64,000 nucleotides of DNA from Puniceicoccaceae bacterium (GCA_040830765.1 JBFOMH010000006.1:1-64000); one strand, 5' to 3'; shown: positions 1 through 64,000, counted from the stretch's first letter. Notes: generated by a model not told the origin, from the sequence alone. Numbers and translations: made by a program.

Positions 1-2
1 TC

Positions 3-3000
3 CCAGACCGCCTGGAGCAATTTGAGGACTCCCGCCCCAACAACGATGTTCGGCCCTTTGCTGCCGACCTGGGGATTGCTCCAGGGGTCCACCTGCGCGG
101 GGCCAGCATCAGCACACCCGGCGATGTCGACTACTATCGCTTTGAGCTCATCAAGCCGGAGATCCTTGAGCTCCTCCTGACTGGACATTCCGATTTTGCG
201 CTGACTCTTTATGACGCCAGCGGCCTGGTCGTCGGTGCCAAACCGGCTGGATCGGAACGCAAGCGACTGGTCACGGGCATGCTCCCGGCCGGCGTCTATT
301 ATGTCGGTATCGATGCACCGGACTCGGAAGCCTTTGATCCCTACGAGCTGGATATCAATCCGGGGACCGGCAGCTCCACCCGCGTCTTCTATCTTAACAG
401 TCCTTCGGCGCTTCCGCCAGACGTCCATAGTTTCTACAGCCTTGCGCCGGGTGATGACAGCTACACCGATGCCGGTCTGGATCCCAATCGGCCAGCAGCG
501 ACGATTGAGCGTATCATCTCCCTGCACAATCCATCCCCGGACGACATCATCCTTTTCGATACCGGGACCTACACGGATGCCCTCAGCCTTTCCGGTGCTC
601 CCGCAGGCATGACCCTTGGCGGTGCGCCCAACGAGCGGTTTGAGGATCTGGATCCGGCGGTGGTGTTTGGTTCCTACATGCAGGGCAGCGGCTCCAATCC
701 GGGCGGATCCATCGTTACTACCCAGAACCTGACCCTGGCCCGATTCATATTCGCCGATAGCGACACTGGTCTCAAAGTGACCCAAAGTGACAACTTCAGC
801 GGGGTTGGTTTGGCCTTTGAAAACAATGTCCTCGGACTGGACATTATCGAGTCGGACTTTGCCAGCATTTCGGATAGCTTCTTCAGCGGCCCAGGTGAAC
901 TGAATACCGGCCTGCAGGTCGCCAACTCCACCGGCTTCACTGCGACGGATAACGAAATGGTCCTCCTCGATACTGGAATGGCCCTCGTTAACACCAACGA
1001 TGCTTCTGTCGAGGGACTGGAAACCGGTGAAGTCGAAAATGTCATCCTCGCGGAAGGGGGTAGCGGCCTGTCCATTACAGGACTGGATCTTGAAGGCGCG
1101 GAAGTCACCCAAACCGACCTCGGCATTTCCCTCTATAACGGTAGCGGGCAGACGGCTATTTCTGTCACCCAGCACAGCAATCTTTCCATCAGCAATGCTG
1201 ATATTTACCGCTACGGTCTGGGCATGCGATTGATCGGAGTCAGCGGCGGAACGGTTTCCGGAATCTATACGGAAGAAGTCGATTCGTCCCTGATCGGGTA
1301 TGGACTGAGTGATCTCGGGATCAACAGTTCCGTCCTTGTGGGCTCGGAGGGGAACTATGCCGTCCTCATCGGCCAATCCGGTAATCAGGCCTCGCCGAGC
1401 AACAATGTCAGTATCACCCAATCCATGCTCGGCGTTACTCCACAAGAGGCTGGCCTCCAGGAACCCGTTCAAATAACCGCCCTGATTCAGGACGTCGGCG
1501 GACTGACGATCGATAACGTTACCCTTCACGGACATCTGGAAGTGCTTAACAGTACGAATCTGACCGTAACCAATAATTTTGTCTACAATGGGTCACTGCA
1601 TTTTAAAGAGTCGGGCAACCTCACCCTGACAGATAATCAGATCCATGCTGACTCAGGGGCTGATGTTGCCCGTGTCCGGATGGAGTTGGTATCCGGGGCC
1701 ACTGTCGAGCGAAACTTCATCGAGAAAATCACGCTGGACGAAGGGGAGGAAGTTACCGGCAAACTCCCCGGCATCGGGCTGGAGCTCGTTTCTTCTGACA
1801 CCATAACGATCGAGAACAACATCATTACCCGGATTGAGACAGGATTGCAGGTCAGCGGAACGCTCGAGGCACCTGCTTCCAATACCACCGTTGAACTGAA
1901 CAGCTTTACCACGGGAACAACCGGTATTTTCCTTGTCGATACCTATACCAGCGCCCTGGCATTCCTTAACAATGCGGTGGATGACTACACCGACACCGGC
2001 ATCCATGCTGTTGGAGCGGCCGAGTTTACCTCTAACCGGGTGGAAAATTCCGGAACGGGTATTCGCTACGAGGCCGATGTCCCGAGCCTCTTCAGTAACA
2101 TCGTTGAGAATAATGGCATTGGGATGACCGGCGGGGGGTATCTCGGCAATGATGACCGCTCCGCCAGTCGCTTCAATTTTGTCACCTTGAACGGCACCGG
2201 GATCCTGGCCGAGGGCGATCAGCAGGTCGGATTCAATTATGTCTGGGAAAACGGGATTGGTCTCCAGGTGACCGGCAATAATGTCACCGCCCATCACAAC
2301 ATTGTTCATCGCAATACGGACATCGATGTGCAGGTCACCGGAGCCTCGGGGACAGCCCTGTGGAACAACACCGTTTATTCAACGGGCACCTATGCCGTCC
2401 ACCTGACCGGCGATTCCGCCAACACGGACCTCCGGAACAACATCGTCTGGAATGACGGCGGTGGCACTGTTCTCGGGGTCGATTTCCGCAGCGGGGACGG
2501 CATCACCAGCGATTATAACACCTGGTACGCTTCCGGCGGCGCCGTCCTCTTTGAATGGATCAAGACCTTCGATGATATCCTCGACTGGCAGATTGAGCTC
2601 GGGCTGGACCTGAATTCACTCGGGAATACCCGCATTGACCCGACCCTCGACGAGCCGGCCTTTGTCGACCTGGCGAACAACAATTTCGAGATTGTCGACC
2701 TGACCTCGCGATCCATCAATTCAGGCGATCCCTCCTTTGACTTCTCCAATGAGCCCGGTCCCGACGGCGGGCCGAACGGACTCCGCATCAACCAGGGTGC
2801 CTTCGGGGACACTGCCCTGGCGGCCCTGTCAGCCAGTGCCTACATCCGGGTGTTGGCCCCGAATTACTATTTGGACTATACGCCCGAATTGGCCAAACGC
2901 ATCATTTGGGAATTCTTCAATGCTACGGGCAACGTCTCCCTCGAGCTGATTGAGGACGGCGTGGGAAAGGTGGCTGATATCGCCATTGTGACCGTGGGCA

Positions 3001-6000
3001 ATGTACCCGACCAGGTCTTTGACCAGCCCGCCAGCCACGGATCCTATTTATGGAGCCCTCAGATGAACAGCATCGCCGGCGACAATGACAAGCGCTACTT
3101 CATCCGTGTCACCTCGGCCGATGACAACAACCTGGTCGACGAGAACCGCGAGCCGTTCTCCATTCCGGTCACCTCGAATGCATTCTATGTCAATGATGCC
3201 TCAACCGCAGGCGATAAACTGACTACCGCCATGGGCGATAACCGGTACACCGGCAAGCTTCCCTCGACACCCAAGGCCATCCTGCCCGCCATCCTGCAGA
3301 ATTACTTCCTTGCCGCCAACCAGACGGTCTCTGTCGATACCGGCTACTATCTCCATTTGCGGGATATCCTCATCAGCTCTGCCGATGAACTGGGCAACAA
3401 TGAGGCCTTCACCCTGACCGGGCCGGCCGGCGATCCCAGCCAGGTCTTGTTTGACCGTTCCGACGAGCGCGAAGGATCATCCGGCCTTCTTCTGGATGAC
3501 GCGTCGTTCGTCACCATTCGCAATCTTTCCCTGACGGGTGGCTACCGTGGCATCGAGGCCCGTAACTTCAGTACTTTCCTGGCCCTTGAGAACCTCCAGC
3601 TTGATGGCCATACCGGCATCCAGGTCCATATCCATGATGGCTCCGAGCGGGCCACCCTCGACAACCTCCACCTCCTCAACGGGGGAGGGGACGGCCTCGT
3701 TGTCGATACCCTCCTGCAGTACCTGACCAACAGCACCATTGACAACCATCAAGGAACGGGCGTCTACCTGACGAATACCGGTAATACGCTCGTCCAGGGC
3801 AATATCATCCGCAACAGCCAGGATGATGGATTATACGTCAACAATACCGTTGGCTCGACCGAGACTCTGATAGGGCACGATGACCTGTCGTTGGGCCTTG
3901 GAAATATTCTTGAGGATAACCGCGGGACCCAACTCTATGCGCGGGGCAATACCAAGGTTGTTGGAAATGCGGTTACCCATACGGATGGGGGTGTTTCCGA
4001 TGGAACCGGCATTGGCATTTACCTCCGTGGTGTCGATGGACTGAACAATGTAGTTGGTGGTCACTCCACCGGGATATACGCGACCACCGGTGCGATTATT
4101 GAGGGGAACCGGATCTACAATAATACCCTCCGGGCTATCGGATTGAATGCCAATGCCGCCAGCGTTGAACGGAATGTCATCTATTCCAGCACCAGAGGCA
4201 TTGAGGACCTCACGGGTCAATTCACAGGCGGGGCAGTTATCCGCAACAACCTGATCCTCGACTTTACAGAATTTGCCTACAAGACCACTTTCACGAGCGG
4301 ATATGTTTTTGAGAATAACACCGTCTACAGCGTCCTTGGGGACGGGCTTGTAATCCGCTCCAGCACCGGTGGCACGGTCGTCAACAACATCTTCCACCTC
4401 GAAAACGGGACCGCCATAGACCTTGATTTTTCCAGCCAGGTGGACTTGGCCAGCGACTACAATATCTTCGACATGGCGGGAACAGCCTCGGTCGGCACAT
4501 GGGCGGGCGGTAGCCGGACATCACTGCAGGACTGGCGCAACGCGGCCTTCCTGGACGGGAACAGCCTGGCCATTGATCCGCTCTTCATCGATGTCGACGG
4601 GGCCGACAACAAATTAGGCTACGCCTCCCCGGAAGAGGATGGACGGGACGACAACTTCCACCTTCAGAGCACCGAGGGAAGCATCCGCAACGGGTCCCTT
4701 GCGCCGGTCATCGATGCCGGTTCCGGCCTGCCGGTCGTCCTTCAATCCTTCCGTGTCACAGATGCTTCCCAGTCACCGGGAATCGACCGGGGGGATGCCA
4801 CCTATTCCTTTGACCTTGAGCCCTCCCCGAACGGCAACTTCATCAACATCGGGGCCTTCGGAAACACGGAATTGGCCTCCCTGAGCCCGGTTGCCTATGT
4901 CCTCGTTACATCACCAAACGGCGGGGAGACCTGGCCCATTGAGCAGACCTTTACCATCGAATGGCGCAGCCAGGATTTCAATGGTTCCGTGGATATCCTG
5001 CTCATGCAGGAAGGCAATCCGACTCCCGTGGCCACCATTGCCAGCGCCACCGAGAACGATGGCAGCTATGATTGGGCCCTGACGAACAGCCTCACCCCGG
5101 CGGAGAACTACCGCATCGAGGTAGTGCGCAATGACGACCCGTCCGTCTCTGGACAGAGCCTTAATGTCTTCGCCATCTCCGAACCGATCAGCTTTTACTA
5201 TGTGAATGATGATTTAGTGGAGGCTGGCAACTATACCTCCGCTCCTGGTGACAACGCCAATGACGGACTCAGTCCCGCCACGCCCAAGGCTTCCATTCGG
5301 GCCATCCTCGATACCTACGACCTTGGGGAAGGGGATGTCATTCTTGTTGATGCCGGCACTTACGCCGTCACGACAAATATCTTCATCGAGGCCGAGGATT
5401 CAATGGTCACGATTCGCGGATTCAAGGCTCCCGACAGTTCTGATTTGCTGACAGTCCTTGACCGCGGTAATCCGGCTAGTGGCTCCTATGTTTTCGAGCT
5501 GACAGGAGTCGACGGGCTGACCATCGAGTGGATCACCTTTACTGGTGCCCATCGGGGTATTTATGCCGGGGTTGACCAGGCAACCAACCTGACGGTCAGT
5601 GAGAGTCACTTTATTCACAACGAGAATGCTGGCATTTTCCTCGATGGAGGGAACCGGGGCTTCCTCGCGGAGGGTAATTATTTCAAGGGAAGCGGCATCC
5701 TGAGTAGCGGGCAGGGAAGGCAAACGTCAGGAATCTTCTATGAAGGCTGGGAGGCGGAGATTCGCGGGAATTTGTTTGAACGCAATTACGGGGAGGCCAT
5801 CTATCTTGACCCTGACAATACCAGTGAGCCGATGGAGTTCCTGGTCGAGGGCAATACCATTGATGCGTTCCGGAACGGGATTGTATTGGGCCCTTCCGCA
5901 AGGGATGCGCTCATTCAGGACAACACCGTCTATAACAGCGAAGTTGAAGGCATTGACGCCCGCGGAGCACGGACAATCGTCACCAACAACACGGTATACG

Positions 6001-9000
6001 ACAACAACGTGGGCATTAATGTCATCTTCGGTGCAATGGCCATTGAGAACGTCGAAGTCCGTAACAACACCACTGGCATATCCGTGGGGCGCGACTCCAG
6101 TGCGATTCGTAATGTTGTCTATGACAATACCCAGGGCATCTACGGAAACAATGCGGCCACCTATGAAGACAATGTGGCCTATGGTAACGGGACCGGCTTC
6201 CGCTGGAACTACAATACCCTCGTATTTGGCAACGTCGCCTACAACAATGCCCGTGGGTTCCATGCTGATGGCTACATCGGCAGCAACAGCCAGTGGCGGG
6301 CCAGCATGTACAACAATCTCGCCTACGGAAATACCGAATACGCCATGAAGGCCGAGCGGACCGTTGGCTCGCCACAAATCACCAACAACACCTTTGTTCA
6401 AGCGGGTGTGGATTCCACTGCGGTCATTCTCGATTTCGCCCCGAATATCCGTTTCACCAACAACATTGTCGTCATTGATGCAGGGCAGGCCATGAGCGTA
6501 TTTATCAACAGCCAGCCAGGCTTTACAGCTGATTATAACCTTTACCATCTGACCGGTGGTGCCTCAGCTTTCCTCTGGGGTGAATTGCCGCTTTATACGC
6601 AGCTCGACTGGTTCTACAACGTCGGGGCTGATGCCCATTCCCTCTTCACGGACCCGCTTTTTGTCGACCCGCTGGGCGGCAACTATCACCTTGCACCCGA
6701 TTCTCCGGCCATTGATGCAGGCAATCCTGACACCCATTATCAACTGGAACCGGAGCCGGCGGGTGGCCGCGTCAATCTCGGTGCCTACGGCAATACCAGC
6801 GAGGCAACTGTCAGCCCGGCCCAGACTATACAAATCCTCAATCCGGTGGGCCTCGACAAGTTGCTTGAGGGCCAGCCGTCGACCATGGAGTTCATTACTT
6901 CCGGATTCCTCGATTCCCAGCAGGTTGCCTGGTACAATACAGGCAATACCGGTGTTGGATCCTGGATCCGCTTGCCCGGCGCAACTGGTGTCGCCCAGGA
7001 AAACATTTCCGCCTCCACGGCCATTGACTTGAGCAATGTTGAAAATCCCGCTCCCGAAGAGGTCTACCGGTTGAACTGGCGGACTGCCTCTGGTGTTGGT
7101 CAAAGCATGGACCTGGTGATCGATCTGCTCCCGGGCGACTACCGCCTGCGGATGCACTTTATCGATACAACAACGAGTGCTAACGACATTTTCGACGTCG
7201 AGGTCAATGGACAGCTGGTGCTGGATGACTACTCCGTCTTTGCCGCGGCCGGTGGTCGCTACATCGCGATTGTCGAGGAAGTTGATGTCACGATCGGGGA
7301 AGAGGGTAAGGCTGTCATTACCATTACCTCCGGCAACCGCTATGGCCGCATCGCCGCGGTCGAAGCGCTTCGGCTATATGGCAGCGGCTCGGCTGAGCCC
7401 CCCTTCAACGTTGCCGTGTCCTTTGACAGTGGGGGCAATTTCACCTCCCTGGCCAGCGGGGTGACCGTTGATTCCCGGGGTATCGCCACTGTGGACTGGA
7501 CGCCATTTGCCTCCACCAGCGGCCGGACTGCCCAGCTGATAGTTGCCAGCGTCGACACTCCCTCTGTAACCGGACTCTCACAGCTTTTCCTAGTGGCTAA
7601 TGACGGTAACAGCTACTACGTCAACGATGGCTCCCTTTCCAATGACGTTTACACGACAGCGATCGGTAACAACGCCAACAGTGGCAAGAGCCCCGATTCC
7701 CCGATGGCCAGTCTGGAAGCGCTCCTCACCGTCTACAGTCCACTTCCCGGTGATACCATCTACATCGACTCGGGCACCTACAACTTGACCCGCAACATTG
7801 TCCTCACCGCTGAGGAATCCGGGATCACCATCAAGGGAGCATTTGATCCGGATAACGATGGCGCGGAATCCGTCTTTGACCGCAACAACCAGGCCAACGG
7901 TGCTTATGGCATCGAGATAGCCGGGGCATCCGGAATCACGATCGAGCACCTGACGATAACCGACGCTTACGCTGGTATCTTCGCGGCCAATGAAGCTGCC
8001 CAGGACCTGACCATCTTGAACAGTAAATTCATCTTCAACGAGGAATTCGGGGTATCCATCGGTAGCGGCAACCTCAATTTCCTCGCAGAGGGGAATTTCT
8101 TTGCAGGCGATGGCACCTTCAATGTCAATCCACAGGATATCGGCTTGTTCTATGGCGGCAATATCGGGGTCATCCGGGATAACACCTTCGTGAACAACTA
8201 CCGGGTCGGACTCGATGTCGGAAGTCCCTCTCCCAATGTGGAAATGAATTACCTTGTGGAAGGGAATGAAGCCTCGGGCAGTCTCTATGGCATCCGGGCC
8301 GATGGTTGGGTCAATGACGCCCTTGTCCGCAATAATACCGTTTACGAGAACTCGACTGAAGGCATTGTCGTTAACGGCAACCGCTCGGTTGTGACCGGCA
8401 ATATCATCCACGGCAATAACATTGGGATCAAGGTCAATGCCGCCACGGCTATTGCCAACACGGAGGTCTACAATAACTCCATCGGAATTTACGTCGGTAC
8501 CAGTGGAAAGGCCATCGACAATATTGTCCGCCTCAATGCCGAGGGCATCCGGGTGTCGGCGGGCGCGGGCTACGAACTGGTTAAGGGCAATCTTTCATAC
8601 GATAACACCAACTACGGTTTCCGCTTCAATCACAGCTCCCACATTGTCGGGAATGTCGCCTATGGAAACCGTGGAGGCTTCTATGCCGATGATCTTGGCA
8701 GCAACAGCCAGTTCCGCGGGATCATGCACAACAACCTGTCCTATGGGAACAGCGAGTTTGCCCTGTTGTTGGAAAACACAAGGGGAGTCCCAAAGATCTA
8801 CAACAACACCTTTGTCCAGACTGATCCGGCAGCGACCGCCATCATTCTCGACCGGGCTGCCAATGTCTTCTTCCAGAACAACATTATTGTCGCCCGCGGA
8901 GCCACCGCACTGACGGTTCCGCTCAACAGCCAGGCTGGCTTTGATGCCGATTACAATGTCTGGGATGTTGATACCAGCCTTGCTCCCTTCATCTGGGGCG

Positions 9001-12000
9001 ACTTCACTTTCAGCGACCAGGCTGAGTGGTACTATGGCACCTCCCGGGGCGAGCATTCTGTATTTGCCGATCCGGTATTTGTCGATCCGGACAATGGCGA
9101 TTACCACTTGAAGCCCGGTTCACCGGGCATCGATGCCGGTGATCCGGAGTGGGGGTATGAAATGGAACCAATCCCGGCAGGAGGACGCCTCAATGCTGGA
9201 GCTTATGGCAATACGGCAGAGGCCACAACCAGTCCTGCCCAGACCATTACCATTATTGATCCTACCTTCCTCGCCAAGCCGCAGCAGAACAGCCAGACGG
9301 AGATCCGCTTCCATACTTCCGGATTCCTGAGGGAACAATCGGTCGCCTTCCTTAACGCGGGTGACGATTATATTGGCGGTTGGTTACCACTGGAAGACAG
9401 GAGTACCGGTGGAGCTGCCCTTGAACGGGTTATCGCGGTTGACACCGATGGCGTTATCAACCCCGCACCGCAATCGGTTTACCACCAGTACATGAGAAGT
9501 TCCTTCGGCGCTGGATCCCGGATTGATGTTCCCCTGGAATTGAATCCGGGAGAGTATGTCCTTCGCCTTCACTTTGCCATGGTCAATGGTGCCAATGCCG
9601 GACTCATGGATATTGAAGTGGATGGCGTTGTCGCCGTGGCTGGATACGACATTGATTTCCTTGCCGGTGGGACAGGAATAGCGGTTGTCGAAGAGGTAGC
9701 TGTGACCGTTGATGAGTCGGGTCAGGTTACCGTCTCATTTGTCTCACAGGAGAACTACGCCTACATCAATGCCATCGAAGTGGTCCGAGTGGATGACACC
9801 CTGGCCCCCGAGCCTTTATTCGATATCGATTTATCCTTTGATCGTGGAGAGAACTTCACCTCGCTGGCTACGAGTATAGCTGTCGATTCCCTCGGCATGG
9901 CCAGCGTGCCGTGGATCCCTGAAGCTTCCACGAATGGTCTGGATGCAGTCATCCGGGTCACTGGTCTGTCACAAGTTTTGGTACCCAACCAGACACCAGT
10001 TGAGGTGAGTGGTTTCTCGACCCCCTTCCTCGTGGTCAACGATGGCAACCGTTACTATGTCAACGATAGCTCGACTGAAAACGACGTGTTCACCAAGGCT
10101 GCCGGTAACAACCTCAACAGCGGCAAGTCTCCCTTCAGTCCAATGGCCAGCCTGGAAGCACTCTTCCTCGTCCATACGCCGAAAGCCGGGGATATTGTCT
10201 ACGTCGACACCGGTACTTACCTGATGACCTACAATATCCTGCTGACCGAGGGGAATTCAGGTATCACTATCATCGGGGCGAGCGATCCGGAAAACAGCGC
10301 AGTGGAGACCGTCCTCGACCGGGCCAATCTTAATTCCCCATCATACATTTTTGAGATCGACGGTGCGGATGACCTGACCATTGATTCACTGACCATCACC
10401 AAGGGCTACCGGGGAATCATGGTCTATGAGGGCCAGGGTGAGAACCTCACCATTCGCAATAGCCGCATCATATCCAATGTCGATGCCGGGGTGTATGTCG
10501 CCCTCTACAATCCGGGACTGTTGATTGAGGGTTCCCATTTTGAAGGCGCGCCGGGATTCAATGTTCCCAACCGGCAGGAGCAGGGTCTCGAGACTTTCTC
10601 GACGGACCTCATCATCCGCAACAGCACCTTCATCAATCACTACTTTGGAGCTATCAATTTGAACGACTCCAACTCCAGCACCCCGCAGGCCCTGATCCTC
10701 GACAGTCACTTTGAAGGCGGTGGCAGCGGTAACGGGATCGTCAATATAAACGAAGACTACACAGTTGTCCTCCGCTCTACCTTCGCCAATGGCGACTACA
10801 GTGGGCTTTACCTCCAGGGAGCCAATTCTGTGGTCCGGGATAGTGTGGCCTACGGTAATGACCGGGAGGGCTTCAATATTCGCAATAATGCTACCGCGGA
10901 AAACAATGTAGCCTACAACAATACGCGCGGCTTTTACGGAAACATTGGTGCAAAGCTGCTCAATAATGTTTCTTTCAATAATACCCGTGGCATGTTTACG
11001 AACCAGGGACTGGCGCAGGGAAATCGTGTCTATGGCAATGTTGAGTATGGCATCGGTGGTTACCTTGACGCGCAAATCATTGGCAACCAGGTCTACAGCA
11101 ACGATATTGGTATCCGTGGTTTCCCGTTTAATGCCGGGTTCAATTTGCGTCCGTTCACTGGCCGGATTACCGACAACCTTGTCTATGATAATGGCACCAC
11201 GGGTATCCACTTGGAATATGGGGCCGATTTTGTCCAAATCATCAACAATTCTGTCTACCAGCCGGCAGGTAACGCCCTCTACCTCCGGGAGACGACCTCA
11301 GCGTATATTTTCAACAACATCCTCTGGGTGGATGCCGGATTCGGGATCAATATCGATAGCACCAGTCTTGTTGAGGCGGTGAATATCAATTACAATCTCT
11401 TCAATCTGAGTCCGGATCCGAATGCCCGGATTGGGTTCCTCGATGAAACATTCCTCGATAACCTTGCCGACTGGCAGGGTTCCACCAACAGGGACTCCCA
11501 GAGCATATTCGGTGACCCGATATTCTTCGACATGAGCGGAGCCGACGACGTACAGGCCTACCGGGATGTCGACGGCATTTTCATCGATGGTGGTGAGGAC
11601 GACAATTACCATATTCAGAAGCTCAGCCCGGCAATTGACCGCGGCCATACCTGGTGGACCTCGAAAATCGACCTCGAAGGCGATTCCCGTCTGGATGACC
11701 CGGGAGTGGTCGACATCGGCGATGATCGCTATGTAATTGATTTCTCCGAGGGCAGTCTGTTCGACGGGGATCGCGGAATCGCCCAGGGATGGACGGTCCG
11801 ATGGTCGAAGTACACCTTCGATCTTCCCTTTGAATTTACGTTCTTCGGGGATACGCACACCCAGATAGAAGTTTCCACCTACGGAAATATAGCTTTTCCA
11901 TCAAGTAGGGCCAGTGACACTAATCACAACATTCCGACACTGCTCGACTGGCAGCTTCTCGCTCCCTTCTGGGCGGATGTCACGACAGACGCTGTCAGTG

Positions 12001-13742
12001 GCCGGGATATCTTTATCGATACCTCCGTGCCCGATGAGGTCTACATCCGCTGGGAAGCAAGGGCCATCGGAGGCAGTGAGCTCGTCCAGTTTGCGATTCT
12101 CCTGAAGGCGGATGGCAGCATCCGGCTTGACTATGGACAGGTGGTGGCCGGACTGGATCCACTGGTTGGACTCTCTTACGGCAACGGGATCGATTTTGAA
12201 CTCATTGAGGGCTACAATGGTGCTGAGGACTTGTCCAGTGCCCCATCAGTGACTATCACACGCCAGCCGGGCATTACAGATATCGGCGCCTATGAATTCA
12301 AGGGGAACAGCCTTGATTCTGATGCCCCGGTAACCATCGGTACTGAGCCGCTGGCGATTGAAAACGGAGGAACTTATTCCGGTTTCCTTGAGAACATCGT
12401 GGTCGTTCTCAGCGAGGCACCGGACTCCATCGATGTCAGCAGTCCGGCGACCTATGAACTGATCCTCGATTCCGACGGGGACGAGCTCTTCACCGATGCC
12501 GATACCTTCTACGACTTGATTCCCATTTATGATCCACAGACCAATTCGGTTAACCTGATCATTGAGGAGGGCCCATTGCCAGACGGCGATTACCGGTTCC
12601 GTATTCAGGCCGGTAACCTGCGTGATGTCTCCGGCAATCCGCTCGATGGTGACGGCGACGGCGAGGCCGGGGGCGATTACCTGCGGCAGTTTATTGTCCG
12701 TCAGCCGGTCCTGCCGGAGTTCACCAGTGCCGATATAGCCGAGACAATAATCAATGAACCATTCAACTTCCAGGTTACCGCAACCGAATCGCCCTTCCTT
12801 TTCGCTGCCACCGGGCTTCCTCAAGGTATGTCCATCGATGCCGGGACCGGCCTCATCTCAGGAACACCGACCGTCTCGGGCGAATTCAGTGTCATTCTCA
12901 GTGCCACCAACGGTGACGGTGTGGCCGAGATGACACTTGAACTCAATGTCCTGCCGGTTCCGCAAATTCTGGATACTGTAATCAACAACGGCGATTCCCA
13001 GCGTTCCATGGTCACCCGGATTGAAATCAAGGTCGACAGCGACATCAGCGGCAGCCTTCTTGCGGAGGACATCAGCTTCCTCGACCTCGTGACTGATACA
13101 TACCTCGCGACTGAGTCCATCCAGGTCAACTGGAGCTTCCTGACCAGGACCATTACCATTACCTTCCCGGGCCTTGCGGGTGGTAGCCTTCCAGATGGGG
13201 ATTATGTCCTCGAAATCCTCTCGGGGACCCTCTCAGCCAATGACATCCTGCTCGATGGTGACGGGGATGGTGTCCAGGGAGGCAAGTTCACCTTCAGTTT
13301 CCATCGTCTCTTCGGGGACCTCTCCGGAAACCGGACCGTCGATGTATCCGACAGCTTCCAGTTCCGGGCCAGCTACAACAGTGAAATCGGGCAAGTCGCC
13401 TATCAGGCCGGCTTCGACTATAACAGCGATGGCCTCATCGATGCCTCGGATGGAATCCTTTTCACCCAGAATCTCCGTACCAGTCTTGATTCCGTTGTGG
13501 ATGCATCTGCTGAATCCGATGAGACTCCCCTCATCAACAACGAGCCTGCCTCCGTCAGTAGTGGCAGCAGTGGCCGCTATTGGAGCTCCTATGGCCTTTT
13601 CCGCACCGGCGACCGACTCTTCAGTTCCATGACAACCAGCCCCGCATACGGCATCCTCCACGCTTCCATTTATTGGCACGGCACAGACGAACCCTTCTGG
13701 CACCAACTGCTGGACGATGAGGAGGAGAATTGGATTTTCTGA
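3..13742 (+). CDS. Giant surface protein, 5'-partial: PPC-like domain, five right-handed beta-helix (PbH1/NosD-like) modules, two malectin-like domains, NIDO-like, Ig-like/He_PIG domains, C-terminal dockerin-like domain
   Basis: Frame 3 is open from base 3 (PDRLEQFEDSRPNNDVRPFAADLGIAPGVHLRGAS...) into the 4487-aa ORF, so ATG 279 is internal. Repeated (Y/F)Y(V/L)N...G.N module starts at about 383, 3180, 5195, 7615, 10050. Malectin-like segments at about 6930-7375 and 9345-9790. Paired Ca-loop motifs GDLSGNRTVDVSD (13314) and DYNSDGLIDASD (13416). Confidence 0.9.
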   Translation, partial: PDRLEQFEDSRPNNDVRPFAADLGIAPGVHLRGASISTPGDVDYYRFELIKPEILELLLTGHSDFALTLYDASGLVVGAKPAGSERKRLVTGMLPAGVYYVGIDAPDSEAFDPYELDINPGTGSSTRVFYLNSPSALPPDVHSFYSLAPGDDSYTDAGLDPNRPAATIERIISLHNPSPDDIILFDTGTYTDALSLSGAPAGMTLGGAPNERFEDLDPAVVFGSYMQGSGSNPGGSIVTTQNLTLARFIFADSDTGLKVTQSDNFSGVGLAFENNVLGLDIIESDFASISDSFFSGPGELNTGLQVANSTGFTATDNEMVLLDTGMALVNTNDASVEGLETGEVENVILAEGGSGLSITGLDLEGAEVTQTDLGISLYNGSGQTAISVTQHSNLSISNADIYRYGLGMRLIGVSGGTVSGIYTEEVDSSLIGYGLSDLGINSSVLVGSEGNYAVLIGQSGNQASPSNNVSITQSMLGVTPQEAGLQEPVQITALIQDVGGLTIDNVTLHGHLEVLNSTNLTVTNNFVYNGSLHFKESGNLTLTDNQIHADSGADVARVRMELVSGATVERNFIEKITLDEGEEVTGKLPGIGLELVSSDTITIENNIITRIETGLQVSGTLEAPASNTTVELNSFTTGTTGIFLVDTYTSALAFLNNAVDDYTDTGIHAVGAAEFTSNRVENSGTGIRYEADVPSLFSNIVENNGIGMTGGGYLGNDDRSASRFNFVTLNGTGILAEGDQQVGFNYVWENGIGLQVTGNNVTAHHNIVHRNTDIDVQVTGASGTALWNNTVYSTGTYAVHLTGDSANTDLRNNIVWNDGGGTVLGVDFRSGDGITSDYNTWYASGGAVLFEWIKTFDDILDWQIELGLDLNSLGNTRIDPTLDEPAFVDLANNNFEIVDLTSRSINSGDPSFDFSNEPGPDGGPNGLRINQGAFGDTALAALSASAYIRVLAPNYYLDYTPELAKRIIWEFFNATGNVSLELIEDGVGKVADIAIVTVGNVPDQVFDQPASHGSYLWSPQMNSIAGDNDKRYFIRVTSADDNNLVDENREPFSIPVTSNAFYVNDASTAGDKLTTAMGDNRYTGKLPSTPKAILPAILQNYFLAANQTVSVDTGYYLHLRDILISSADELGNNEAFTLTGPAGDPSQVLFDRSDEREGSSGLLLDDASFVTIRNLSLTGGYRGIEARNFSTFLALENLQLDGHTGIQVHIHDGSERATLDNLHLLNGGGDGLVVDTLLQYLTNSTIDNHQGTGVYLTNTGNTLVQGNIIRNSQDDGLYVNNTVGSTETLIGHDDLSLGLGNILEDNRGTQLYARGNTKVVGNAVTHTDGGVSDGTGIGIYLRGVDGLNNVVGGHSTGIYATTGAIIEGNRIYNNTLRAIGLNANAASVERNVIYSSTRGIEDLTGQFTGGAVIRNNLILDFTEFAYKTTFTSGYVFENNTVYSVLGDGLVIRSSTGGTVVNNIFHLENGTAIDLDFSSQVDLASDYNIFDMAGTASVGTWAGGSRTSLQDWRNAAFLDGNSLAIDPLFIDVDGADNKLGYASPEEDGRDDNFHLQSTEGSIRNGSLAPVIDAGSGLPVVLQSFRVTDASQSPGIDRGDATYSFDLEPSPNGNFINIGAFGNTELASLSPVAYVLVTSPNGGETWPIEQTFTIEWRSQDFNGSVDILLMQEGNPTPVATIASATENDGSYDWALTNSLTPAENYRIEVVRNDDPSVSGQSLNVFAISEPISFYYVNDDLVEAGNYTSAPGDNANDGLSPATPKASIRAILDTYDLGEGDVILVDAGTYAVTTNIFIEAEDSMVTIRGFKAPDSSDLLTVLDRGNPASGSYVFELTGVDGLTIEWITFTGAHRGIYAGVDQATNLTVSESHFIHNENAGIFLDGGNRGFLAEGNYFKGSGILSSGQGRQTSGIFYEGWEAEIRGNLFERNYGEAIYLDPDNTSEPMEFLVEGNTIDAFRNGIVLGPSARDALIQDNTVYNSEVEGIDARGARTIVTNNTVYDNNVGINVIFGAMAIENVEVRNNTTGISVGRDSSAIRNVVYDNTQGIYGNNAATYEDNVAYGNGTGFRWNYNTLVFGNVAYNNARGFHADGYIGSNSQWRASMYNNLAYGNTEYAMKAERTVGSPQITNNTFVQAGVDSTAVILDFAPNIRFTNNIVVIDAGQAMSVFINSQPGFTADYNLYHLTGGASAFLWGELPLYTQLDWFYNVGADAHSLFTDPLFVDPLGGNYHLAPDSPAIDAGNPDTHYQLEPEPAGGRVNLGAYGNTSEATVSPAQTIQILNPVGLDKLLEGQPSTMEFITSGFLDSQQVAWYNTGNTGVGSWIRLPGATGVAQENISASTAIDLSNVENPAPEEVYRLNWRTASGVGQSMDLVIDLLPGDYRLRMHFIDTTTSANDIFDVEVNGQLVLDDYSVFAAAGGRYIAIVEEVDVTIGEEGKAVITITSGNRYGRIAAVEALRLYGSGSAEPPFNVAVSFDSGGNFTSLASGVTVDSRGIATVDWTPFASTSGRTAQLIVASVDTPSVTGLSQLFLVANDGNSYYVNDGSLSNDVYTTAIGNNANSGKSPDSPMASLEALLTVYSPLPGDTIYIDSGTYNLTRNIVLTAEESGITIKGAFDPDNDGAESVFDRNNQANGAYGIEIAGASGITIEHLTITDAYAGIFAANEAAQDLTILNSKFIFNEEFGVSIGSGNLNFLAEGNFFAGDGTFNVNPQDIGLFYGGNIGVIRDNTFVNNYRVGLDVGSPSPNVEMNYLVEGNEASGSLYGIRADGWVNDALVRNNTVYENSTEGIVVNGNRSVVTGNIIHGNNIGIKVNAATAIANTEVYNNSIGIYVGTSGKAIDNIVRLNAEGIRVSAGAGYELVKGNLSYDNTNYGFRFNHSSHIVGNVAYGNRGGFYADDLGSNSQFRGIMHNNLSYGNSEFALLLENTRGVPKIYNNTFVQTDPAATAIILDRAANVFFQNNIIVARGATALTVPLNSQAGFDADYNVWDVDTSLAPFIWGDFTFSDQAEWYYGTSRGEHSVFADPVFVDPDNGDYHLKPGSPGIDAGDPEWGYEMEPIPAGGRLNAGAYGNTAEATTSPAQTITIIDPTFLAKPQQNSQTEIRFHTSGFLREQSVAFLNAGDDYIGGWLPLEDRSTGGAALERVIAVDTDGVINPAPQSVYHQYMRSSFGAGSRIDVPLELNPGEYVLRLHFAMVNGANAGLMDIEVDGVVAVAGYDIDFLAGGTGIAVVEEVAVTVDESGQVTVSFVSQENYAYINAIEVVRVDDTLAPEPLFDIDLSFDRGENFTSLATSIAVDSLGMASVPWIPEASTNGLDAVIRVTGLSQVLVPNQTPVEVSGFSTPFLVVNDGNRYYVNDSSTENDVFTKAAGNNLNSGKSPFSPMASLEALFLVHTPKAGDIVYVDTGTYLMTYNILLTEGNSGITIIGASDPENSAVETVLDRANLNSPSYIFEIDGADDLTIDSLTITKGYRGIMVYEGQGENLTIRNSRIISNVDAGVYVALYNPGLLIEGSHFEGAPGFNVPNRQEQGLETFSTDLIIRNSTFINHYFGAINLNDSNSSTPQALILDSHFEGGGSGNGIVNINEDYTVVLRSTFANGDYSGLYLQGANSVVRDSVAYGNDREGFNIRNNATAENNVAYNNTRGFYGNIGAKLLNNVSFNNTRGMFTNQGLAQGNRVYGNVEYGIGGYLDAQIIGNQVYSNDIGIRGFPFNAGFNLRPFTGRITDNLVYDNGTTGIHLEYGADFVQIINNSVYQPAGNALYLRETTSAYIFNNILWVDAGFGINIDSTSLVEAVNINYNLFNLSPDPNARIGFLDETFLDNLADWQGSTNRDSQSIFGDPIFFDMSGADDVQAYRDVDGIFIDGGEDDNYHIQKLSPAIDRGHTWWTSKIDLEGDSRLDDPGVVDIGDDRYVIDFSEGSLFDGDRGIAQGWTVRWSKYTFDLPFEFTFFGDTHTQIEVSTYGNIAFPSSRASDTNHNIPTLLDWQLLAPFWADVTTDAVSGRDIFIDTSVPDEVYIRWEARAIGGSELVQFAILLKADGSIRLDYGQVVAGLDPLVGLSYGNGIDFELIEGYNGAEDLSSAPSVTITRQPGITDIGAYEFKGNSLDSDAPVTIGTEPLAIENGGTYSGFLENIVVVLSEAPDSIDVSSPATYELILDSDGDELFTDADTFYDLIPIYDPQTNSVNLIIEEGPLPDGDYRFRIQAGNLRDVSGNPLDGDGDGEAGGDYLRQFIVRQPVLPEFTSADIAETIINEPFNFQVTATESPFLFAATGLPQGMSIDAGTGLISGTPTVSGEFSVILSATNGDGVAEMTLELNVLPVPQILDTVINNGDSQRSMVTRIEIKVDSDISGSLLAEDISFLDLVTDTYLATESIQVNWSFLTRTITITFPGLAGGSLPDGDYVLEILSGTLSANDILLDGDGDGVQGGKFTFSFHRLFGDLSGNRTVDVSDSFQFRASYNSEIGQVAYQAGFDYNSDGLIDASDGILFTQNLRTSLDSVVDASAESDETPLINNEPASVSSGSSGRYWSSYGLFRTGDRLFSSMTTSPAYGILHASIYWHGTDEPFWHQLLDDEEENWIF

Positions 13743-13771
13743 TCATGCTTGGCATCCGCACCAGTCGAATT

Positions 13772-14497
13772 ATGCGCAATAGCCTGATGTTCATCATGCT
13801 GATCGTCAGCGCATTTTCGCTCCATGCGGTCACCCTGGAATTTGACCAGGCGACCTACAGCGCGCGCCCGGGTGATAGTTTTGACATAACCGTCCGCCTC
13901 AGTGAGCCCGTGCCCAACGGCCTCGCAGGCTATGCGCTCAAGCTGGGATTCTCCAGTGGCCTATTGGCCATCGACCAGATCCAGGTTGTTCCGCAACTCG
14001 ACTTTGACCTTTTCGAACCTGGCGCTGCCCGCAACGCCGGGGCTGATTTTGCCTCCGTAGCTGGGTTTACCGAGTTTGGCCAGCCTGCCTACAACGGGAC
14101 GGACTTTGTGACCTTCTCGGTGACACTGGCCAAGACAGCCCAGGAAGGGGAAGTCAGCCTCAATCTCGGTCCATTGCTGGCCAATGCGGTTAACTTTGTC
14201 GATGGACTGGGGAATCCGCTGGACGATACGCTCGTTCTCGGAACAGCTACCCTGGATATCCTGCCACCCTGGCCGGAGGAATTTTTGGACGACCTGCATG
14301 TCAGCATCGAAGGAAACCGGACCGTCCTCCGTTTCAGCGGTATTCCAGGGCGGATTTACAGGATTCTCTATTCCACGACCTTGCAGGACCGTTCATGGAT
14401 TCTCCTGCAGGATATCGAGGCTCCCGAAAGTGGGCTTGTCGAGGTGACGGATACCCTCGGGTCCGAAACCCGCTTCTACAACGTCACTTCCCCATAG
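13772..14497 (+). CDS. Secreted cohesin-like domain protein with a C-terminal Y.I..ST.L..W...FY domain
   Basis: Signal peptide MRNSLMFIMLIVSAFSLHA|VTLEF. Beta-sandwich pattern 'ARPGDSFDITVRL...GLAGYALKLGF...FVTFSVTL...NFVDGLGNPL' resembles cohesins. Start could instead be ATG 13745. Confidence 0.7.
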   Translation: MRNSLMFIMLIVSAFSLHAVTLEFDQATYSARPGDSFDITVRLSEPVPNGLAGYALKLGFSSGLLAIDQIQVVPQLDFDLFEPGAARNAGADFASVAGFTEFGQPAYNGTDFVTFSVTLAKTAQEGEVSLNLGPLLANAVNFVDGLGNPLDDTLVLGTATLDILPPWPEEFLDDLHVSIEGNRTVLRFSGIPGRIYRILYSTTLQDRSWILLQDIEAPESGLVEVTDTLGSETRFYNVTSP

Positions 14498-14521
14498 CCC
14501 TTCGTCCTTCAGCCTCATCCC

Positions 14522-14550
14522 TTGACACGCATCCAGCTTGCAGGGAAAAT
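14522..14550 (+). promoter_or_regulatory. Putative sigma70-type promoter of the ECF sigma gene
   Basis: TTGACA (14522-27), 17-nt spacer, GAAAAT (14545-50), then ATG at 14561. Confidence 0.45.
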
Positions 14551-14560
14551 CACCCCATCG

Positions 14561-15175
14561 ATGGGGAATGTGCTGGGCAAACCTGAACCGGACTACTCGG
14601 ATGCTGTGGTCAAGGCCGCCTGCAACGGCAGCAAGGAGGCATTCGGGGAATTGTTCCGGGCCCTCTATGGCCGCGTCCACCGGACTGTCTGGGCCATGCT
14701 TGGGGACGAGTCGGACGCCCATGATGTCGCCCAGGAAGCCTGGATCAAGGCATGGGAGAACAAGGAAAAGTACAACTTCCAGTCGCTCTATTCAACCTGG
14801 GTGCACCGCATCGCGGTCAATTGTGCCCTCGATGCCTTGCGGAGGCGCAAACGACTTTGGACCAAGCTCAAACGGTTTGGGATAAGGGACGAAGGACAAA
14901 AGACGAAAGATGGTACGGAATTAGCCGTCGCAAAGGAGTCATTTGACCTCAGTCCTTCGTCTTTAGTCCAAAACAAGGAACTTGGCCAGACCATCGAGGT
15001 CGCTGTCGCTGAGTTGCCGGAGGACCAGCGGACGGTGCTTGTCCTCAGGGAATATGAAGGGTACAGTTACGCGGAAATCGCAAAGTCCCTTGGTATCCAG
15101 CCAGGAACCGTCATGTCCCGCCTGCATCTCGCCAGAAAGAAACTTCAATCACGATTATCCAAGGAACTGTCATGA
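14561..15175 (+). CDS. ECF-type RNA polymerase sigma-70 factor
   Basis: Region 2 'DAHDVAQEAWIKAW...FQSLYSTWVHRIAVNCALDALRR' and region 4 'LPEDQRTVLVLREYEGYSYAEIAKSLGIQPGTVMSRLHLARKKL'. The ORF-track TTG at 14522 coincides with the -35 hexamer, so ATG 14561 is preferred. Confidence 0.93.
   Translation: MGNVLGKPEPDYSDAVVKAACNGSKEAFGELFRALYGRVHRTVWAMLGDESDAHDVAQEAWIKAWENKEKYNFQSLYSTWVHRIAVNCALDALRRRKRLWTKLKRFGIRDEGQKTKDGTELAVAKESFDLSPSSLVQNKELGQTIEVAVAELPEDQRTVLVLREYEGYSYAEIAKSLGIQPGTVMSRLHLARKKLQSRLSKELS
14884..14972. repeat. Heptamer tandem repeats (consensus RAAGGAC) in inverted arrangement inside the sigma factor gene
   Basis: aagggac-gaaggac-aaaagac-gaaagat (14884-14911) and the reverse-oriented gtccttc-gtcttta-gtccaaa (14952-14972). 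Confidence 0.65.
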
Positions 15176-15630
15176 AACTGCCCATACGCAATCTGATGAA
15201 TGTGCTAATCCTTGCCGGGATCTGCGGCCTGCTGGCTGCACCCGCTACCTCGGACGCCGCCAGCGAGCGGGTACAGGTTATCCTGGTGGAAGCCAGTAAT
15301 GGCGAGGGCGGGGTGGACAGCTCACTCCGGGCCTATGCCGGTACCTTGCAGCGACTCTTCAAGTTCAAGAGCTACAAGCAGCTCAGCCGCAACAGTCTGC
15401 GGCTGGATGTGCCCGGGGAGGGGAGTGTCAGCCTTGCCGGTGGGCAGAAACTGACCCTCAGGGCCTCTGATGGAAGCAAACGGGGTCTCATGGCCGAACT
15501 GACCTGGGCCCGGGGTTCCAAAAAACTCCTCCATACCCGGATCCAGTTGCGCTCCGGCAGCCCCGCTGTCCTAGGCGGACCCAGTACCGGTAGAGGCGGA
15601 ACCTACCTGCTCATCCTGGTGATGGATTAA
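15172..15630 (+). CDS. Exported hypothetical protein coupled to the ECF sigma gene
   Basis: ATGA overlap with the sigma stop codon; N-terminal signal peptide (VLILAGICGLLAAPATSDA). Confidence 0.8.
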   Translation: MKLPIRNLMNVLILAGICGLLAAPATSDAASERVQVILVEASNGEGGVDSSLRAYAGTLQRLFKFKSYKQLSRNSLRLDVPGEGSVSLAGGQKLTLRASDGSKRGLMAELTWARGSKKLLHTRIQLRSGSPAVLGGPSTGRGGTYLLILVMD

Positions 15631-15771
15631 AGGAGTACAGGCCTTTGGCCTGTACATGATCTACAGGCGGGACGCCTGTAGTCCATTCCGGGGACGCCCT
15701 TGTTAAAGGAGTAAAGGCCTCTGGCCTGTGCAAAAACTACAGGCAGGACGCCTGTAGTCCAATCCTGGACG
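15627..15771. repeat. Two tandem 76-bp units, each with two REP-like hairpins (BIME-like), between convergent genes
   Basis: Units start 'ttaaaggagta' at 15627 and 15703. Perfect hairpins GTACAGGCC-ttt-GGCCTGTAC (15635-55) and CTACAGGCG-gga-CGCCTGTAG (15661-81), with imperfect copies in unit 2. Confidence 0.85.
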
Positions 15772-15782
15772 TCAATCGTCCC

Positions 15783-17000
15783 TTAAAACGTATGCACAAA
15801 GAAACCCGACCGCAGTTTGGGCTCGAACCAGGTGCTCTTGGGAGCCATGATCTGGCCGGCGTCGGCGATGTCCATCAATTGCTGGATGGAGACGGCATAG
15901 ACCGAGAAGGCGATGGCGGCCTTGCCGGAATCGACCTGTTCCTTGAGGTAACTGGTTCCCCGGATACCACCGACAAAATCCACCCGGTCACTGGTGCGAA
16001 TATCCTCAATGCCGAGAATCGGCCCGAGTATCCGTTCCTGAAGCATGGAAACATCCAGACGGCTTACCGGATCAGCATCTGCCGCAGGCTCGAGGGATAT
16101 CCGGTACCATTTGCCACCAAGATAAAAGCGAAGGTCGCCTGCGGCTTCGGGTGTATCGGAATCGGCTTCCGTGACGGTTGCCACGGCGCCAATCTTCTCG
16201 AGACACTCATCGGTGCTGAGTCCGTTGAGATCAAAGACGAGCCGGTTGTAGGGAAGGATCTTCAGTTGGGTGTCGGGAAAGAGGACAGTGAGGAACCAGT
16301 TATAGTCCTCTTCACCGGTATGGTCAGGATTGGCCGCTTTGCGCTCCTGTCCGACCCGGGCGGCGGAGGCCGCCCTATGGTGGCCATCGGCCACGTAAGT
16401 GCAGGGGACCTTGGCAAAGACAAGGGATACGAGCTCAGGATCGCCGATCCGCCAAACAGTATGCTGGATACCATCATCAGTGGTCAGGTCATAGAGCGGT
16501 TGGCCGTGGGACGTCTCCTTCATCACCTCGGTCAGCTCTGGCACCTCCTTGTAGGTAAGAAAGACCGGTCCGGCATTTGCGCTCATTTCCGAGGTCAGGC
16601 GGGTGCGATCGTTCTCCTTGGTGACCCGGGTCTTCTCATGTTTCTTGATGAGGTCCTTTTCGTAATCGTCCGTGTGCGAAAGGGCGACAATGCCCTGCTG
16701 GACATGTTCGCCCCATTGCTGCTGATAAACGTACATTGTCGGAACCTCTTCCCGGACGAGGTGGCCCTGCGCCTGCAGGTTCTGGAAATTCTCCACCGCC
16801 CGGGTATAGACCGGATCCGAATAGGGGTCAGTGCCTTCCGGAAAATCAATCTCCGCCCGTACGACATGCAGGAAGCTCGATGGATTTCCTCCAGCAAGTT
16901 GCCTGGCTTCTTCAGTGGTGACTACATCATAGGGCAGCGAGACCACGTTGCTAACGGATTCCTGCGACGGTCGCAGGCCTTGGAAGGATCGGATGCGCAT
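15783..17000 (-). CDS. DUF1015 family protein
   Basis: Motifs 'SLPYDVV', 'IKKHEKT', 'YVADGHHRAASA', 'ILPYNRLV' and 'MAPKSTWFEPKLRSG'. Confidence 0.9.
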   Translation of the reverse strand: MRIRSFQGLRPSQESVSNVVSLPYDVVTTEEARQLAGGNPSSFLHVVRAEIDFPEGTDPYSDPVYTRAVENFQNLQAQGHLVREEVPTMYVYQQQWGEHVQQGIVALSHTDDYEKDLIKKHEKTRVTKENDRTRLTSEMSANAGPVFLTYKEVPELTEVMKETSHGQPLYDLTTDDGIQHTVWRIGDPELVSLVFAKVPCTYVADGHHRAASAARVGQERKAANPDHTGEEDYNWFLTVLFPDTQLKILPYNRLVFDLNGLSTDECLEKIGAVATVTEADSDTPEAAGDLRFYLGGKWYRISLEPAADADPVSRLDVSMLQERILGPILGIEDIRTSDRVDFVGGIRGTSYLKEQVDSGKAAIAFSVYAVSIQQLMDIADAGQIMAPKSTWFEPKLRSGFFVHTF

Positions 17001-17042
17001 GCCGCAAGAGAGAGCAGAATGAGCACGTCTGCGTCAATAAAA

Positions 17043-17139
17043 GAGTCGGCGCTTAAGCGCCTGTTGCGTCACAACCGGGCCTGAAGGCCCGACTCCTTTT
17101 ACCCGAGGCGTCACAACCGGGCCTTGAAGGCCCGACTCC
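17043..17139. repeat. REP-like palindromic repeats
   Basis: gcgtcacaacCGGGCCT(t)gaAGGCCCGactcc occurs at 17066-17096 and 17108-17139. A degenerate inverted copy gagtcggcgcttaagcgcc starts at 17043. Confidence 0.75.
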
Positions 17140-17144
17140 ATGAC

Positions 17145-18287
17145 TTACTTCTTCACCTTCGCCACCAGAAGCACTCCAAGCAGCGCCACCCCGCAGGCCT
17201 GCTGGAAGAGATTCACTCCCGTTTCATGATGATGCATGGCCTCACTGACGAGGATGGAGAGGCCGGAAAAGTCCATCAGGATGGCCACTCCCCAGCAGGT
17301 CACGATGATGGAAAGGATGTATCCAAGGGTCGCCTTGCCGCCGATGATCTTAATCAGGGAGGTCACTGTGGCGGTATTGGACGCCGGACCGGCGATAAGG
17401 AAAATAAGTACCGCCCCCGGACTCATTCCGGCTTGCAGGAAACTGAAGGCCATCGGGATCGAGCCGGTGGAGCAGACATAGAGCGGCAGGGAGATGAGGG
17501 TCATGGCCACATACAGGCCAAAGCGTCCACCCGGAAGGTCGGAGAAGAAGTCCGCTGGAACCAGTGAAGCAATCGCTCCGGCAATGAGCAAGCCTATGAC
17601 CAGTGCCCAGAAGAGGTCACGGGGTAAGGTCACAAGGCCAAATTTGAGGCCCGAAGTGAAAGAAATATGTGCTTTTTCCTCCGAGCTGTCCTCTCCAGAA
17701 TCGCAGCAGGATGCGGGTTCCGTTATCGCATCCGCTTCGTGGCTGCAGCAGGAATGTTCTTCCTTCGGCTCCTCGTGGCCACAGCAGGAAGTTTCTTCCT
17801 CTTCTTCATGGCAACAGCAATGGCCTTCGCCCTCCGTCTTCTGTCCTTCGTCCTTTGTCCTTTGTCCTTTATCCAGCCATTCAACAACGAGACCCGCGAC
17901 AATCCCATTAACAAAGGCAATGGCGACCCGGACGAAGGTGAAAACCCAACCGAGCATACCGACTGTTGCTGCTATGGAATCGACCCCCGTTTGCGGAGTG
18001 GAGGCGGTAAAGGCGGCGACGGCTCCCCGTTGACCACCCTGACGTCGAATACCGGCGGCCACGGGAATCACCCCGCAGGAACAGAGGGGCAGGGGAATGC
18101 CAATGACAACCGACTTCAGGATCTGCTTGAGTCCCTTCTGCCCGAGATGCCGTTTGACCCAGTCCTCGTTGAAGAAAACACGGAGGAGTCCGGCTATGAT
18201 AAAACCGAGGAGAAGGTAGGGGGCCATTTCAGCCGTCAGCCACCAGGTCTCCTGGAGGAAATTCAATAGGATCGAGGGGAATTCCAT
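17145..18287 (-). CDS. Permease, ArsP/DUF318 (SO_0444-like Cu/Zn efflux) family, with a His/Cys-rich loop
   Basis: 'PLPLCSCGVIP', 'STPQTGVDS' and 'PLYVCSTGSIP' motifs; multiple TM helices; CC-rich acidic linker. Confidence 0.88.
   Translation of the reverse strand: MEFPSILLNFLQETWWLTAEMAPYLLLGFIIAGLLRVFFNEDWVKRHLGQKGLKQILKSVVIGIPLPLCSCGVIPVAAGIRRQGGQRGAVAAFTASTPQTGVDSIAATVGMLGWVFTFVRVAIAFVNGIVAGLVVEWLDKGQRTKDEGQKTEGEGHCCCHEEEEETSCCGHEEPKEEHSCCSHEADAITEPASCCDSGEDSSEEKAHISFTSGLKFGLVTLPRDLFWALVIGLLIAGAIASLVPADFFSDLPGGRFGLYVAMTLISLPLYVCSTGSIPMAFSFLQAGMSPGAVLIFLIAGPASNTATVTSLIKIIGGKATLGYILSIIVTCWGVAILMDFSGLSILVSEAMHHHETGVNLFQQACGVALLGVLLVAKVKK
17822..17870. repeat. Heptamer tandem repeat (GTCCTTY x7, degenerate at one end) inside the permease gene
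   Basis: ggccttc-gccctcc-gtcttct-gtccttc-gtccttt-gtccttt-gtccttt; encodes KGQRTKDEGQKTEGEG. Confidence 0.8.
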
Positions 18288-19000
18288 TATGTTTGGAAAG
18301 ATGCCTCCAAATCGACCGGGGTCAAGCTGGGTGACTGCAATAGCCCTTCCAACTCGCTGCCCAGGAGCAGCTCAAAGTCATGGGGATGGAGGCCAATGCG
18401 CAGAACCCTCCCGGAACGCCGGGCCTGGCGGATATTCCATCGATTCCAGATGCTGACAGCCATCTTCCGCCACCAGGTATCCACCTCGTAACCCACCATG
18501 GGTAGTGGATGCAATCGTCCGGCCTGGGTGTCGATTATTCCTTTCAAAACCTCAATAAACCGGGGGAACGGTTCGTCCGCGGTAATCGGAGGCGGATCCC
18601 CCAATGCCCATGCAGGAGGAACATAGAGGGCAGGCAAAGAAAAGCCGTTATCGGGGAACCATTGCATGGAACGGGAGATGAAGCCGGGGATTTCCTCCGG
18701 GTTGAGGGCAAGGTGCTCAGCGACGTTGCGGGAAATGAGGGCGGAGTGGAGACGGTGGTAGACGGTCTTGGGCTGGGTTTCATGAATCCACCCGTGGGCT
18801 GCAAGCGTGTGACCTTCCTCCACCCGCTGGCGCAGCCAATCCAGCTGGGATTCCTGCCAATCCCGTCCCGGGACGACCAGCAGGGTGATGGGGGGCAGGC
18901 CGACAGAATTCAATCGCTGCAGAACCTCATCCGCTTGAGGGAGGGTCTCTGGCATGACGTCGTGTAGGGATATCAGCGCCTTGAGTCCAGTTTCATTCAT
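18287..19000 (-). CDS. Polysaccharide deacetylase-like (DUF2334-like) protein
   Basis: 'ISLHDVMP', 'LLVVPG', 'AHGWIH', 'YVPPAW' and 'RIGLHPHD' motifs. ATG 19000 overlaps the end of the GT gene. Confidence 0.8.
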   Translation of the reverse strand: MNETGLKALISLHDVMPETLPQADEVLQRLNSVGLPPITLLVVPGRDWQESQLDWLRQRVEEGHTLAAHGWIHETQPKTVYHRLHSALISRNVAEHLALNPEEIPGFISRSMQWFPDNGFSLPALYVPPAWALGDPPPITADEPFPRFIEVLKGIIDTQAGRLHPLPMVGYEVDTWWRKMAVSIWNRWNIRQARRSGRVLRIGLHPHDFELLLGSELEGLLQSPSLTPVDLEASFQT

Positions 19001-20111
19001 CCCGTTGCTTGGCATACTTGCGGACAAATTCAACCCACTGGTCGATAGTCTGGTCATTCAGCGCCACAGCCGCGGTGCGGGCGGCTTCCGCCTTTTGTCT
19101 CCAGGTTTCGGCCGGCAAGGCCAGCAGCTCATTGAAGACCTCGACAATGGATTTCCCCGTATTGAGGACAAACAAGGCCTCGCTCAGGCTCTTCCACTCA
19201 TGAATACCGGCTTCTGCCGAGACCAAGGCTGGCCGGCCCCGGGCCATCGCCTCAAGGGCAACAGTGCCAAAGGTCTCGGCGTGGGAGGGCAGGATCAGGA
19301 GGTCGGACTGGTCGATCTCGGCGAGCAATCCCTCACGGTCGAGCCAACCAGTCAGGCTGAGGTTGGGAAGGGACTCTGCTTCTCTTTCCATCTCCTTGCG
19401 TAAGGGGCCTTCGCCGACCATGACGAATTCAATGGAGGGGAAAGCCCGGACTGCCTCGATGACAACCGGTAAATTCTTTTCGGGAGCCAGACGGCCGGCA
19501 AAGATGACCCGCTTGAGCTCTCCCCGCGGGGGGACCGTCGGTGTATTGAGGAAAGGACTGGCCAGCGGGGTACCCATGAGGTCCTGATGCTTGGCCCCCA
19601 ACCGCTGGACAGTCGGGATGAGGCCCTCGTTGTTAATCAGGACAGACTCGCTTCGCTTAATGAGGATCTTGTTGATAAGCTCCAGATACCAGTTGCAGAA
19701 GCGGAAAAACAGCGTGTCTCCGTACATCTGGACAAGACCCTCGAAATGGGTGTGGAACGCGGTCAGGAATCCGGTCTTCTTCCTCTTGGCGAGCCAGAGC
19801 CCGACCATCCCGAAGGGACCAGGCGTAACCGCAATGCAGAGGTGGGGCTTGAAGGCCTTGAACTCTCGGTTGATCCGGAAGATGTTCGGGGTGAGAATCT
19901 TCTGGGTCTTGTCGCCTGGCAGGGGCATAGCCAGCCAAAGGAGTCGCTTTTTGACGAGGGGCTGGAACACCTTGACCCCACCGATGCGCGGGCCGAGCTG
20001 TTCCGAGAGGTCGCTGTAATAAGCCCCGGCCCCGTTGCGTTCGGGGAATGAATCGGAGAAAATGGCCAGCCGGAGCTGCTCAGTTTCGTTTTTTTGGGCG
20101 TTTGAAGTCAT
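18993..20111 (-). CDS. Glycosyltransferase family 4 (GT-B)
   Basis: 'FAGRLAPEKN', 'VGEGPLR' and 'ETFGTVALEAMARGRP' motifs. Confidence 0.9.
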   Translation of the reverse strand: MTSNAQKNETEQLRLAIFSDSFPERNGAGAYYSDLSEQLGPRIGGVKVFQPLVKKRLLWLAMPLPGDKTQKILTPNIFRINREFKAFKPHLCIAVTPGPFGMVGLWLAKRKKTGFLTAFHTHFEGLVQMYGDTLFFRFCNWYLELINKILIKRSESVLINNEGLIPTVQRLGAKHQDLMGTPLASPFLNTPTVPPRGELKRVIFAGRLAPEKNLPVVIEAVRAFPSIEFVMVGEGPLRKEMEREAESLPNLSLTGWLDREGLLAEIDQSDLLILPSHAETFGTVALEAMARGRPALVSAEAGIHEWKSLSEALFVLNTGKSIVEVFNELLALPAETWRQKAEAARTAAVALNDQTIDQWVEFVRKYAKQRDE

Positions 20112-21279
20112 CACGTGTCATGCAGGGATGGGCGAGGATTTCCTCATAGATGTGCCGAACCAGCGAATTGAATTCGTCAGGACCGGTTTTGGCTGTCAAT
20201 GGTGAATGCTGATGGGTGCTTTCCGTTTTCACGGAGGACGCTGCCGCATCGCGAATGGCCTCCCGCAGGGAATCACTGATGGGGACACAGACCTGTTTTA
20301 GCGACTGCTCGAGGACTGCTGCCGTATCCTCCCGAAGACGGGTCTGGTCGATGATGGCCAGGCGGTCGACAAGAAAGCTTTGCTTCTCATCCAGCAGGAT
20401 CCGGTAGATATGGGCGAAGACTGTCTGGAACTCCAGCGAGTAGGTATCCGCGGCCCGGGTAGTGGCGAAGAACTTCAGCCCGCTGCGGATGGAACTTAGC
20501 TGGGAGGCGAGAGAGGATCGGGGCTCGCGGATGCAGAAGAGGTAGCGAGCATCGGGAAAGGCAAAGCGCAGGTCAGGCAACCACGAACCAAAGGCCGCGT
20601 TCTTGCTCAGCAGGCGGCGACCAGCTGGCGCACAGTAGAGGTGCTTTTGCAGGCAACGCTTGTAGAAGCTGACGAGAATCTCCCGCTGGTCGTCCGGCAA
20701 TTCCTGAAACCGGCCAAGTTGCCAGAGGCTGCGACTGGCCGGAAAGGCAAGGATGAGGATAAAGCATCCACCTGCCGGAAGCAGAGACAGATAATCCTCC
20801 TCGGGTGCATGCAGGCCGACTTCATGGATGTGCGAGAAGTCGCCTGTCAGTTTTTCCGTTAATTCATCCATGAGCCGGTGCAAGGGGGAGCCAACTTTCC
20901 GGTCCAGCCTGGAGAGCAGCCGGACCAGTTTGCGCCCGGTGATGGAGGGAGCAATGAGGGCCTCCCAGGTCTCCATGGTTGTGAACTGTTCCTTGTCGGC
21001 GGAAATTGCCCGGTGGACAAAGGTTGTCCCGCTGCGGGGGACGCCAATGACAAAAAGCGGTTCCTTGACATCCACCTCCCGGTAGGAACGGAAGAAGACC
21101 TCATCGAGGAGGAAGCCCAGCCAATGGATAAGCTGGATGAGCAGAAAGACTGGAAAGAGAAGAAACAGGACAACCAAGCGGCGGAGACTGAGCGGCGCCA
21201 GGTACCGTCCGCGGCTTTCAATTGCCTCGAAGAACCACAGTACATGCAGCCGGATGCTCAGTAGAAAAGCGCGTCTCAT
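20080..21279 (-). CDS. PAPS-dependent sulfotransferase
   Basis: 5'-PSB loop 'PLFVIGVPRSGTTFVH', 'PEED', 'LLSKN' and 3'-PB-like 'IREPRSSLASQLS'; N-terminal TM helix. ATG 21279 overlaps the GtrA stop (ATGA). Confidence 0.88.
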   Translation of the reverse strand: MRRAFLLSIRLHVLWFFEAIESRGRYLAPLSLRRLVVLFLLFPVFLLIQLIHWLGFLLDEVFFRSYREVDVKEPLFVIGVPRSGTTFVHRAISADKEQFTTMETWEALIAPSITGRKLVRLLSRLDRKVGSPLHRLMDELTEKLTGDFSHIHEVGLHAPEEDYLSLLPAGGCFILILAFPASRSLWQLGRFQELPDDQREILVSFYKRCLQKHLYCAPAGRRLLSKNAAFGSWLPDLRFAFPDARYLFCIREPRSSLASQLSSIRSGLKFFATTRAADTYSLEFQTVFAHIYRILLDEKQSFLVDRLAIIDQTRLREDTAAVLEQSLKQVCVPISDSLREAIRDAAASSVKTESTHQHSPLTAKTGPDEFNSLVRHIYEEILAHPCMTRDDFKRPKKRN

Positions 21280-21749
21280 GAAGAGGCTTCGGCATCGCGG
21301 ACCTGAGTCTGAAAGACAAACCGCTTGGAGCACATGAAGTTGAAGAGAAGGCCAATGATCCCGCCGGTGACCAGGCCGACGAGCGGAAGCAGGGTCAGGG
21401 CTAGCCCCTCCAGCCCGATCTTGTGACCAATCGTCACCACCAGACTGAAGACCCCGTAATTGATCAGCCCACCTGTCAGGTGAACCCCGAAATGGCCGGC
21501 CATTTGCCTGTAGAAACAGCCCCGCTGGTCACCCCCGAAGGTGAAGTAACGATTCAGCAGGTAACCTGCACCGATGGCTGCTCCGAGGGAAACAAAGCGG
21601 GACAGGTACAGGTTGAAGCCAAAGGAAAAGTGCAGCAGGTAGAGCAACCCGGCATCAATGAGCGACACCTTCACCCCGACGGTGGCAAAGCGCATGAACT
21701 GGGCCAGCCGGCTATGGGATTTAAAGTAATGACGAATCAGACGCTTCAT
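21276..21749 (-). CDS. GtrA family membrane protein
   Basis: 'QFMRFATVG', 'YLLNRYFTF' and 'FNFMCSKRFVF' motifs; four TM helices. The ORF-track N-terminal extension overlaps the upstream gene and is probably not translated. Confidence 0.85.
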   Translation of the reverse strand: MKRLIRHYFKSHSRLAQFMRFATVGVKVSLIDAGLLYLLHFSFGFNLYLSRFVSLGAAIGAGYLLNRYFTFGGDQRGCFYRQMAGHFGVHLTGGLINYGVFSLVVTIGHKIGLEGLALTLLPLVGLVTGGIIGLLFNFMCSKRFVFQTQVRDAEASS

Positions 21750-21834
21750 ACAGGGAGGGTGTGCCTGCAAGGTTTCCCAGGCAGCTCCATGCTTGGATAG
21801 CGGGCCCGATTCGTCAATGGTCGAGATGGGCGAT

Positions 21835-22707
21835 TTATTGCTCCGGATGGATTTCCTGTTGGACCATACAGAGGCGCGGACTGGCATCGATACCCAGGAC
21901 AACCAATGTTTCCATGACGTCCTCGATGATGTCCACGGCCAGGAATCCCAGATTGAAAACCTTGCAGCAGCGCTGGCCCAGGTCCATCGCAGCCGGCAGG
22001 TTCTCGACCTCTTGTCCGGCAAGTTCAATCCCGGTGTCCGGATGATGCTGAATCGGCTCATCCTCGAGGATGCCCTCCAGGGTCAGGCCGGTCTCCAGGT
22101 CGACGGGGACCCGTATGGCGCCGCATGACACGTTAACCCGACCATTGGAATTCAGGGTTGGCAGGCGGATTTCGGCTGCCACAAGCTTGTTCATGCACAA
22201 AATGAGGCGCAGGGCAGGGGCACCCGGATTGACAGGAAATATCCATTGCCGGCTGGTCTGCAGGTACTCCTCAACCATGACCACGTCAGGCTTCCCGGCG
22301 GGAGAGAACTCCCCATGCAGAATCTGGTAGAAGTGGAACTTAAGGGTATCGATGCTCAGGTGCTCGCCAGACAACTTGGTAACCCCGGACTCATCGGCAT
22401 AAAGGCAGGGTAGAACACCGCGTCCATGGGTCGAATGGACTGGCTTGACGACAAACGGGGTCCCTTTCTTGACCAGCATCTCGATGACTTTGGGAATTTC
22501 ACTTTGCTGTTCGACCAGTTCGAGCGTTTCGGGAACGGGAATATCGGAGGCCTCCAACCGGTTTTTCGCCTTGACCGTATGCAGGGTCAGGGCCGCCTCG
22601 GAGGGAGGATTCAGCAATTCGAGCAGACTTTGGTCAGGGAAGGGTTGTCCGGTGGAACCGGTAATCAGGTTTTCCTCTAAAAGCTCTTTGATGGCATTGG
22701 GTCGCAT
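21835..22707 (-). CDS. Sugar-transfer-associated / RimK-like ATP-grasp protein, catalytically degenerate
   Basis: 'IPVPETL', 'FVVKP', 'IRLPTLNSNGRVNV', 'HHPDTG' and 'LGFLAVDI' match the alpha-L-glutamate-ligase-like family, but the terminal ELN motif reads GID. Confidence 0.75.
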   Translation of the reverse strand: MRPNAIKELLEENLITGSTGQPFPDQSLLELLNPPSEAALTLHTVKAKNRLEASDIPVPETLELVEQQSEIPKVIEMLVKKGTPFVVKPVHSTHGRGVLPCLYADESGVTKLSGEHLSIDTLKFHFYQILHGEFSPAGKPDVVMVEEYLQTSRQWIFPVNPGAPALRLILCMNKLVAAEIRLPTLNSNGRVNVSCGAIRVPVDLETGLTLEGILEDEPIQHHPDTGIELAGQEVENLPAAMDLGQRCCKVFNLGFLAVDIIEDVMETLVVLGIDASPRLCMVQQEIHPEQ

Positions 22708-22818
22708 GTGGCTGGGTCAGGGCGGATGAAAGGTTATTGCGACCAGTATCCTTCATTTGCCCATCCTGCAAAAGCTACATCCGGGAGCCTGCGGAGGATT
22801 TACCTTTAATTGATAACT

Positions 22819-23679
22819 TTACTTACCAATCCAAGTCCAGCCGCCTGAATCACTGATGTTCTGCTCAGGCGCGTAGATATACTTGTTCAGTGCATAGACG
22901 TAGACATAGGGATCATCTCCAACATCAATCCAGCCCAGGAAGCTATCCGTAAAGACGCTGCGCCCATCGGATTCAATGGGATAGCCTGCCCATGTCGCAG
23001 CGCCTGCACTGTAAGTAATGGTCAGCATTGGCCGATCGGCGGCATTGCTCCAATGCCGACTGTAAAAGCGTTTCGAGCTTTGCTGGGTTTCATCACCGAT
23101 GACGATCCAGCCAAAATTTGTGGCTGGGTTGTCAATCCATGCCTGCACGTCGGCAACCATGCTGGTGCCTGACCAGTTATATTTGCCGCTACCACTGACG
23201 CTGATTGTTGCGGAAGGCGAAGCGACAAAATCACCACCCTGGTTGGCCCAAAACTGATCGGAATAAAATGTGTGTGTCCAGGTAACGTCGCCGGTCTCAG
23301 CCGAGATTCCCCGGCCTTCATTAGCGAAGGCATCCGAGCTGCCTTCTCCCCAGTCCTTGGTCAGGCGGTGGACCGTGACCTGACGGCCGCCTACGCCGGA
23401 CTTGTTCATGGTCAGTTCAAGCGAAACCGATTCCACCGTCGAGCCGGCAGGAATGACCCCATCCAGATTAAATTGCAGGAGCGCTCGCCGGTTTGAGCTG
23501 CCATTTTGCGGACCAACCTGACCTGCAAAAATGTAGAAGCCCTGGCCATTACTCTTGTCCGACTCCTCGTACATGGTGTTGTCCTTGGTTGGTTCAATAG
23601 TGACGGAAGCCGACCACAGGCTTGCTGCGGCAACTACAAGCAGGGTGGTAAGCAGGGTCGTTTTGTCTATTCTTATCAT
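22819..23679 (-). CDS. Secreted DNRLRE-like domain protein with a Trp/Tyr-rich C-terminal domain
   Basis: Signal peptide; 'TIEPTKDNTMYE', 'RRALLQFNL', 'VHRLTKDWGEG', 'ADVQAWIDNPATNFGW' and 'RPMLTITY'. Confidence 0.75.
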   Translation of the reverse strand: MIRIDKTTLLTTLLVVAAASLWSASVTIEPTKDNTMYEESDKSNGQGFYIFAGQVGPQNGSSNRRALLQFNLDGVIPAGSTVESVSLELTMNKSGVGGRQVTVHRLTKDWGEGSSDAFANEGRGISAETGDVTWTHTFYSDQFWANQGGDFVASPSATISVSGSGKYNWSGTSMVADVQAWIDNPATNFGWIVIGDETQQSSKRFYSRHWSNAADRPMLTITYSAGAATWAGYPIESDGRSVFTDSFLGWIDVGDDPYVYVYALNKYIYAPEQNISDSGGWTWIGK

Positions 23680-23922
23680 GGTTATCAAGTGAGGTGAATT
23701 GTCTGAAATAATAGTTTATGAAAAAATAAAAAGTTCCTGAATTTGTGAATTAATTCCTATTCGTTAAATGAGCAAGGAATCGGGCTCGATTTCGCAATCT
23801 GTTGCCCGCAGGGCATTAACCCCTGTTAAGAGGGTTATTAGATTAAATAATTCTGCCTGCCAAGGAGGAATTCCAGCCTTGGTGAACCTTTACCGGTCAG
23901 ATTGGTGGGATGTTTTCCGGGA

Positions 23923-25596
23923 TCAGATCAAGCCGGTAATATTCCCATCAGCATCGACATCCATGTTGAGGGCAGCCGGTGCCTTGGGCAATCCGGGCAT
24001 GCGGAGGATGGATCCGGTGATGGGGATGAGGAACCCGGCTCCGGAGGCGATCTCGATATCATTCACCACCAGCTCGAATCCCTCCGGGACACCCGTAAGC
24101 TTTGGATTGTCGGAAAAGGAATACTGCGTCTTGGCAATACAGATTGGCAGGTGCTCCAATCCGAGGCTTTTGATCATTCGCAGGCAAGCATTAGCCTTCG
24201 GGGTCAGGGTGACCATGCCGGCGCGGTAGATTTTCGTCGCTACCGCCTGGATCTTCTCCTGGACGCTGTCTTCCCAGTTGTAGGTCGGGGTGAAGTCACC
24301 GCTAAACCCGTCCGCTGTGGCAGCGACCAATTCGGCCAGGTCTGCGGATCCCTTGCCGCCGTGGGCCCAGGCATCGTTAATTTCAACCGCGACCCCTTTC
24401 TCGGCACACAATTCCCGGACAAGGGCGACTTCCTCGTCGGTGTCTGAACTGAACTTGTTGAGAGCAACCACTGCCGGCACTCCAAATTTCCCGATATTGT
24501 CAATGTGACGGGCCAGATTGGGAAAGCCCTTCCTGACTGCTTCCGGATTTGATGTAGTCAGATCCTTGAGCGGAACACCTCCATGGAACTTAAGGGCGCG
24601 CATGGTGGCGACAATGACCACAGCGCGGGGCTTCAAATTTCCGTAGCGGCACTTGATGTTGAAGAACTTTTCTGCGCCGAGGTCCGCTCCGAAGCCCGCT
24701 TCGGTAACCACGTAATCAGCGAGAGTCAGCCCCATCTTGGTGGCGAGGATGGAATTGGTTCCCTGGGCGATATTGGCAAAGGGACCACCGTGGATAATGG
24801 CCGGGTTTTTCTCCAGGGTCTGGACCAGATTGGGATGAATGGCTTCCTTGAGAATGACCGTCATGGCTCCGCTGGCCTTAATGTCACGGGCATAGACCGG
24901 TTTGCCACCGTAGGTCAGGCCGACATGGATGTTTCCCAGTTTCGCTTTCAGGTCAGGGAGGGAATTGGAAAGGCACAAGATGGCCATCACCTCCGAAGCT
25001 GCGGTTATATTGAAACCGGCTTCGCGGGGTACACCACCAGTCTTGCCCCCGAGCCCGGAAATAATGTTCCGCAGCGCCCGGTCGTTCATGTCCATGACCC
25101 GTTTCCAGGTCACGGAACGGGGATCAATCTGGTCCGAGCCATCGAGGGTTTGGCGCAGCTCATTGTCGATCAGGGCAGCGAGCAGATTGTTGGCAGTCTC
25201 GACAGCCCGGAAGTCCCCCATGAAGTGGAGGTTGATATCCTCCATCGGGACAACCTGGGACAAGCCGCCGCCGGCGGCACCGCCCTTCATGCCAAAGCAA
25301 GGGCCCAGGGACGGTTCCCGCAGCACCACGGCTGCCTTCTTCCCGATGTGGTTGAGCCCGTCGCAAAGCCCCACCGAGGTGGTTGTCTTTCCCTCTCCGG
25401 CGGGGGTGGGGGTCATGGCGGTGACGAGAATCAGCTTGGATTGGGCCACTTTCTCCTCGTCAATCAGCGATAGCGGCACCTTGGCCTTGTACTTGCCATG
25501 CAAATGAATGGCGTCTTCCTCGATACCCAGCCTTCCAGCGAGGTCGGTAATGGGGTCCATGGGTACGCTTTGGGCGATTTCCAAATCGGTCTTCAT
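23923..25596 (-). CDS. fhs: Formate--tetrahydrofolate ligase
   Basis: 'TPAGEGKTT', 'LREPSLGPCFGMKGGAAGGG', 'HGGPFANIAQG', 'VTEAGFGADLGAEKF' and 'CIAKTQYSFSD'; 557 aa. Confidence 0.98.
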   Translation of the reverse strand: MKTDLEIAQSVPMDPITDLAGRLGIEEDAIHLHGKYKAKVPLSLIDEEKVAQSKLILVTAMTPTPAGEGKTTTSVGLCDGLNHIGKKAAVVLREPSLGPCFGMKGGAAGGGLSQVVPMEDINLHFMGDFRAVETANNLLAALIDNELRQTLDGSDQIDPRSVTWKRVMDMNDRALRNIISGLGGKTGGVPREAGFNITAASEVMAILCLSNSLPDLKAKLGNIHVGLTYGGKPVYARDIKASGAMTVILKEAIHPNLVQTLEKNPAIIHGGPFANIAQGTNSILATKMGLTLADYVVTEAGFGADLGAEKFFNIKCRYGNLKPRAVVIVATMRALKFHGGVPLKDLTTSNPEAVRKGFPNLARHIDNIGKFGVPAVVALNKFSSDTDEEVALVRELCAEKGVAVEINDAWAHGGKGSADLAELVAATADGFSGDFTPTYNWEDSVQEKIQAVATKIYRAGMVTLTPKANACLRMIKSLGLEHLPICIAKTQYSFSDNPKLTGVPEGFELVVNDIEIASGAGFLIPITGSILRMPGLPKAPAALNMDVDADGNITGLI

Positions 25597-25604
25597 GACG
25601 ATTC

Positions 25605-25632
25605 AGGATACGGCCCGCATCGCTTCCAGCAA
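25605..25632 (-). promoter_or_regulatory. Putative promoter of fhs (near-leaderless)
   Basis: Minus strand TTGCTG-N16-TATCCT-N8-ATG. Confidence 0.4.
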
Positions 25633-25717
25633 TGTGGACCCCGCTTTCCAGTAAAACGTGAAAGCTGTCCCATGATTTGTCTGGAATGCCGGTTGGAATC
25701 CCATAAAGTGACGTCTT

Positions 25718-26617
25718 ATGGTTGATTCCATGAAGGCGATCCGACTTATCCCACTCCTCGCTGGTCTCCTTTCTTTCGCTCTGGCAGGGTACGCCGGCGA
25801 AGGTCCAAGGAATCCATCTGTAGCGGTCAAGGCTGGTATGCCAGCTGAGGAACTCCTCCGGCAGAAAGGGAATCCTGCGAGCACGATAACTATGGGTACA
25901 AGAAGTGTTATCCGCTGGCCGGACCTGAAGGTCACCGTAATCAATGGGAAGGTGGCCTCCTTCACGGAAATCGATCCCGTGGAAAAGCAATTGTCCCGGA
26001 AAGAGCAGGCTGTCATTGCCAAGGCCCGGCAAATGGAGATTGAGGAACGCAGGGAAAAAGTGGCGGCAGAGGAAAAACGCCGCCAGGCCCTTCGGGAACA
26101 ACTGGCAAAGGAAGCGGAGGTGGACAAGGAAACACAGGACCTCATCGAGCGGGCCAAAAACGGTGATCCCAAGGCCCAGTTACAACTCGGCCAGATGTAC
26201 CTAGCAGGCGATGGCGTTTCCCAAAGCGACCAGCAAGCGGCGGAATGGGTCCAGAAGGCCGTCGACCAGCATGACATTCGGGCCGAGTACCAGTTGGGCT
26301 TGCTGTATCTGGAGGGCAGGGGAGTGCCGCAATCCAAGAAAGAGGCCTTCAGGTGGGTCAAGCGGGCAGCTGACCGGGGATACCCGCGGGCGTTCGTCAC
26401 TGTCGGGGACTTCTATGCGCAGGGGACGGGTGTCTTCCGGAACAACAAGAATGCCTACATGTGGTTTGTCTATGCGTCCTACTACGGAAACCCTGCTGCC
26501 AGGGAGAAGATGGAAGTGATGGCTGAGTTCCTGACGGATTCGGAAATCCGGGAAGCCACCTCCAGCGCAACATTCGCATTCGGGAGAGGAATCCGCCCAG
26601 TATCTACCAGTCGTTGA
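25718..26617 (+). CDS. Secreted Sel1-like repeat protein
   Basis: Signal peptide, coiled-coil segment, and Sel1 repeats 'AQLQLGQMYLAGDGV', 'AEYQLGLLYLEGRGV' and 'VGDFYAQGTGV'. Alternative start at 25730. Confidence 0.88.
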   Translation: MVDSMKAIRLIPLLAGLLSFALAGYAGEGPRNPSVAVKAGMPAEELLRQKGNPASTITMGTRSVIRWPDLKVTVINGKVASFTEIDPVEKQLSRKEQAVIAKARQMEIEERREKVAAEEKRRQALREQLAKEAEVDKETQDLIERAKNGDPKAQLQLGQMYLAGDGVSQSDQQAAEWVQKAVDQHDIRAEYQLGLLYLEGRGVPQSKKEAFRWVKRAADRGYPRAFVTVGDFYAQGTGVFRNNKNAYMWFVYASYYGNPAAREKMEVMAEFLTDSEIREATSSATFAFGRGIRPVSTSR

Positions 26618-26656
26618 TGGAAATTCCACATCAGAAACCTTCAATTTGCATAAGTC

Positions 26657-28762
26657 ATGACGAAACAACCATCATCCCAACCTGAAGAAGCTGATACCCT
26701 CTCAAAAGATCCTGTCAGTAAAGGATTCATTTCTGAGCTGCGCCGAAGGAAAGTATTCCGGGTTGCGATAACCTATGCGGTTGTCGCCTGGTTGATTATT
26801 CAAATTGCTTCTGCTACCTTTGAGGGTTTCGGCATTCCGGAATGGGCCTTCAGGTTTGTCGTTGTGATGCTCATTCTGGGATTCCCGATTGCCCTGATTA
26901 TCGCCTGGGCTGTTGAGCTAACGCCGGACGGGGTCAAGTTGACCAGCCATGTCACCCCGACTGAGCGTGCCAGCAGTTCCCAGAAGAAGCGCAATTGGCT
27001 CGCCTTCGCGTTTGCCAGTGGGTTGCCAACCGTGATTTTCGGTACCCTGGCGGCCTTTTTCTATTTTACACGTGGGGCACCTGACCTGGGAGCCGCTGAG
27101 CTGGATAAGTCCATCGCGGTCCTGCCATTCCGCAATGTCAGCGAAGATGTCAACAATGCCTACTTCTGTGACGGGGTTCAGGAGGACATCCTCACCACCC
27201 TGGCCAATATCGGGGACATGCAGGTGATATCGCGCACTTCCGTCATGCGGTACCGGGAGACCGACAAGACCATTCCCGAGATTGGCGCGGAACTGGGTGT
27301 TTCCTACATCCTCGAAGGCAGCGTCCAGCGGGCGGGCAGCCGGGTCCGGGTAACGGGACAGTTGATCAATGCCCAGACCGATGAACACCTCTGGGCCAAG
27401 AATTATGACCGTGACCTGACTGACATTTTTGAGATCCAGGCAGAGATCTCCAAGGAGATTGCCCAGTCCCTCCAGGCCATCCTGACCCCGGAAGAAGCCG
27501 CGGAAATAGAAAAGGCCGTCAACGTGCATCCGGCTGCCTACGATCTGGTCCTCAAGGGGCGAGCTCTAGCTGAGGAAGCCATCTATTCCAGTAATCAGAC
27601 TGACTATTTGGACCGTCAGGAAGTCCTGTTTCGTGCAGCGACAGAAATGGATCCGAATTACGTGGATGCCTGGGTGGAGCTGGCCTATATCCATGTCTGG
27701 AAATACTGGATTTATCTGGATTCTGACCCCGAGCGCTTGCAAAAGGCCAAGGCGGCCATCGACCGGGCCATCGAACTAGCGCCACTTTCAGGACAGGTCC
27801 TGATCGGTTTGGGGAATTACTACTATTATGGGTTCCGTGACTACACCAATGCCCGCATCCAATATGAAAAGGCACTCGCACGGTCGCCCAATAATGCGGA
27901 GGCCCTGGCATTCCTCGGTTACATCTCCCGTCGGGAAGGCAAATGGGAGGATGTGCTGAAGTACTTCGGCGAGTCCTACCGGTTGGACCCCAATAATGTG
28001 GATCTCGTCAATAACTATCTTGAATCCCTTTCCGGAGTTCGTCGCTACACAGAGGCTGCCAAAGTCGCCCGACATCTGGAGCAACTAACCACTGACGATA
28101 CATACGATGACCTGAGGACACTGGTTAATGACGCATTGGCGAATGACAATTTGCAGGAGTTGGAGAGCTACTCCAGGAATATTACTCCTGAACAAATGGC
28201 CGAGGATAAGGATCTTTTCCAGATTAAGCTGATTCTCTCAGCCATCCTGGGAGATCCCCAATCCATAATCAGCATTTGGGAGGGCGAGCATCCGGAAGGA
28301 TATGATCCTGCATTCTGGAGAGCCAAGGAGTACTATGGAATCTCACTCAGGATCATGGGACGACCAGAAGCGGCGACCCGGATTTTCCAGGAGTTGCTCG
28401 AGAGTGCACGGGAGTCCCTGAAGGAAAATCCGGAGAATCAGAATCTGCAAGCTCAGTTGGGAAGAATTCTGGCATTAATCGGCCAACGCGAAGAATCACT
28501 GGAAGTCCTGGACACCCTCCTGGAATACACAGCAGATACAGACAGCCTCCGCCACTTTGAGACGCTCAACGACAAGATCCGAAGTCTTATTCATCTGGGA
28601 GATACCGAGACCGCCCTCGATCTGCTACTGGAGATCATGGACAAACCCAATGCGCCCAATCCCAATTTCCTCGAGACTCACTTGGATTACTGGCCACTGC
28701 GTGACCATCCCAAGTTCAAGGCAATCGTTGCCGATCCCGCTTACAAAAGACCCATTATTTAA
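26657..28762 (+). CDS. Membrane-anchored TolB-N-like / TPR protein
   Basis: 'ELRRRKVFRVAITYAVVAWLIIQ' plus three TM helices; 'KSIAVLPFRNVS...YFCDGVQEDILTTL...VISRTSV...ILEGSVQRAG'; TPR repeats. No cyclase or kinase domain is visible. Confidence 0.85.
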   Translation: MTKQPSSQPEEADTLSKDPVSKGFISELRRRKVFRVAITYAVVAWLIIQIASATFEGFGIPEWAFRFVVVMLILGFPIALIIAWAVELTPDGVKLTSHVTPTERASSSQKKRNWLAFAFASGLPTVIFGTLAAFFYFTRGAPDLGAAELDKSIAVLPFRNVSEDVNNAYFCDGVQEDILTTLANIGDMQVISRTSVMRYRETDKTIPEIGAELGVSYILEGSVQRAGSRVRVTGQLINAQTDEHLWAKNYDRDLTDIFEIQAEISKEIAQSLQAILTPEEAAEIEKAVNVHPAAYDLVLKGRALAEEAIYSSNQTDYLDRQEVLFRAATEMDPNYVDAWVELAYIHVWKYWIYLDSDPERLQKAKAAIDRAIELAPLSGQVLIGLGNYYYYGFRDYTNARIQYEKALARSPNNAEALAFLGYISRREGKWEDVLKYFGESYRLDPNNVDLVNNYLESLSGVRRYTEAAKVARHLEQLTTDDTYDDLRTLVNDALANDNLQELESYSRNITPEQMAEDKDLFQIKLILSAILGDPQSIISIWEGEHPEGYDPAFWRAKEYYGISLRIMGRPEAATRIFQELLESARESLKENPENQNLQAQLGRILALIGQREESLEVLDTLLEYTADTDSLRHFETLNDKIRSLIHLGDTETALDLLLEIMDKPNAPNPNFLETHLDYWPLRDHPKFKAIVADPAYKRPII

Positions 28763-28763
28763 G

Positions 28764-28838
28764 TGGTATCCCCACCGGGGATCGAACCCAGATCTACGGT
28801 TTAGGAAACCGTCGTTCTATCCATTGAACTATGGGGAC
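28764..28838 (-). tRNA. tRNA-Arg (anticodon CCT)
   Basis: Reverse complement GTCCCCATAGTTCAATGGATAGAACGACGGTTTCCTAAACCGTAGATCTGGGTTCGATCCCCGGTGGGGATACCA: 75 nt, acceptor stem GTCCCCA/TGGGGAT, anticodon stem ACGGT/ACCGT, T-loop GTTCGA, encoded CCA. Confidence 0.97.
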
Positions 28839-28846
28839 ACGTTATT

Positions 28847-28901
28847 TATCAACGCTTTAATATCGCATAGATAATTTTTTGTAACCCGTTTTTGTAACCC
28901 G
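28847..28901 (+). promoter_or_regulatory. IHF-consensus site plus a 13-bp tandem direct repeat next to the tRNA (att-like)
   Basis: TATCAA-CGCT-TTA (28847-59) fits WATCAANNNNTTR; TTTTTGTAACCCG occurs twice (28876-88 and 28889-901). Confidence 0.5.
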
Positions 28902-29020
28902 GTGTCGCAAAACAGGCTAGTGGATTTCGATTCATGAGGGAAACTCAGCCACAGGCAAGGTGGAAATTACACGGCGATTTTCTGCATTAGAGGGGCGAAT
29001 AGCACTTATAAGCTATTGGC

Positions 29021-29050
29021 TTGATATCCCTGCTGGGCTCTTGCTAAAGT
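29021..29050 (+). promoter_or_regulatory. Putative promoter of the serine hydrolase gene (leaderless)
   Basis: TTGATA-N18-TAAAGT with an extended -10 TG; ATG follows 6 nt after the -10. Confidence 0.45.
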
Positions 29051-29056
29051 CCCTCC

Positions 29057-31567
29057 ATGAGGACTTTATGGAGGATTTCAGGGGCATTGTTTCTAATTTT
29101 AGTTGGTAGCACCTTCCTTACGGGGGCAACCATGATCATCCATATCGAGCGGACGACAATGCCGCTAGAGGAGTGGACGATCCTGAGCGATTATTACAAG
29201 GAACATGCCAATCTCATTGTTGACCCGTCCCAAGGCGACGATTTCCGGGTCGAAGTAACGGAGACATCTATTGACTACATATATGGATTTGATGAGGGGC
29301 TGGACTATGAGTACTATGCCTGGTGGTCAGGGGCATACCTGGACAATATTAACGCGGAACTCGAGAAAGACGGCTCAGGCATTCGCTACCGGGTGTCTGC
29401 CGAGGGAAAACTGAGCGATGCGACCAATCCCTGGACTTCCGTGAACTGGTTACCCGGGGTGAATGTTGTCGATGGAGACTATCTGGAAACAGAGTACCTG
29501 GGCTGGCTGTTGGCAGAGAATTGGGATGTTGCCGGTCAATTCTGGGCTTATCCGGTATCCGGTCCGTTGGCAGGCAGTTGGCTATATGTTTTGTATAGCG
29601 GATTTTACTACAGCATGGACAGAAACACCTGGCTGTGGAATTGGCCCGGAACGCCTTGGATGTTTCAATACGACTTGACCGGTGAGACGCCTGGATTCTG
29701 GTTTTTCCTGGAATCGGATCCACCACCACCACCCAGGATGGCTGGCTTGGATGACATTGTCATTGACGAAATGATTAAACAGAACATCCCGGGAATTGCG
29801 GTCGGGGTATTCAAGGACGGGGCATTGATCCATCTCGCTGGCTACGGCGTCACTGACATTGAAAGCCAGACCCCGGTGACGACAAACACCCTGTTTCGGT
29901 GGGCCTCGATCTCCAAGCCGCTGACTTCCATTGCCGCCTTCCAGATGATGGAAGATGACAGCCTTGACTTCAATCTGAACGACAAGGTCATCAAGCACGC
30001 TCCCTATTGGGAGCATGGCGCCGGGCTACCGCAGGACGAAATCACCATACGGCATCTGCTGACCAACCGGAGCGGCATTCACCAATACGGGAATGGATTT
30101 GATTTCGATGGGGATGGTTCACCGGACAATACCTATTCGTGGCACTCTTCGAATTATGGTGATCCGGATCCGAGCGGGTTTGACGGTGAGAAATCTGTAT
30201 CCGTCTTCATGGATACGGGATTGGATTTTTATCCGGGTGACCAGTACCTCTACACCTCGTTCGGATTCAATCTCCTGGGAGCAGCCATTGATACAGCAAG
30301 TCCCACCGGATATGTGGATTGGGTGATGCAGAACATCGCCAATCCGCTGGGAATGGATTCACTCCAAGTCTCCACAGCCGATCGAGCAGGATACCGGAAA
30401 GTCTGTGACGGGGTGCTGAACAAGCTCACTATCAAAAGTGTTGAATGGAAGTTGCCGGGTGGGGGATGGGAATCCGACATTCATGACTTGGCCAAGTTTG
30501 CCATGGGCATCGCGGAGGGCTCCCTCCTCGTCAATACCACCTCCATTTGGCAACCCGTTCCAGGGAATGGCGATTACAGCCATGGAATCAATGCCGTGTA
30601 CTTCGATTTTGGAACGTATCTATACCACGGGGGCGCGCACGACAATTTGCGGACACGGATGACAATTTGGCCCCTTGATGACTCTGGTGTTGTTGTCATG
30701 ACCTATGCCGAGCACGCCGACACGGAACGAATCGCCTACAGGCTGGAGAATGCGGCGGGCTTCGTTAACTGGTCTGTCAATACGGACACGGTTGTTCTCT
30801 GCGACAGCGATATCGGGGCCTGTAATGGTCAGTTTACAGCGGTTTGGCGCAAGACTGATGAAGATGTCATCCTTCGCCGTGGCTACTCACACGCCGGGTT
30901 CCTGCATGAGTGGCAATTCCTCCGCGAAAACGGATACTACTGCGATGAATTCGAGGTCCACATGGTTGATGGCCAACCGAAATGGGACGGCATCTTTCGC
31001 AAAGGCACCGGAGCCAATGCCATGTGGCGTGGATACGACTTTGCCGCATTCGAACAGAAAGTGGACGAAATGGCAGCTATCGGTCAGCGTCTCGTCGATG
31101 TGGAGGTTTACCTTTCCGGTCAATCAATCAAGTATGCCGGACTCTTTCGCCCGGGGACTGGAAGCTATGCCATCGTCTCGAATCTATCCACAGCGGAATT
31201 TGCCACGCGCCGTGAAGAGTTGGCTGCCCAGGGAATGAAACTTATCGACATTGAGTCAGTGCTCATTTCCGATGACCTTCAGTTGTGGGCGGGAGTCTTT
31301 GTCGCCGGCCAGGACGGGCTACTCAACCGGAACTATACCGCCCAGGACTTCTTTGATCTCACCCTGACCCGGGCGACCCAAGGGTGGCGACTGATTGATA
31401 TCGAGACCTACAACTACCAGGGAGGGCGCCGTTACGCGGGTATTTGGGAGCAAGCCACTGGTCAGGAAGTTTTCTTTTATGACAAGGACTACTGCGAGCT
31501 CATGGACATCCACGACAACTATCGTGGCCGGGGCTTTGAGATGGTGGACTGGGAATACTACGAGTAA
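29057..31567 (+). CDS. Secreted serine hydrolase (beta-lactamase/AmpC-like fold) with a Trp-rich N-terminal domain and C-terminal tandem repeats (BTRD1/polyglycine-hydrolase-like)
   Basis: SxxK in 'FRWASISKP', 'IRHLLTNRSG', 'YLYTSFGFNLLG' and 'YHGGAH'. Repeats of about 50 aa such as 'GQRLVDVEVY...KYAGLF' and 'GWRLIDIETY...RYAGIW'. Confidence 0.85.
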   Translation: MRTLWRISGALFLILVGSTFLTGATMIIHIERTTMPLEEWTILSDYYKEHANLIVDPSQGDDFRVEVTETSIDYIYGFDEGLDYEYYAWWSGAYLDNINAELEKDGSGIRYRVSAEGKLSDATNPWTSVNWLPGVNVVDGDYLETEYLGWLLAENWDVAGQFWAYPVSGPLAGSWLYVLYSGFYYSMDRNTWLWNWPGTPWMFQYDLTGETPGFWFFLESDPPPPPRMAGLDDIVIDEMIKQNIPGIAVGVFKDGALIHLAGYGVTDIESQTPVTTNTLFRWASISKPLTSIAAFQMMEDDSLDFNLNDKVIKHAPYWEHGAGLPQDEITIRHLLTNRSGIHQYGNGFDFDGDGSPDNTYSWHSSNYGDPDPSGFDGEKSVSVFMDTGLDFYPGDQYLYTSFGFNLLGAAIDTASPTGYVDWVMQNIANPLGMDSLQVSTADRAGYRKVCDGVLNKLTIKSVEWKLPGGGWESDIHDLAKFAMGIAEGSLLVNTTSIWQPVPGNGDYSHGINAVYFDFGTYLYHGGAHDNLRTRMTIWPLDDSGVVVMTYAEHADTERIAYRLENAAGFVNWSVNTDTVVLCDSDIGACNGQFTAVWRKTDEDVILRRGYSHAGFLHEWQFLRENGYYCDEFEVHMVDGQPKWDGIFRKGTGANAMWRGYDFAAFEQKVDEMAAIGQRLVDVEVYLSGQSIKYAGLFRPGTGSYAIVSNLSTAEFATRREELAAQGMKLIDIESVLISDDLQLWAGVFVAGQDGLLNRNYTAQDFFDLTLTRATQGWRLIDIETYNYQGGRRYAGIWEQATGQEVFFYDKDYCELMDIHDNYRGRGFEMVDWEYYE

Positions 31568-31654
31568 GCGATTCAAATGCCCAAATGATGAGAAACGATT
31601 AGCTAGATAGTCCTGAGGTGCGTTACGATAACCGTGGAGGGAATCAAAGCCGCC

Positions 31655-32401
31655 TCAGGGGGTCTTTGATACCTTCGGTGTCAACCGGTCATACTCACCC
31701 GGGGTGAGGGGTGCCCGGCGCTGGGGCAATGCCATCGGCCGGGCGAAACGCTCCGGGCGATCCGTGATGACGCGAATGTTTCTCAGACTCAGGGTGTTCT
31801 CCGTTGCCTCCGGCCGGTTGCCAAGGGAATGGATTTTAAAGGCGATGTATCCCTCGTCATATTTCTCATCCAGCAAATGGCAGGTTGGAACGCCGTTTAT
31901 CCAGACCTTGATCACGGGACCCAGGCATTCGATGCGAACATGAGCCCATTCGCCATGGTGGAACGAGGCGCGCCCGGCCTCATTGTCCGACAAGTCGTAG
32001 AGCCACCTCCAGGTGTTACCGAAGTCATCGAAGACACCGCCCGTCCAGGACCGTTTGGTGTTGTCGATCTTCACTTGGTACCCGTTCAGGCGTACCGCGG
32101 CATTGCCGGCCGCATCGATGCAGCGGAGCAGGATGCCGCTGTTGAAATCCGGGTTGTCCTGAAGCTCCAGTTCAAGAATGAAATCACCGTATTCCACCAC
32201 GGTGGCGACGAAGGTGTGTTCGGCGGTATTAATCCTTTGCCGCAAGACCATTGCCCCGTCCTCGACAACGGCCGGTGCCGGATCGGTGAGGGCGACAATC
32301 TTCCAGCCGTCAAAGTCCTTCCCGTTAAAGAGGGAAACCCATGGCAGGTCAGCCGCCGCGGCTGGAAGTGCCATAACGAGGGACACTAGCAATATCCGCA
32401 T
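31655..32401 (-). CDS. DUF1080 (3-keto-disaccharide hydrolase-like) protein, secreted
   Basis: 'WVSLFNGKDFDGW', 'YGDFILELE', 'NSGILLR', 'IKVWINGV' and 'EGYIAFKIH'. Confidence 0.88.
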   Translation of the reverse strand: MRILLVSLVMALPAAAADLPWVSLFNGKDFDGWKIVALTDPAPAVVEDGAMVLRQRINTAEHTFVATVVEYGDFILELELQDNPDFNSGILLRCIDAAGNAAVRLNGYQVKIDNTKRSWTGGVFDDFGNTWRWLYDLSDNEAGRASFHHGEWAHVRIECLGPVIKVWINGVPTCHLLDEKYDEGYIAFKIHSLGNRPEATENTLSLRNIRVITDRPERFARPMALPQRRAPLTPGEYDRLTPKVSKTP

Positions 32402-32408
32402 CGATCCG

Positions 32409-33488
32409 CTATGCTCCCAGATTCCAGCGACGGAAATATAGCGCCTGCCGGACGATTGGCAGGGTGCGCTTTTCGAGGTCCCGCATCTGGGGTTCGCTCA
32501 GCGGCATGAAGTTGGCCGCGCATCGCATATTGGCCTCCAGTTGCTCCACATTGTCCACGCCCACAATGTTCGTGCTCACGGGAAGGGAAAAATTGTAGGC
32601 CAGCGACTCGCTCATGGTGATGGAACCGGGCTTTGCCGTGCGCATGCGCTCCGGCTGTTCTTCGAGGGGATCGGGTTCCCAGGTCGACAGCATGCGGCCG
32701 CGGGTGGCCACCTTCATGCCGATAATGCCCATTTCCTTCTCCAGGGCCACCGGAAGCAGATGCTCGATGAAGCTCAGGTAATGGGGATCCGCGGCGTTCA
32801 CGGCCATCAGGATGCAGTCCAGATTGACGCGGGAAATCAATTCACGCAGGACATTTGGCTCGTAGTGCCCGGTCACGCCAATGAAGCGGACAAGGCCTTC
32901 CTCCTTGGCTTGCTGGAAGGCCTTAAGGGCCCCGTCGGGGGCAAATAGCCGGTCGACTTCCTCCATCTCCTTAAGGTTGTGGATTTGCCATAAGTCGAGA
33001 TGATCGGTATGCATCCGCTTGAAACTGAGTTCAAGATGCGACATCGCGGTGTCGTAATCGCGGCGGGTTGTTTTCGAGGCAAGGAAAACCTCCCGGCGCC
33101 GGTCCCGCATCACGAGACCCACGTGCTCCTCGCTGGCCCCGCGCCCGTAAACATTACTGGTATCAAAGTAATTCACCCCGAGGTCAATGGCCCGGTTCAT
33201 GATATCGACGGCCAGTTTCTCGTTGCCCTTGACCTCAATGGCGGCCTGGCAGCCCAGGCTGAAAATACCGACCCGGAAACCGGTACGCCCGAGGTTCCGC
33301 ATTGGCATGGCATCTGCCGTCCGCGGATTGAATGGCAAGGGGGGCAACTTGCCGTTTGACGCGACCGGTGCAGGGCTTGGATTCTGGGCGCTGAGGGCAA
33401 CGGTCGGGACAGCGGCCATGGTAACGGTTGTCGCCAGGGATGTTCCAAGGAACTTACGGCGGGTGCAGTGTGAGGGGTTCTTTTTCAT
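32409..33488 (-). CDS. Tat-exported aldo/keto reductase
   Basis: Twin-arginine 'TRRKFLG'; catalytic tetrad residues in 'YFDTS..YG', 'LASKT' and 'WQIHN'. Confidence 0.9.
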   Translation of the reverse strand: MKKNPSHCTRRKFLGTSLATTVTMAAVPTVALSAQNPSPAPVASNGKLPPLPFNPRTADAMPMRNLGRTGFRVGIFSLGCQAAIEVKGNEKLAVDIMNRAIDLGVNYFDTSNVYGRGASEEHVGLVMRDRRREVFLASKTTRRDYDTAMSHLELSFKRMHTDHLDLWQIHNLKEMEEVDRLFAPDGALKAFQQAKEEGLVRFIGVTGHYEPNVLRELISRVNLDCILMAVNAADPHYLSFIEHLLPVALEKEMGIIGMKVATRGRMLSTWEPDPLEEQPERMRTAKPGSITMSESLAYNFSLPVSTNIVGVDNVEQLEANMRCAANFMPLSEPQMRDLEKRTLPIVRQALYFRRWNLGA

Positions 33489-33629
33489 CGGCTTATCCTT
33501 TTGCTTGGCTTGGGTTGGTTGCCATTCGGCTGCCCTATGATTGTGGGGCTGGGGTCAGGTCTATTCAATCACATTTGTCGGGCGAGTGTAAGTGGTTCGG
33601 GTCGGTTTTTGACAGAAAGCCTCCATGGA

Positions 33630-36600
33630 TCACTGGCCTTGGAGTGAGATCCTGTAATAGGCGTTACTTCCACCGCGGGGCCGGACGATGCTCTGCCGGT
33701 TGCCATCGCCCGCGGAACTGTGGACGGGATTCCAGTTAAGCAGATCGGTGCTTTCCTCAATGAGGTAGGCCTGGCCGGTTGTGGTGTAGTAATCAAGGGT
33801 TGCGTTGGGAGTGGATCCGCCGGCGGGGGTGAGTGCCTCGATCCGGACTGCGCTTGGAGTCCAGATTCCGGGTGATCCCGCAAAGGCCGGGCTGGCAATC
33901 CAGTCGCTGGCGTTCCCGCCTGCCGGCCATGCCCCGACGGCCTCCAGCGAGGAGCCCGCCCCGTCGGCCAACTGCGGCCAACGTCCGGAATCATGATAGG
34001 CAAACACGGAAATTGGATCCAGGTTGGCGTCGAGGAGGCGGATCCGTTCGCCGCTGTTGGAAAGGTATCCGTCATAGGGGCCGGAAACGGGGGACAGGAC
34101 GGACGGATAGGCCGCCTTGAAGAGGTCGGGATCCTTGGCCACGATAAGCTTTCCGAGGGGAGGCAGGGTTGTTGGCTCAGCGAGCGTCCAGTCGATACCG
34201 TCCGTGAACCGAATGCCGGTCACGCTGAGCGGCGCACTCGATACATTGGATATTTCAATGAATTCAAGGTCTCGTGCTGCTTCTCCCCCGAATGGATGAT
34301 ACATGATTTCCGTGATACGGAGGTATGCCTGCTGGGCGCTGGATGCCGTTGCGGCAAAACTAAAGGAGTCGACAAGGTTTCCGGTCCCGGTCACCAGATC
34401 GATGCTGCCGCCCGTATTGGGAAGATAGCCGCTGTAGGGTCCCTGCACAAAGGCGGATTCGCCCCGTTTGGGACTGGTCGACCGGTTTCGGAAGGCGACA
34501 ACATCGGGGGAGAGGTAAAGGCTGTCTCCGGGTGTCAGGACAACGCCCTCCTGGAAGGTCATGCTGACTGCTCCAGTGACCGACCAGCCGGACAAATCGA
34601 CAGCCCGATTCCCGAAATTCCGGATCCGGATGTATTCCTCAAGTGGATTGCCGGAAGCCGGAGTTGCCCTGACCTCGGTAATCCTTATGTCTATCGCCTC
34701 GGTGGGAACCGGCAGGGGAATGATTCCACCATTCTCCTCCGCGTGAGTTCCATAGAGGTAGTTGCGGCGGGAGGCGAGAAAGTTGTCCCGGACTTCGCCC
34801 AAGTCAATTTCATACAGCCCCCACTTGGCGAAGTCCAAGTCGGCATCGAACTTGTAGGCCGCATAAAGGCTGTTCATGCGATTCTCAAAGTATCCGTCAG
34901 CCAGATTAGTCCCGGGAGCTTGTAGCCAGGTATCCATTACAGTCCGCAGACGCCGGAGATACATGGCCTTGGTTCGCGAGTCCATCAAGAGGGCCCCGAA
35001 AAGGCGGTTGTATTCGCCACCTGAATACTGTGGATGGTCCGCGTCACCATAGAGCGGGTGGGAACGGCGATCGTTGTTCGCAGGGGTCCAGTAGGTCTCG
35101 GCAAAGAAAGTCAGGTTAAGGTCCCATGGAAAGACCGACCATTCCCGGGTTCCATTGATATCATGGTAGAGATAGTAGTTATGCCACTGGTTGTCCGTGT
35201 GCTTGAGGATGACCCCGGTCGCGATGTAGTTGATGACCTGTGGAACATTGATGGTGTCAAAGAGGACTGACTGGAGGGTGGAACCGGAGGACTTGAGACT
35301 TTGCACAAGCGCCACCAGATCGTCGGAGGGCTCATCCTTGTTGGTCCGTTTCTCGATTCCATCGGTAGTCACGAGGTACCCGTCCGGTTTGCCAACCGCC
35401 TTGTAAAGGGAGCCATTCTCATCCAGTCCATTGCGCTCAAGGAAGCGGTCATCAACCTGTTCGAGGAAGGTCGCGACGCTGAAGAACTGTCCATTCTGGC
35501 GGATGTGCATGTTGAAGGCGAGCGAGGCGGGAATCTGATTGGTGCGGAAAGTCTCATAGGCGAGGACCTCCCTCATGAACGAGTCGTCGAAGCGTGCGGT
35601 GCCCACCGGGAAATAGGTGGACTGGAGATTGAATTCCTCGACACGCCGCAAGTCCGGGGAGAATTTGAACTTGGGGTCCCCGTCAAAATCAAACTTGAGG
35701 GCTTGTTTCGGGGAATCGTCTGTTGATTGGCCCCTGCGGCGGACGGTCACATTGTCGTAGAATTCCCCGTTGAAGTAGAGGCAGGTGGCGGTTTCGTCCC
35801 GGTTGTTTTCAAAACCCCGAATGATATTCCACTTCGGGTCTTCCACAAACCAGTGGAGCACCGGCAGGAAGCTCTGGATACTGGTATCCTTATAGACCAG
35901 TCCATGCTGGCGGGCAAGCTGGGATATGGCGGGGGATTGTCCTGTGTCACCATTCCCGTCCACTGCCGAAATGATGTAACGGAGCATCTCGCCCGGGTTG
36001 GCAATATTTCCTGGAATGAAGGCGGTATAAATCCCGTCATTGGCCAGCGCGTCCCCAGCAGTCCCGTTATCCACCATGGGAATGGCAGTGGGCTGGCCAT
36101 ACATGATGGTGTACCGGAGCTGGGCCGAAGCGACCACCGTGGTCGTGCTGGCAATGGCGGCCGTCACCTTGACCGGTTCCCCAGGCAGGGGTTCATGGGG
36201 GGCATGAAGGACTTCAGTAATCTCCGGTCCGAGAGATCCCGTAAGCGCCCCGTTGGCAGCGCCCGGAGTCGGCTGGAAAAAGTATCCCCATGCGGAGCCG
36301 GGCCCCAGGCCATAGCTGACATCTGCCAATTGCTCCGGGAACTGGGGCGAGTAGGCGTGATGGATCGTAACCCCGTCAGGCTCCACCAGGGCCAGGTATT
36401 CTCCCCCGGAGCTGAGTTTGAAATTCGTATGCAATTGGGAACCCGCAACGGCCCGGTCCTTTCCTGAGGCAAAGACGACCAAATATCCCTTGGCAGGGAT
36501 AGTGACCTGCGGGAGCCGCCAACGGGTCAGGTTCAGTGGATCATCCGTCAGGTACCAGCCATCCAGGTTGACCGGGACAAACTGATCATTTGACAATTCC

Positions 36601-36770
36601 AGCCAGTCGCTGCTGTTGCCATCAACGTCATCAAGGGTGGTGTTGTTGGATGCCATGAACTCATTGATGAAGAGCCTCGCGGAGCAGGGGGCGGCAACGA
36701 GTAGAATGGTAGCACAGGCAAGGGTGAGGCCGGGTAGCCGGAATGGGGACATTAATCTTTCGGCATGCAT
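33630..36770 (-). CDS. Lamin-tail-domain / CotH kinase family secreted protein
   Basis: LTDs 'LFINEFMASN...DWLEL', 'IRITEV' and 'LRITEIMYHP...EFIEI'. CotH core 'RRRGQST', 'MREVLAY', 'HNYYLY' and 'FPWDLNLTF'. C-terminal 'YLIEESTDLLNW...YYRI'. Confidence 0.88.
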   Translation of the reverse strand: MHAERLMSPFRLPGLTLACATILLVAAPCSARLFINEFMASNNTTLDDVDGNSSDWLELSNDQFVPVNLDGWYLTDDPLNLTRWRLPQVTIPAKGYLVVFASGKDRAVAGSQLHTNFKLSSGGEYLALVEPDGVTIHHAYSPQFPEQLADVSYGLGPGSAWGYFFQPTPGAANGALTGSLGPEITEVLHAPHEPLPGEPVKVTAAIASTTTVVASAQLRYTIMYGQPTAIPMVDNGTAGDALANDGIYTAFIPGNIANPGEMLRYIISAVDGNGDTGQSPAISQLARQHGLVYKDTSIQSFLPVLHWFVEDPKWNIIRGFENNRDETATCLYFNGEFYDNVTVRRRGQSTDDSPKQALKFDFDGDPKFKFSPDLRRVEEFNLQSTYFPVGTARFDDSFMREVLAYETFRTNQIPASLAFNMHIRQNGQFFSVATFLEQVDDRFLERNGLDENGSLYKAVGKPDGYLVTTDGIEKRTNKDEPSDDLVALVQSLKSSGSTLQSVLFDTINVPQVINYIATGVILKHTDNQWHNYYLYHDINGTREWSVFPWDLNLTFFAETYWTPANNDRRSHPLYGDADHPQYSGGEYNRLFGALLMDSRTKAMYLRRLRTVMDTWLQAPGTNLADGYFENRMNSLYAAYKFDADLDFAKWGLYEIDLGEVRDNFLASRRNYLYGTHAEENGGIIPLPVPTEAIDIRITEVRATPASGNPLEEYIRIRNFGNRAVDLSGWSVTGAVSMTFQEGVVLTPGDSLYLSPDVVAFRNRSTSPKRGESAFVQGPYSGYLPNTGGSIDLVTGTGNLVDSFSFAATASSAQQAYLRITEIMYHPFGGEAARDLEFIEISNVSSAPLSVTGIRFTDGIDWTLAEPTTLPPLGKLIVAKDPDLFKAAYPSVLSPVSGPYDGYLSNSGERIRLLDANLDPISVFAYHDSGRWPQLADGAGSSLEAVGAWPAGGNASDWIASPAFAGSPGIWTPSAVRIEALTPAGGSTPNATLDYYTTTGQAYLIEESTDLLNWNPVHSSAGDGNRQSIVRPRGGSNAYYRISLQGQ

Positions 36771-36923
36771 GGAGTACTGATTTGAGGGTAGGATTAGGGT
36801 ATGGTTTGCCTGACCTTATGCCGGTTCCTTTGGTAATTAGCAACCGATAGGACCCCTCAAGGGGCGGGGATTCTTCCTAATTGTAGTAAAATGCATGCCT
36901 GCGAGCAGGCATGGTGGTTGTCA

Positions 36924-38663
36924 TTATTCCACCAACACATCCCCGTCATCGATCCGGACAAGGTGTAGTACCATCTGGTCGAACTCGCCCAGTCGACCGC
37001 GGCCAGGTGAATCAAAGGCACGGATACCGCCGCCGATGACTTCCTGCCATTCGCCGATGGTCTCGTCAGCTGGATCAATCCAGCGGAACCGGAACCGTGA
37101 ACTTGGCAAAGTGTGGCGGAGGTCCAGCTTGATACGGCCGCCATACCGGACAAGGGCGAGGTACTCTTCTCCGAGGTTGGCAGAGCAAAGCTGGGAGGGG
37201 TACTCAACAACCAGCTCGGGATGGGGATCGAGGGTCCACCACGGCAACTGCCGCAGGAAGCGCCCCATGAAGCCCACCGATTGGGCACCCGGATAATCAA
37301 GGGTATCGGTCTCGAAGGACAGTTCCATGGGCCAGGTATCACTGGCCCCAACCGGGGATTCCGGGACATGTCCCCACCAGATATGGCCGCCGCCGTAGGA
37401 GTGGCCGGCCGCTCCGGATAGGACGGCTGCCCAGGCCGCGAAGCGGACCGTTGAGGCGGGAGGATTGCCGAGAATGAACTCATAGCACGGCTCGGTGATG
37501 ACAATCGGTTTGGCCGGTTGCCGGGAGTAGTCCCGGGTAACAACCCACGGGATCAACTCTTCACAGTAGCGCCGATGACCGGTCTGGCTCTGGTTGTAGC
37601 GCAGCCAGGTTTCGTTGTGGAGCAGGTCGCTGGTCGACCACTGCGGTGCGAACTGTCCGCCCGGGTAGGTGGGCGGGGTAGGATGTCCGCTGAGCAGGCG
37701 TTCGTAAGGATCCTCCGCGTCGATCATCTCGCCCATCCGCTTCCAGACATTGATGTCGAACCCGGAATAATTGTGCTTGTTGTATTCGCCGGCAATGACC
37801 CAAATGACATTGTAGGCCCCAAGGCGATGGACAAGGTAGCGCGACCAGCGGCGCATTTTTTCCTCACCGACGGTATCCCGAAGATTCCCTTCCGATGACC
37901 ACTCGGCCCGCGACCACCAACCATGGACCCACACCGTGATGCCTTTGGAATTGGCATACTGGATAAACCGGTCGACCTCCTTGAGACGCTCAAAGTCCGG
38001 TTCGGAATAAGTGTCGTTCAGTATCCCGTCCTTACCGCTCCAGCCATGGCCACCAACAAACAGCTGTCCAATATTAAAACCTTTTTCCGCCCGGTCATCG
38101 ACCAGTTTCTTGCGTGATTCCCAGCGGATGTCTGGTTTGGTCCAGCCCCACCAAGTATCGCCAATCCAGAGCATCGGAGTTCCGTCGGCGTAGACAAAGT
38201 AGCGTCCGGCGCGTTCGCCCTGGTCGGCAACCCGGACAAATCCCCTCAGCGTGGGATTGGCATCCAGTTCATTCTCGGAACGGGGGAGGGCGGACAGCTT
38301 GCCGCTGGCACCATCCAGGCCGGGATCTGTCGACTCAGTCCGGTAGGACCACTCTCCGGTTGCCGGAGGAGCAAAGCGAATTCGCCATGTCTGCCCGCCG
38401 TCCCAGAATCCCGAGAGGACAATCTCCCTGCCCTTGGCGGCTCCACTGGTGCCTGTGAAGGTAGCCACAACATAACCGGGACTGCCCTCGACAAGTCCCT
38501 CCACATAGGGTTGCTCCAGCTGCACTTCGGCAGTCAGTTCAATCTCGAAAGGTTCCCAGGCAAAAACTGACTGTGCAGCGCTGGCTGCTGAGGTTATTGA
38601 GAGCCAGGCCATTCCAAGAATGGTAGCGGCTTTTTTTAATGTTCGGGGTAGTGGTATTTTCAT
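36924..38663 (-). CDS. DUF5060/DUF4038 glycoside-hydrolase-like protein (GH140 apiosidase-like clan) with a C-terminal beta domain
   Basis: 'GFWDGGQTWRIRFAP', 'LWIGDTWW', 'YLVHRLGAYNVIWVIAGEY', 'NQSQTGH', 'KPIVITEPCYE' and 'GHSYGGGHIW'. Confidence 0.82.
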   Translation of the reverse strand: MKIPLPRTLKKAATILGMAWLSITSAASAAQSVFAWEPFEIELTAEVQLEQPYVEGLVEGSPGYVVATFTGTSGAAKGREIVLSGFWDGGQTWRIRFAPPATGEWSYRTESTDPGLDGASGKLSALPRSENELDANPTLRGFVRVADQGERAGRYFVYADGTPMLWIGDTWWGWTKPDIRWESRKKLVDDRAEKGFNIGQLFVGGHGWSGKDGILNDTYSEPDFERLKEVDRFIQYANSKGITVWVHGWWSRAEWSSEGNLRDTVGEEKMRRWSRYLVHRLGAYNVIWVIAGEYNKHNYSGFDINVWKRMGEMIDAEDPYERLLSGHPTPPTYPGGQFAPQWSTSDLLHNETWLRYNQSQTGHRRYCEELIPWVVTRDYSRQPAKPIVITEPCYEFILGNPPASTVRFAAWAAVLSGAAGHSYGGGHIWWGHVPESPVGASDTWPMELSFETDTLDYPGAQSVGFMGRFLRQLPWWTLDPHPELVVEYPSQLCSANLGEEYLALVRYGGRIKLDLRHTLPSSRFRFRWIDPADETIGEWQEVIGGGIRAFDSPGRGRLGEFDQMVLHLVRIDDGDVLVE

Positions 38664-38742
38664 GACTTGGATTTGTAAGCATTAGCGGGGAAACGTTATT
38701 AGAGTTGGAGTTGGGAGTGGATGAAATCCTGGGTAATTTTCT

Positions 38743-40260
38743 TCAATTTACGTCAATGACGATGCGGCGGTAGTCAGCAAGGGGCACGATTGGGCTCTCG
38801 TCCCAGACCTCGAGGATCAGGTGTAGCTGCCTGCCCGCGGCGTCCACTGGTACAGTCAAGGAAACCTTTGGCCGGTGTGGGGCATCTATTGGCAAGACCT
38901 TGCCGTAGGGCCTCTGGCCCGCCTCGGGATAAATCCACCACTTGAAGCGAAGGGAATCTCCGTCGGGATCCGTTGACTTTCCGGCATCAAAGGTGAGTGT
39001 TTGACCGATTTTTGCGGTCAAGAAGAGAATTGCCTCCGTGGCATCGTCTCCGATCGTGGCGACCGGGTGGTGATTGGCCTCATCGTAGGTCTTGACGCAC
39101 CAGTCCATGCGAGCCCGGAAATCATTCCAGAAAGCCTGCCGCCAGTGCCAGATGGCGGCATATTCATCTTCATGGACCTCGCCTGTTTCCGGATCCGTCC
39201 AGCGGTCTTTTGCGTCCGTGTAGGTATACCATGGCTTGAACACCTCCTCATGTTTCTTGACGTGGGGTGAATCGGCGGGAATGTTGGCAACTTTCGAGGC
39301 TGTGTAGCGTCCGCTCCATCCGCCCCAGGTCTGCTCGGAGGGGTCAGTCAATCCACGCGCGACAAGACTGAGCCAGGGAATGGTCCCGCCGCCCTCGATG
39401 AAAGTGGGGCTTTCAAATGACATCCTGAAGAACAGCCGCATCGGATAGACCTCACCGAGCGCGCCATGCCCCTTGCGGATATGTTCGTGGGCCCAGTTGT
39501 CCTGGCCCTTGGTGGAGTAGGCAAATGGCTTCCAGACGTGGGGGCCAAGCCGGCTGCGGGCGGGTCCCCCGTAGGCCTTGGACTGGTACTTGCCGCGAAT
39601 CCAGTGGATGTCCGGGAAGGTGTGTGCAATCCAGGCGCCGGCGTCATCCTGGGCACCATTCTCAAACACCCGCAGCTTGGCCACAAAGGCCTTGAGCTCT
39701 TCCGGGGTATGGGTGGCCCGGTAGTCGATGAGGGCCTGGGCAAGTGTATTGGAACCGGCATTGACGACGATAAAGACGGGCCGGGGATCGTCTTTCGTGA
39801 CCTGTCGGATAATCAGTTCGGATCCGTCGGTCGACTTTCCTTCACCGGTCCCGGCCATCCCGTACTCCGGTTGCCCGGATACAACAAGGAGCCGGAGATC
39901 GAAGGGCGGGAGCCAGCCATCAGCATGCCTATGAAGGTTCGGATGGATCTTTTCATAAGCATTGATCAGGTGGTGGAACCTTTCGGGATGGATGACCCGG
40001 CGATAAGCATCCCGGTTTGTGGCGCGGAGATGCACCGAAGTGACGGCAATCAGCCCTTCGAGGTCAAACTCGTTATGACACATCAGGAGGTGGAGTATCT
40101 GCTGCTCCTCATCCGGCTCATTGCCCATATCCGAAAGGACAATCAGGCGGGACTTATGGCCGGCCACAGCGGCCTGGGGTAGTCCATCGGCAGACAGGGG
40201 CTGTGCCGGAAACAAGACGAATAAAGCAAGGGCGGTTATCAGGAAGGTGTAGGTATTCAT
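38743..40260 (-). CDS. DUF1593 nucleoside-hydrolase-like domain protein, secreted
   Basis: 'RLIVLSDMGNEPDEEQ', 'GSNTLAQAL', 'QDDAGAWI', 'GGWSGRY', 'DFRARMDW' and 'ANHHP'; C-terminal Ig-like 'STDPDGDSLRFKWW'. Confidence 0.85.
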   Translation of the reverse strand: MNTYTFLITALALFVLFPAQPLSADGLPQAAVAGHKSRLIVLSDMGNEPDEEQQILHLLMCHNEFDLEGLIAVTSVHLRATNRDAYRRVIHPERFHHLINAYEKIHPNLHRHADGWLPPFDLRLLVVSGQPEYGMAGTGEGKSTDGSELIIRQVTKDDPRPVFIVVNAGSNTLAQALIDYRATHTPEELKAFVAKLRVFENGAQDDAGAWIAHTFPDIHWIRGKYQSKAYGGPARSRLGPHVWKPFAYSTKGQDNWAHEHIRKGHGALGEVYPMRLFFRMSFESPTFIEGGGTIPWLSLVARGLTDPSEQTWGGWSGRYTASKVANIPADSPHVKKHEEVFKPWYTYTDAKDRWTDPETGEVHEDEYAAIWHWRQAFWNDFRARMDWCVKTYDEANHHPVATIGDDATEAILFLTAKIGQTLTFDAGKSTDPDGDSLRFKWWIYPEAGQRPYGKVLPIDAPHRPKVSLTVPVDAAGRQLHLILEVWDESPIVPLADYRRIVIDVN

Positions 40261-40321
40261 CGATACATTGGGGTTGGGTTGCTGTTCGTTCCGGATGCCA
40301 TCAGTCGTCGGGGAGGGTCAT

Positions 40322-42898
40322 CTAATCATCGGGGTCGCGTTGCAGGCCGACTACCACGTAGGGAGCCTCCTTCTCGAAGTCAGGGAACATGGCCCCGTGG
40401 CCGTCACCGTCTGTCACTTCGAGAAAAAGGATCAGGTCCCACTCGGGGACGATGAATTCGGCGGGAATGATGGCGGTCCACTTGCCGGTAGCCGGGTCGT
40501 GCTTCATATCCAAAGCGAGGTAATCCTCGAACTGGGTCAGGTGCCGGTAACGCAGGACCACGGAGGGGACTCCGTCAGGATCCGCTATCGTCGCTACAAT
40601 CTTCAACGGCCTGAAAGGAAAGGCCTTTTCCGGTGGCTCAATGGTGACTAAAGGCGGTGAAGAATCGGCAGGGTATGCGAATGCGGGCAGGTCCGGTCGA
40701 TCGGGAACTGGCAATTCGGTGGCCCGCTGGTACTCGGACTCCAGGTTATCGATGCTGGCCTGCAGCACGACGAGTTCATCGGCCCAATGCCGGGGAAAGT
40801 TGACCGCGCCAAAGGCGATATTCCGCGAATACACATCCCCCGCCGCATCGACAATTGCCTCCCATGCCTCCAGGGCCTTGCGTTCTCCATTAATGGCGGA
40901 CTTCAGGGCATCCGGATGACCGGATTGGAGATACATGTTATAGTGGACGGCGGCCGGTATTCGTTCAGCGTAGTAAAGCGCAAGGTTGGCAAGGATTTTC
41001 AGGTCGGTAAGGGTTGTGATGAATTCAGGAGACGGATCGCCGGCCTGACTGGCTTCCGCCATCTCGACGGCCGACAGGATCTTCCCGGATATTTCCCGGA
41101 ACCAGTGACTATTCAGGATGGGCGTGTACTGGACCGTTTTCCCGCCGCCGAGCAGCATTTCAGCGGCATTGGCAAAGGTCTGGAATAACTGGACATCACT
41201 GTTCTCCGCCATGGCGAAAGCGGGCAGCTCCTCCGGGGCCATCATTTCCACCCATCCCCGGGTGGTCGGGAAATAGCGGTAGCGGTAGGCGCTGGCGACA
41301 ATCCGGGGAAGGACCTGGCTGGCAAGGTGAATTCCCTCCATCAGGTGCCCGCCAGACGTCTCCCCGAATCGCTCATTGAACAAATTGAGCCAGGCGTCGT
41401 TGGAAATTTTGGGATTGTAGGAAACCCTTCCCCACACCTGGTAATAAGGCCAGTAACGTTCGAAGGGATAGTCGCCGACCTGGTAGGCCTCGTTGAGGAG
41501 GGTTCGGGGCTCGGTTTCATGGTCCTCCCCGAGCATCCAGGTGGCCATCATCTCATTTACCTCAAAACTTTTGCCATCGTAGAGCCGGGCACTTTCGACG
41601 AAGCGGCGAACATACTCCGGATTACTCCAGAGCAGGCAACGGACGGTCCCCCCGTTCCACATGCGCCAGTGGATGTCGTACTTTCTTGGATACCGCAACA
41701 GGTCGGCATACCCGTGCCGGCGGTCCTTCTGGTTGCGTGGAACGACGTGGAGCGGGTGATAGGGGAGGCCCATCTGCTCCATCCAGTATTTTGTGGCAAC
41801 CCTGAAGTCCAGTTCCTGCGCAACGGCATCATCGATCACTTCGTCCGGGAGTCCCTTTGCCCGGAGGTCTATCCGCAAATCGGGCCGGTGCGTCTTCACA
41901 TGGGCGAAGATATCATGCCAGAAGCGGGGGATCTCCTCCTTGGAAAGCCCTGATTCACCGTGCATCCTGAACTGCAGGCCATCAATGTCCGGAAAGACTT
42001 CGAGAAACTTCAAGAGGGCGGCCTTGTTGTAGGCAATCAGGTTATCGGCGGTGATACCGGCGACCAGATGGCCTTTCGACTGGCTCTCTACGTCAATACC
42101 GCCGGCTTGCACATGCCCCCGGTAGATGTGGTCCCAGATGGCCGGCGTGACTTGCACCCCGTGGGCATGCGCCAGCTCGATGAGCCGATTGAAGGCGAGG
42201 GTGTTTCGGTGCTGCTCTTCCTGGGTAATGTTGTTTAACCTCACTTCGCCGAAACCCTTCACATCAAAGAAGAACGGATAGAGCGGCGCCATGAAGCCGC
42301 CGTTTTCATAACCGAAGATGATGATGAAGTTATTGATGCGGGAACGGGCGAGGAGCGAAAAATAGCTTTCCCAGTAAGCCTCATCATGGAGCCGCTGTTC
42401 GAAATACTTCCGGTGCATGGTGTACATCGAGATCCCGCGGTCCTGCAAAAAGGGTGCTTCGTGCTTGCTGACCACATTCGGTGACCTGTTTTCCCCCAGG
42501 GACTGCCATCGACATTGTTCGGCGACATCCAGCAGGCCGTAAAGGAGACCCCTTTCATCAGCCCCGCAAATAACCACCGTCAGCTTTTCATTCCCGGCAA
42601 GCGTCTGGATGGTAAAGGACTCCGGCTCTTCCGGAACCACCGCCTCCGCTTCCTGCAGCCTTTTCACTATTTGGCCGCTTCCGGAACTCAACCCGAGGTG
42701 GATTTCAATTTCCGGGATGTCAGATAAGTCGCTGCATTGCCCTCTGGCGCGGAGGCTCTCCTTGATGACTGACAGGCCGAACTGGGCGGACTCGGGCAGG
42801 CTGCCGTTGGCATGGATTGAAAGGATTCGTCCCTTTGCAACAACTGATACCACGTAGAGGCCAAGCCAAAGGACCAAAACAAGTCTCCATTTCATCAT
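40322..42898 (-). CDS. Secreted glycoside-hydrolase-like protein of unassigned family
   Basis: Signal peptide; GH20/GH67-type N-domain motif 'ESFTI...ICGADERGLLYGL'; probable TIM barrel ('DGLQFRMHGESG'); C-terminal Ig-like domain. Confidence 0.65.
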   Translation of the reverse strand: MMKWRLVLVLWLGLYVVSVVAKGRILSIHANGSLPESAQFGLSVIKESLRARGQCSDLSDIPEIEIHLGLSSGSGQIVKRLQEAEAVVPEEPESFTIQTLAGNEKLTVVICGADERGLLYGLLDVAEQCRWQSLGENRSPNVVSKHEAPFLQDRGISMYTMHRKYFEQRLHDEAYWESYFSLLARSRINNFIIIFGYENGGFMAPLYPFFFDVKGFGEVRLNNITQEEQHRNTLAFNRLIELAHAHGVQVTPAIWDHIYRGHVQAGGIDVESQSKGHLVAGITADNLIAYNKAALLKFLEVFPDIDGLQFRMHGESGLSKEEIPRFWHDIFAHVKTHRPDLRIDLRAKGLPDEVIDDAVAQELDFRVATKYWMEQMGLPYHPLHVVPRNQKDRRHGYADLLRYPRKYDIHWRMWNGGTVRCLLWSNPEYVRRFVESARLYDGKSFEVNEMMATWMLGEDHETEPRTLLNEAYQVGDYPFERYWPYYQVWGRVSYNPKISNDAWLNLFNERFGETSGGHLMEGIHLASQVLPRIVASAYRYRYFPTTRGWVEMMAPEELPAFAMAENSDVQLFQTFANAAEMLLGGGKTVQYTPILNSHWFREISGKILSAVEMAEASQAGDPSPEFITTLTDLKILANLALYYAERIPAAVHYNMYLQSGHPDALKSAINGERKALEAWEAIVDAAGDVYSRNIAFGAVNFPRHWADELVVLQASIDNLESEYQRATELPVPDRPDLPAFAYPADSSPPLVTIEPPEKAFPFRPLKIVATIADPDGVPSVVLRYRHLTQFEDYLALDMKHDPATGKWTAIIPAEFIVPEWDLILFLEVTDGDGHGAMFPDFEKEAPYVVVGLQRDPDD

Positions 42899-43186
42899 TC
42901 TAAAGCAATATTGTCCGTTTTTGGAGGCGGCAGGGTGTCAGTCAGCGAACCTCAAAATTCTTCTTTGCCGAAGGTCATAAGGCAATGTCTATACGCACCT
43001 CCAAAGGTCCTAATCCCTCGTAATTGTAGGATCAAAACTTCTGCCTACGATGCCTTGGGTATTGTAGCATTTTCAATCTTCGGGTTCTGGCCGGAAATTG
43101 CGCTTGCCAGCTTTGCCGGACGAGCGATATTTTCATATGAAATAAATCTTTATTTCAACAAGAATTCATTATCTCTGATCTTCCCC

Positions 43187-46100
43187 ATGAAAACTGGAAA
43201 TGCCCTTGCTGGGCTGCTTGCCACGGGCGTCCTGTTTGTTTCCTTTAATTCTAGCAGTGCCCAGGAAACCGCTTACTTGAGCACCTTTGCGGAATCTCGT
43301 GTAAACCCGCCGACCTACGCTAATCCCACGACGACGGACGCGGACTTCGTTATTGGGTCGACGAAGACCCACGGTCTCGGAAGGATCGGGGAGAGCGGCA
43401 TGAGTCTGGACTTGGGCAACACCTCGGCGGCATTCGTGGAAGCTGCGGGGCGCATTATCCAGGTGCCGATTGAGCTGACCGAACCGGGTGACGTCATTTC
43501 CCTGGTTGTCACCTTCACCGCGGAATCGGGTATTCTCCAGGGAAATACAAATTCGCAACTGGGCTTCGGGCTTTATGCCTCGGACGGCAACAATCCGCCC
43601 GACGGCGTGAGCAACCAGATTCTGTTCAACGGATCAGATTACACTAGTGGCTCGATGCAGGACTGGCAGGGTTACGCGATGGTCTTTGAGAACGCCGGGG
43701 GCAGCAACCGGTTGTACGTCCGGTCGGCGCAGGCCGAGGCGGGCATCAGTTCCGCGCAGGAACTTCTGTTCACGAGTAACACGGGTGGATTCACTAGTGC
43801 CGTAAGTATCCTTTCCGGTTCCTATGCAGGAGCGGGCTTGGCCAGCGGAACCACCTGCACATTTGTCGGCACCCTGACCCTGGTTGACAGCTCAACCCTT
43901 TCCATCAGTGGCAAACTCTACGATGGACCCGAGGGGACCGGTGTCCTGCTCGCCACAACTGTTGGCACCGCTTCCGGTGGCAACCTCGTTACCACCGCCT
44001 TCGATGCCGTTGGCCTGGGTTACCTGCGCAAGGGCGTGACCGGCGACTCGACTATCACTCTGCACACGCTGGAGATCCGCAGCAACAAGCCGACGACTCC
44101 GGCGGTTGTCCTTTCCGGACCGGTTGACCTGACCCTGACGGAGGGCGGAATTGGCTCTCTGACCGTCGAGACGGGTGGGGCGGAGCCAATCAGCTACGCA
44201 TGGTACCGGAACGACGTTTTACTCCCCGAGGCGACTGAAGCCACCCTTGCCTTTGACAACGCCACGGGCGTCGATGCCGGGGACTATTACGTCATCGTCT
44301 CCAATACCTATGGTTCTGACACCAGTGCCACGGCCACGGTCACGGTCACCAACGGGACGGTAGCTCCGTCCATCACAGTGGATCCGACCGGAGCGCAAAA
44401 ACTGGTCGGAGAGAACCACAGCTTCTCCGTGGTGGCCAACGGAACCTCGCCCCTCCAGTACGACTGGCGCAAGGATGGCGAATCCCTCGGGGCCGCCGAC
44501 GATAGCAGCCTCCAGCTGAGTAACCTGGCTTTCGAAGACGCGGGCAGCTACACCGTCGTGGTGTCGAACGGTGCCGGCAGCGTTGAGAGCGAGCCGGCAA
44601 TCCTCGAGGTCTGGAGCAAGCCTGCGATTTCGGTACAACCGGATTCTGTCATCACTCAACCGGGATCGGAAGTGGTGCTTTCGGTCACTGCCACCGGCTT
44701 TCCCGAGCCCACCTACAAATGGTACCGCAACGGCGGATTGATGCTCGGCGAGACTGCATCCACCCTGACCTTTTCCAGTGTCTCGGTAGAGGATGTCGGT
44801 GTGTACTATGTCGACGCGGTCAATGCAGCCGGCGTCGCTCGAAGCGATACCGTCTCCGTTAATGTCATTTCTTCGGTCGCGCTGACCGGAGCCTTCCCAT
44901 CAGGCAATTCCGAGGACCTACCGCCGGACATCCAGATACCCCTTTTGTTTGACCAACCGGTCCAGCCGGGCCTGACGGGCAAAATCACCATCCACGAGAC
45001 CGACGGAACCCTTGTCGACACGATCGACATGGCCCAGGCCAACACCAAGCGGGTGGGGGGACTGAACTACACTTATGATCCTGTATTGACGGACGGGTCC
45101 AGCGCCTGGCTGGTCCCGCACACGGGCGTGCTTGAGTATGGAAAATCTTACTACGTCCTCATTGAACCGGGTGCCATCCTTGATGCGGATAACGGTTCCT
45201 TTTCCGGTATCGATGATTCCAGTACAATCCGGTTCAGTACGCGAGCCTCGGGCCCCGCGGCCAACGCCGGCCTTATCCGGGTAGCGGCTGACGGATCAGC
45301 TGACTATGCCACCGTGCAAGGCGCCATTGACCATGTTCCGGCCGGAAATACCCAACCGGTGACCATCCGCATCGAGCCGGGCGTCTACCGCGAGCTGCTG
45401 CACATCCCTTCCAATAAGCCGAACATCACCCTCCAGGGAACCTCACGTGAAGAGGTGACCGTCACCTACCTGAACAACGCCAACCGCAATCCCAGCAACC
45501 AGCGGGCCAGTTTCTACAGCAGGGGCAATGACCTCGTCCTCGACTCAATTACTTTTGTCAACACCACACCAAAGGGCGGTTCCCAGGCGGAGACCCTGAA
45601 CTCCGGCGGCCACCGGGTGGTTGTCCGGGACTGCGCCTTTTACAGCCTTCAGGACACCCTGAAGCTGAGCGATGGGGGCATATACTTCTATCGCTCCTAC
45701 ATTGAGGGCGATGTCGACTTCCTCTGGGATGATGCCGATGCCTTCCTTGAAGACTGCATCATCCATTCCGTCAACCGGGGCTACCTCGTCCAGACCCGCA
45801 ACGGCCAGAATGACCGGGGATTTGTCTTCGTCCGCTGCCGTCTGACCGGTGAACCGGATGCTGCCGGGACTTACCTCGGCCGGATCGATCCCAATGTCTT
45901 CCCTTACAGCGAGGCCGCCTTTATTGATTGCGCGATGGGACCACACATCTCCACCGCTGGATGGCTTCTGAACAATGCGGCGACTGCCCCGACTGTCCGT
46001 TTCTATGAATACGGCAGTACGGACCTGGATGGAAATCCGCTCGACCTGAGCGGACGACTGGCCGACTCGACGATTCTCGACAGCGAAACCGCGGCCCAAT

Positions 46101-46417
46101 ACAGGAACGCCCAATGGGTGACCGGCTTTAATGTGGCCACTCCAGCCTGGGTGGCGGCGTTGCGTGAACGCGACACCACCGGCTGGTCCTTCGACAGCAG
46201 CATTGGATGGAACTGGGGCTATCCCTTCGCCCTTGGAAATTCCGGCTTCTTCCTCTGGACCTACGCCTTTGGTGACTGGGTCTACGCCTATCCTGTCTCC
46301 GCTGACTCCGTATACCTCTATGTTTACGGACAATCCGCCGGCTGGTATTGGAGCAGCCGGGACTACGGCAAGTGGGCCTGGGACTTTTCTGACGGAACCT
46401 GGGAGCTCCTTCAGTAA
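43187..46417 (+). CDS. Multidomain pectinesterase (CE8)-like protein: N-terminal beta domain, three Ig domains, Big_5-like domain, CE8 beta-helix, Trp-rich C-terminal domain
   Basis: Signal peptide from ATG 43187. 'VAADGSADYATVQGAID', 'QAETL', 'QDTL', 'YIEGDVDFLW', 'GFVFVRC', 'YLGR' and 'FYEYGS'. Confidence 0.87.
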   Translation: MKTGNALAGLLATGVLFVSFNSSSAQETAYLSTFAESRVNPPTYANPTTTDADFVIGSTKTHGLGRIGESGMSLDLGNTSAAFVEAAGRIIQVPIELTEPGDVISLVVTFTAESGILQGNTNSQLGFGLYASDGNNPPDGVSNQILFNGSDYTSGSMQDWQGYAMVFENAGGSNRLYVRSAQAEAGISSAQELLFTSNTGGFTSAVSILSGSYAGAGLASGTTCTFVGTLTLVDSSTLSISGKLYDGPEGTGVLLATTVGTASGGNLVTTAFDAVGLGYLRKGVTGDSTITLHTLEIRSNKPTTPAVVLSGPVDLTLTEGGIGSLTVETGGAEPISYAWYRNDVLLPEATEATLAFDNATGVDAGDYYVIVSNTYGSDTSATATVTVTNGTVAPSITVDPTGAQKLVGENHSFSVVANGTSPLQYDWRKDGESLGAADDSSLQLSNLAFEDAGSYTVVVSNGAGSVESEPAILEVWSKPAISVQPDSVITQPGSEVVLSVTATGFPEPTYKWYRNGGLMLGETASTLTFSSVSVEDVGVYYVDAVNAAGVARSDTVSVNVISSVALTGAFPSGNSEDLPPDIQIPLLFDQPVQPGLTGKITIHETDGTLVDTIDMAQANTKRVGGLNYTYDPVLTDGSSAWLVPHTGVLEYGKSYYVLIEPGAILDADNGSFSGIDDSSTIRFSTRASGPAANAGLIRVAADGSADYATVQGAIDHVPAGNTQPVTIRIEPGVYRELLHIPSNKPNITLQGTSREEVTVTYLNNANRNPSNQRASFYSRGNDLVLDSITFVNTTPKGGSQAETLNSGGHRVVVRDCAFYSLQDTLKLSDGGIYFYRSYIEGDVDFLWDDADAFLEDCIIHSVNRGYLVQTRNGQNDRGFVFVRCRLTGEPDAAGTYLGRIDPNVFPYSEAAFIDCAMGPHISTAGWLLNNAATAPTVRFYEYGSTDLDGNPLDLSGRLADSTILDSETAAQYRNAQWVTGFNVATPAWVAALRERDTTGWSFDSSIGWNWGYPFALGNSGFFLWTYAFGDWVYAYPVSADSVYLYVYGQSAGWYWSSRDYGKWAWDFSDGTWELLQ

Positions 46418-46534
46418 AGTTGGCCGCAAGTACGGTCCTACTCACCACCTTATTGATGATAGAATAGCCCAGTCAGCACTTTAGCTGGCCTGTTGATATT
46501 TGTTCTGGGTCGGGCGGGGGACGGTTCTTGCGCC

Positions 46535-46562
46535 TTGATAAATATAGTGGGCTTTCTATCGT
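46535..46562 (+). promoter_or_regulatory. Putative promoter of the phosphotriesterase-family gene (near-leaderless)
   Basis: TTGATA-N16-TATCGT-N7-ATG (46570). Confidence 0.45.
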
Positions 46563-46569
46563 TAGCCCC

Positions 46570-47682
46570 ATGGCAGATACAAAGCACACGTTTACCGGAA
46601 TACTCTGCCTTGCGGGATGGCTCTGTCTGGCTGCGGTTCCTGACGCTGGAAAGATAATCACCGTTAAGGGGCCTGTTGAGCCGGAAGCCCTTGGCAGGGT
46701 GCTCAGTCACGAGCACGTGCTGGTCGACTTCGATGGGGCCGCGGTTGCTTTCCCTGGCCGTTACGACCGGGCTGAGGTGGTAGCCTTGGTGCTGCCATTT
46801 CTGGCTAACCTGCGTGAAAAAGGCTTTCGCTCGTTCGTTGAGTGCACGCCGGATGGCCTTGGACGGGATGTCCTGCTGCTGAGGGAACTGTCAGAAAAGT
46901 CAGGTCTGCATTTGTTAACCAACACCGGGTACTATCCTCTGCGAAAAGGGAAACACGTGCCAGAGCACGGACTGAGGGAAAGTGCCGGAGAATTGGCCGC
47001 ACGGTGGATCGCGGAAAGCCGCAACGGCATCAGGGGTACGAGTATCCGGCCAGGGTTCATCAAGATCGCGGTCAGCAACGCGCCACTTCCCGAGCTCGAC
47101 GAGAAAATCATCCGCGCAGCCGCCCGAACCCATCTGGAGACAGGACTGACCATCGCCATGCACACCGGTACGGGCAGGGAATCATCCGCCCGGGCTGAGG
47201 CCGGAATGAGGGCCCTGGAAATTCTCCGGGAGGAAGGTGTTTCCCCACGAGCGCTGATCTGGGTGCACGCGCAGGCTTCCGCTGGCAATTGGGATACCCT
47301 GCTGCAGGCGGCCGAACTTGGGGCCTGGATTTCCTTTGACGGCGCGAGTAACAACAATCGTGCCGAACAGCATGTGAAATGGTTGCTGGACATGGAATCG
47401 GCCGGCTACCTGAACCAGTTGCTCGTCTCCCATGACAATGGCTGGTACCGGGTAGGGGAAGAGAATTCACCGGAATCCTTCAAGCCGTACACCATCATTT
47501 CCGATGTGGTCATACCCAAACTCCTCCAGGCCGGATGGTCCATGGACCGCATCGACTGTCTTTTGGTCGAAAATCCCCGCCGGGCCTTCACCGTGTCGAT
47601 GAGGCGGGCCAAACCGGGCTCTGAGAGCATGGGTACCGTCCTGTTGGGTGCTTTCAAAATCCCTGCTGAATGCCTTTGGTAG
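46570..47682 (+). CDS. Phosphotriesterase-related amidohydrolase (PTE/lactonase family), possibly exported
   Basis: Metal ligands in 'SHEHVL', 'GFIKIA', 'MHTG', 'WVHA' and 'VSHD'; hydrophobic N-terminal stretch. Confidence 0.88.
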   Translation: MADTKHTFTGILCLAGWLCLAAVPDAGKIITVKGPVEPEALGRVLSHEHVLVDFDGAAVAFPGRYDRAEVVALVLPFLANLREKGFRSFVECTPDGLGRDVLLLRELSEKSGLHLLTNTGYYPLRKGKHVPEHGLRESAGELAARWIAESRNGIRGTSIRPGFIKIAVSNAPLPELDEKIIRAAARTHLETGLTIAMHTGTGRESSARAEAGMRALEILREEGVSPRALIWVHAQASAGNWDTLLQAAELGAWISFDGASNNNRAEQHVKWLLDMESAGYLNQLLVSHDNGWYRVGEENSPESFKPYTIISDVVIPKLLQAGWSMDRIDCLLVENPRRAFTVSMRRAKPGSESMGTVLLGAFKIPAECLW

Positions 47683-47823
47683 CAGAGAAATCGAGCATTT
47701 ACCCTAATAATGGCTATAAATTCCCTTGCTCGCACCCGGGTATTTCCTTATGCCTAATCTGACTTTGGTTCCTGCCCCTGTCTGGAATCAGCTCACCAGC
47801 TCATCGATTAATCCACCCATTAC

Positions 47824-50800
47824 ATGTCGCGGACACGGAATTCATTTGCCTTGGAGGTCCTCGAGCCGAGGTTGCTGCTCTCAGCGGATCCCATGGTCAA
47901 TGCCGTCCCGTCACATGAGGAGTCGATTATCGGCGACACCACCGCGGTGGCCCTGGTGGAATTCCAGCAGAGTCCGACTACCAGCAGCGAGGGAGAGAAT
48001 AGTCCGCAGGAGGAATCCGGCATTTTTGAGGTTTCTGACGCCCCGCTGGCGCCTGAGGTGGAATCCGTCGAGGCGGCTGACAATGCGGCTCCCAAGCAGG
48101 CGAATCTTTCACTGGCCACGGTTGAGGGGGTCTCATCTGACTTATCCCTCGAAGCAACGCAGAGTACCGTTACCTACAATCCCGCAGATAACCTTCTATT
48201 AACCCTGAAAGCGGGGCAGGGGCCACCCGGGGAAGCTGTCGCGAACACGAATAATCCCATTGCGACAGTCCCTCGGCCCGTGCTGGTTGTGCCGGGTATT
48301 GCCGGAACATTCGCCGCACCCGGAGCGGAAGAAACCTGGTATACTGAACGGGGAATCTCCCCGGACTTCCTCGAAATCGACCCGCTCGCGGGCTTTTACG
48401 ACGATATCCTGGCGACATTTGAAAATGCCGCCGGTTACAAGCTTGGGGAGACCCTCTTTGCCGCCACCTACGACTGGCGGATGGCACCCGGTCCAGCCCC
48501 TGAAAATGGCGAATATGACGGTATCGTCAGTGGCCTGACTGCCGCCTCGCTGACTGACGATGTCTACGAATTTTCGGTCGACTATCTCGGCTACTGGATG
48601 GAACGGGCGGTCAACAAGTGGACCGCTCTCTACGGGGAAGCCCCGGATGGGGTGGATCTCGTCACCCACAGCACGGGTGGACTGGTGGCCCGGACCTACA
48701 TCCAGAGCGATGCCTATGGACAGTCCAACGGGTCCATCGACCTGCCGATTGTCCAGAACCTGGTCATGGTCGGTGTCCCCAACCGTGGCGCACCAAAGGC
48801 ATGGAATCCACTCCAGAATGATTTCAGCGGGGATGTCTCCTTCCAGATTGTGCTTTCAAAGGTCATGCTCAAGGCCTACGAGCTGTACCAGGACGGGGCC
48901 GTGATAACGGGGGCGGACGGAGAAATCTCCCAGGCCGAGACCCCGGGCCTGACTCCGGAGGCTTTTATCAACCTTTACGTCCCGACCATCCGCGGACTGC
49001 TTTCGACTTATGATTTCCTCTACACCGAGGGAGCCGATACCCCCATCGACGCCAATGCGACGGAATTCGTCAACGAGTGGATCCTCGACCTCAACAATGG
49101 ACTCGATGAGGCCTTTACGCTGGACGAATTTGCGGCTTCTGATCCTGATGCGCGCAATCCGAACCTTTTTGCGGTCGGAGACCTAATCGCCCAGAAAATA
49201 ATCGTCGTCTACAGTACTGGTGAATTCACGCTGCCGCAGACCTTCTCGGGCGAGGCGCCGGATCCCCTGGAGACGATAACGACCGTCCGGACCTTCACCG
49301 GCATCCAGGACCCCGGTGACCTGGTGACCAATTTTGATGAGTTTTACGGACACCAACCGGAACAGGGGGAGACCTGGCACCGATGGCTGACGACTCCTGT
49401 ATCCGGGGATGGGACCGTGCCCACGCAGTCCAGTTACGACCAGTTTGATCGCGACCCCAACCGTGAACGCTTCACCTTTCTCCACATTACCGAGCCCCTC
49501 TTGGATGCCGACAATGCCATCATTGCTGAATCAATCGGCCACACCGGGCTGATGGCTAACCGGCAGTTCCAGATCGGACTCCTCGACAACCTGGACCTGC
49601 TGAGTGGGTACGATCCGACAAAAATCTCCACAACCCTGGCCAATCCCATTTACGAAACCTTGTTCAAGGTCATCGGTCTGCAGATTCTCGATCCCATTGA
49701 GTTGTTTGAACAGGCGGACTGGACGGAGATTACGGAGTTCGCGATTAACCAGGGAATCCGCTTGGGTCTCAATGAAGTAAGCCAGTGGCTGGGCAATATC
49801 GACAAGCTGGTCGTCGAGGATGCGGAGGACGCGGGATTCATCACATCTGAGATTAATCCCCTGATGTGGCCGGTGCCGCTGACGGACCGTTCCATCGGGG
49901 AACTGCTGAGTCTGCGCACCTTCTTCAATGACTTTATTGCCTTTCCGCTGATCGACTACATGGAGAACACCCCTGGTGGAGGGACTGAGGGCCTGGTCAA
50001 TGAAATCAAGAAACTCGGTGACCAGATACCCGACACCATCACCGATGGCGCGACCTACACTTTCGAAATCCTTGGCAATGTAGCCAAGGGCGGGATCCTG
50101 CTGTTACAGGATCCGCGCGTGCAGGAGCTGCTGGCCCTCGATGCCGAAGATGTAGACCAGCTCAATGAGGCCGTTTTCTATGTCCCGTTCAAGTACAGCC
50201 GCACCAGCCTGGCTCCGCTCAACCTGGGGGCATTTGCCGCATTGCAGGGTTACCAGATAGAGCAGGGTGCCGGCATTGAGTTCACCGCCACGATGGAAGG
50301 GACAATTGTCTTTGGCTATGACATGCGGGAGGGAGTCGCCGATGAGGACCGCTTCTTTATCCGCTTCAATGAGCTCGACGTGGGGGCGCAAGCCGCAGCG
50401 ACCAACCTCAACTTATCGATGAATGTCGGCGTCCTTGAGGCCGCGATCAATAATGGCTCCGTCAGTGGCGAGGCAGGTATCCGGTTTGGCTTCAATCCAA
50501 CCGCCCGTAGTGAACGGGGCAATATCACCCAAAGCCAGTTGGCCGCAAATAGCGGGAAGTGGGATGGCTTCATGTCCCTCAATCCAGCCTCCGGGCCCTA
50601 CGGGGATTTAGATGTCAACCTGCCGCTCACGGTCAGCTATCCGGGCCTGACGGATGTCCTGGCCCCTGTGTTGACGATCACGGGGAATGATTTCTTCAAC
50701 AAGGCTCCGGAGGTCGGGACCAGTGGCTTTGGAAACCTGATCGATTTTTCCTACCTGTCGCCGGCCAATTTCGAGGACGCCCTGCTTGGAATGACTGAGC

Positions 50801-53800
50801 TGCTGGACAGCATGGGGTCAACTCCCGCCATGCAGGAGAACCTTCCCTTTGCCGCGGATTTGCCGCTTTATTCCGTTCTCGATCTGGGGAATGTCCTCAA
50901 TACGTCCATCGTCGATAGCCTGAGAACAGAGGACGGCGTGCTGACTTATTCCAACCTGCAGGATTTTATTAATCTAGCCGATAGCACGACAAGCACATCC
51001 AGCAATAGTGGCATAACCGCTTTTGGTATTCAGCCACTGAATACACATTCAGTTGGAGGAACCTACGATCAGGCCAACCATTCACTGACATTCAGTTTTG
51101 AATACGGTTTCCAGAGCGATTTCCAGGACCAGGAATTTTCGTTTGATTATGATCTGGAACCCCTGGAAATTTTCATCAGCGGAGGTGCATTCTCGATTGA
51201 TACGACCGGTGTCCTTGGCTTTGACCTGGTTCTTGATCTGTCACCTCCGGTCGCCTCGGTTAAAGCAAGCGAAGCCCTGCCGGCCGATGGAGTGCTGGCG
51301 GAGGCGGCTGCCGTCGAAGTCCTCCTCAACGGCGGAATTATCACTAATGGGGAGACGGTCGTCCTGAACGTTGATCCCGACCCTACCAATCAGACCGCTG
51401 CGGATCTTGTCGCGGACGTGAACGAGGCCATCGCGGCAACCTATCTGAACGGTGTCATCCATGCCCGCCTTGATGGGGGCAATCTGGTTATTGAAACCAT
51501 TGTCACTGGACCGGACCTTTCGCTGTACATCTTTGAAGGGGAGGGGCTGGGCTTTGCCCCGGCTGATGTCGCAACGGTCCAGGCCGTCGACTTTACGCAG
51601 GCGGCAAACATCTCGGTTGACTTCAGTGCCCAGCTTTTTGCCTCACACTTTGCCGCGGGGGCCAGAATCGGATACGCCGGCGTCTTCATCAACAATGGCT
51701 CCGCCAGCCTTGACCTAGGCTTTTCCCTGGAATTGACCCCCGGGGGACCTGTCCGCATCGGTGATGCCCTGATCGACCTATTCCTCGATCCACAAGCCTT
51801 CTCCCCGGTGGTTGGCCTGACGGCTTCCGGATCGATTCTCCTTGAAGAGATATCGGTCGATGCCGGGAGCGGTGTGGGTAGTCCGGCACCGGGAGCATCC
51901 ATTGAAATCAGCCTTGCTGCCGGTGCGGTCTTCCCGCTTTCCCCAACAGACCCGAGCCAGTTTGAGATTACCTTTAACGGCGACTTCTCGGAAGTCTTGA
52001 AGTTGGAGTCGCTTGACTACGAAACAATGGTCCAATTGCTCCGGGATGGACTCGGAGTCTTGGAGGATATCGTCCAGTTTGACTTCCTCAATGCGGAAAT
52101 CCCGTTCCTTGGCGGCAGCGTGAACGATGTCCTGAGCCTGGTCGATGTGTTCCTGATGATCATTGCTGATCTCGAGGCAAGTGCACCCCCCACTATCCAG
52201 GCCTTTGTTGTCCAGCTGAACGGACTTTTGCAGGATTTGCTGGATGCCGCCTTCCCGGGGCAGGGTCTCCAGGCTTCCGTTTCCCTGGAGTTCGGAAACG
52301 ACGACATCCTCCGCCTGGACTTCTCCTATCTTGCCGGGACTACCGTGTCCCGCCGCTTTGAACTGGATCCAGGCGATGCGATTCCCGGCTTGCAAAAGAT
52401 AGTGGATATCGAAGGCAGCTCCATGCTGGAAATCAGCATCATGGCATGGATTCAGTTCGCGATGGGCATCGACCTCTCGAATTCCACATCGCCCGCTCTC
52501 CTTTTATTCGATGGGACGGATGCTGTTTTCGAGCTCTTCCTGGCCGCCGAGGCACTAAACTTCACCGCAGCTGCTCCATTGGGCTTCTGTATTAAGAATG
52601 GCTCAGTGTATATCGACGACGGCACCCCTGAACAGGGGCCTGCACGGGCACAGCTGGCTTTCACGCCCTCCGGAACGGACCGTATGGTCGCCTCGACGGT
52701 TACCCTGGGCGACTTTTCAACCAGTGTTATTGGCGAAGCAAGGGCCACCTTACCCGTCTGCTTCCCCATTGGTGGCGACACGGTCGGTGACATCACATTT
52801 GGTCTGGATTTCACGGACCTGCTCAATCCTTCCTTCGACGGTCCGGATTTTGTCAGCCTCTTTTCCGGAGCGGACCTGCTGGACATGCTGGGGGATGGAT
52901 TGGATCTCCTCCTCAGAAGCTTCAATGATATCGCGACCGGCGATATCCTCGGCTTTGAAATTCCGTTTTTCGGCGACCAGCTGAAGGAGGTAGTCTCGTT
53001 CATAATTGACCTGCAGGCTGCCTTGGAGGCTGCGTTCGATGCGGCGGTGGATCTCACCACTGATTCCATTGACGACTTGCTCTTCTCGGTCGTCGGCCCC
53101 GGTGGTTTGAACTTCCTGCTCCCGTCCGGCACATTGGGGCTTCCCGACATTGGCACATCATCCGGCGGGTTAGGGGACATCGATGTTCAAGTGACCGAAA
53201 TTGATGGCGCTATCGATGATATCCGGATCAGTTTGCAACTCGGGCAATTCATTGAAGTCCTGTCCAAGGCGATTGATTTTGATGATGGCCTTCCGGGATT
53301 GGAGCTCAATCTGGACGTTGGCTTGGTGGTCGAGCTGGCCTGGAAGTGGAATCTGGTCTTTGGGGTCAATCGATCCAGTGGTTTCTATTTTGATCCTGAC
53401 ATTGTGGATGAGCTTCAGATCCATGTGAACGCGACCCTTCCCGACACGGACATTGGCGGTTCATTGGGTTTCCTGACCTTGCGTGTGTACGAAGGGACAC
53501 AGAATCCCAATGATACAGGATTGTCCCTTGCTATCGTTGTCGATTTGCTGAATCCGGGCTCCACCTCCGGCGGATTGCTGACGCTGGGCAATCTACTGGG
53601 AAGCTCCCCCGGCAACAGCTTCGATGTCCGCTTGAACGGGAATGCCCTCATGGATCTGATCCTCGTGGCTGGATTTGCCGGTGGCTCGGGCGAAGTCTTT
53701 GACGCCTTGCCAACCTTTGAGGTGGATTTCCTTCTCGACTGGGACTTTGTCGATGCCTCAACAAGTGGGGGCGTCATTGGCAATCTGCCCAACATCCAAT

Positions 53801-56800
53801 TCAGCGACATTCGCCTGGATGTGGGGACATTCTTTGCCGACTTCCTCCGGCCGATTATTCTTCAGATTGAAGCCTACCTTGAGCCCTTGCGTGACATACT
53901 GAATTGGCTCGATGCGGATATCGAAGCCCTGAACTGGCGTTACCTGGGCCGATATTTGGACCAGAATAAGGATGGTGATGTCACCCTGTTGGACCTGGCC
54001 GCCTTGTTCGGACTTTTCGACCAGCGAAGCATCGATTTCCTGAATACCCTCGCAACCATAGACGGCTTGCTCGGGGCATTTAGCATTGGGGCCTTCCCGG
54101 ACAGGGGAGATGGAACCCCCGGCAGCGGGATCAAGATAAGTCTCGGGGGCTACGACTTTGGTGGCAGCGACCTGCGTACAGGCAGCTTCAATTTCGATCC
54201 CGTCAATGGATTCCGCCTTCCGGATATCAGCATTGATGATGCTTTCGCCGGGCTGGGTGGAAATGCTGGTGACTATTATTCGGAAACCCAGGTCAGCTAT
54301 TCCCTCGGGGAAGGGAAATTCAATTTTGAACTCTTCAATCCGGAAAACCTGATTAATCTTCTAATGGGGAATCCGGTCGAGTTCTTCACTTACAAGATGC
54401 CGGAGTTCTCCTTCAGCTTTGTTGAAAAGTATTCGGTCCCGATTTGGCGCTTCCCCAGTATCGATGTCGGTGTGAGTTTCTTCGCCTTTTTCCGCTCACA
54501 ACTGAGTTTCGGCTACGACAGTTCAGGCGTTGATCTCTTCCAGTCCAGTGGGGAGGTTAACGATCTCTTTGGCGGATTCTACATAGAGGTCGGGGAGCTC
54601 GTTCCACCCCAACTACTACTCTCAGGCGGCATCGGTGGCTTTGCCTCCATCTCCCTCGAGGATCCCATCTTTGATATAGGAGTTGAGGCCGGCCTGGAAT
54701 TGAAAGTGGAACTGGTCGCCTCTTTCAACCTCGTCGATCCCGGGAATGGAAAACTCTATTTCTGGCAAATAGCCGATCTCGTAGAGGAGAGGGGACTGTT
54801 GAAGGCTATCGATTGCATCTACACCATCGATGGTGGCATCTATGCGGAATTGTCGTTCTACATCGACTACGAGATAGACACATGGAGAAAGACCTTGCTC
54901 AGGGCTGCGTTGGTCGAGTTTGGGGGTGAATCCGAGAATTGCTTCAGTCCGTTGATTGGAGACCGGTTGGAAACCCCGGTTGAAGGCTTCCAGAGCAATA
55001 ATACGGTACTCTTTGCCGCCGACATCGGGGTGGCCCCGGGAATTCACCTGAGGGGAGCCAGCATTAGCCGGCCGGGGGATATCGATGTCTACAAGTTTGA
55101 ATTGCTGGATGCGGACAGTATTGAAATCAAACTCTTCGGGACCCCTGAAGATCCCGCCAGTGCCCGAAACATGGAACTGAGTCTTCTCAACGGAAACGGC
55201 CAACTGATGGCGATGACTTCAGTCGGCTCCAACACCAAGACAGTGAGAGGACCAAATGTCCTGCCGGCGGGAACCTATTTTGTCAGGATTGCCTCCACCG
55301 ACAGGACCCAAGGTGCCTACTCGCTGGATATCGACCCGGCCACTAGCAGCAGCACCCGTGTCTTTTATGTGAACGGTCCCTATTTCGAGGATCAGGAGCT
55401 TCCCCACGCTTTCTATTCCCTTGCCGGAGGCAATGACAGCCATCCCCAGGCAGGTCTCTCCCCCGAGCATCCGGCACTGACCCTGGACCGGGTTCTCCAG
55501 TACGGGCTGACGCCCGATGATCTGGTCCTGTTTGACACCGGAACCTACACGGAAGCTATTCAGCTCACTGGCGACCACGCGGGGTTCACTTTTGCTGGCG
55601 CACCCTCGACCCCCTACAGGGAGTTCGATGAGAGTTTTAACTTTGGCAGCACCCTTGAGGGTGCTCCATCCGGGACGCGCCTCTCCGTTGATGGAGCGGA
55701 TAACCTTACGGTGGCCAAGTTTGTCTTTTCTGAAAACCAGACCGGACTGGCGATATCCAACACGACGGCCTTCCGTGGTGTTGATTTGAACTTCCGCTCC
55801 AACGGAACGGCCATGGTGGTGTCGGCTTCTCCTGATATGACGCTGGACGGGGTGTCGGTCGCCGGCGGCGTGGACCGTGCTCAGGGATCGGGCCTGGTAA
55901 TCAACCAATCGGGTAACTTCAAGCTGACCAACGCCACGTTCTCCCTTGTTGAGTCCGGTATATCCTTATCCAACGTCAACACCGCCTTGATAGAGAATGT
56001 CAATTCGACCCGGGCTGACACCTTCATTACGGCAGAAGATGGATTGGACCTGACGCTTCGAAACGCACTCCTTGAGGGTGGGGAATTGGAAACTTTCCTT
56101 GGAAGGACCTATTACACCGCCGTCAGGAGCAACACCGCTATCGACATCGACAACTACACAATCGTGGCGATTAACAACGTGGATGCCAACCGCTACCTGA
56201 CGGGTGCCCTTGTGCGGAACGCTTCCAATGTCAGCATACAATCCTTTGATACCACTGATGTGGGGACCGGATTCCGGGGTTACAGTCTCAGCACGATGAC
56301 AATCGAGTCCTCCGACTTGCGGGGAACGGAGAACGGACTCCGCATACAGGGCCCCAGCATTATTCCGGCACCCAGCACAAACATTACCCTGCAGGGAGTC
56401 GTTGTTGGTCCATTGACTACGGGACCCTTCGACTCAATGGACTATGGTGCGGATGCTTACATTTCCGAAGTCACGGACTTGGAAATTCTGTCCAGCACTT
56501 TCTACCAAGGTGCGTTGAAGGTTGTCGGCTCGACAGATATCACGATGGCCAACTCACAGGTGATTGAGGGAACGACGGAGTTCATCAACAACACCACGCT
56601 GAACATCAGCAACTCAAGCTTTACGGCGATGGAAGGGAGTAACGCCTTCCTTCTTGGTGTCCGGGATTCTGACGGAACAAATTCCATCACCGGCATTGTC
56701 ATGGAGGGACCCGGGAAGGGCCTCAATATCGAGCAGTCCCAGAATTTTGCCATCACGGGCAGTACCTTTGAGGATATGGAAACGGCGATCCGTATTGCCG

Positions 56801-59800
56801 GCGACTCGACGACCCAGTCCTCCGGGATTACCATTGAAGGCAATACCTTCTCCCGGGGAGAGGATGGCATTGTCGTGGCCAATGCACAGGTTTCCGGAAT
56901 CGCGATTACGGATAATACGCTTTCGGATTTCGGAGGTGTGGGGATTGATGTCCAGGGCAGCGCCGAACTACGGGACAACCGGGTCCAGCGGTCCAACATT
57001 GGCATACGGTTTGACTCAGGGACGCCTGGCATGTGGGGGAACTCCGTCTGGGATAGCATCGTCGGCATCTTCGGATCCGGCTACCTCGGAAACGATGATT
57101 ATACAGCGAGCAGTTTCAACCGGGTCTACAACAATGGAACCGGTATCTACGCCCAGGACGGGGCTGTGGTGGCCTTTAACAAGGTCCACAATAACGATGC
57201 CGGAATCGTCGTCCTGGGGGATGTGGATGTCCACCACAACCTGGTTTATGACAGTGTGAATGTGGATGTCCAGTTGGGGCTCTCGGATGGTGCAGCGCTC
57301 TGGAATAACACCATTCACTCGACCGGCACCGCCGCTCTTCAGTTAACCTTGGTCACGACCAACACGGACCTGCGTAACAATATCGTCTGGAGCGAGGGCG
57401 GGACGACCTTGTTTATCGATGCCACCAGCGGGGATGGCCTGACCAGCGACTACAACAACTTCTATGTCTCAGGTGGTGGCGTTCTCATCGACTGGAAAAA
57501 GACCATCGACGACTTGTACGACTGGCAGGTCGAGACCGGTCAGGACCTGCATTCCATCGGAACGACCCAACTGGAACCAATGCAGGACAAGCCGAACTTT
57601 GTCGCAGGGGACAGCAACCGGCATGTCGAGGATTTGGTTTCAACGACTATCAATGCCGGGGATCCATCTTTCGCCTTCGATAACGAGCCCGGGCCTTCCG
57701 GTGGCCCCAACGGGCTGCGCATTAACCAAGGCGTTTATGGCAATACGACTCAGGCCGCCCTTTCCCCGGCCTCCTATATTCGGGTCCTCTCGCCGAACTA
57801 TTACACGGATTACACCTTGGCCGACGCCCGGCGGATTTCTTGGGAGTCCTTTAATGTGACCGGAAATGTTGTTGTCGAATTGTTCCGGGACGGGGTCGGC
57901 AAGCTGGAGGACCTTGCGACCGTTGATGTCGAGAATCTCCCTCCGCAGGTGCTTGAACAGCCGGACAGCGAAGGCTCGATCATATGGAGTCCACAGTCCA
58001 GCGGTCTGACTGGGAACATCGATGACCGCTACTTCATCAATGTTGTTTCCAGCGATGACAGCAATCTGGTGGACCGTTCCCGTGAAGTATTCTCGGTTCC
58101 TGCAGACTCGACCGAATTCTTTGTCAACAATGACTCGCAGGACGGTGATTTGCTTACCTCCGCCATTGGAAATAACCGCAACACCGGAACCTCGGCCGGC
58201 GATCCCAAGGCGATCGTCTTCGGCATCCTTGACAACTACTCACTCAGTTCAGGGGATACCGTTTCAGTTGATACGGGAGCCTACATACATCTGCGGGATG
58301 TTCTTATCAGCTCGGCAGCTGAAAACGGTAACAATGAAGCCTTTGTCCTGACCGGACCATCCGATACTACGGATCAGGTTATCTTTGACCGAGCCAGTAC
58401 GCGCGCGGAAACACACAGCATCCTGCTTGACGATGCCTCATTCGTCACCATTTCCAACCTCACCCTGGAAAACGGGAATGTCGGCGTTGAGGCAACCAAT
58501 GGAAGTACTTTCCTCACTGTGGACAACGTGGAGATACGCGAGCATGCGGGCACCCAGATCTTCATTCATAGCGGATCCGACCGGGCAACGCTCAACGACT
58601 TGTACATTCATCACGGGGAGTCACATGGAATCGTTGTGGATGCCGTTTTGGAGATCATTTCAAACACATCAGTGCAGTTTAATGCAGGCTGGGGTATTCG
58701 CTTGAATGACAGTGGAAACGGGAAAGTTGAAAACAGCGCCATTTCCGGCAATTCCGGTGGGGGCATTTTCGTGGATAACGATGTTACTGACACTGTGACA
58801 ACCATTGGATTTGAGGACCTGAGCCAGGACCGTGGAAACATCATCAGCGATAACGGAGGCAACCAGGTCGATTCCCGTTCAAATGCAGCTGTGATTGGTA
58901 ATGCCATTTTTCATAGCTTCGGCTCTGCTCTGGAAGGGACGGGTACAGGCATCCACATGCTGGAAGGGGAGGCGCGCTATAATGTCATCTACGGCCACGC
59001 TTCAGGCATCGTCTCCACATACGAATTCAATTCCGGCAACTCGGTCGGTTCGTTGATCGAGTATAACCGGATATTCAAGAATACTGTCGAGGGCATTCGC
59101 TTGAATACTTCCTTCGGTGATGTCGTGACCGGCAACGTCATTTACTCCACCCCAACCGGCATTTACATGTCTAATAGTTCCAGCTTCGCCGGAGCTACCA
59201 CTTTCACCAACAATCTGATCTATAAGACAGAAGATATTGGAATCTACCTTAACCGTGCAGACGGATTTGCGTTCACCAATAACACCATATACGCCCTGAG
59301 TGGTGATGCCTTGGTCGCCCGTTATTCCCCTAATGGGGATATCCGGAACAATATCTTTTACGTCAACTCAGGCCCGGCCATTGATCTGGATGTCCCCAGC
59401 GAGGAGGGGATCAGCAGTGACTACAATATCTTCCAGCTGACTGATTTTGGGACCATCGGGTTGTGGGCCGGAGGCAGTCGTGGCAACCTGACCGAATGGC
59501 AGAATGTCTCCTTCCTTGACCAGAACAGCCTCGAAACGGATCCCCTGTTTGTTGATCCCGACGGGGATGATGATATGCTTGGCTATGGCAACCTTGTCCA
59601 GGATGGCCGGGACGACAACTTCCACCTGCAGAGTACCGAGGGAAGTATTCGGAATGGTTCGCTGGCCCCGGTGCAAGACTTGGGAACCGGCCGGGTCAGG
59701 TGGGAAGTTAGTGGCACTGAGGTCGATGCAGCTCTTTCCCCGGGTATTGACCGGGGTGACAGTTCCTTTGCTTTCGACCAGGAACCCAGCCCGAATGGAA

Positions 59801-62800
59801 ACTTCATCAATATAGGGGCTTTTGGTAACACCGAGCTAGCTTCCCTCAGCCCAGCCTCCTACGTCCTCGTGACATCTCCCGCCGGCGGTGAGACATGGCC
59901 CATTGGACAAACCTTTGATATCCAATGGCGCAGTCACGATTTCACAGGAACGGTGGACATCGTCCTGAAGAAGTCCGGAGGATTGGGCACAATCGCCACA
60001 ATTGCCTCGGGGACCGAAAATGACGGCTTGTTTGAATGGCTGGTTCCCGACACGCTCACACCTGGCAGCAGCTATATTGTCGAAGTAATCCGTAAGGACT
60101 TCGGAGCTGCCAGTGGACAAAGTGCGGAATCGTTCAGTATCTCAGAGGCGATTAGCTTCTACTACGTGAACGATGATATCGTTGACCCCAATACCTACAC
60201 AACAGCAACTGGCGACAATGCCAAGGATGGCTTGAGTCCGGGAAAACCCAAGGCATCTATTCGCGCTATTCTTGATACATACGATCTCGGTCCGGGAGAC
60301 GTCATCCTGGTGGATCCGGGTACCTACAACATCACCACAAACATTCTCATTGAAGCAGCGGATTCCGGTGTAACCATCCGTGGCTTCACCGATCCAGCGC
60401 GAACGGATCTTGTCACCGTCATTGACCGGGGTGGGTATACCCTGACTTCCTTCATCTTCGAAATCACGGGAGCAACGGATGTTACCATAGAACACATTCA
60501 GTTCCGGAATGCTCAGCGGGGAGTCTTTGCCGACACCGATAACGCGACCAATTTGACCCTGCGGTATAACTATTTCTATCTCATTCAGGAAGGTGGTATC
60601 TACCTGAATACGGGCAATGCAGGATTGCTGGTGGAGGGCAACGATTTCGAGGGCAGCGGTGGCGGCTACAATACCGGGCAAATGCAGTACGGCGTCTACT
60701 ACCGGGGCTCGGATGCCACCATTCGGGGCAATAACTTCCTGAACAGCTCACAGACTGCCATCGAAGTGAACTCCGCAGCCCATAGCGAAGGCACCCAATA
60801 CCTGATCGAGAAAAATAACATCGATGGAGCCCGACGAGGAATCGGGTTCACGGGTTCAAATAATGATGCCAACGCACTCATCCGAGAGAACACTGTCATT
60901 AACTCGGTAAGCAGCGGCATCAGAATTGGTGGAACCGGTGTGGTGGCAACGGAGAATATAGTATTCGATAATCAGTACGGAATTGAAATCTGGTATGGTG
61001 CTTTGGCCACAGGCAACCTTGAAGTTTACAATAACGATGTCGGGATTTTCTTCACCGGTCCAGGAACTGCTTCGGATAATACGGTTTACAACAACACCAT
61101 AGAGGGAATCAGGAGTACCACCAACAACACCTATATCGAAGGAAATACTTCTTACAATAATCCGATAGGGATTCGCTTCACGGTCAAAAGCTCCCTGGTC
61201 GGCAACGTGGTCCATTCAAACGACAAGGGCTTGCTCGCCGAAGGCTTGAATTCCCGGTTGGCCAGTTGGCATGGATTGATTGCGAACAATCTTGTCTACG
61301 GCAATACGGAGTTTGCCTTGCGGATTTACGGCATCTCCACCAGTGGCAATAATTCAGCTGAGATCTTCAATAACACCTTTGTGCAGGCCGGAATCGATAC
61401 GCCCGCGGTCATTCTGGACAATGCCCCAGGTCTGGACTTCCGCAACAACATCGTCTCGGTTAATGGGGGAATTGCCATGGACGTCAGTGATGACAGCCAG
61501 TCGGGATTCCAGGCCGATTACAATCTGTACTCCTTGAGGAACACCTCCGGTGCATTCCTCTGGGCGGGCGCGCCCCTCAATAACCATGCCGACTGGTTCT
61601 ATAACGTTGGTGCGGACGGACATTCGCAGTTTACAGATCCTCGCTTCGTCAATGTGGTCACCGGCGACTATCATCTAGCGCCCGACTCTCCTGGAATAGA
61701 TGCGGGTGATCCTGCCAGTGAGTTTGTCAAGGAGCCAAACCCAAGTGGCTTCCGTATTAATGTTGGTGCTTACGGGAATACCCCGGAAGCCACTCAGAGT
61801 GCCAGCAGGGCGATCCAGATATTCAATCCCACCGGACTGGACAAGCTGGTCCAGTCGAGCCCGACAAGCATTGAGTTCTTTGCTGCCGGTTTCCTTTCGG
61901 AAATCAACATGGGGCAATGGAATCTCGGACGCCTGACCATCGATGACTGGCAGCTGCTTACTAGTGTCTCCGGTGGTAATTACGACTTGAACGGGTCCTT
62001 TGGCTCGGCTGATACAAGTGGACTTGTCGATCCTGCTCCGGCCGATGTTTATGAGGAAACCTGGCAGAGTAGCTGGGGCCTTGATCAGCGTATCGATATC
62101 GCCCTTTCCCTGCTACCCGGGGAATACCGCCTGCGCCTGCATTTTGGCTCCTTCGAGAGCAGTGCCGGCCAGACATTCGATGTCATCGCCAACGGAAACA
62201 CCGTCCTTTCCGACTATGACATCTTTGTTGAGGCTGGTGGCCGTTACAAGGCATCGATAGAGGAGGTAACGGTGACCGTTGGGGCAGACGGCGCTCTGGA
62301 CCTGGCACTTGTTACCACCAGTCAGGGGTATGCCACCATTTCCGCGATTGAAGCCATTCTATTGAATCCGGATGGGCTTGCCTCACCGACATTCAACATG
62401 GAAGTTTCCTTCGATAGCGGAAACAGTTTTTCCAATGTGACCGGAGGCCTGACTCTCGATCGTTCAGGCAAGGGGTCCTATGATTGGACGCCCTTCGCAT
62501 CAACGGATGGCCCAACCGCGATGATCCGAATCAGCAGTGAGGACTTCAGTAATGCCGAGGCAGAATCCCCGCTATTCCTCATAGCCAATTCAGGTAACCG
62601 GTACTATGTGAATGACGACTCCCTTGATAATGACGTCTTCAGGACCGCGGTTGGGAACAATGCCAACAGCGGCAAGGATCCCGGCAGCCCAATGCGGAAC
62701 TTGGAAGCCTTACTCACGGTCTACTCGCCGGGGCAGGGGGATACCATTTTTGTCGATAGCGGTACCTACACACTGTCCCGAAATTTAGTTGTCACTGCAG

Positions 62801-64000
62801 AGCAAAGCGGAGTGACGATAGTGGGTGCATTCGATTCCGAGAATCCAAATGCGAAAACCATCCTCGACCGGAACAACCGCAACATCGGCTCCTATGGATT
62901 CGAGTTGGCCGGTGTCACCGACCTTACCCTGGAACATCTGACCATTACAAATGCCTACCGGGGGCTCTATGGTCCAACTGATGGGTCAAGTAACCTGACC
63001 GTTAGGAATAGTGCCTTCATCAATAACCAGAACGCAGGCATCTACCTTGAAACCGGTAATCCGGGTGTGCTTGTCGAACGCAGCCACTTCCAGGGCTCTG
63101 GCGTACCGAACCAGGGCAACCAGACGGATGGCATTTACCTCGCCACTATTGATGGAACCATTCTCAAAAACACATTCAAGGACAACTCGTCAAAGGCTAT
63201 CAACATTTTCCACAACCAGTACAATACTGAAACGGGTTACTTGATTTCAGGAAATGAAGTTGAGGGTAGTACAGACGGCATTAGTGTTAACGGACAATCC
63301 AAGAATGCCACCCTTATTGACAATAAGATCACAGACTTAACTGGCACCGGCATCGCAGTTTCTCCTGATGGGGCGCTTATTGAAGACAATAAGGTTACGG
63401 GTGGATCAACAGGAATCATCTCGTATGGGGATTCCATTCTTTTCGACAATAAAGTATCAAATGCCACAACTGGCATTTCTGCCTCGCGCGGATTAGTCAC
63501 GGATAATGAGGTGTTCAGCAATACAACCGGTCTTTCCACTGCATTCGGATCGGGTATATACCGGGACAATACCGTTTACGACAATGACACTGGCATCCTA
63601 TTAAGCCCCAACTCGGAAGTGATTGGCAACAGGATTTATAGCAACGGTATAGGACTGTTGCTACAGGAGGGCACTACGGTCGCCGGAAGCGTCAGTTATG
63701 TCCTTAATAACGTTGTTTATGGTAACACCATACATGCCCTGATGGCATCGGGACGAACCAGCAATTTGAACCAATTGGTTATTCGGAATAACACCTTCGT
63801 TCATAATGGAGAAGCGACTGCCGCGATCCTCCTGACGGATTACCCGAACATTGATTTCCGGAACAACATTCTCTCGATAAGTGATGGAACCGGCATGGAC
63901 ATCAATAACGGCAGCCAAAGTGGCTACACCGCTGATTATAATCTTTACTGGGTAGGGGGAAGTGCGACGGCGATTATCTGGGGCGACGTGGAGATTAATG
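47824..64000 (+). CDS. Giant LEPRxLL-motif surface protein, 3'-partial (>5392 aa): LCAT-like lipase/acyltransferase, about 1800-aa uncharacterised repeat region, PPC-like domain, beta-helix modules, malectin-like domain
   Basis: Translated by hand in frame 1 from ATG 47824 (MSRTRNSFALEVLEPRLLLSADP...). No stop was found, and the ORF track lists no frame-1 plus-strand ORF in this interval, as expected for an unterminated ORF. It is collinear with the giant ORF at 3-13742 from 54961 onward. Confidence 0.9.
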   Translation, partial: MSRTRNSFALEVLEPRLLLSADPMVNAVPSHEESIIGDTTAVALVEFQQSPTTSSEGENSPQEESGIFEVSDAPLAPEVESVEAADNAAPKQANLSLATVEGVSSDLSLEATQSTVTYNPADNLLLTLKAGQGPPGEAVANTNNPIATVPRPVLVVPGIAGTFAAPGAEETWYTERGISPDFLEIDPLAGFYDDILATFENAAGYKLGETLFAATYDWRMAPGPAPENGEYDGIVSGLTAASLTDDVYEFSVDYLGYWMERAVNKWTALYGEAPDGVDLVTHSTGGLVARTYIQSDAYGQSNGSIDLPIVQNLVMVGVPNRGAPKAWNPLQNDFSGDVSFQIVLSKVMLKAYELYQDGAVITGADGEISQAETPGLTPEAFINLYVPTIRGLLSTYDFLYTEGADTPIDANATEFVNEWILDLNNGLDEAFTLDEFAASDPDARNPNLFAVGDLIAQKIIVVYSTGEFTLPQTFSGEAPDPLETITTVRTFTGIQDPGDLVTNFDEFYGHQPEQGETWHRWLTTPVSGDGTVPTQSSYDQFDRDPNRERFTFLHITEPLLDADNAIIAESIGHTGLMANRQFQIGLLDNLDLLSGYDPTKISTTLANPIYETLFKVIGLQILDPIELFEQADWTEITEFAINQGIRLGLNEVSQWLGNIDKLVVEDAEDAGFITSEINPLMWPVPLTDRSIGELLSLRTFFNDFIAFPLIDYMENTPGGGTEGLVNEIKKLGDQIPDTITDGATYTFEILGNVAKGGILLLQDPRVQELLALDAEDVDQLNEAVFYVPFKYSRTSLAPLNLGAFAALQGYQIEQGAGIEFTATMEGTIVFGYDMREGVADEDRFFIRFNELDVGAQAAATNLNLSMNVGVLEAAINNGSVSGEAGIRFGFNPTARSERGNITQSQLAANSGKWDGFMSLNPASGPYGDLDVNLPLTVSYPGLTDVLAPVLTITGNDFFNKAPEVGTSGFGNLIDFSYLSPANFEDALLGMTELLDSMGSTPAMQENLPFAADLPLYSVLDLGNVLNTSIVDSLRTEDGVLTYSNLQDFINLADSTTSTSSNSGITAFGIQPLNTHSVGGTYDQANHSLTFSFEYGFQSDFQDQEFSFDYDLEPLEIFISGGAFSIDTTGVLGFDLVLDLSPPVASVKASEALPADGVLAEAAAVEVLLNGGIITNGETVVLNVDPDPTNQTAADLVADVNEAIAATYLNGVIHARLDGGNLVIETIVTGPDLSLYIFEGEGLGFAPADVATVQAVDFTQAANISVDFSAQLFASHFAAGARIGYAGVFINNGSASLDLGFSLELTPGGPVRIGDALIDLFLDPQAFSPVVGLTASGSILLEEISVDAGSGVGSPAPGASIEISLAAGAVFPLSPTDPSQFEITFNGDFSEVLKLESLDYETMVQLLRDGLGVLEDIVQFDFLNAEIPFLGGSVNDVLSLVDVFLMIIADLEASAPPTIQAFVVQLNGLLQDLLDAAFPGQGLQASVSLEFGNDDILRLDFSYLAGTTVSRRFELDPGDAIPGLQKIVDIEGSSMLEISIMAWIQFAMGIDLSNSTSPALLLFDGTDAVFELFLAAEALNFTAAAPLGFCIKNGSVYIDDGTPEQGPARAQLAFTPSGTDRMVASTVTLGDFSTSVIGEARATLPVCFPIGGDTVGDITFGLDFTDLLNPSFDGPDFVSLFSGADLLDMLGDGLDLLLRSFNDIATGDILGFEIPFFGDQLKEVVSFIIDLQAALEAAFDAAVDLTTDSIDDLLFSVVGPGGLNFLLPSGTLGLPDIGTSSGGLGDIDVQVTEIDGAIDDIRISLQLGQFIEVLSKAIDFDDGLPGLELNLDVGLVVELAWKWNLVFGVNRSSGFYFDPDIVDELQIHVNATLPDTDIGGSLGFLTLRVYEGTQNPNDTGLSLAIVVDLLNPGSTSGGLLTLGNLLGSSPGNSFDVRLNGNALMDLILVAGFAGGSGEVFDALPTFEVDFLLDWDFVDASTSGGVIGNLPNIQFSDIRLDVGTFFADFLRPIILQIEAYLEPLRDILNWLDADIEALNWRYLGRYLDQNKDGDVTLLDLAALFGLFDQRSIDFLNTLATIDGLLGAFSIGAFPDRGDGTPGSGIKISLGGYDFGGSDLRTGSFNFDPVNGFRLPDISIDDAFAGLGGNAGDYYSETQVSYSLGEGKFNFELFNPENLINLLMGNPVEFFTYKMPEFSFSFVEKYSVPIWRFPSIDVGVSFFAFFRSQLSFGYDSSGVDLFQSSGEVNDLFGGFYIEVGELVPPQLLLSGGIGGFASISLEDPIFDIGVEAGLELKVELVASFNLVDPGNGKLYFWQIADLVEERGLLKAIDCIYTIDGGIYAELSFYIDYEIDTWRKTLLRAALVEFGGESENCFSPLIGDRLETPVEGFQSNNTVLFAADIGVAPGIHLRGASISRPGDIDVYKFELLDADSIEIKLFGTPEDPASARNMELSLLNGNGQLMAMTSVGSNTKTVRGPNVLPAGTYFVRIASTDRTQGAYSLDIDPATSSSTRVFYVNGPYFEDQELPHAFYSLAGGNDSHPQAGLSPEHPALTLDRVLQYGLTPDDLVLFDTGTYTEAIQLTGDHAGFTFAGAPSTPYREFDESFNFGSTLEGAPSGTRLSVDGADNLTVAKFVFSENQTGLAISNTTAFRGVDLNFRSNGTAMVVSASPDMTLDGVSVAGGVDRAQGSGLVINQSGNFKLTNATFSLVESGISLSNVNTALIENVNSTRADTFITAEDGLDLTLRNALLEGGELETFLGRTYYTAVRSNTAIDIDNYTIVAINNVDANRYLTGALVRNASNVSIQSFDTTDVGTGFRGYSLSTMTIESSDLRGTENGLRIQGPSIIPAPSTNITLQGVVVGPLTTGPFDSMDYGADAYISEVTDLEILSSTFYQGALKVVGSTDITMANSQVIEGTTEFINNTTLNISNSSFTAMEGSNAFLLGVRDSDGTNSITGIVMEGPGKGLNIEQSQNFAITGSTFEDMETAIRIAGDSTTQSSGITIEGNTFSRGEDGIVVANAQVSGIAITDNTLSDFGGVGIDVQGSAELRDNRVQRSNIGIRFDSGTPGMWGNSVWDSIVGIFGSGYLGNDDYTASSFNRVYNNGTGIYAQDGAVVAFNKVHNNDAGIVVLGDVDVHHNLVYDSVNVDVQLGLSDGAALWNNTIHSTGTAALQLTLVTTNTDLRNNIVWSEGGTTLFIDATSGDGLTSDYNNFYVSGGGVLIDWKKTIDDLYDWQVETGQDLHSIGTTQLEPMQDKPNFVAGDSNRHVEDLVSTTINAGDPSFAFDNEPGPSGGPNGLRINQGVYGNTTQAALSPASYIRVLSPNYYTDYTLADARRISWESFNVTGNVVVELFRDGVGKLEDLATVDVENLPPQVLEQPDSEGSIIWSPQSSGLTGNIDDRYFINVVSSDDSNLVDRSREVFSVPADSTEFFVNNDSQDGDLLTSAIGNNRNTGTSAGDPKAIVFGILDNYSLSSGDTVSVDTGAYIHLRDVLISSAAENGNNEAFVLTGPSDTTDQVIFDRASTRAETHSILLDDASFVTISNLTLENGNVGVEATNGSTFLTVDNVEIREHAGTQIFIHSGSDRATLNDLYIHHGESHGIVVDAVLEIISNTSVQFNAGWGIRLNDSGNGKVENSAISGNSGGGIFVDNDVTDTVTTIGFEDLSQDRGNIISDNGGNQVDSRSNAAVIGNAIFHSFGSALEGTGTGIHMLEGEARYNVIYGHASGIVSTYEFNSGNSVGSLIEYNRIFKNTVEGIRLNTSFGDVVTGNVIYSTPTGIYMSNSSSFAGATTFTNNLIYKTEDIGIYLNRADGFAFTNNTIYALSGDALVARYSPNGDIRNNIFYVNSGPAIDLDVPSEEGISSDYNIFQLTDFGTIGLWAGGSRGNLTEWQNVSFLDQNSLETDPLFVDPDGDDDMLGYGNLVQDGRDDNFHLQSTEGSIRNGSLAPVQDLGTGRVRWEVSGTEVDAALSPGIDRGDSSFAFDQEPSPNGNFINIGAFGNTELASLSPASYVLVTSPAGGETWPIGQTFDIQWRSHDFTGTVDIVLKKSGGLGTIATIASGTENDGLFEWLVPDTLTPGSSYIVEVIRKDFGAASGQSAESFSISEAISFYYVNDDIVDPNTYTTATGDNAKDGLSPGKPKASIRAILDTYDLGPGDVILVDPGTYNITTNILIEAADSGVTIRGFTDPARTDLVTVIDRGGYTLTSFIFEITGATDVTIEHIQFRNAQRGVFADTDNATNLTLRYNYFYLIQEGGIYLNTGNAGLLVEGNDFEGSGGGYNTGQMQYGVYYRGSDATIRGNNFLNSSQTAIEVNSAAHSEGTQYLIEKNNIDGARRGIGFTGSNNDANALIRENTVINSVSSGIRIGGTGVVATENIVFDNQYGIEIWYGALATGNLEVYNNDVGIFFTGPGTASDNTVYNNTIEGIRSTTNNTYIEGNTSYNNPIGIRFTVKSSLVGNVVHSNDKGLLAEGLNSRLASWHGLIANNLVYGNTEFALRIYGISTSGNNSAEIFNNTFVQAGIDTPAVILDNAPGLDFRNNIVSVNGGIAMDVSDDSQSGFQADYNLYSLRNTSGAFLWAGAPLNNHADWFYNVGADGHSQFTDPRFVNVVTGDYHLAPDSPGIDAGDPASEFVKEPNPSGFRINVGAYGNTPEATQSASRAIQIFNPTGLDKLVQSSPTSIEFFAAGFLSEINMGQWNLGRLTIDDWQLLTSVSGGNYDLNGSFGSADTSGLVDPAPADVYEETWQSSWGLDQRIDIALSLLPGEYRLRLHFGSFESSAGQTFDVIANGNTVLSDYDIFVEAGGRYKASIEEVTVTVGADGALDLALVTTSQGYATISAIEAILLNPDGLASPTFNMEVSFDSGNSFSNVTGGLTLDRSGKGSYDWTPFASTDGPTAMIRISSEDFSNAEAESPLFLIANSGNRYYVNDDSLDNDVFRTAVGNNANSGKDPGSPMRNLEALLTVYSPGQGDTIFVDSGTYTLSRNLVVTAEQSGVTIVGAFDSENPNAKTILDRNNRNIGSYGFELAGVTDLTLEHLTITNAYRGLYGPTDGSSNLTVRNSAFINNQNAGIYLETGNPGVLVERSHFQGSGVPNQGNQTDGIYLATIDGTILKNTFKDNSSKAINIFHNQYNTETGYLISGNEVEGSTDGISVNGQSKNATLIDNKITDLTGTGIAVSPDGALIEDNKVTGGSTGIISYGDSILFDNKVSNATTGISASRGLVTDNEVFSNTTGLSTAFGSGIYRDNTVYDNDTGILLSPNSEVIGNRIYSNGIGLLLQEGTTVAGSVSYVLNNVVYGNTIHALMASGRTSNLNQLVIRNNTFVHNGEATAAILLTDYPNIDFRNNILSISDGTGMDINNGSQSGYTADYNLYWVGGSATAIIWGDVEIN

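Follow-up and report, generated by a model that had tools for sequence, protein, structure and literature searches.

A one-cohesin protein predicted to tether a giant beta-helix protein to the cell surface in a Puniceicoccaceae bacterium

In the window, i.e. the whole stretch of 64,000 nucleotides analysed here (GCA_040830765.1 JBFOMH010000006.1:1-64000), a giant protein (giant A, Table 1) carries an Ig-plus-dockerin module that is predicted to be bound by the one-cohesin protein encoded by the next gene, and the C-terminal RFYR domain of this small protein probably keeps the giant attached to the surface of the cell. Such a giant/cohesin pairing is found repeatedly in Verrucomicrobiota and Planctomycetota, which makes a role in fastening giant secreted proteins to the cell surface likely. 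The pair offers a candidate partner for PVC dockerins and a possible mechanism by which a cell with two membranes could retain proteins of about 7,000 residues; protein engineering would also benefit from an orthogonal cohesin-dockerin pair.

Table 1. Coordinates and supporting evidence of the features discussed
Feature	Position	Strand	Evidence or remark
Giant A, beta-helix/malectin-like repeat protein, at least 4579 aa	3..13742	+	cut by contig start
He_PIG Ig domain (Pfam-matched part), before the terminal module	12807..12929	+	E 2.9e-8
Ig-like 'QRS' domain, rigid on the dockerin, X-module-like position, CopC/SbsC-like Ig fold	12957..13307	+	model, best Z 7.8
Dockerin, two Ca-loop/helix repeats	13314..13481	+	sequence, PF00404, model
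Low-complexity Ser/acidic tail after the dockerin, about 80-85 aa	13497..13742	+	
Small protein, start (probable ATG 13745) and Sec-type signal peptide, no lipobox	13745..13828	+	by eye, helix in model
Single cohesin-fold domain (predicted), divergent family under Pfam cut-off	13829..14266	+	structure model, PDB fold comparison
RFYR C-terminal beta-sandwich, about 75 aa; candidate sorting/anchoring module	14267..14497	+	model, profile
RFYR-type tail on LTD/CotH protein (ORF 33630-36770)	33630..33860	-	profile E 0.0027; no pairwise BLASTP match
Giant B, LEPR-XLL leader, LCAT/PGAP1-like hydrolase, beta-helices; runs on to C6:68688	47824..64000	+	NF012209 32.4 bits, cut-off 17

The giant proteins and their terminal module

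The giant A reading frame (279..13742) is open on its 5' side to the contig start, and its N-terminal portion, which lies past the contig start, was sought in the assembly and not found. The Pfam matches were Beta_helix, NosD, Malectin and Kre9_KNH, and the protein is a paralogue of residues 2380-6934 of giant B (44.6% identity over 4612 columns); it is likely an adhesin or a glycan-binding or hydrolytic surface protein. The two Ca-loop/helix repeats noticed in the initial annotation were both found where it had placed them, the first loop beginning with G-D and the second, at 13416, reading D-Y-N-S-D-G. Acidic or Asn ligands occupy loop positions 1, 3, 5, 9 and 12, and helices were modelled at 130-139 and 163-172. 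The PF00404 (Dockerin_1) score was 17.3 bits for the giant A copy, under the gathering score of 22.9, and 28.9 bits, over this cut-off, for the paralogue in giant B; PF00404 was matched at E<=0.1 by 18 of 22 homologous modules. The best PDB sequence matches of the module profile were dockerins, with the CipA X-Doc among them. The dockerin had been described as the end of giant A, but about 85 low-complexity residues follow it, and an Ig domain precedes it. The modelled Ig-dockerin dyad is rigid (pLDDT 94, pTM 0.87). In the Foldseek comparison of the dyad with PDB, X-Doc chains ranked first, yet at an rmsd of 13-15 A; the Ig domain alone was closest to SbsC/CopC types.

Giant B ends in the same Ig-dockerin module. 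Beyond the window it has a partner gene of its own (C6:68685-69455), which overlaps the giant B stop codon and the product of which is 41% identical to the small protein. Thus, giant B need not share the small protein, and the earlier suggestion that the small protein serves both giants was dropped as unsupported. Three dockerin proteins and three single-cohesin proteins are encoded in the source genome (96.9% complete), where the combination that defines a cellulosome, a multi-cohesin scaffoldin with many dockerin-bearing glycoside hydrolases, was not found. The genome also contains 3 exosortase genes and about 20 PEP-CTERM proteins.

The small protein

The start codon of the small gene is more likely the ATG at 13745, 2 nt past the giant A stop, than the one 29 nt downstream given in the initial annotation, because it yields a protein of 250 aa, the length of four of nine close homologues, and because G007 has an identical TGA-nn-ATG junction. 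A contig from a different study (run X3) spans 13296-14136 without any difference, so that the junction of the two genes is no assembly artefact. The listed RNA contigs represent sections of the giant and of adjacent genes and hardly the small gene; no contig among these matches bridges the junction, and they are uninformative on expression or co-transcription. The promoter and terminator scan of the locus gave chance-level results only, and the sole Rfam match in the window was one tRNA. The downstream ECF sigma gene may be started from a TTGACA at 14522.

The proposed signal peptide and cohesin-like beta-sandwich were both recovered, the former without a lipobox Cys, and the latter modelled as a cohesin (pLDDT 86) despite PF00963 (Cohesin) scores of 13.5-15.2 bits, under the gathering score of 24.1. 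When both domains were examined with HMMs as the initial annotation had proposed, Dockerin_1 and Cohesin were matched, in each case under the cut-off. When the model was compared with 48,161 PDB representatives, the top 20 matches were all cohesin entries (Z 11.2-15.8; next match, Z 10.1), the best one having an rmsd of 2.5 A over 138 aligned residues, and Foldseek returned 6kgf_A (TMt 0.79, E 1.7e-8); the cohesin part dominated these fold searches. The sequence identity to solved cohesins is 10-19%, and PF00963 was matched at E<=0.1 by 8 of 39 cohesin-family members. The small protein is predicted from these models to carry a cohesin fold.

Predicted complex

Joint structure prediction of the two domains gave a complex with an ipSAE of 0.73, versus 0.02 for the best control; 116 of 157 solved complexes attained the ipSAE mark, as did 2 of 215 mismatched pairs. 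The runs agreed in at least 98% of contacts (partner pLDDT at least 86). The predicted interface is formed by the end of the first dockerin loop and helix 1 (13341-13367), with the canonical dockerin positions (loop positions 10 and 11) and the near-invariant Arg17 in contact with the cohesin. The small-protein cohesin is thus modelled as the binding partner of the giant A dockerin, although the score may reflect likeness to solved complexes, cohesin-dockerin being the textbook pair type. Among 22 pairs, the Spearman distance correlation was 0.36 for dockerin-cohesin versus 0.19 for Ig-cohesin, a weak signal as kin are not independent, and the interface conservation in the near family (0.56 vs 0.48 for the rest) showed a slight excess. 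No co-evolution is claimed, since the Mantel test is confounded by kinship and the conservation excess is small.

Conservation of the gene pair

The pairing is conserved in related genomes. Among 155 unique loci, a cohesin-family gene lies directly downstream in 38 of 109 eligible ones; 23 of the 58 loci with long flanks have such a gene, on the same strand, within the first 600 nt, and the other nine bins together contained 1. Of the 21 loci where the module is not terminal or the ORF is not closed, 11 have a cohesin-family gene upstream (9 of these 11 proteins end in RFYR). In 11 loci, the cargo ORF carries the module close to its N-terminus, and several of these have it immediately behind a stretch that resembles a signal peptide. 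All 4 cohesin matches in G727 are directly upstream of module genes, and 3 of 7 module genes there have no neighbouring cohesin. No downstream cohesin-family gene was detected in 71 of the 109 eligible loci, at least 3 of which have an upstream copy beyond the flank. The cohesin identity of the 38 downstream partners rests on the iterated profile, for which the best of the reversed decoys had an E of 0.47 or worse, since only 1 of these partners matches PF00963. Fold, predicted binding and adjacency, the three points on which the initial annotation had made its pairing depend and which can be examined in silico, all came out in its favour.

A PEP-type tail is recognised by pattern in 33 of the 38 downstream partners; PF07589 was matched by 23 of the 38, 12 of them over the cut-off. 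A crude tail pattern sorted 83 relatives into 46 PEP-type, 26 RFY-type and 11 others, with at least P0017 misfiled. One locus (G405:C76) has the same gene order as here, but with PEP-CTERM. One pair is present in Haloferula chungangensis (G724), which has been cultured.

In the search of 401 genomes of the order, all five giant ends with the full module were followed by a gene for a signal peptide, a beta-domain and an RFY-tail; among these, the partners in G095 and G149 belong to a different family, unconfirmed as cohesin. This family, which also occurs in G726:C36, showed no link to cohesins (HHalign probability 2.5%, no Pfam cohesin match). The order-wide search with A6 matched 60 of the 401 genomes, mostly through RFYR tails, and the full cohesin was found only in G000, G007 and G137, the last having a PEP-CTERM cohesin with no module within 12 kb. 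Weak module matches in G050, G068, G198 and G199 were partial; in G199, the gene after a terminal dockerin encodes a PEP-CTERM protein. Stieleria magnilauensis gave 25 module matches, 0 matches to the divergent cohesin profile and 4 Pfam cohesins. Alignment searches for small-protein relatives confirmed 0 of 459 pattern matches in metagenome_contigs and 0 of 59 in genome_contigs.

The RFYR tail and the mode of attachment

The RFYR tail had no match at E<=0.1 in Pfam and NCBIfam, Por_Secre_tail/TIGR04183-type models included. Neither PEP-CTERM features (PEP motif, TM helix, basic tail) nor a lipobox or a TM tail were seen in the small protein, and neither SLH nor LPXTG was found by Pfam/NCBIfam or motif searches. 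The initial annotation had noticed the same domain on the CotH protein; the profile bears this out, and pairwise BLASTP was negative. In the source genome the RFYR profile has 10 matches, 7 of which lie within 15 residues of the C-terminus and close unrelated secreted proteins, and 2 of which are internal; G726 contains about 50 further matches to the tail alone. Because the same cohesin family bears either RFYR or PEP-CTERM in the same C-terminal slot, RFYR may do the job ascribed to PEP-CTERM. On the best reading, the small protein would be a one-cohesin anchor of the SdbA/ScaE type for the giants of diderm PVC bacteria, RFYR taking the place of PEP-CTERM. More tentatively, and with somewhat less than even confidence, PVC bacteria may use plug-and-socket display as a general system: the RFYR domain may be a Verrucomicrobiota-type surface-sorting signal interchangeable with PEP-CTERM, the divergent cohesins being the missing dockerin partners on PVC giants, which would have private anchors via parallel sockets. 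The alternation with PEP-CTERM on one cohesin family gives a functional clue to this very common, uncatalogued tail of Verrucomicrobiota, and, if the proposal is true, a labelled dockerin would be a ready probe for the location of RFYR- and PEP-CTERM-tailed proteins.

The one-cohesin anchor of the best reading would work as follows. Translation coupling, to which the 2-nt spacing at this locus and overlapping ATGA junctions in relatives point, would supply about one socket per giant. The small protein would exit by Sec and the giant by the separate route for LEPR-XLL proteins; the RFYR tail would then fill the role that PEP-CTERM is thought to have in relatives, and each giant would have its own socket.

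As RFYR shows neither a TM helix nor any known motif, and 2 of its 10 matches are internal, it may instead serve for spacing or binding as a plain Ig/FN3 domain. On a rival reading, the cohesin would bind the dockerin with the small protein acting as a released adaptor or cap, which links the giant to the matrix or another protein via its second beta-sandwich. The folded tail in the model and the existence of cohesin+FN3 doubles (2w1n aligns over model residues 28-250 at an rmsd of 10.9 A) are compatible with this arrangement, which we regard as unlikely given that the tail sits in the PEP-CTERM slot of the same family and closes unrelated secreted proteins, with many tail-only matches in G726.

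LapA-type adhesins, with their retention domain mechanism, provide the likeness for a different arrangement, in which a periplasmic cohesin grips the C-terminal dockerin and the rest of the giant threads out via a TolC-type channel. A Sec signal peptide by itself takes a protein no farther than the periplasm, and in G149 OEP/TolC and HlyD genes come after the pair, an arrangement that resembles the T1SS-related locus of PMC4452313. A module near the cargo N-terminus, as in the 11 loci above, is unfit for a C-terminal plug, and no exporter genes adjoin either pair in the source genome; such a plug seems improbable. That the genes are merely co-inherited, the cohesin fold binding another target and the dockerin being a Ca2+-stabilised end cap, is quite improbable: many module genes have no detectable partner (also in G725), both domains score under Pfam cut-offs and the complex score may be a memory of solved pairs, but adjacency is kept in three gene orders with two tail types, the predicted interface falls on the canonical positions and the near-invariant Arg, and the distance correlation, weak as it is, points the same way.

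Comparison with known systems

The SdbA and OlpA anchors are of the SLH type. As in SdbA, OlpA and ScaE, the preferred surface anchor has a signal peptide, one predicted cohesin and a candidate C-terminal envelope-attachment module, and its partner ends in an Ig-on-dockerin arrangement. Single-cohesin anchors, namely C. thermocellum SdbA with CipA X-DocII (2b59, 5g5d), OlpA/OlpC (3ul4, 4dh2) and R. flavefaciens ScaE (2zf9), were among the top structural matches; SLH and sortase types are described for single-cohesin proteins in PMC11557425. Unlike the SdbA/ScaE type, the host is diderm, the tail is RFYR or PEP-CTERM instead of SLH or LPXTG, and the cargo is one giant beta-helix protein and no scaffoldin. 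The CipA X-Doc differs in that the Ig domain here is CopC/SbsC-like and the dyads superpose poorly, at the rmsd given above.

Most small-protein relatives end in PEP-CTERM, as in the PEP-CTERM/exosortase sorting system (PF07589, PF09721; PMC1569441), whereas the small protein and its near subfamily end in RFYR; the word cohesin is not used in PMC1569441. Dockerin_1 is enriched in huge proteins of Planctomycetota (PMC11573180), where the accessible text names no partner and has 0 occurrences of 'cohesin'; members of the divergent cohesin family are candidate partners for part of these dockerins. The literature search returned no report pairing PEP-CTERM with cohesin, nor PEP-CTERM with Planctomyc and dockerin, which subscription papers or supplements could hold, and no title or abstract on Verrucomicrobi RFYR or T9SS-like tails concerned this system.

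The cellulosome-like complex of Ca. Stygibacter, as presented in PMC8542988, is likewise from a diderm, and a conserved domain at the C-terminus of its cohesin protein was proposed for surface attachment; it differs in its multi-cohesin scaffoldin, several dockerin enzymes and phylum. The 'Planctosome' of Nemodlikiaceae (PMC6461901) is likewise a non-cellulosomal cohesin/dockerin system, put forward for a PVC lineage on the basis of genome data alone. There, an LTD-anchored protein of 2,210 aa and an adaptor bear the cohesins and peptidases the dockerins, whereas here a 250-aa one-cohesin protein with a different tail is paired, gene to gene, with one giant.

Gene arrangement at the ends of the giant genes

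The genome (G000; 3.99 Mb, 96.9% complete) encodes several giant proteins, and most of those with an assembled N-terminus carry a LEPR-XLL leader. The ORF of giant A is open to the contig start and encodes at least 4579 aa; it was aligned with residues 2380-6934 of its paralogue, giant B (44.6% identity), and because the alignment begins at residue 2380, about 2,400 residues of giant A are probably missing. Beta-helix, NosD-like, malectin, Kre9 and He_PIG domains and a weak Dockerin_1 were found in giant A with Pfam. The sequence check confirmed the two Ca-loop motifs near the end of the ORF at the positions where the initial annotation had placed them, and beyond the dockerin the ORF runs on for about 85 low-complexity residues. 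The next gene lies directly downstream on the same strand, as had been stated, but the reported 29-nt gap is probably too long: the gene for the small protein probably starts at an ATG two bases after the giant A stop. This start, judged from sequence, is favoured because the product is then 250 aa long, as in four of nine close homologues, and because the same junction is present in the related genome G007. The junction was spanned without change by a contig from another study.

Giant B has the same terminal module as giant A (Ig domain with QRS motif plus dockerin; dockerin 28.9 bits, PF00404). Beyond the window, a small-protein paralogue begins at an ATG that overlaps the giant B stop. One anchor had been proposed to serve both giants; since giant B has its own partner gene, that need is removed. 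The LCAT/PGAP1-like domain makes giant B a possible tethered acyltransferase or lipase.

Several neighbouring features were also recorded. An ECF sigma factor gene begins 24 nt past the small gene and is followed by a 152-aa gene without a Pfam match, possibly an anti-sigma factor; in G007 the sigma factor gene does not adjoin the pair. The other giants of G000 (contigs C5, C7, C8, C19 and C33; 2,600-18,600 aa, several of them truncated at contig ends) are without a dockerin, and several close in low-complexity acidic tails resembling the stretch after the giant A dockerin. Trp/Tyr-rich tails like that of the pectinesterase protein end other proteins of G000.

Coordinates of the features in the window and in related loci (L)
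Feature	Location	Strand	Remarks
Giant A	3..13742	+	cut by contig start
Ig + dockerin module	12957..13481		end of giant A
Ca-loop motifs	13314; 13416		
Small-protein start	13745		ATG, probable
Cohesin-fold domain	13829..14266		small protein
RFYR tail	14267..14497		small protein
ECF sigma factor gene, then 152-aa gene	14522-15630		Sigma70_r2/r4 (Pfam) in the sigma factor
RNA-run contig joints	15629-15730		joints and loose ends in RNA-run contigs around 15630-15730, between converging genes; probably hairpin or repeat
CotH protein	33630-36770	-	
Pectinesterase + Ig protein	42911-46417		C-terminal Trp/Tyr-rich tail, type distinct from RFYR
Giant B	47824..64000	+	continues to C6:68688
LCAT/PGAP1-like alpha/beta-hydrolase	48244-49623		near N-terminus of giant B; LCAT 26.3 bits, cut-off 21
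Third candidate pair in G000 (C27)	L002:3011-16234	-	
Second partner family	L024:212-1039	-	
Second partner family	L025:10057-10905	+	
Second partner family	L234:2314-3132	+	
Beta-helix giant, partner gene and following HlyD-type genes (G149:C3)	L025:2-17000		giant in three frames, two breaks
Module, then in frame a linker, another LEPR-type motif and further giant-protein sequence (G405:C72)	L038:5498-7258	-	adjoins run of N; fused giants or misassembly

Predicted folds and complex

The HMM check for the two families matched both, Dockerin_1 on giant A below its cut-off (17.3 bits vs 22.9) and Cohesin weakly on the small protein (13.5-15.2 bits). The structure model of the small protein (pLDDT 86) comprises a signal helix, then a sandwich of 146 residues and a tail of six strands. 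When it was compared with 48,161 PDB representatives, the top 20 matches were all cohesin entries (Z 15.8 to 11.2; next match, Z 10.1; best superposition, rmsd 2.5 A over 138 residues) and Foldseek agreed, so that the cohesin-like beta-sandwich first read from the sequence is borne out as a predicted cohesin fold. In the model of the last 180 folded residues of giant A (pLDDT 94, pTM 0.87), an Ig domain with the QRS motif and a two-helix dockerin form a single rigid body. The module profile retrieved dockerins from the PDB, CipA X-Doc among them; PF00404 was matched by 18 of 22 module members, X-Doc chains headed the Foldseek list, though with an rmsd of 13-15 A, and the Ig part was nearest to the SbsC/CopC types (Z at most 7.8). 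In these models the module is an analogue of X-Doc.

Cohesin and dockerin, modelled together with two Ca ions, gave an ipSAE of 0.73 (best control, 0.02), which passes a mark that 116 of the 157 solved complexes and 2 of the 215 mismatched pairs also reached; because cohesin-dockerin is a textbook pair, this score expresses likeness to solved pairs and not binding. Contact agreement between runs was at least 98% and partner pLDDT at least 86. The predicted interface is centred on dockerin residues 129-137, among them loop positions 10 and 11 together with an almost invariant Arg at 17, which are the canonical recognition positions.

Conservation of the pair

The pair is real and conserved. The full small protein was found in G000 and G007 only among 101 related genomes, and in G007 it stands behind an orthologous giant, so that the adjacency is kept there. 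Among 401 genomes of the order, eight had a module match; all five full-module giant ends (two in G000, one each in G007, G095 and G149) are followed by a gene for a signal peptide, a beta-domain and an RFY tail, the partners in G095 and G149 belonging to another family, for which an attempted link to cohesins gave none. The same family stands in G726 (C36) behind a dockerin of similar type, and G726 also has pairs of the first type. Three of 401 genomes matched phylum-wide, and in G405 (C76) the gene order is the same, the first-type cohesin having a PEP-CTERM end. The few matching genomes in the three sets indicate that the system is patchy, not core.

In three genomes the second partner family (signal peptide, a domain of about 160 aa and RFY tail) follows a second dockerin type; comparison of this family with cohesins gave no link. 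The G095 giant (12,522 aa) has three tandem Ig+dockerin modules. The third candidate pair of G000 consists of a 1488-aa protein (N-terminal dockerin and Big_5) and, four genes after it, a 382-aa protein that combines a cohesin, Big_7 and an RFY-like tail, the two scoring above Pfam cut-offs; an fn3 protein, a 132-aa protein, a 908-aa protein and a kelch protein are encoded between.

The module searches covered the best 80 of 161 confirmed genome loci and 78 metagenome loci; three duplicates were dropped (155 loci), and 109 were eligible (closed ORF, module at most 300 residues from the end, at least 800 nt downstream). Cohesins were called by iterated profile (best reversed decoy E 0.47 or worse). 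The following counts hold among the matches listed, in which named loci are mostly from Planctomycetota and Verrucomicrobiota. A cohesin-family domain starts within 600 nt downstream on the same strand in 38 of 109 eligible loci (22/57 and 16/52), and the other 71 have no such downstream partner by this profile. At 58 loci with long flanks, the first bin held 23 cohesins and the other nine bins one. A PEP-type tail was found by pattern in 33 of the 38 partners (PF07589 in 23, 12 over cut-off), while PF00963 matched only one. Of 21 loci with a non-terminal module or run-off ORF, 11 have the cohesin gene upstream (nine with an RFYR end), and there the module is near the N-terminus of the cargo ORF.

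Whole genomes were also checked: in each of G724 and G728 a single module adjoins a single cohesin; all four cohesin matches of G727 (one partial) are just upstream of module genes, covering four of seven; in G726 three of four full cohesins stand behind module genes and the fourth ahead of a LEPR-type gene. Against these stand G725, with 25 module matches and none to the cohesin profile, a PEP-CTERM cohesin of G137 that has no module within 12 kb, and the 71 loci without a downstream partner. Four relatives (P0036, P0042, P0063 and P0067), judged by eye, unite a cohesin-like domain with a dockerin-like repeat in a single chain, as monovalent adaptors do.

The RFYR tail and the proposed mechanism

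No Pfam or NCBIfam model matched the RFYR tail; its neighbours in the Atlas (score 0.92), no more than a lead, are clusters without a name that are most common in Verrucomicrobiota. It matches ten places in G000, seven of them at most 15 residues from a C-terminus (the CotH protein among them, in line with the initial annotation), and about 50 further places in G726. By a crude tail pattern, 83 cohesin relatives were divided into 46 PEP-type, 26 RFY-type and 11 other. Three exosortase genes were counted in G000, together with about 20 PEP-CTERM proteins; thus, the RFYR tail of the small protein is not due to a missing PEP-CTERM system. Chiefly from its swap with PEP-CTERM, we infer that the tail is a candidate sorting or anchoring module; the lack of a TM segment and the internal copies cast doubt on it as an anchor.

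In the mechanism that we consider probable, giant and small protein would be made by coupled translation, the small protein exported by Sec and retained through its tail, and the giant exported separately, its dockerin being captured at the surface. In G149 the pair is followed by TolC/HlyD-type genes (OEP+HlyD and GAF+HlyD; for a T1SS-related locus, see PMC4452313). Alternatively, the small protein might be a free adaptor, which we think unlikely. A periplasmic plug is still less probable, and that cohesin and dockerin do not bind each other is very improbable.

Comparison with known systems

Literature searches on PEP-CTERM with cohesin, and on PEP-CTERM with Planctomyc and dockerin, found no paper, supplements aside. 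In the available part of PMC11573180, dockerins are enriched in huge Planctomycetota proteins and cohesin is never mentioned; that of the Omnitrophota giant-gene preprint (10.1101/2023.11.21.568195) has dockerin-type giants without mention of such a partner gene. The pair is not a cellulosome. The planctosome (PMC6461901), Ca. Stygibacter (PMC8542988) and ANME scaffoldin-like proteins (PMC9012536) are proposed non-cellulosomal systems of different design. Single-cohesin anchors of the SdbA/OlpA/ScaE type resemble the small protein in mode of working, but the small protein is without their anchors. To these systems the locus adds an RFYR-tailed form, a duplication with one socket per giant and a complex model that passes.
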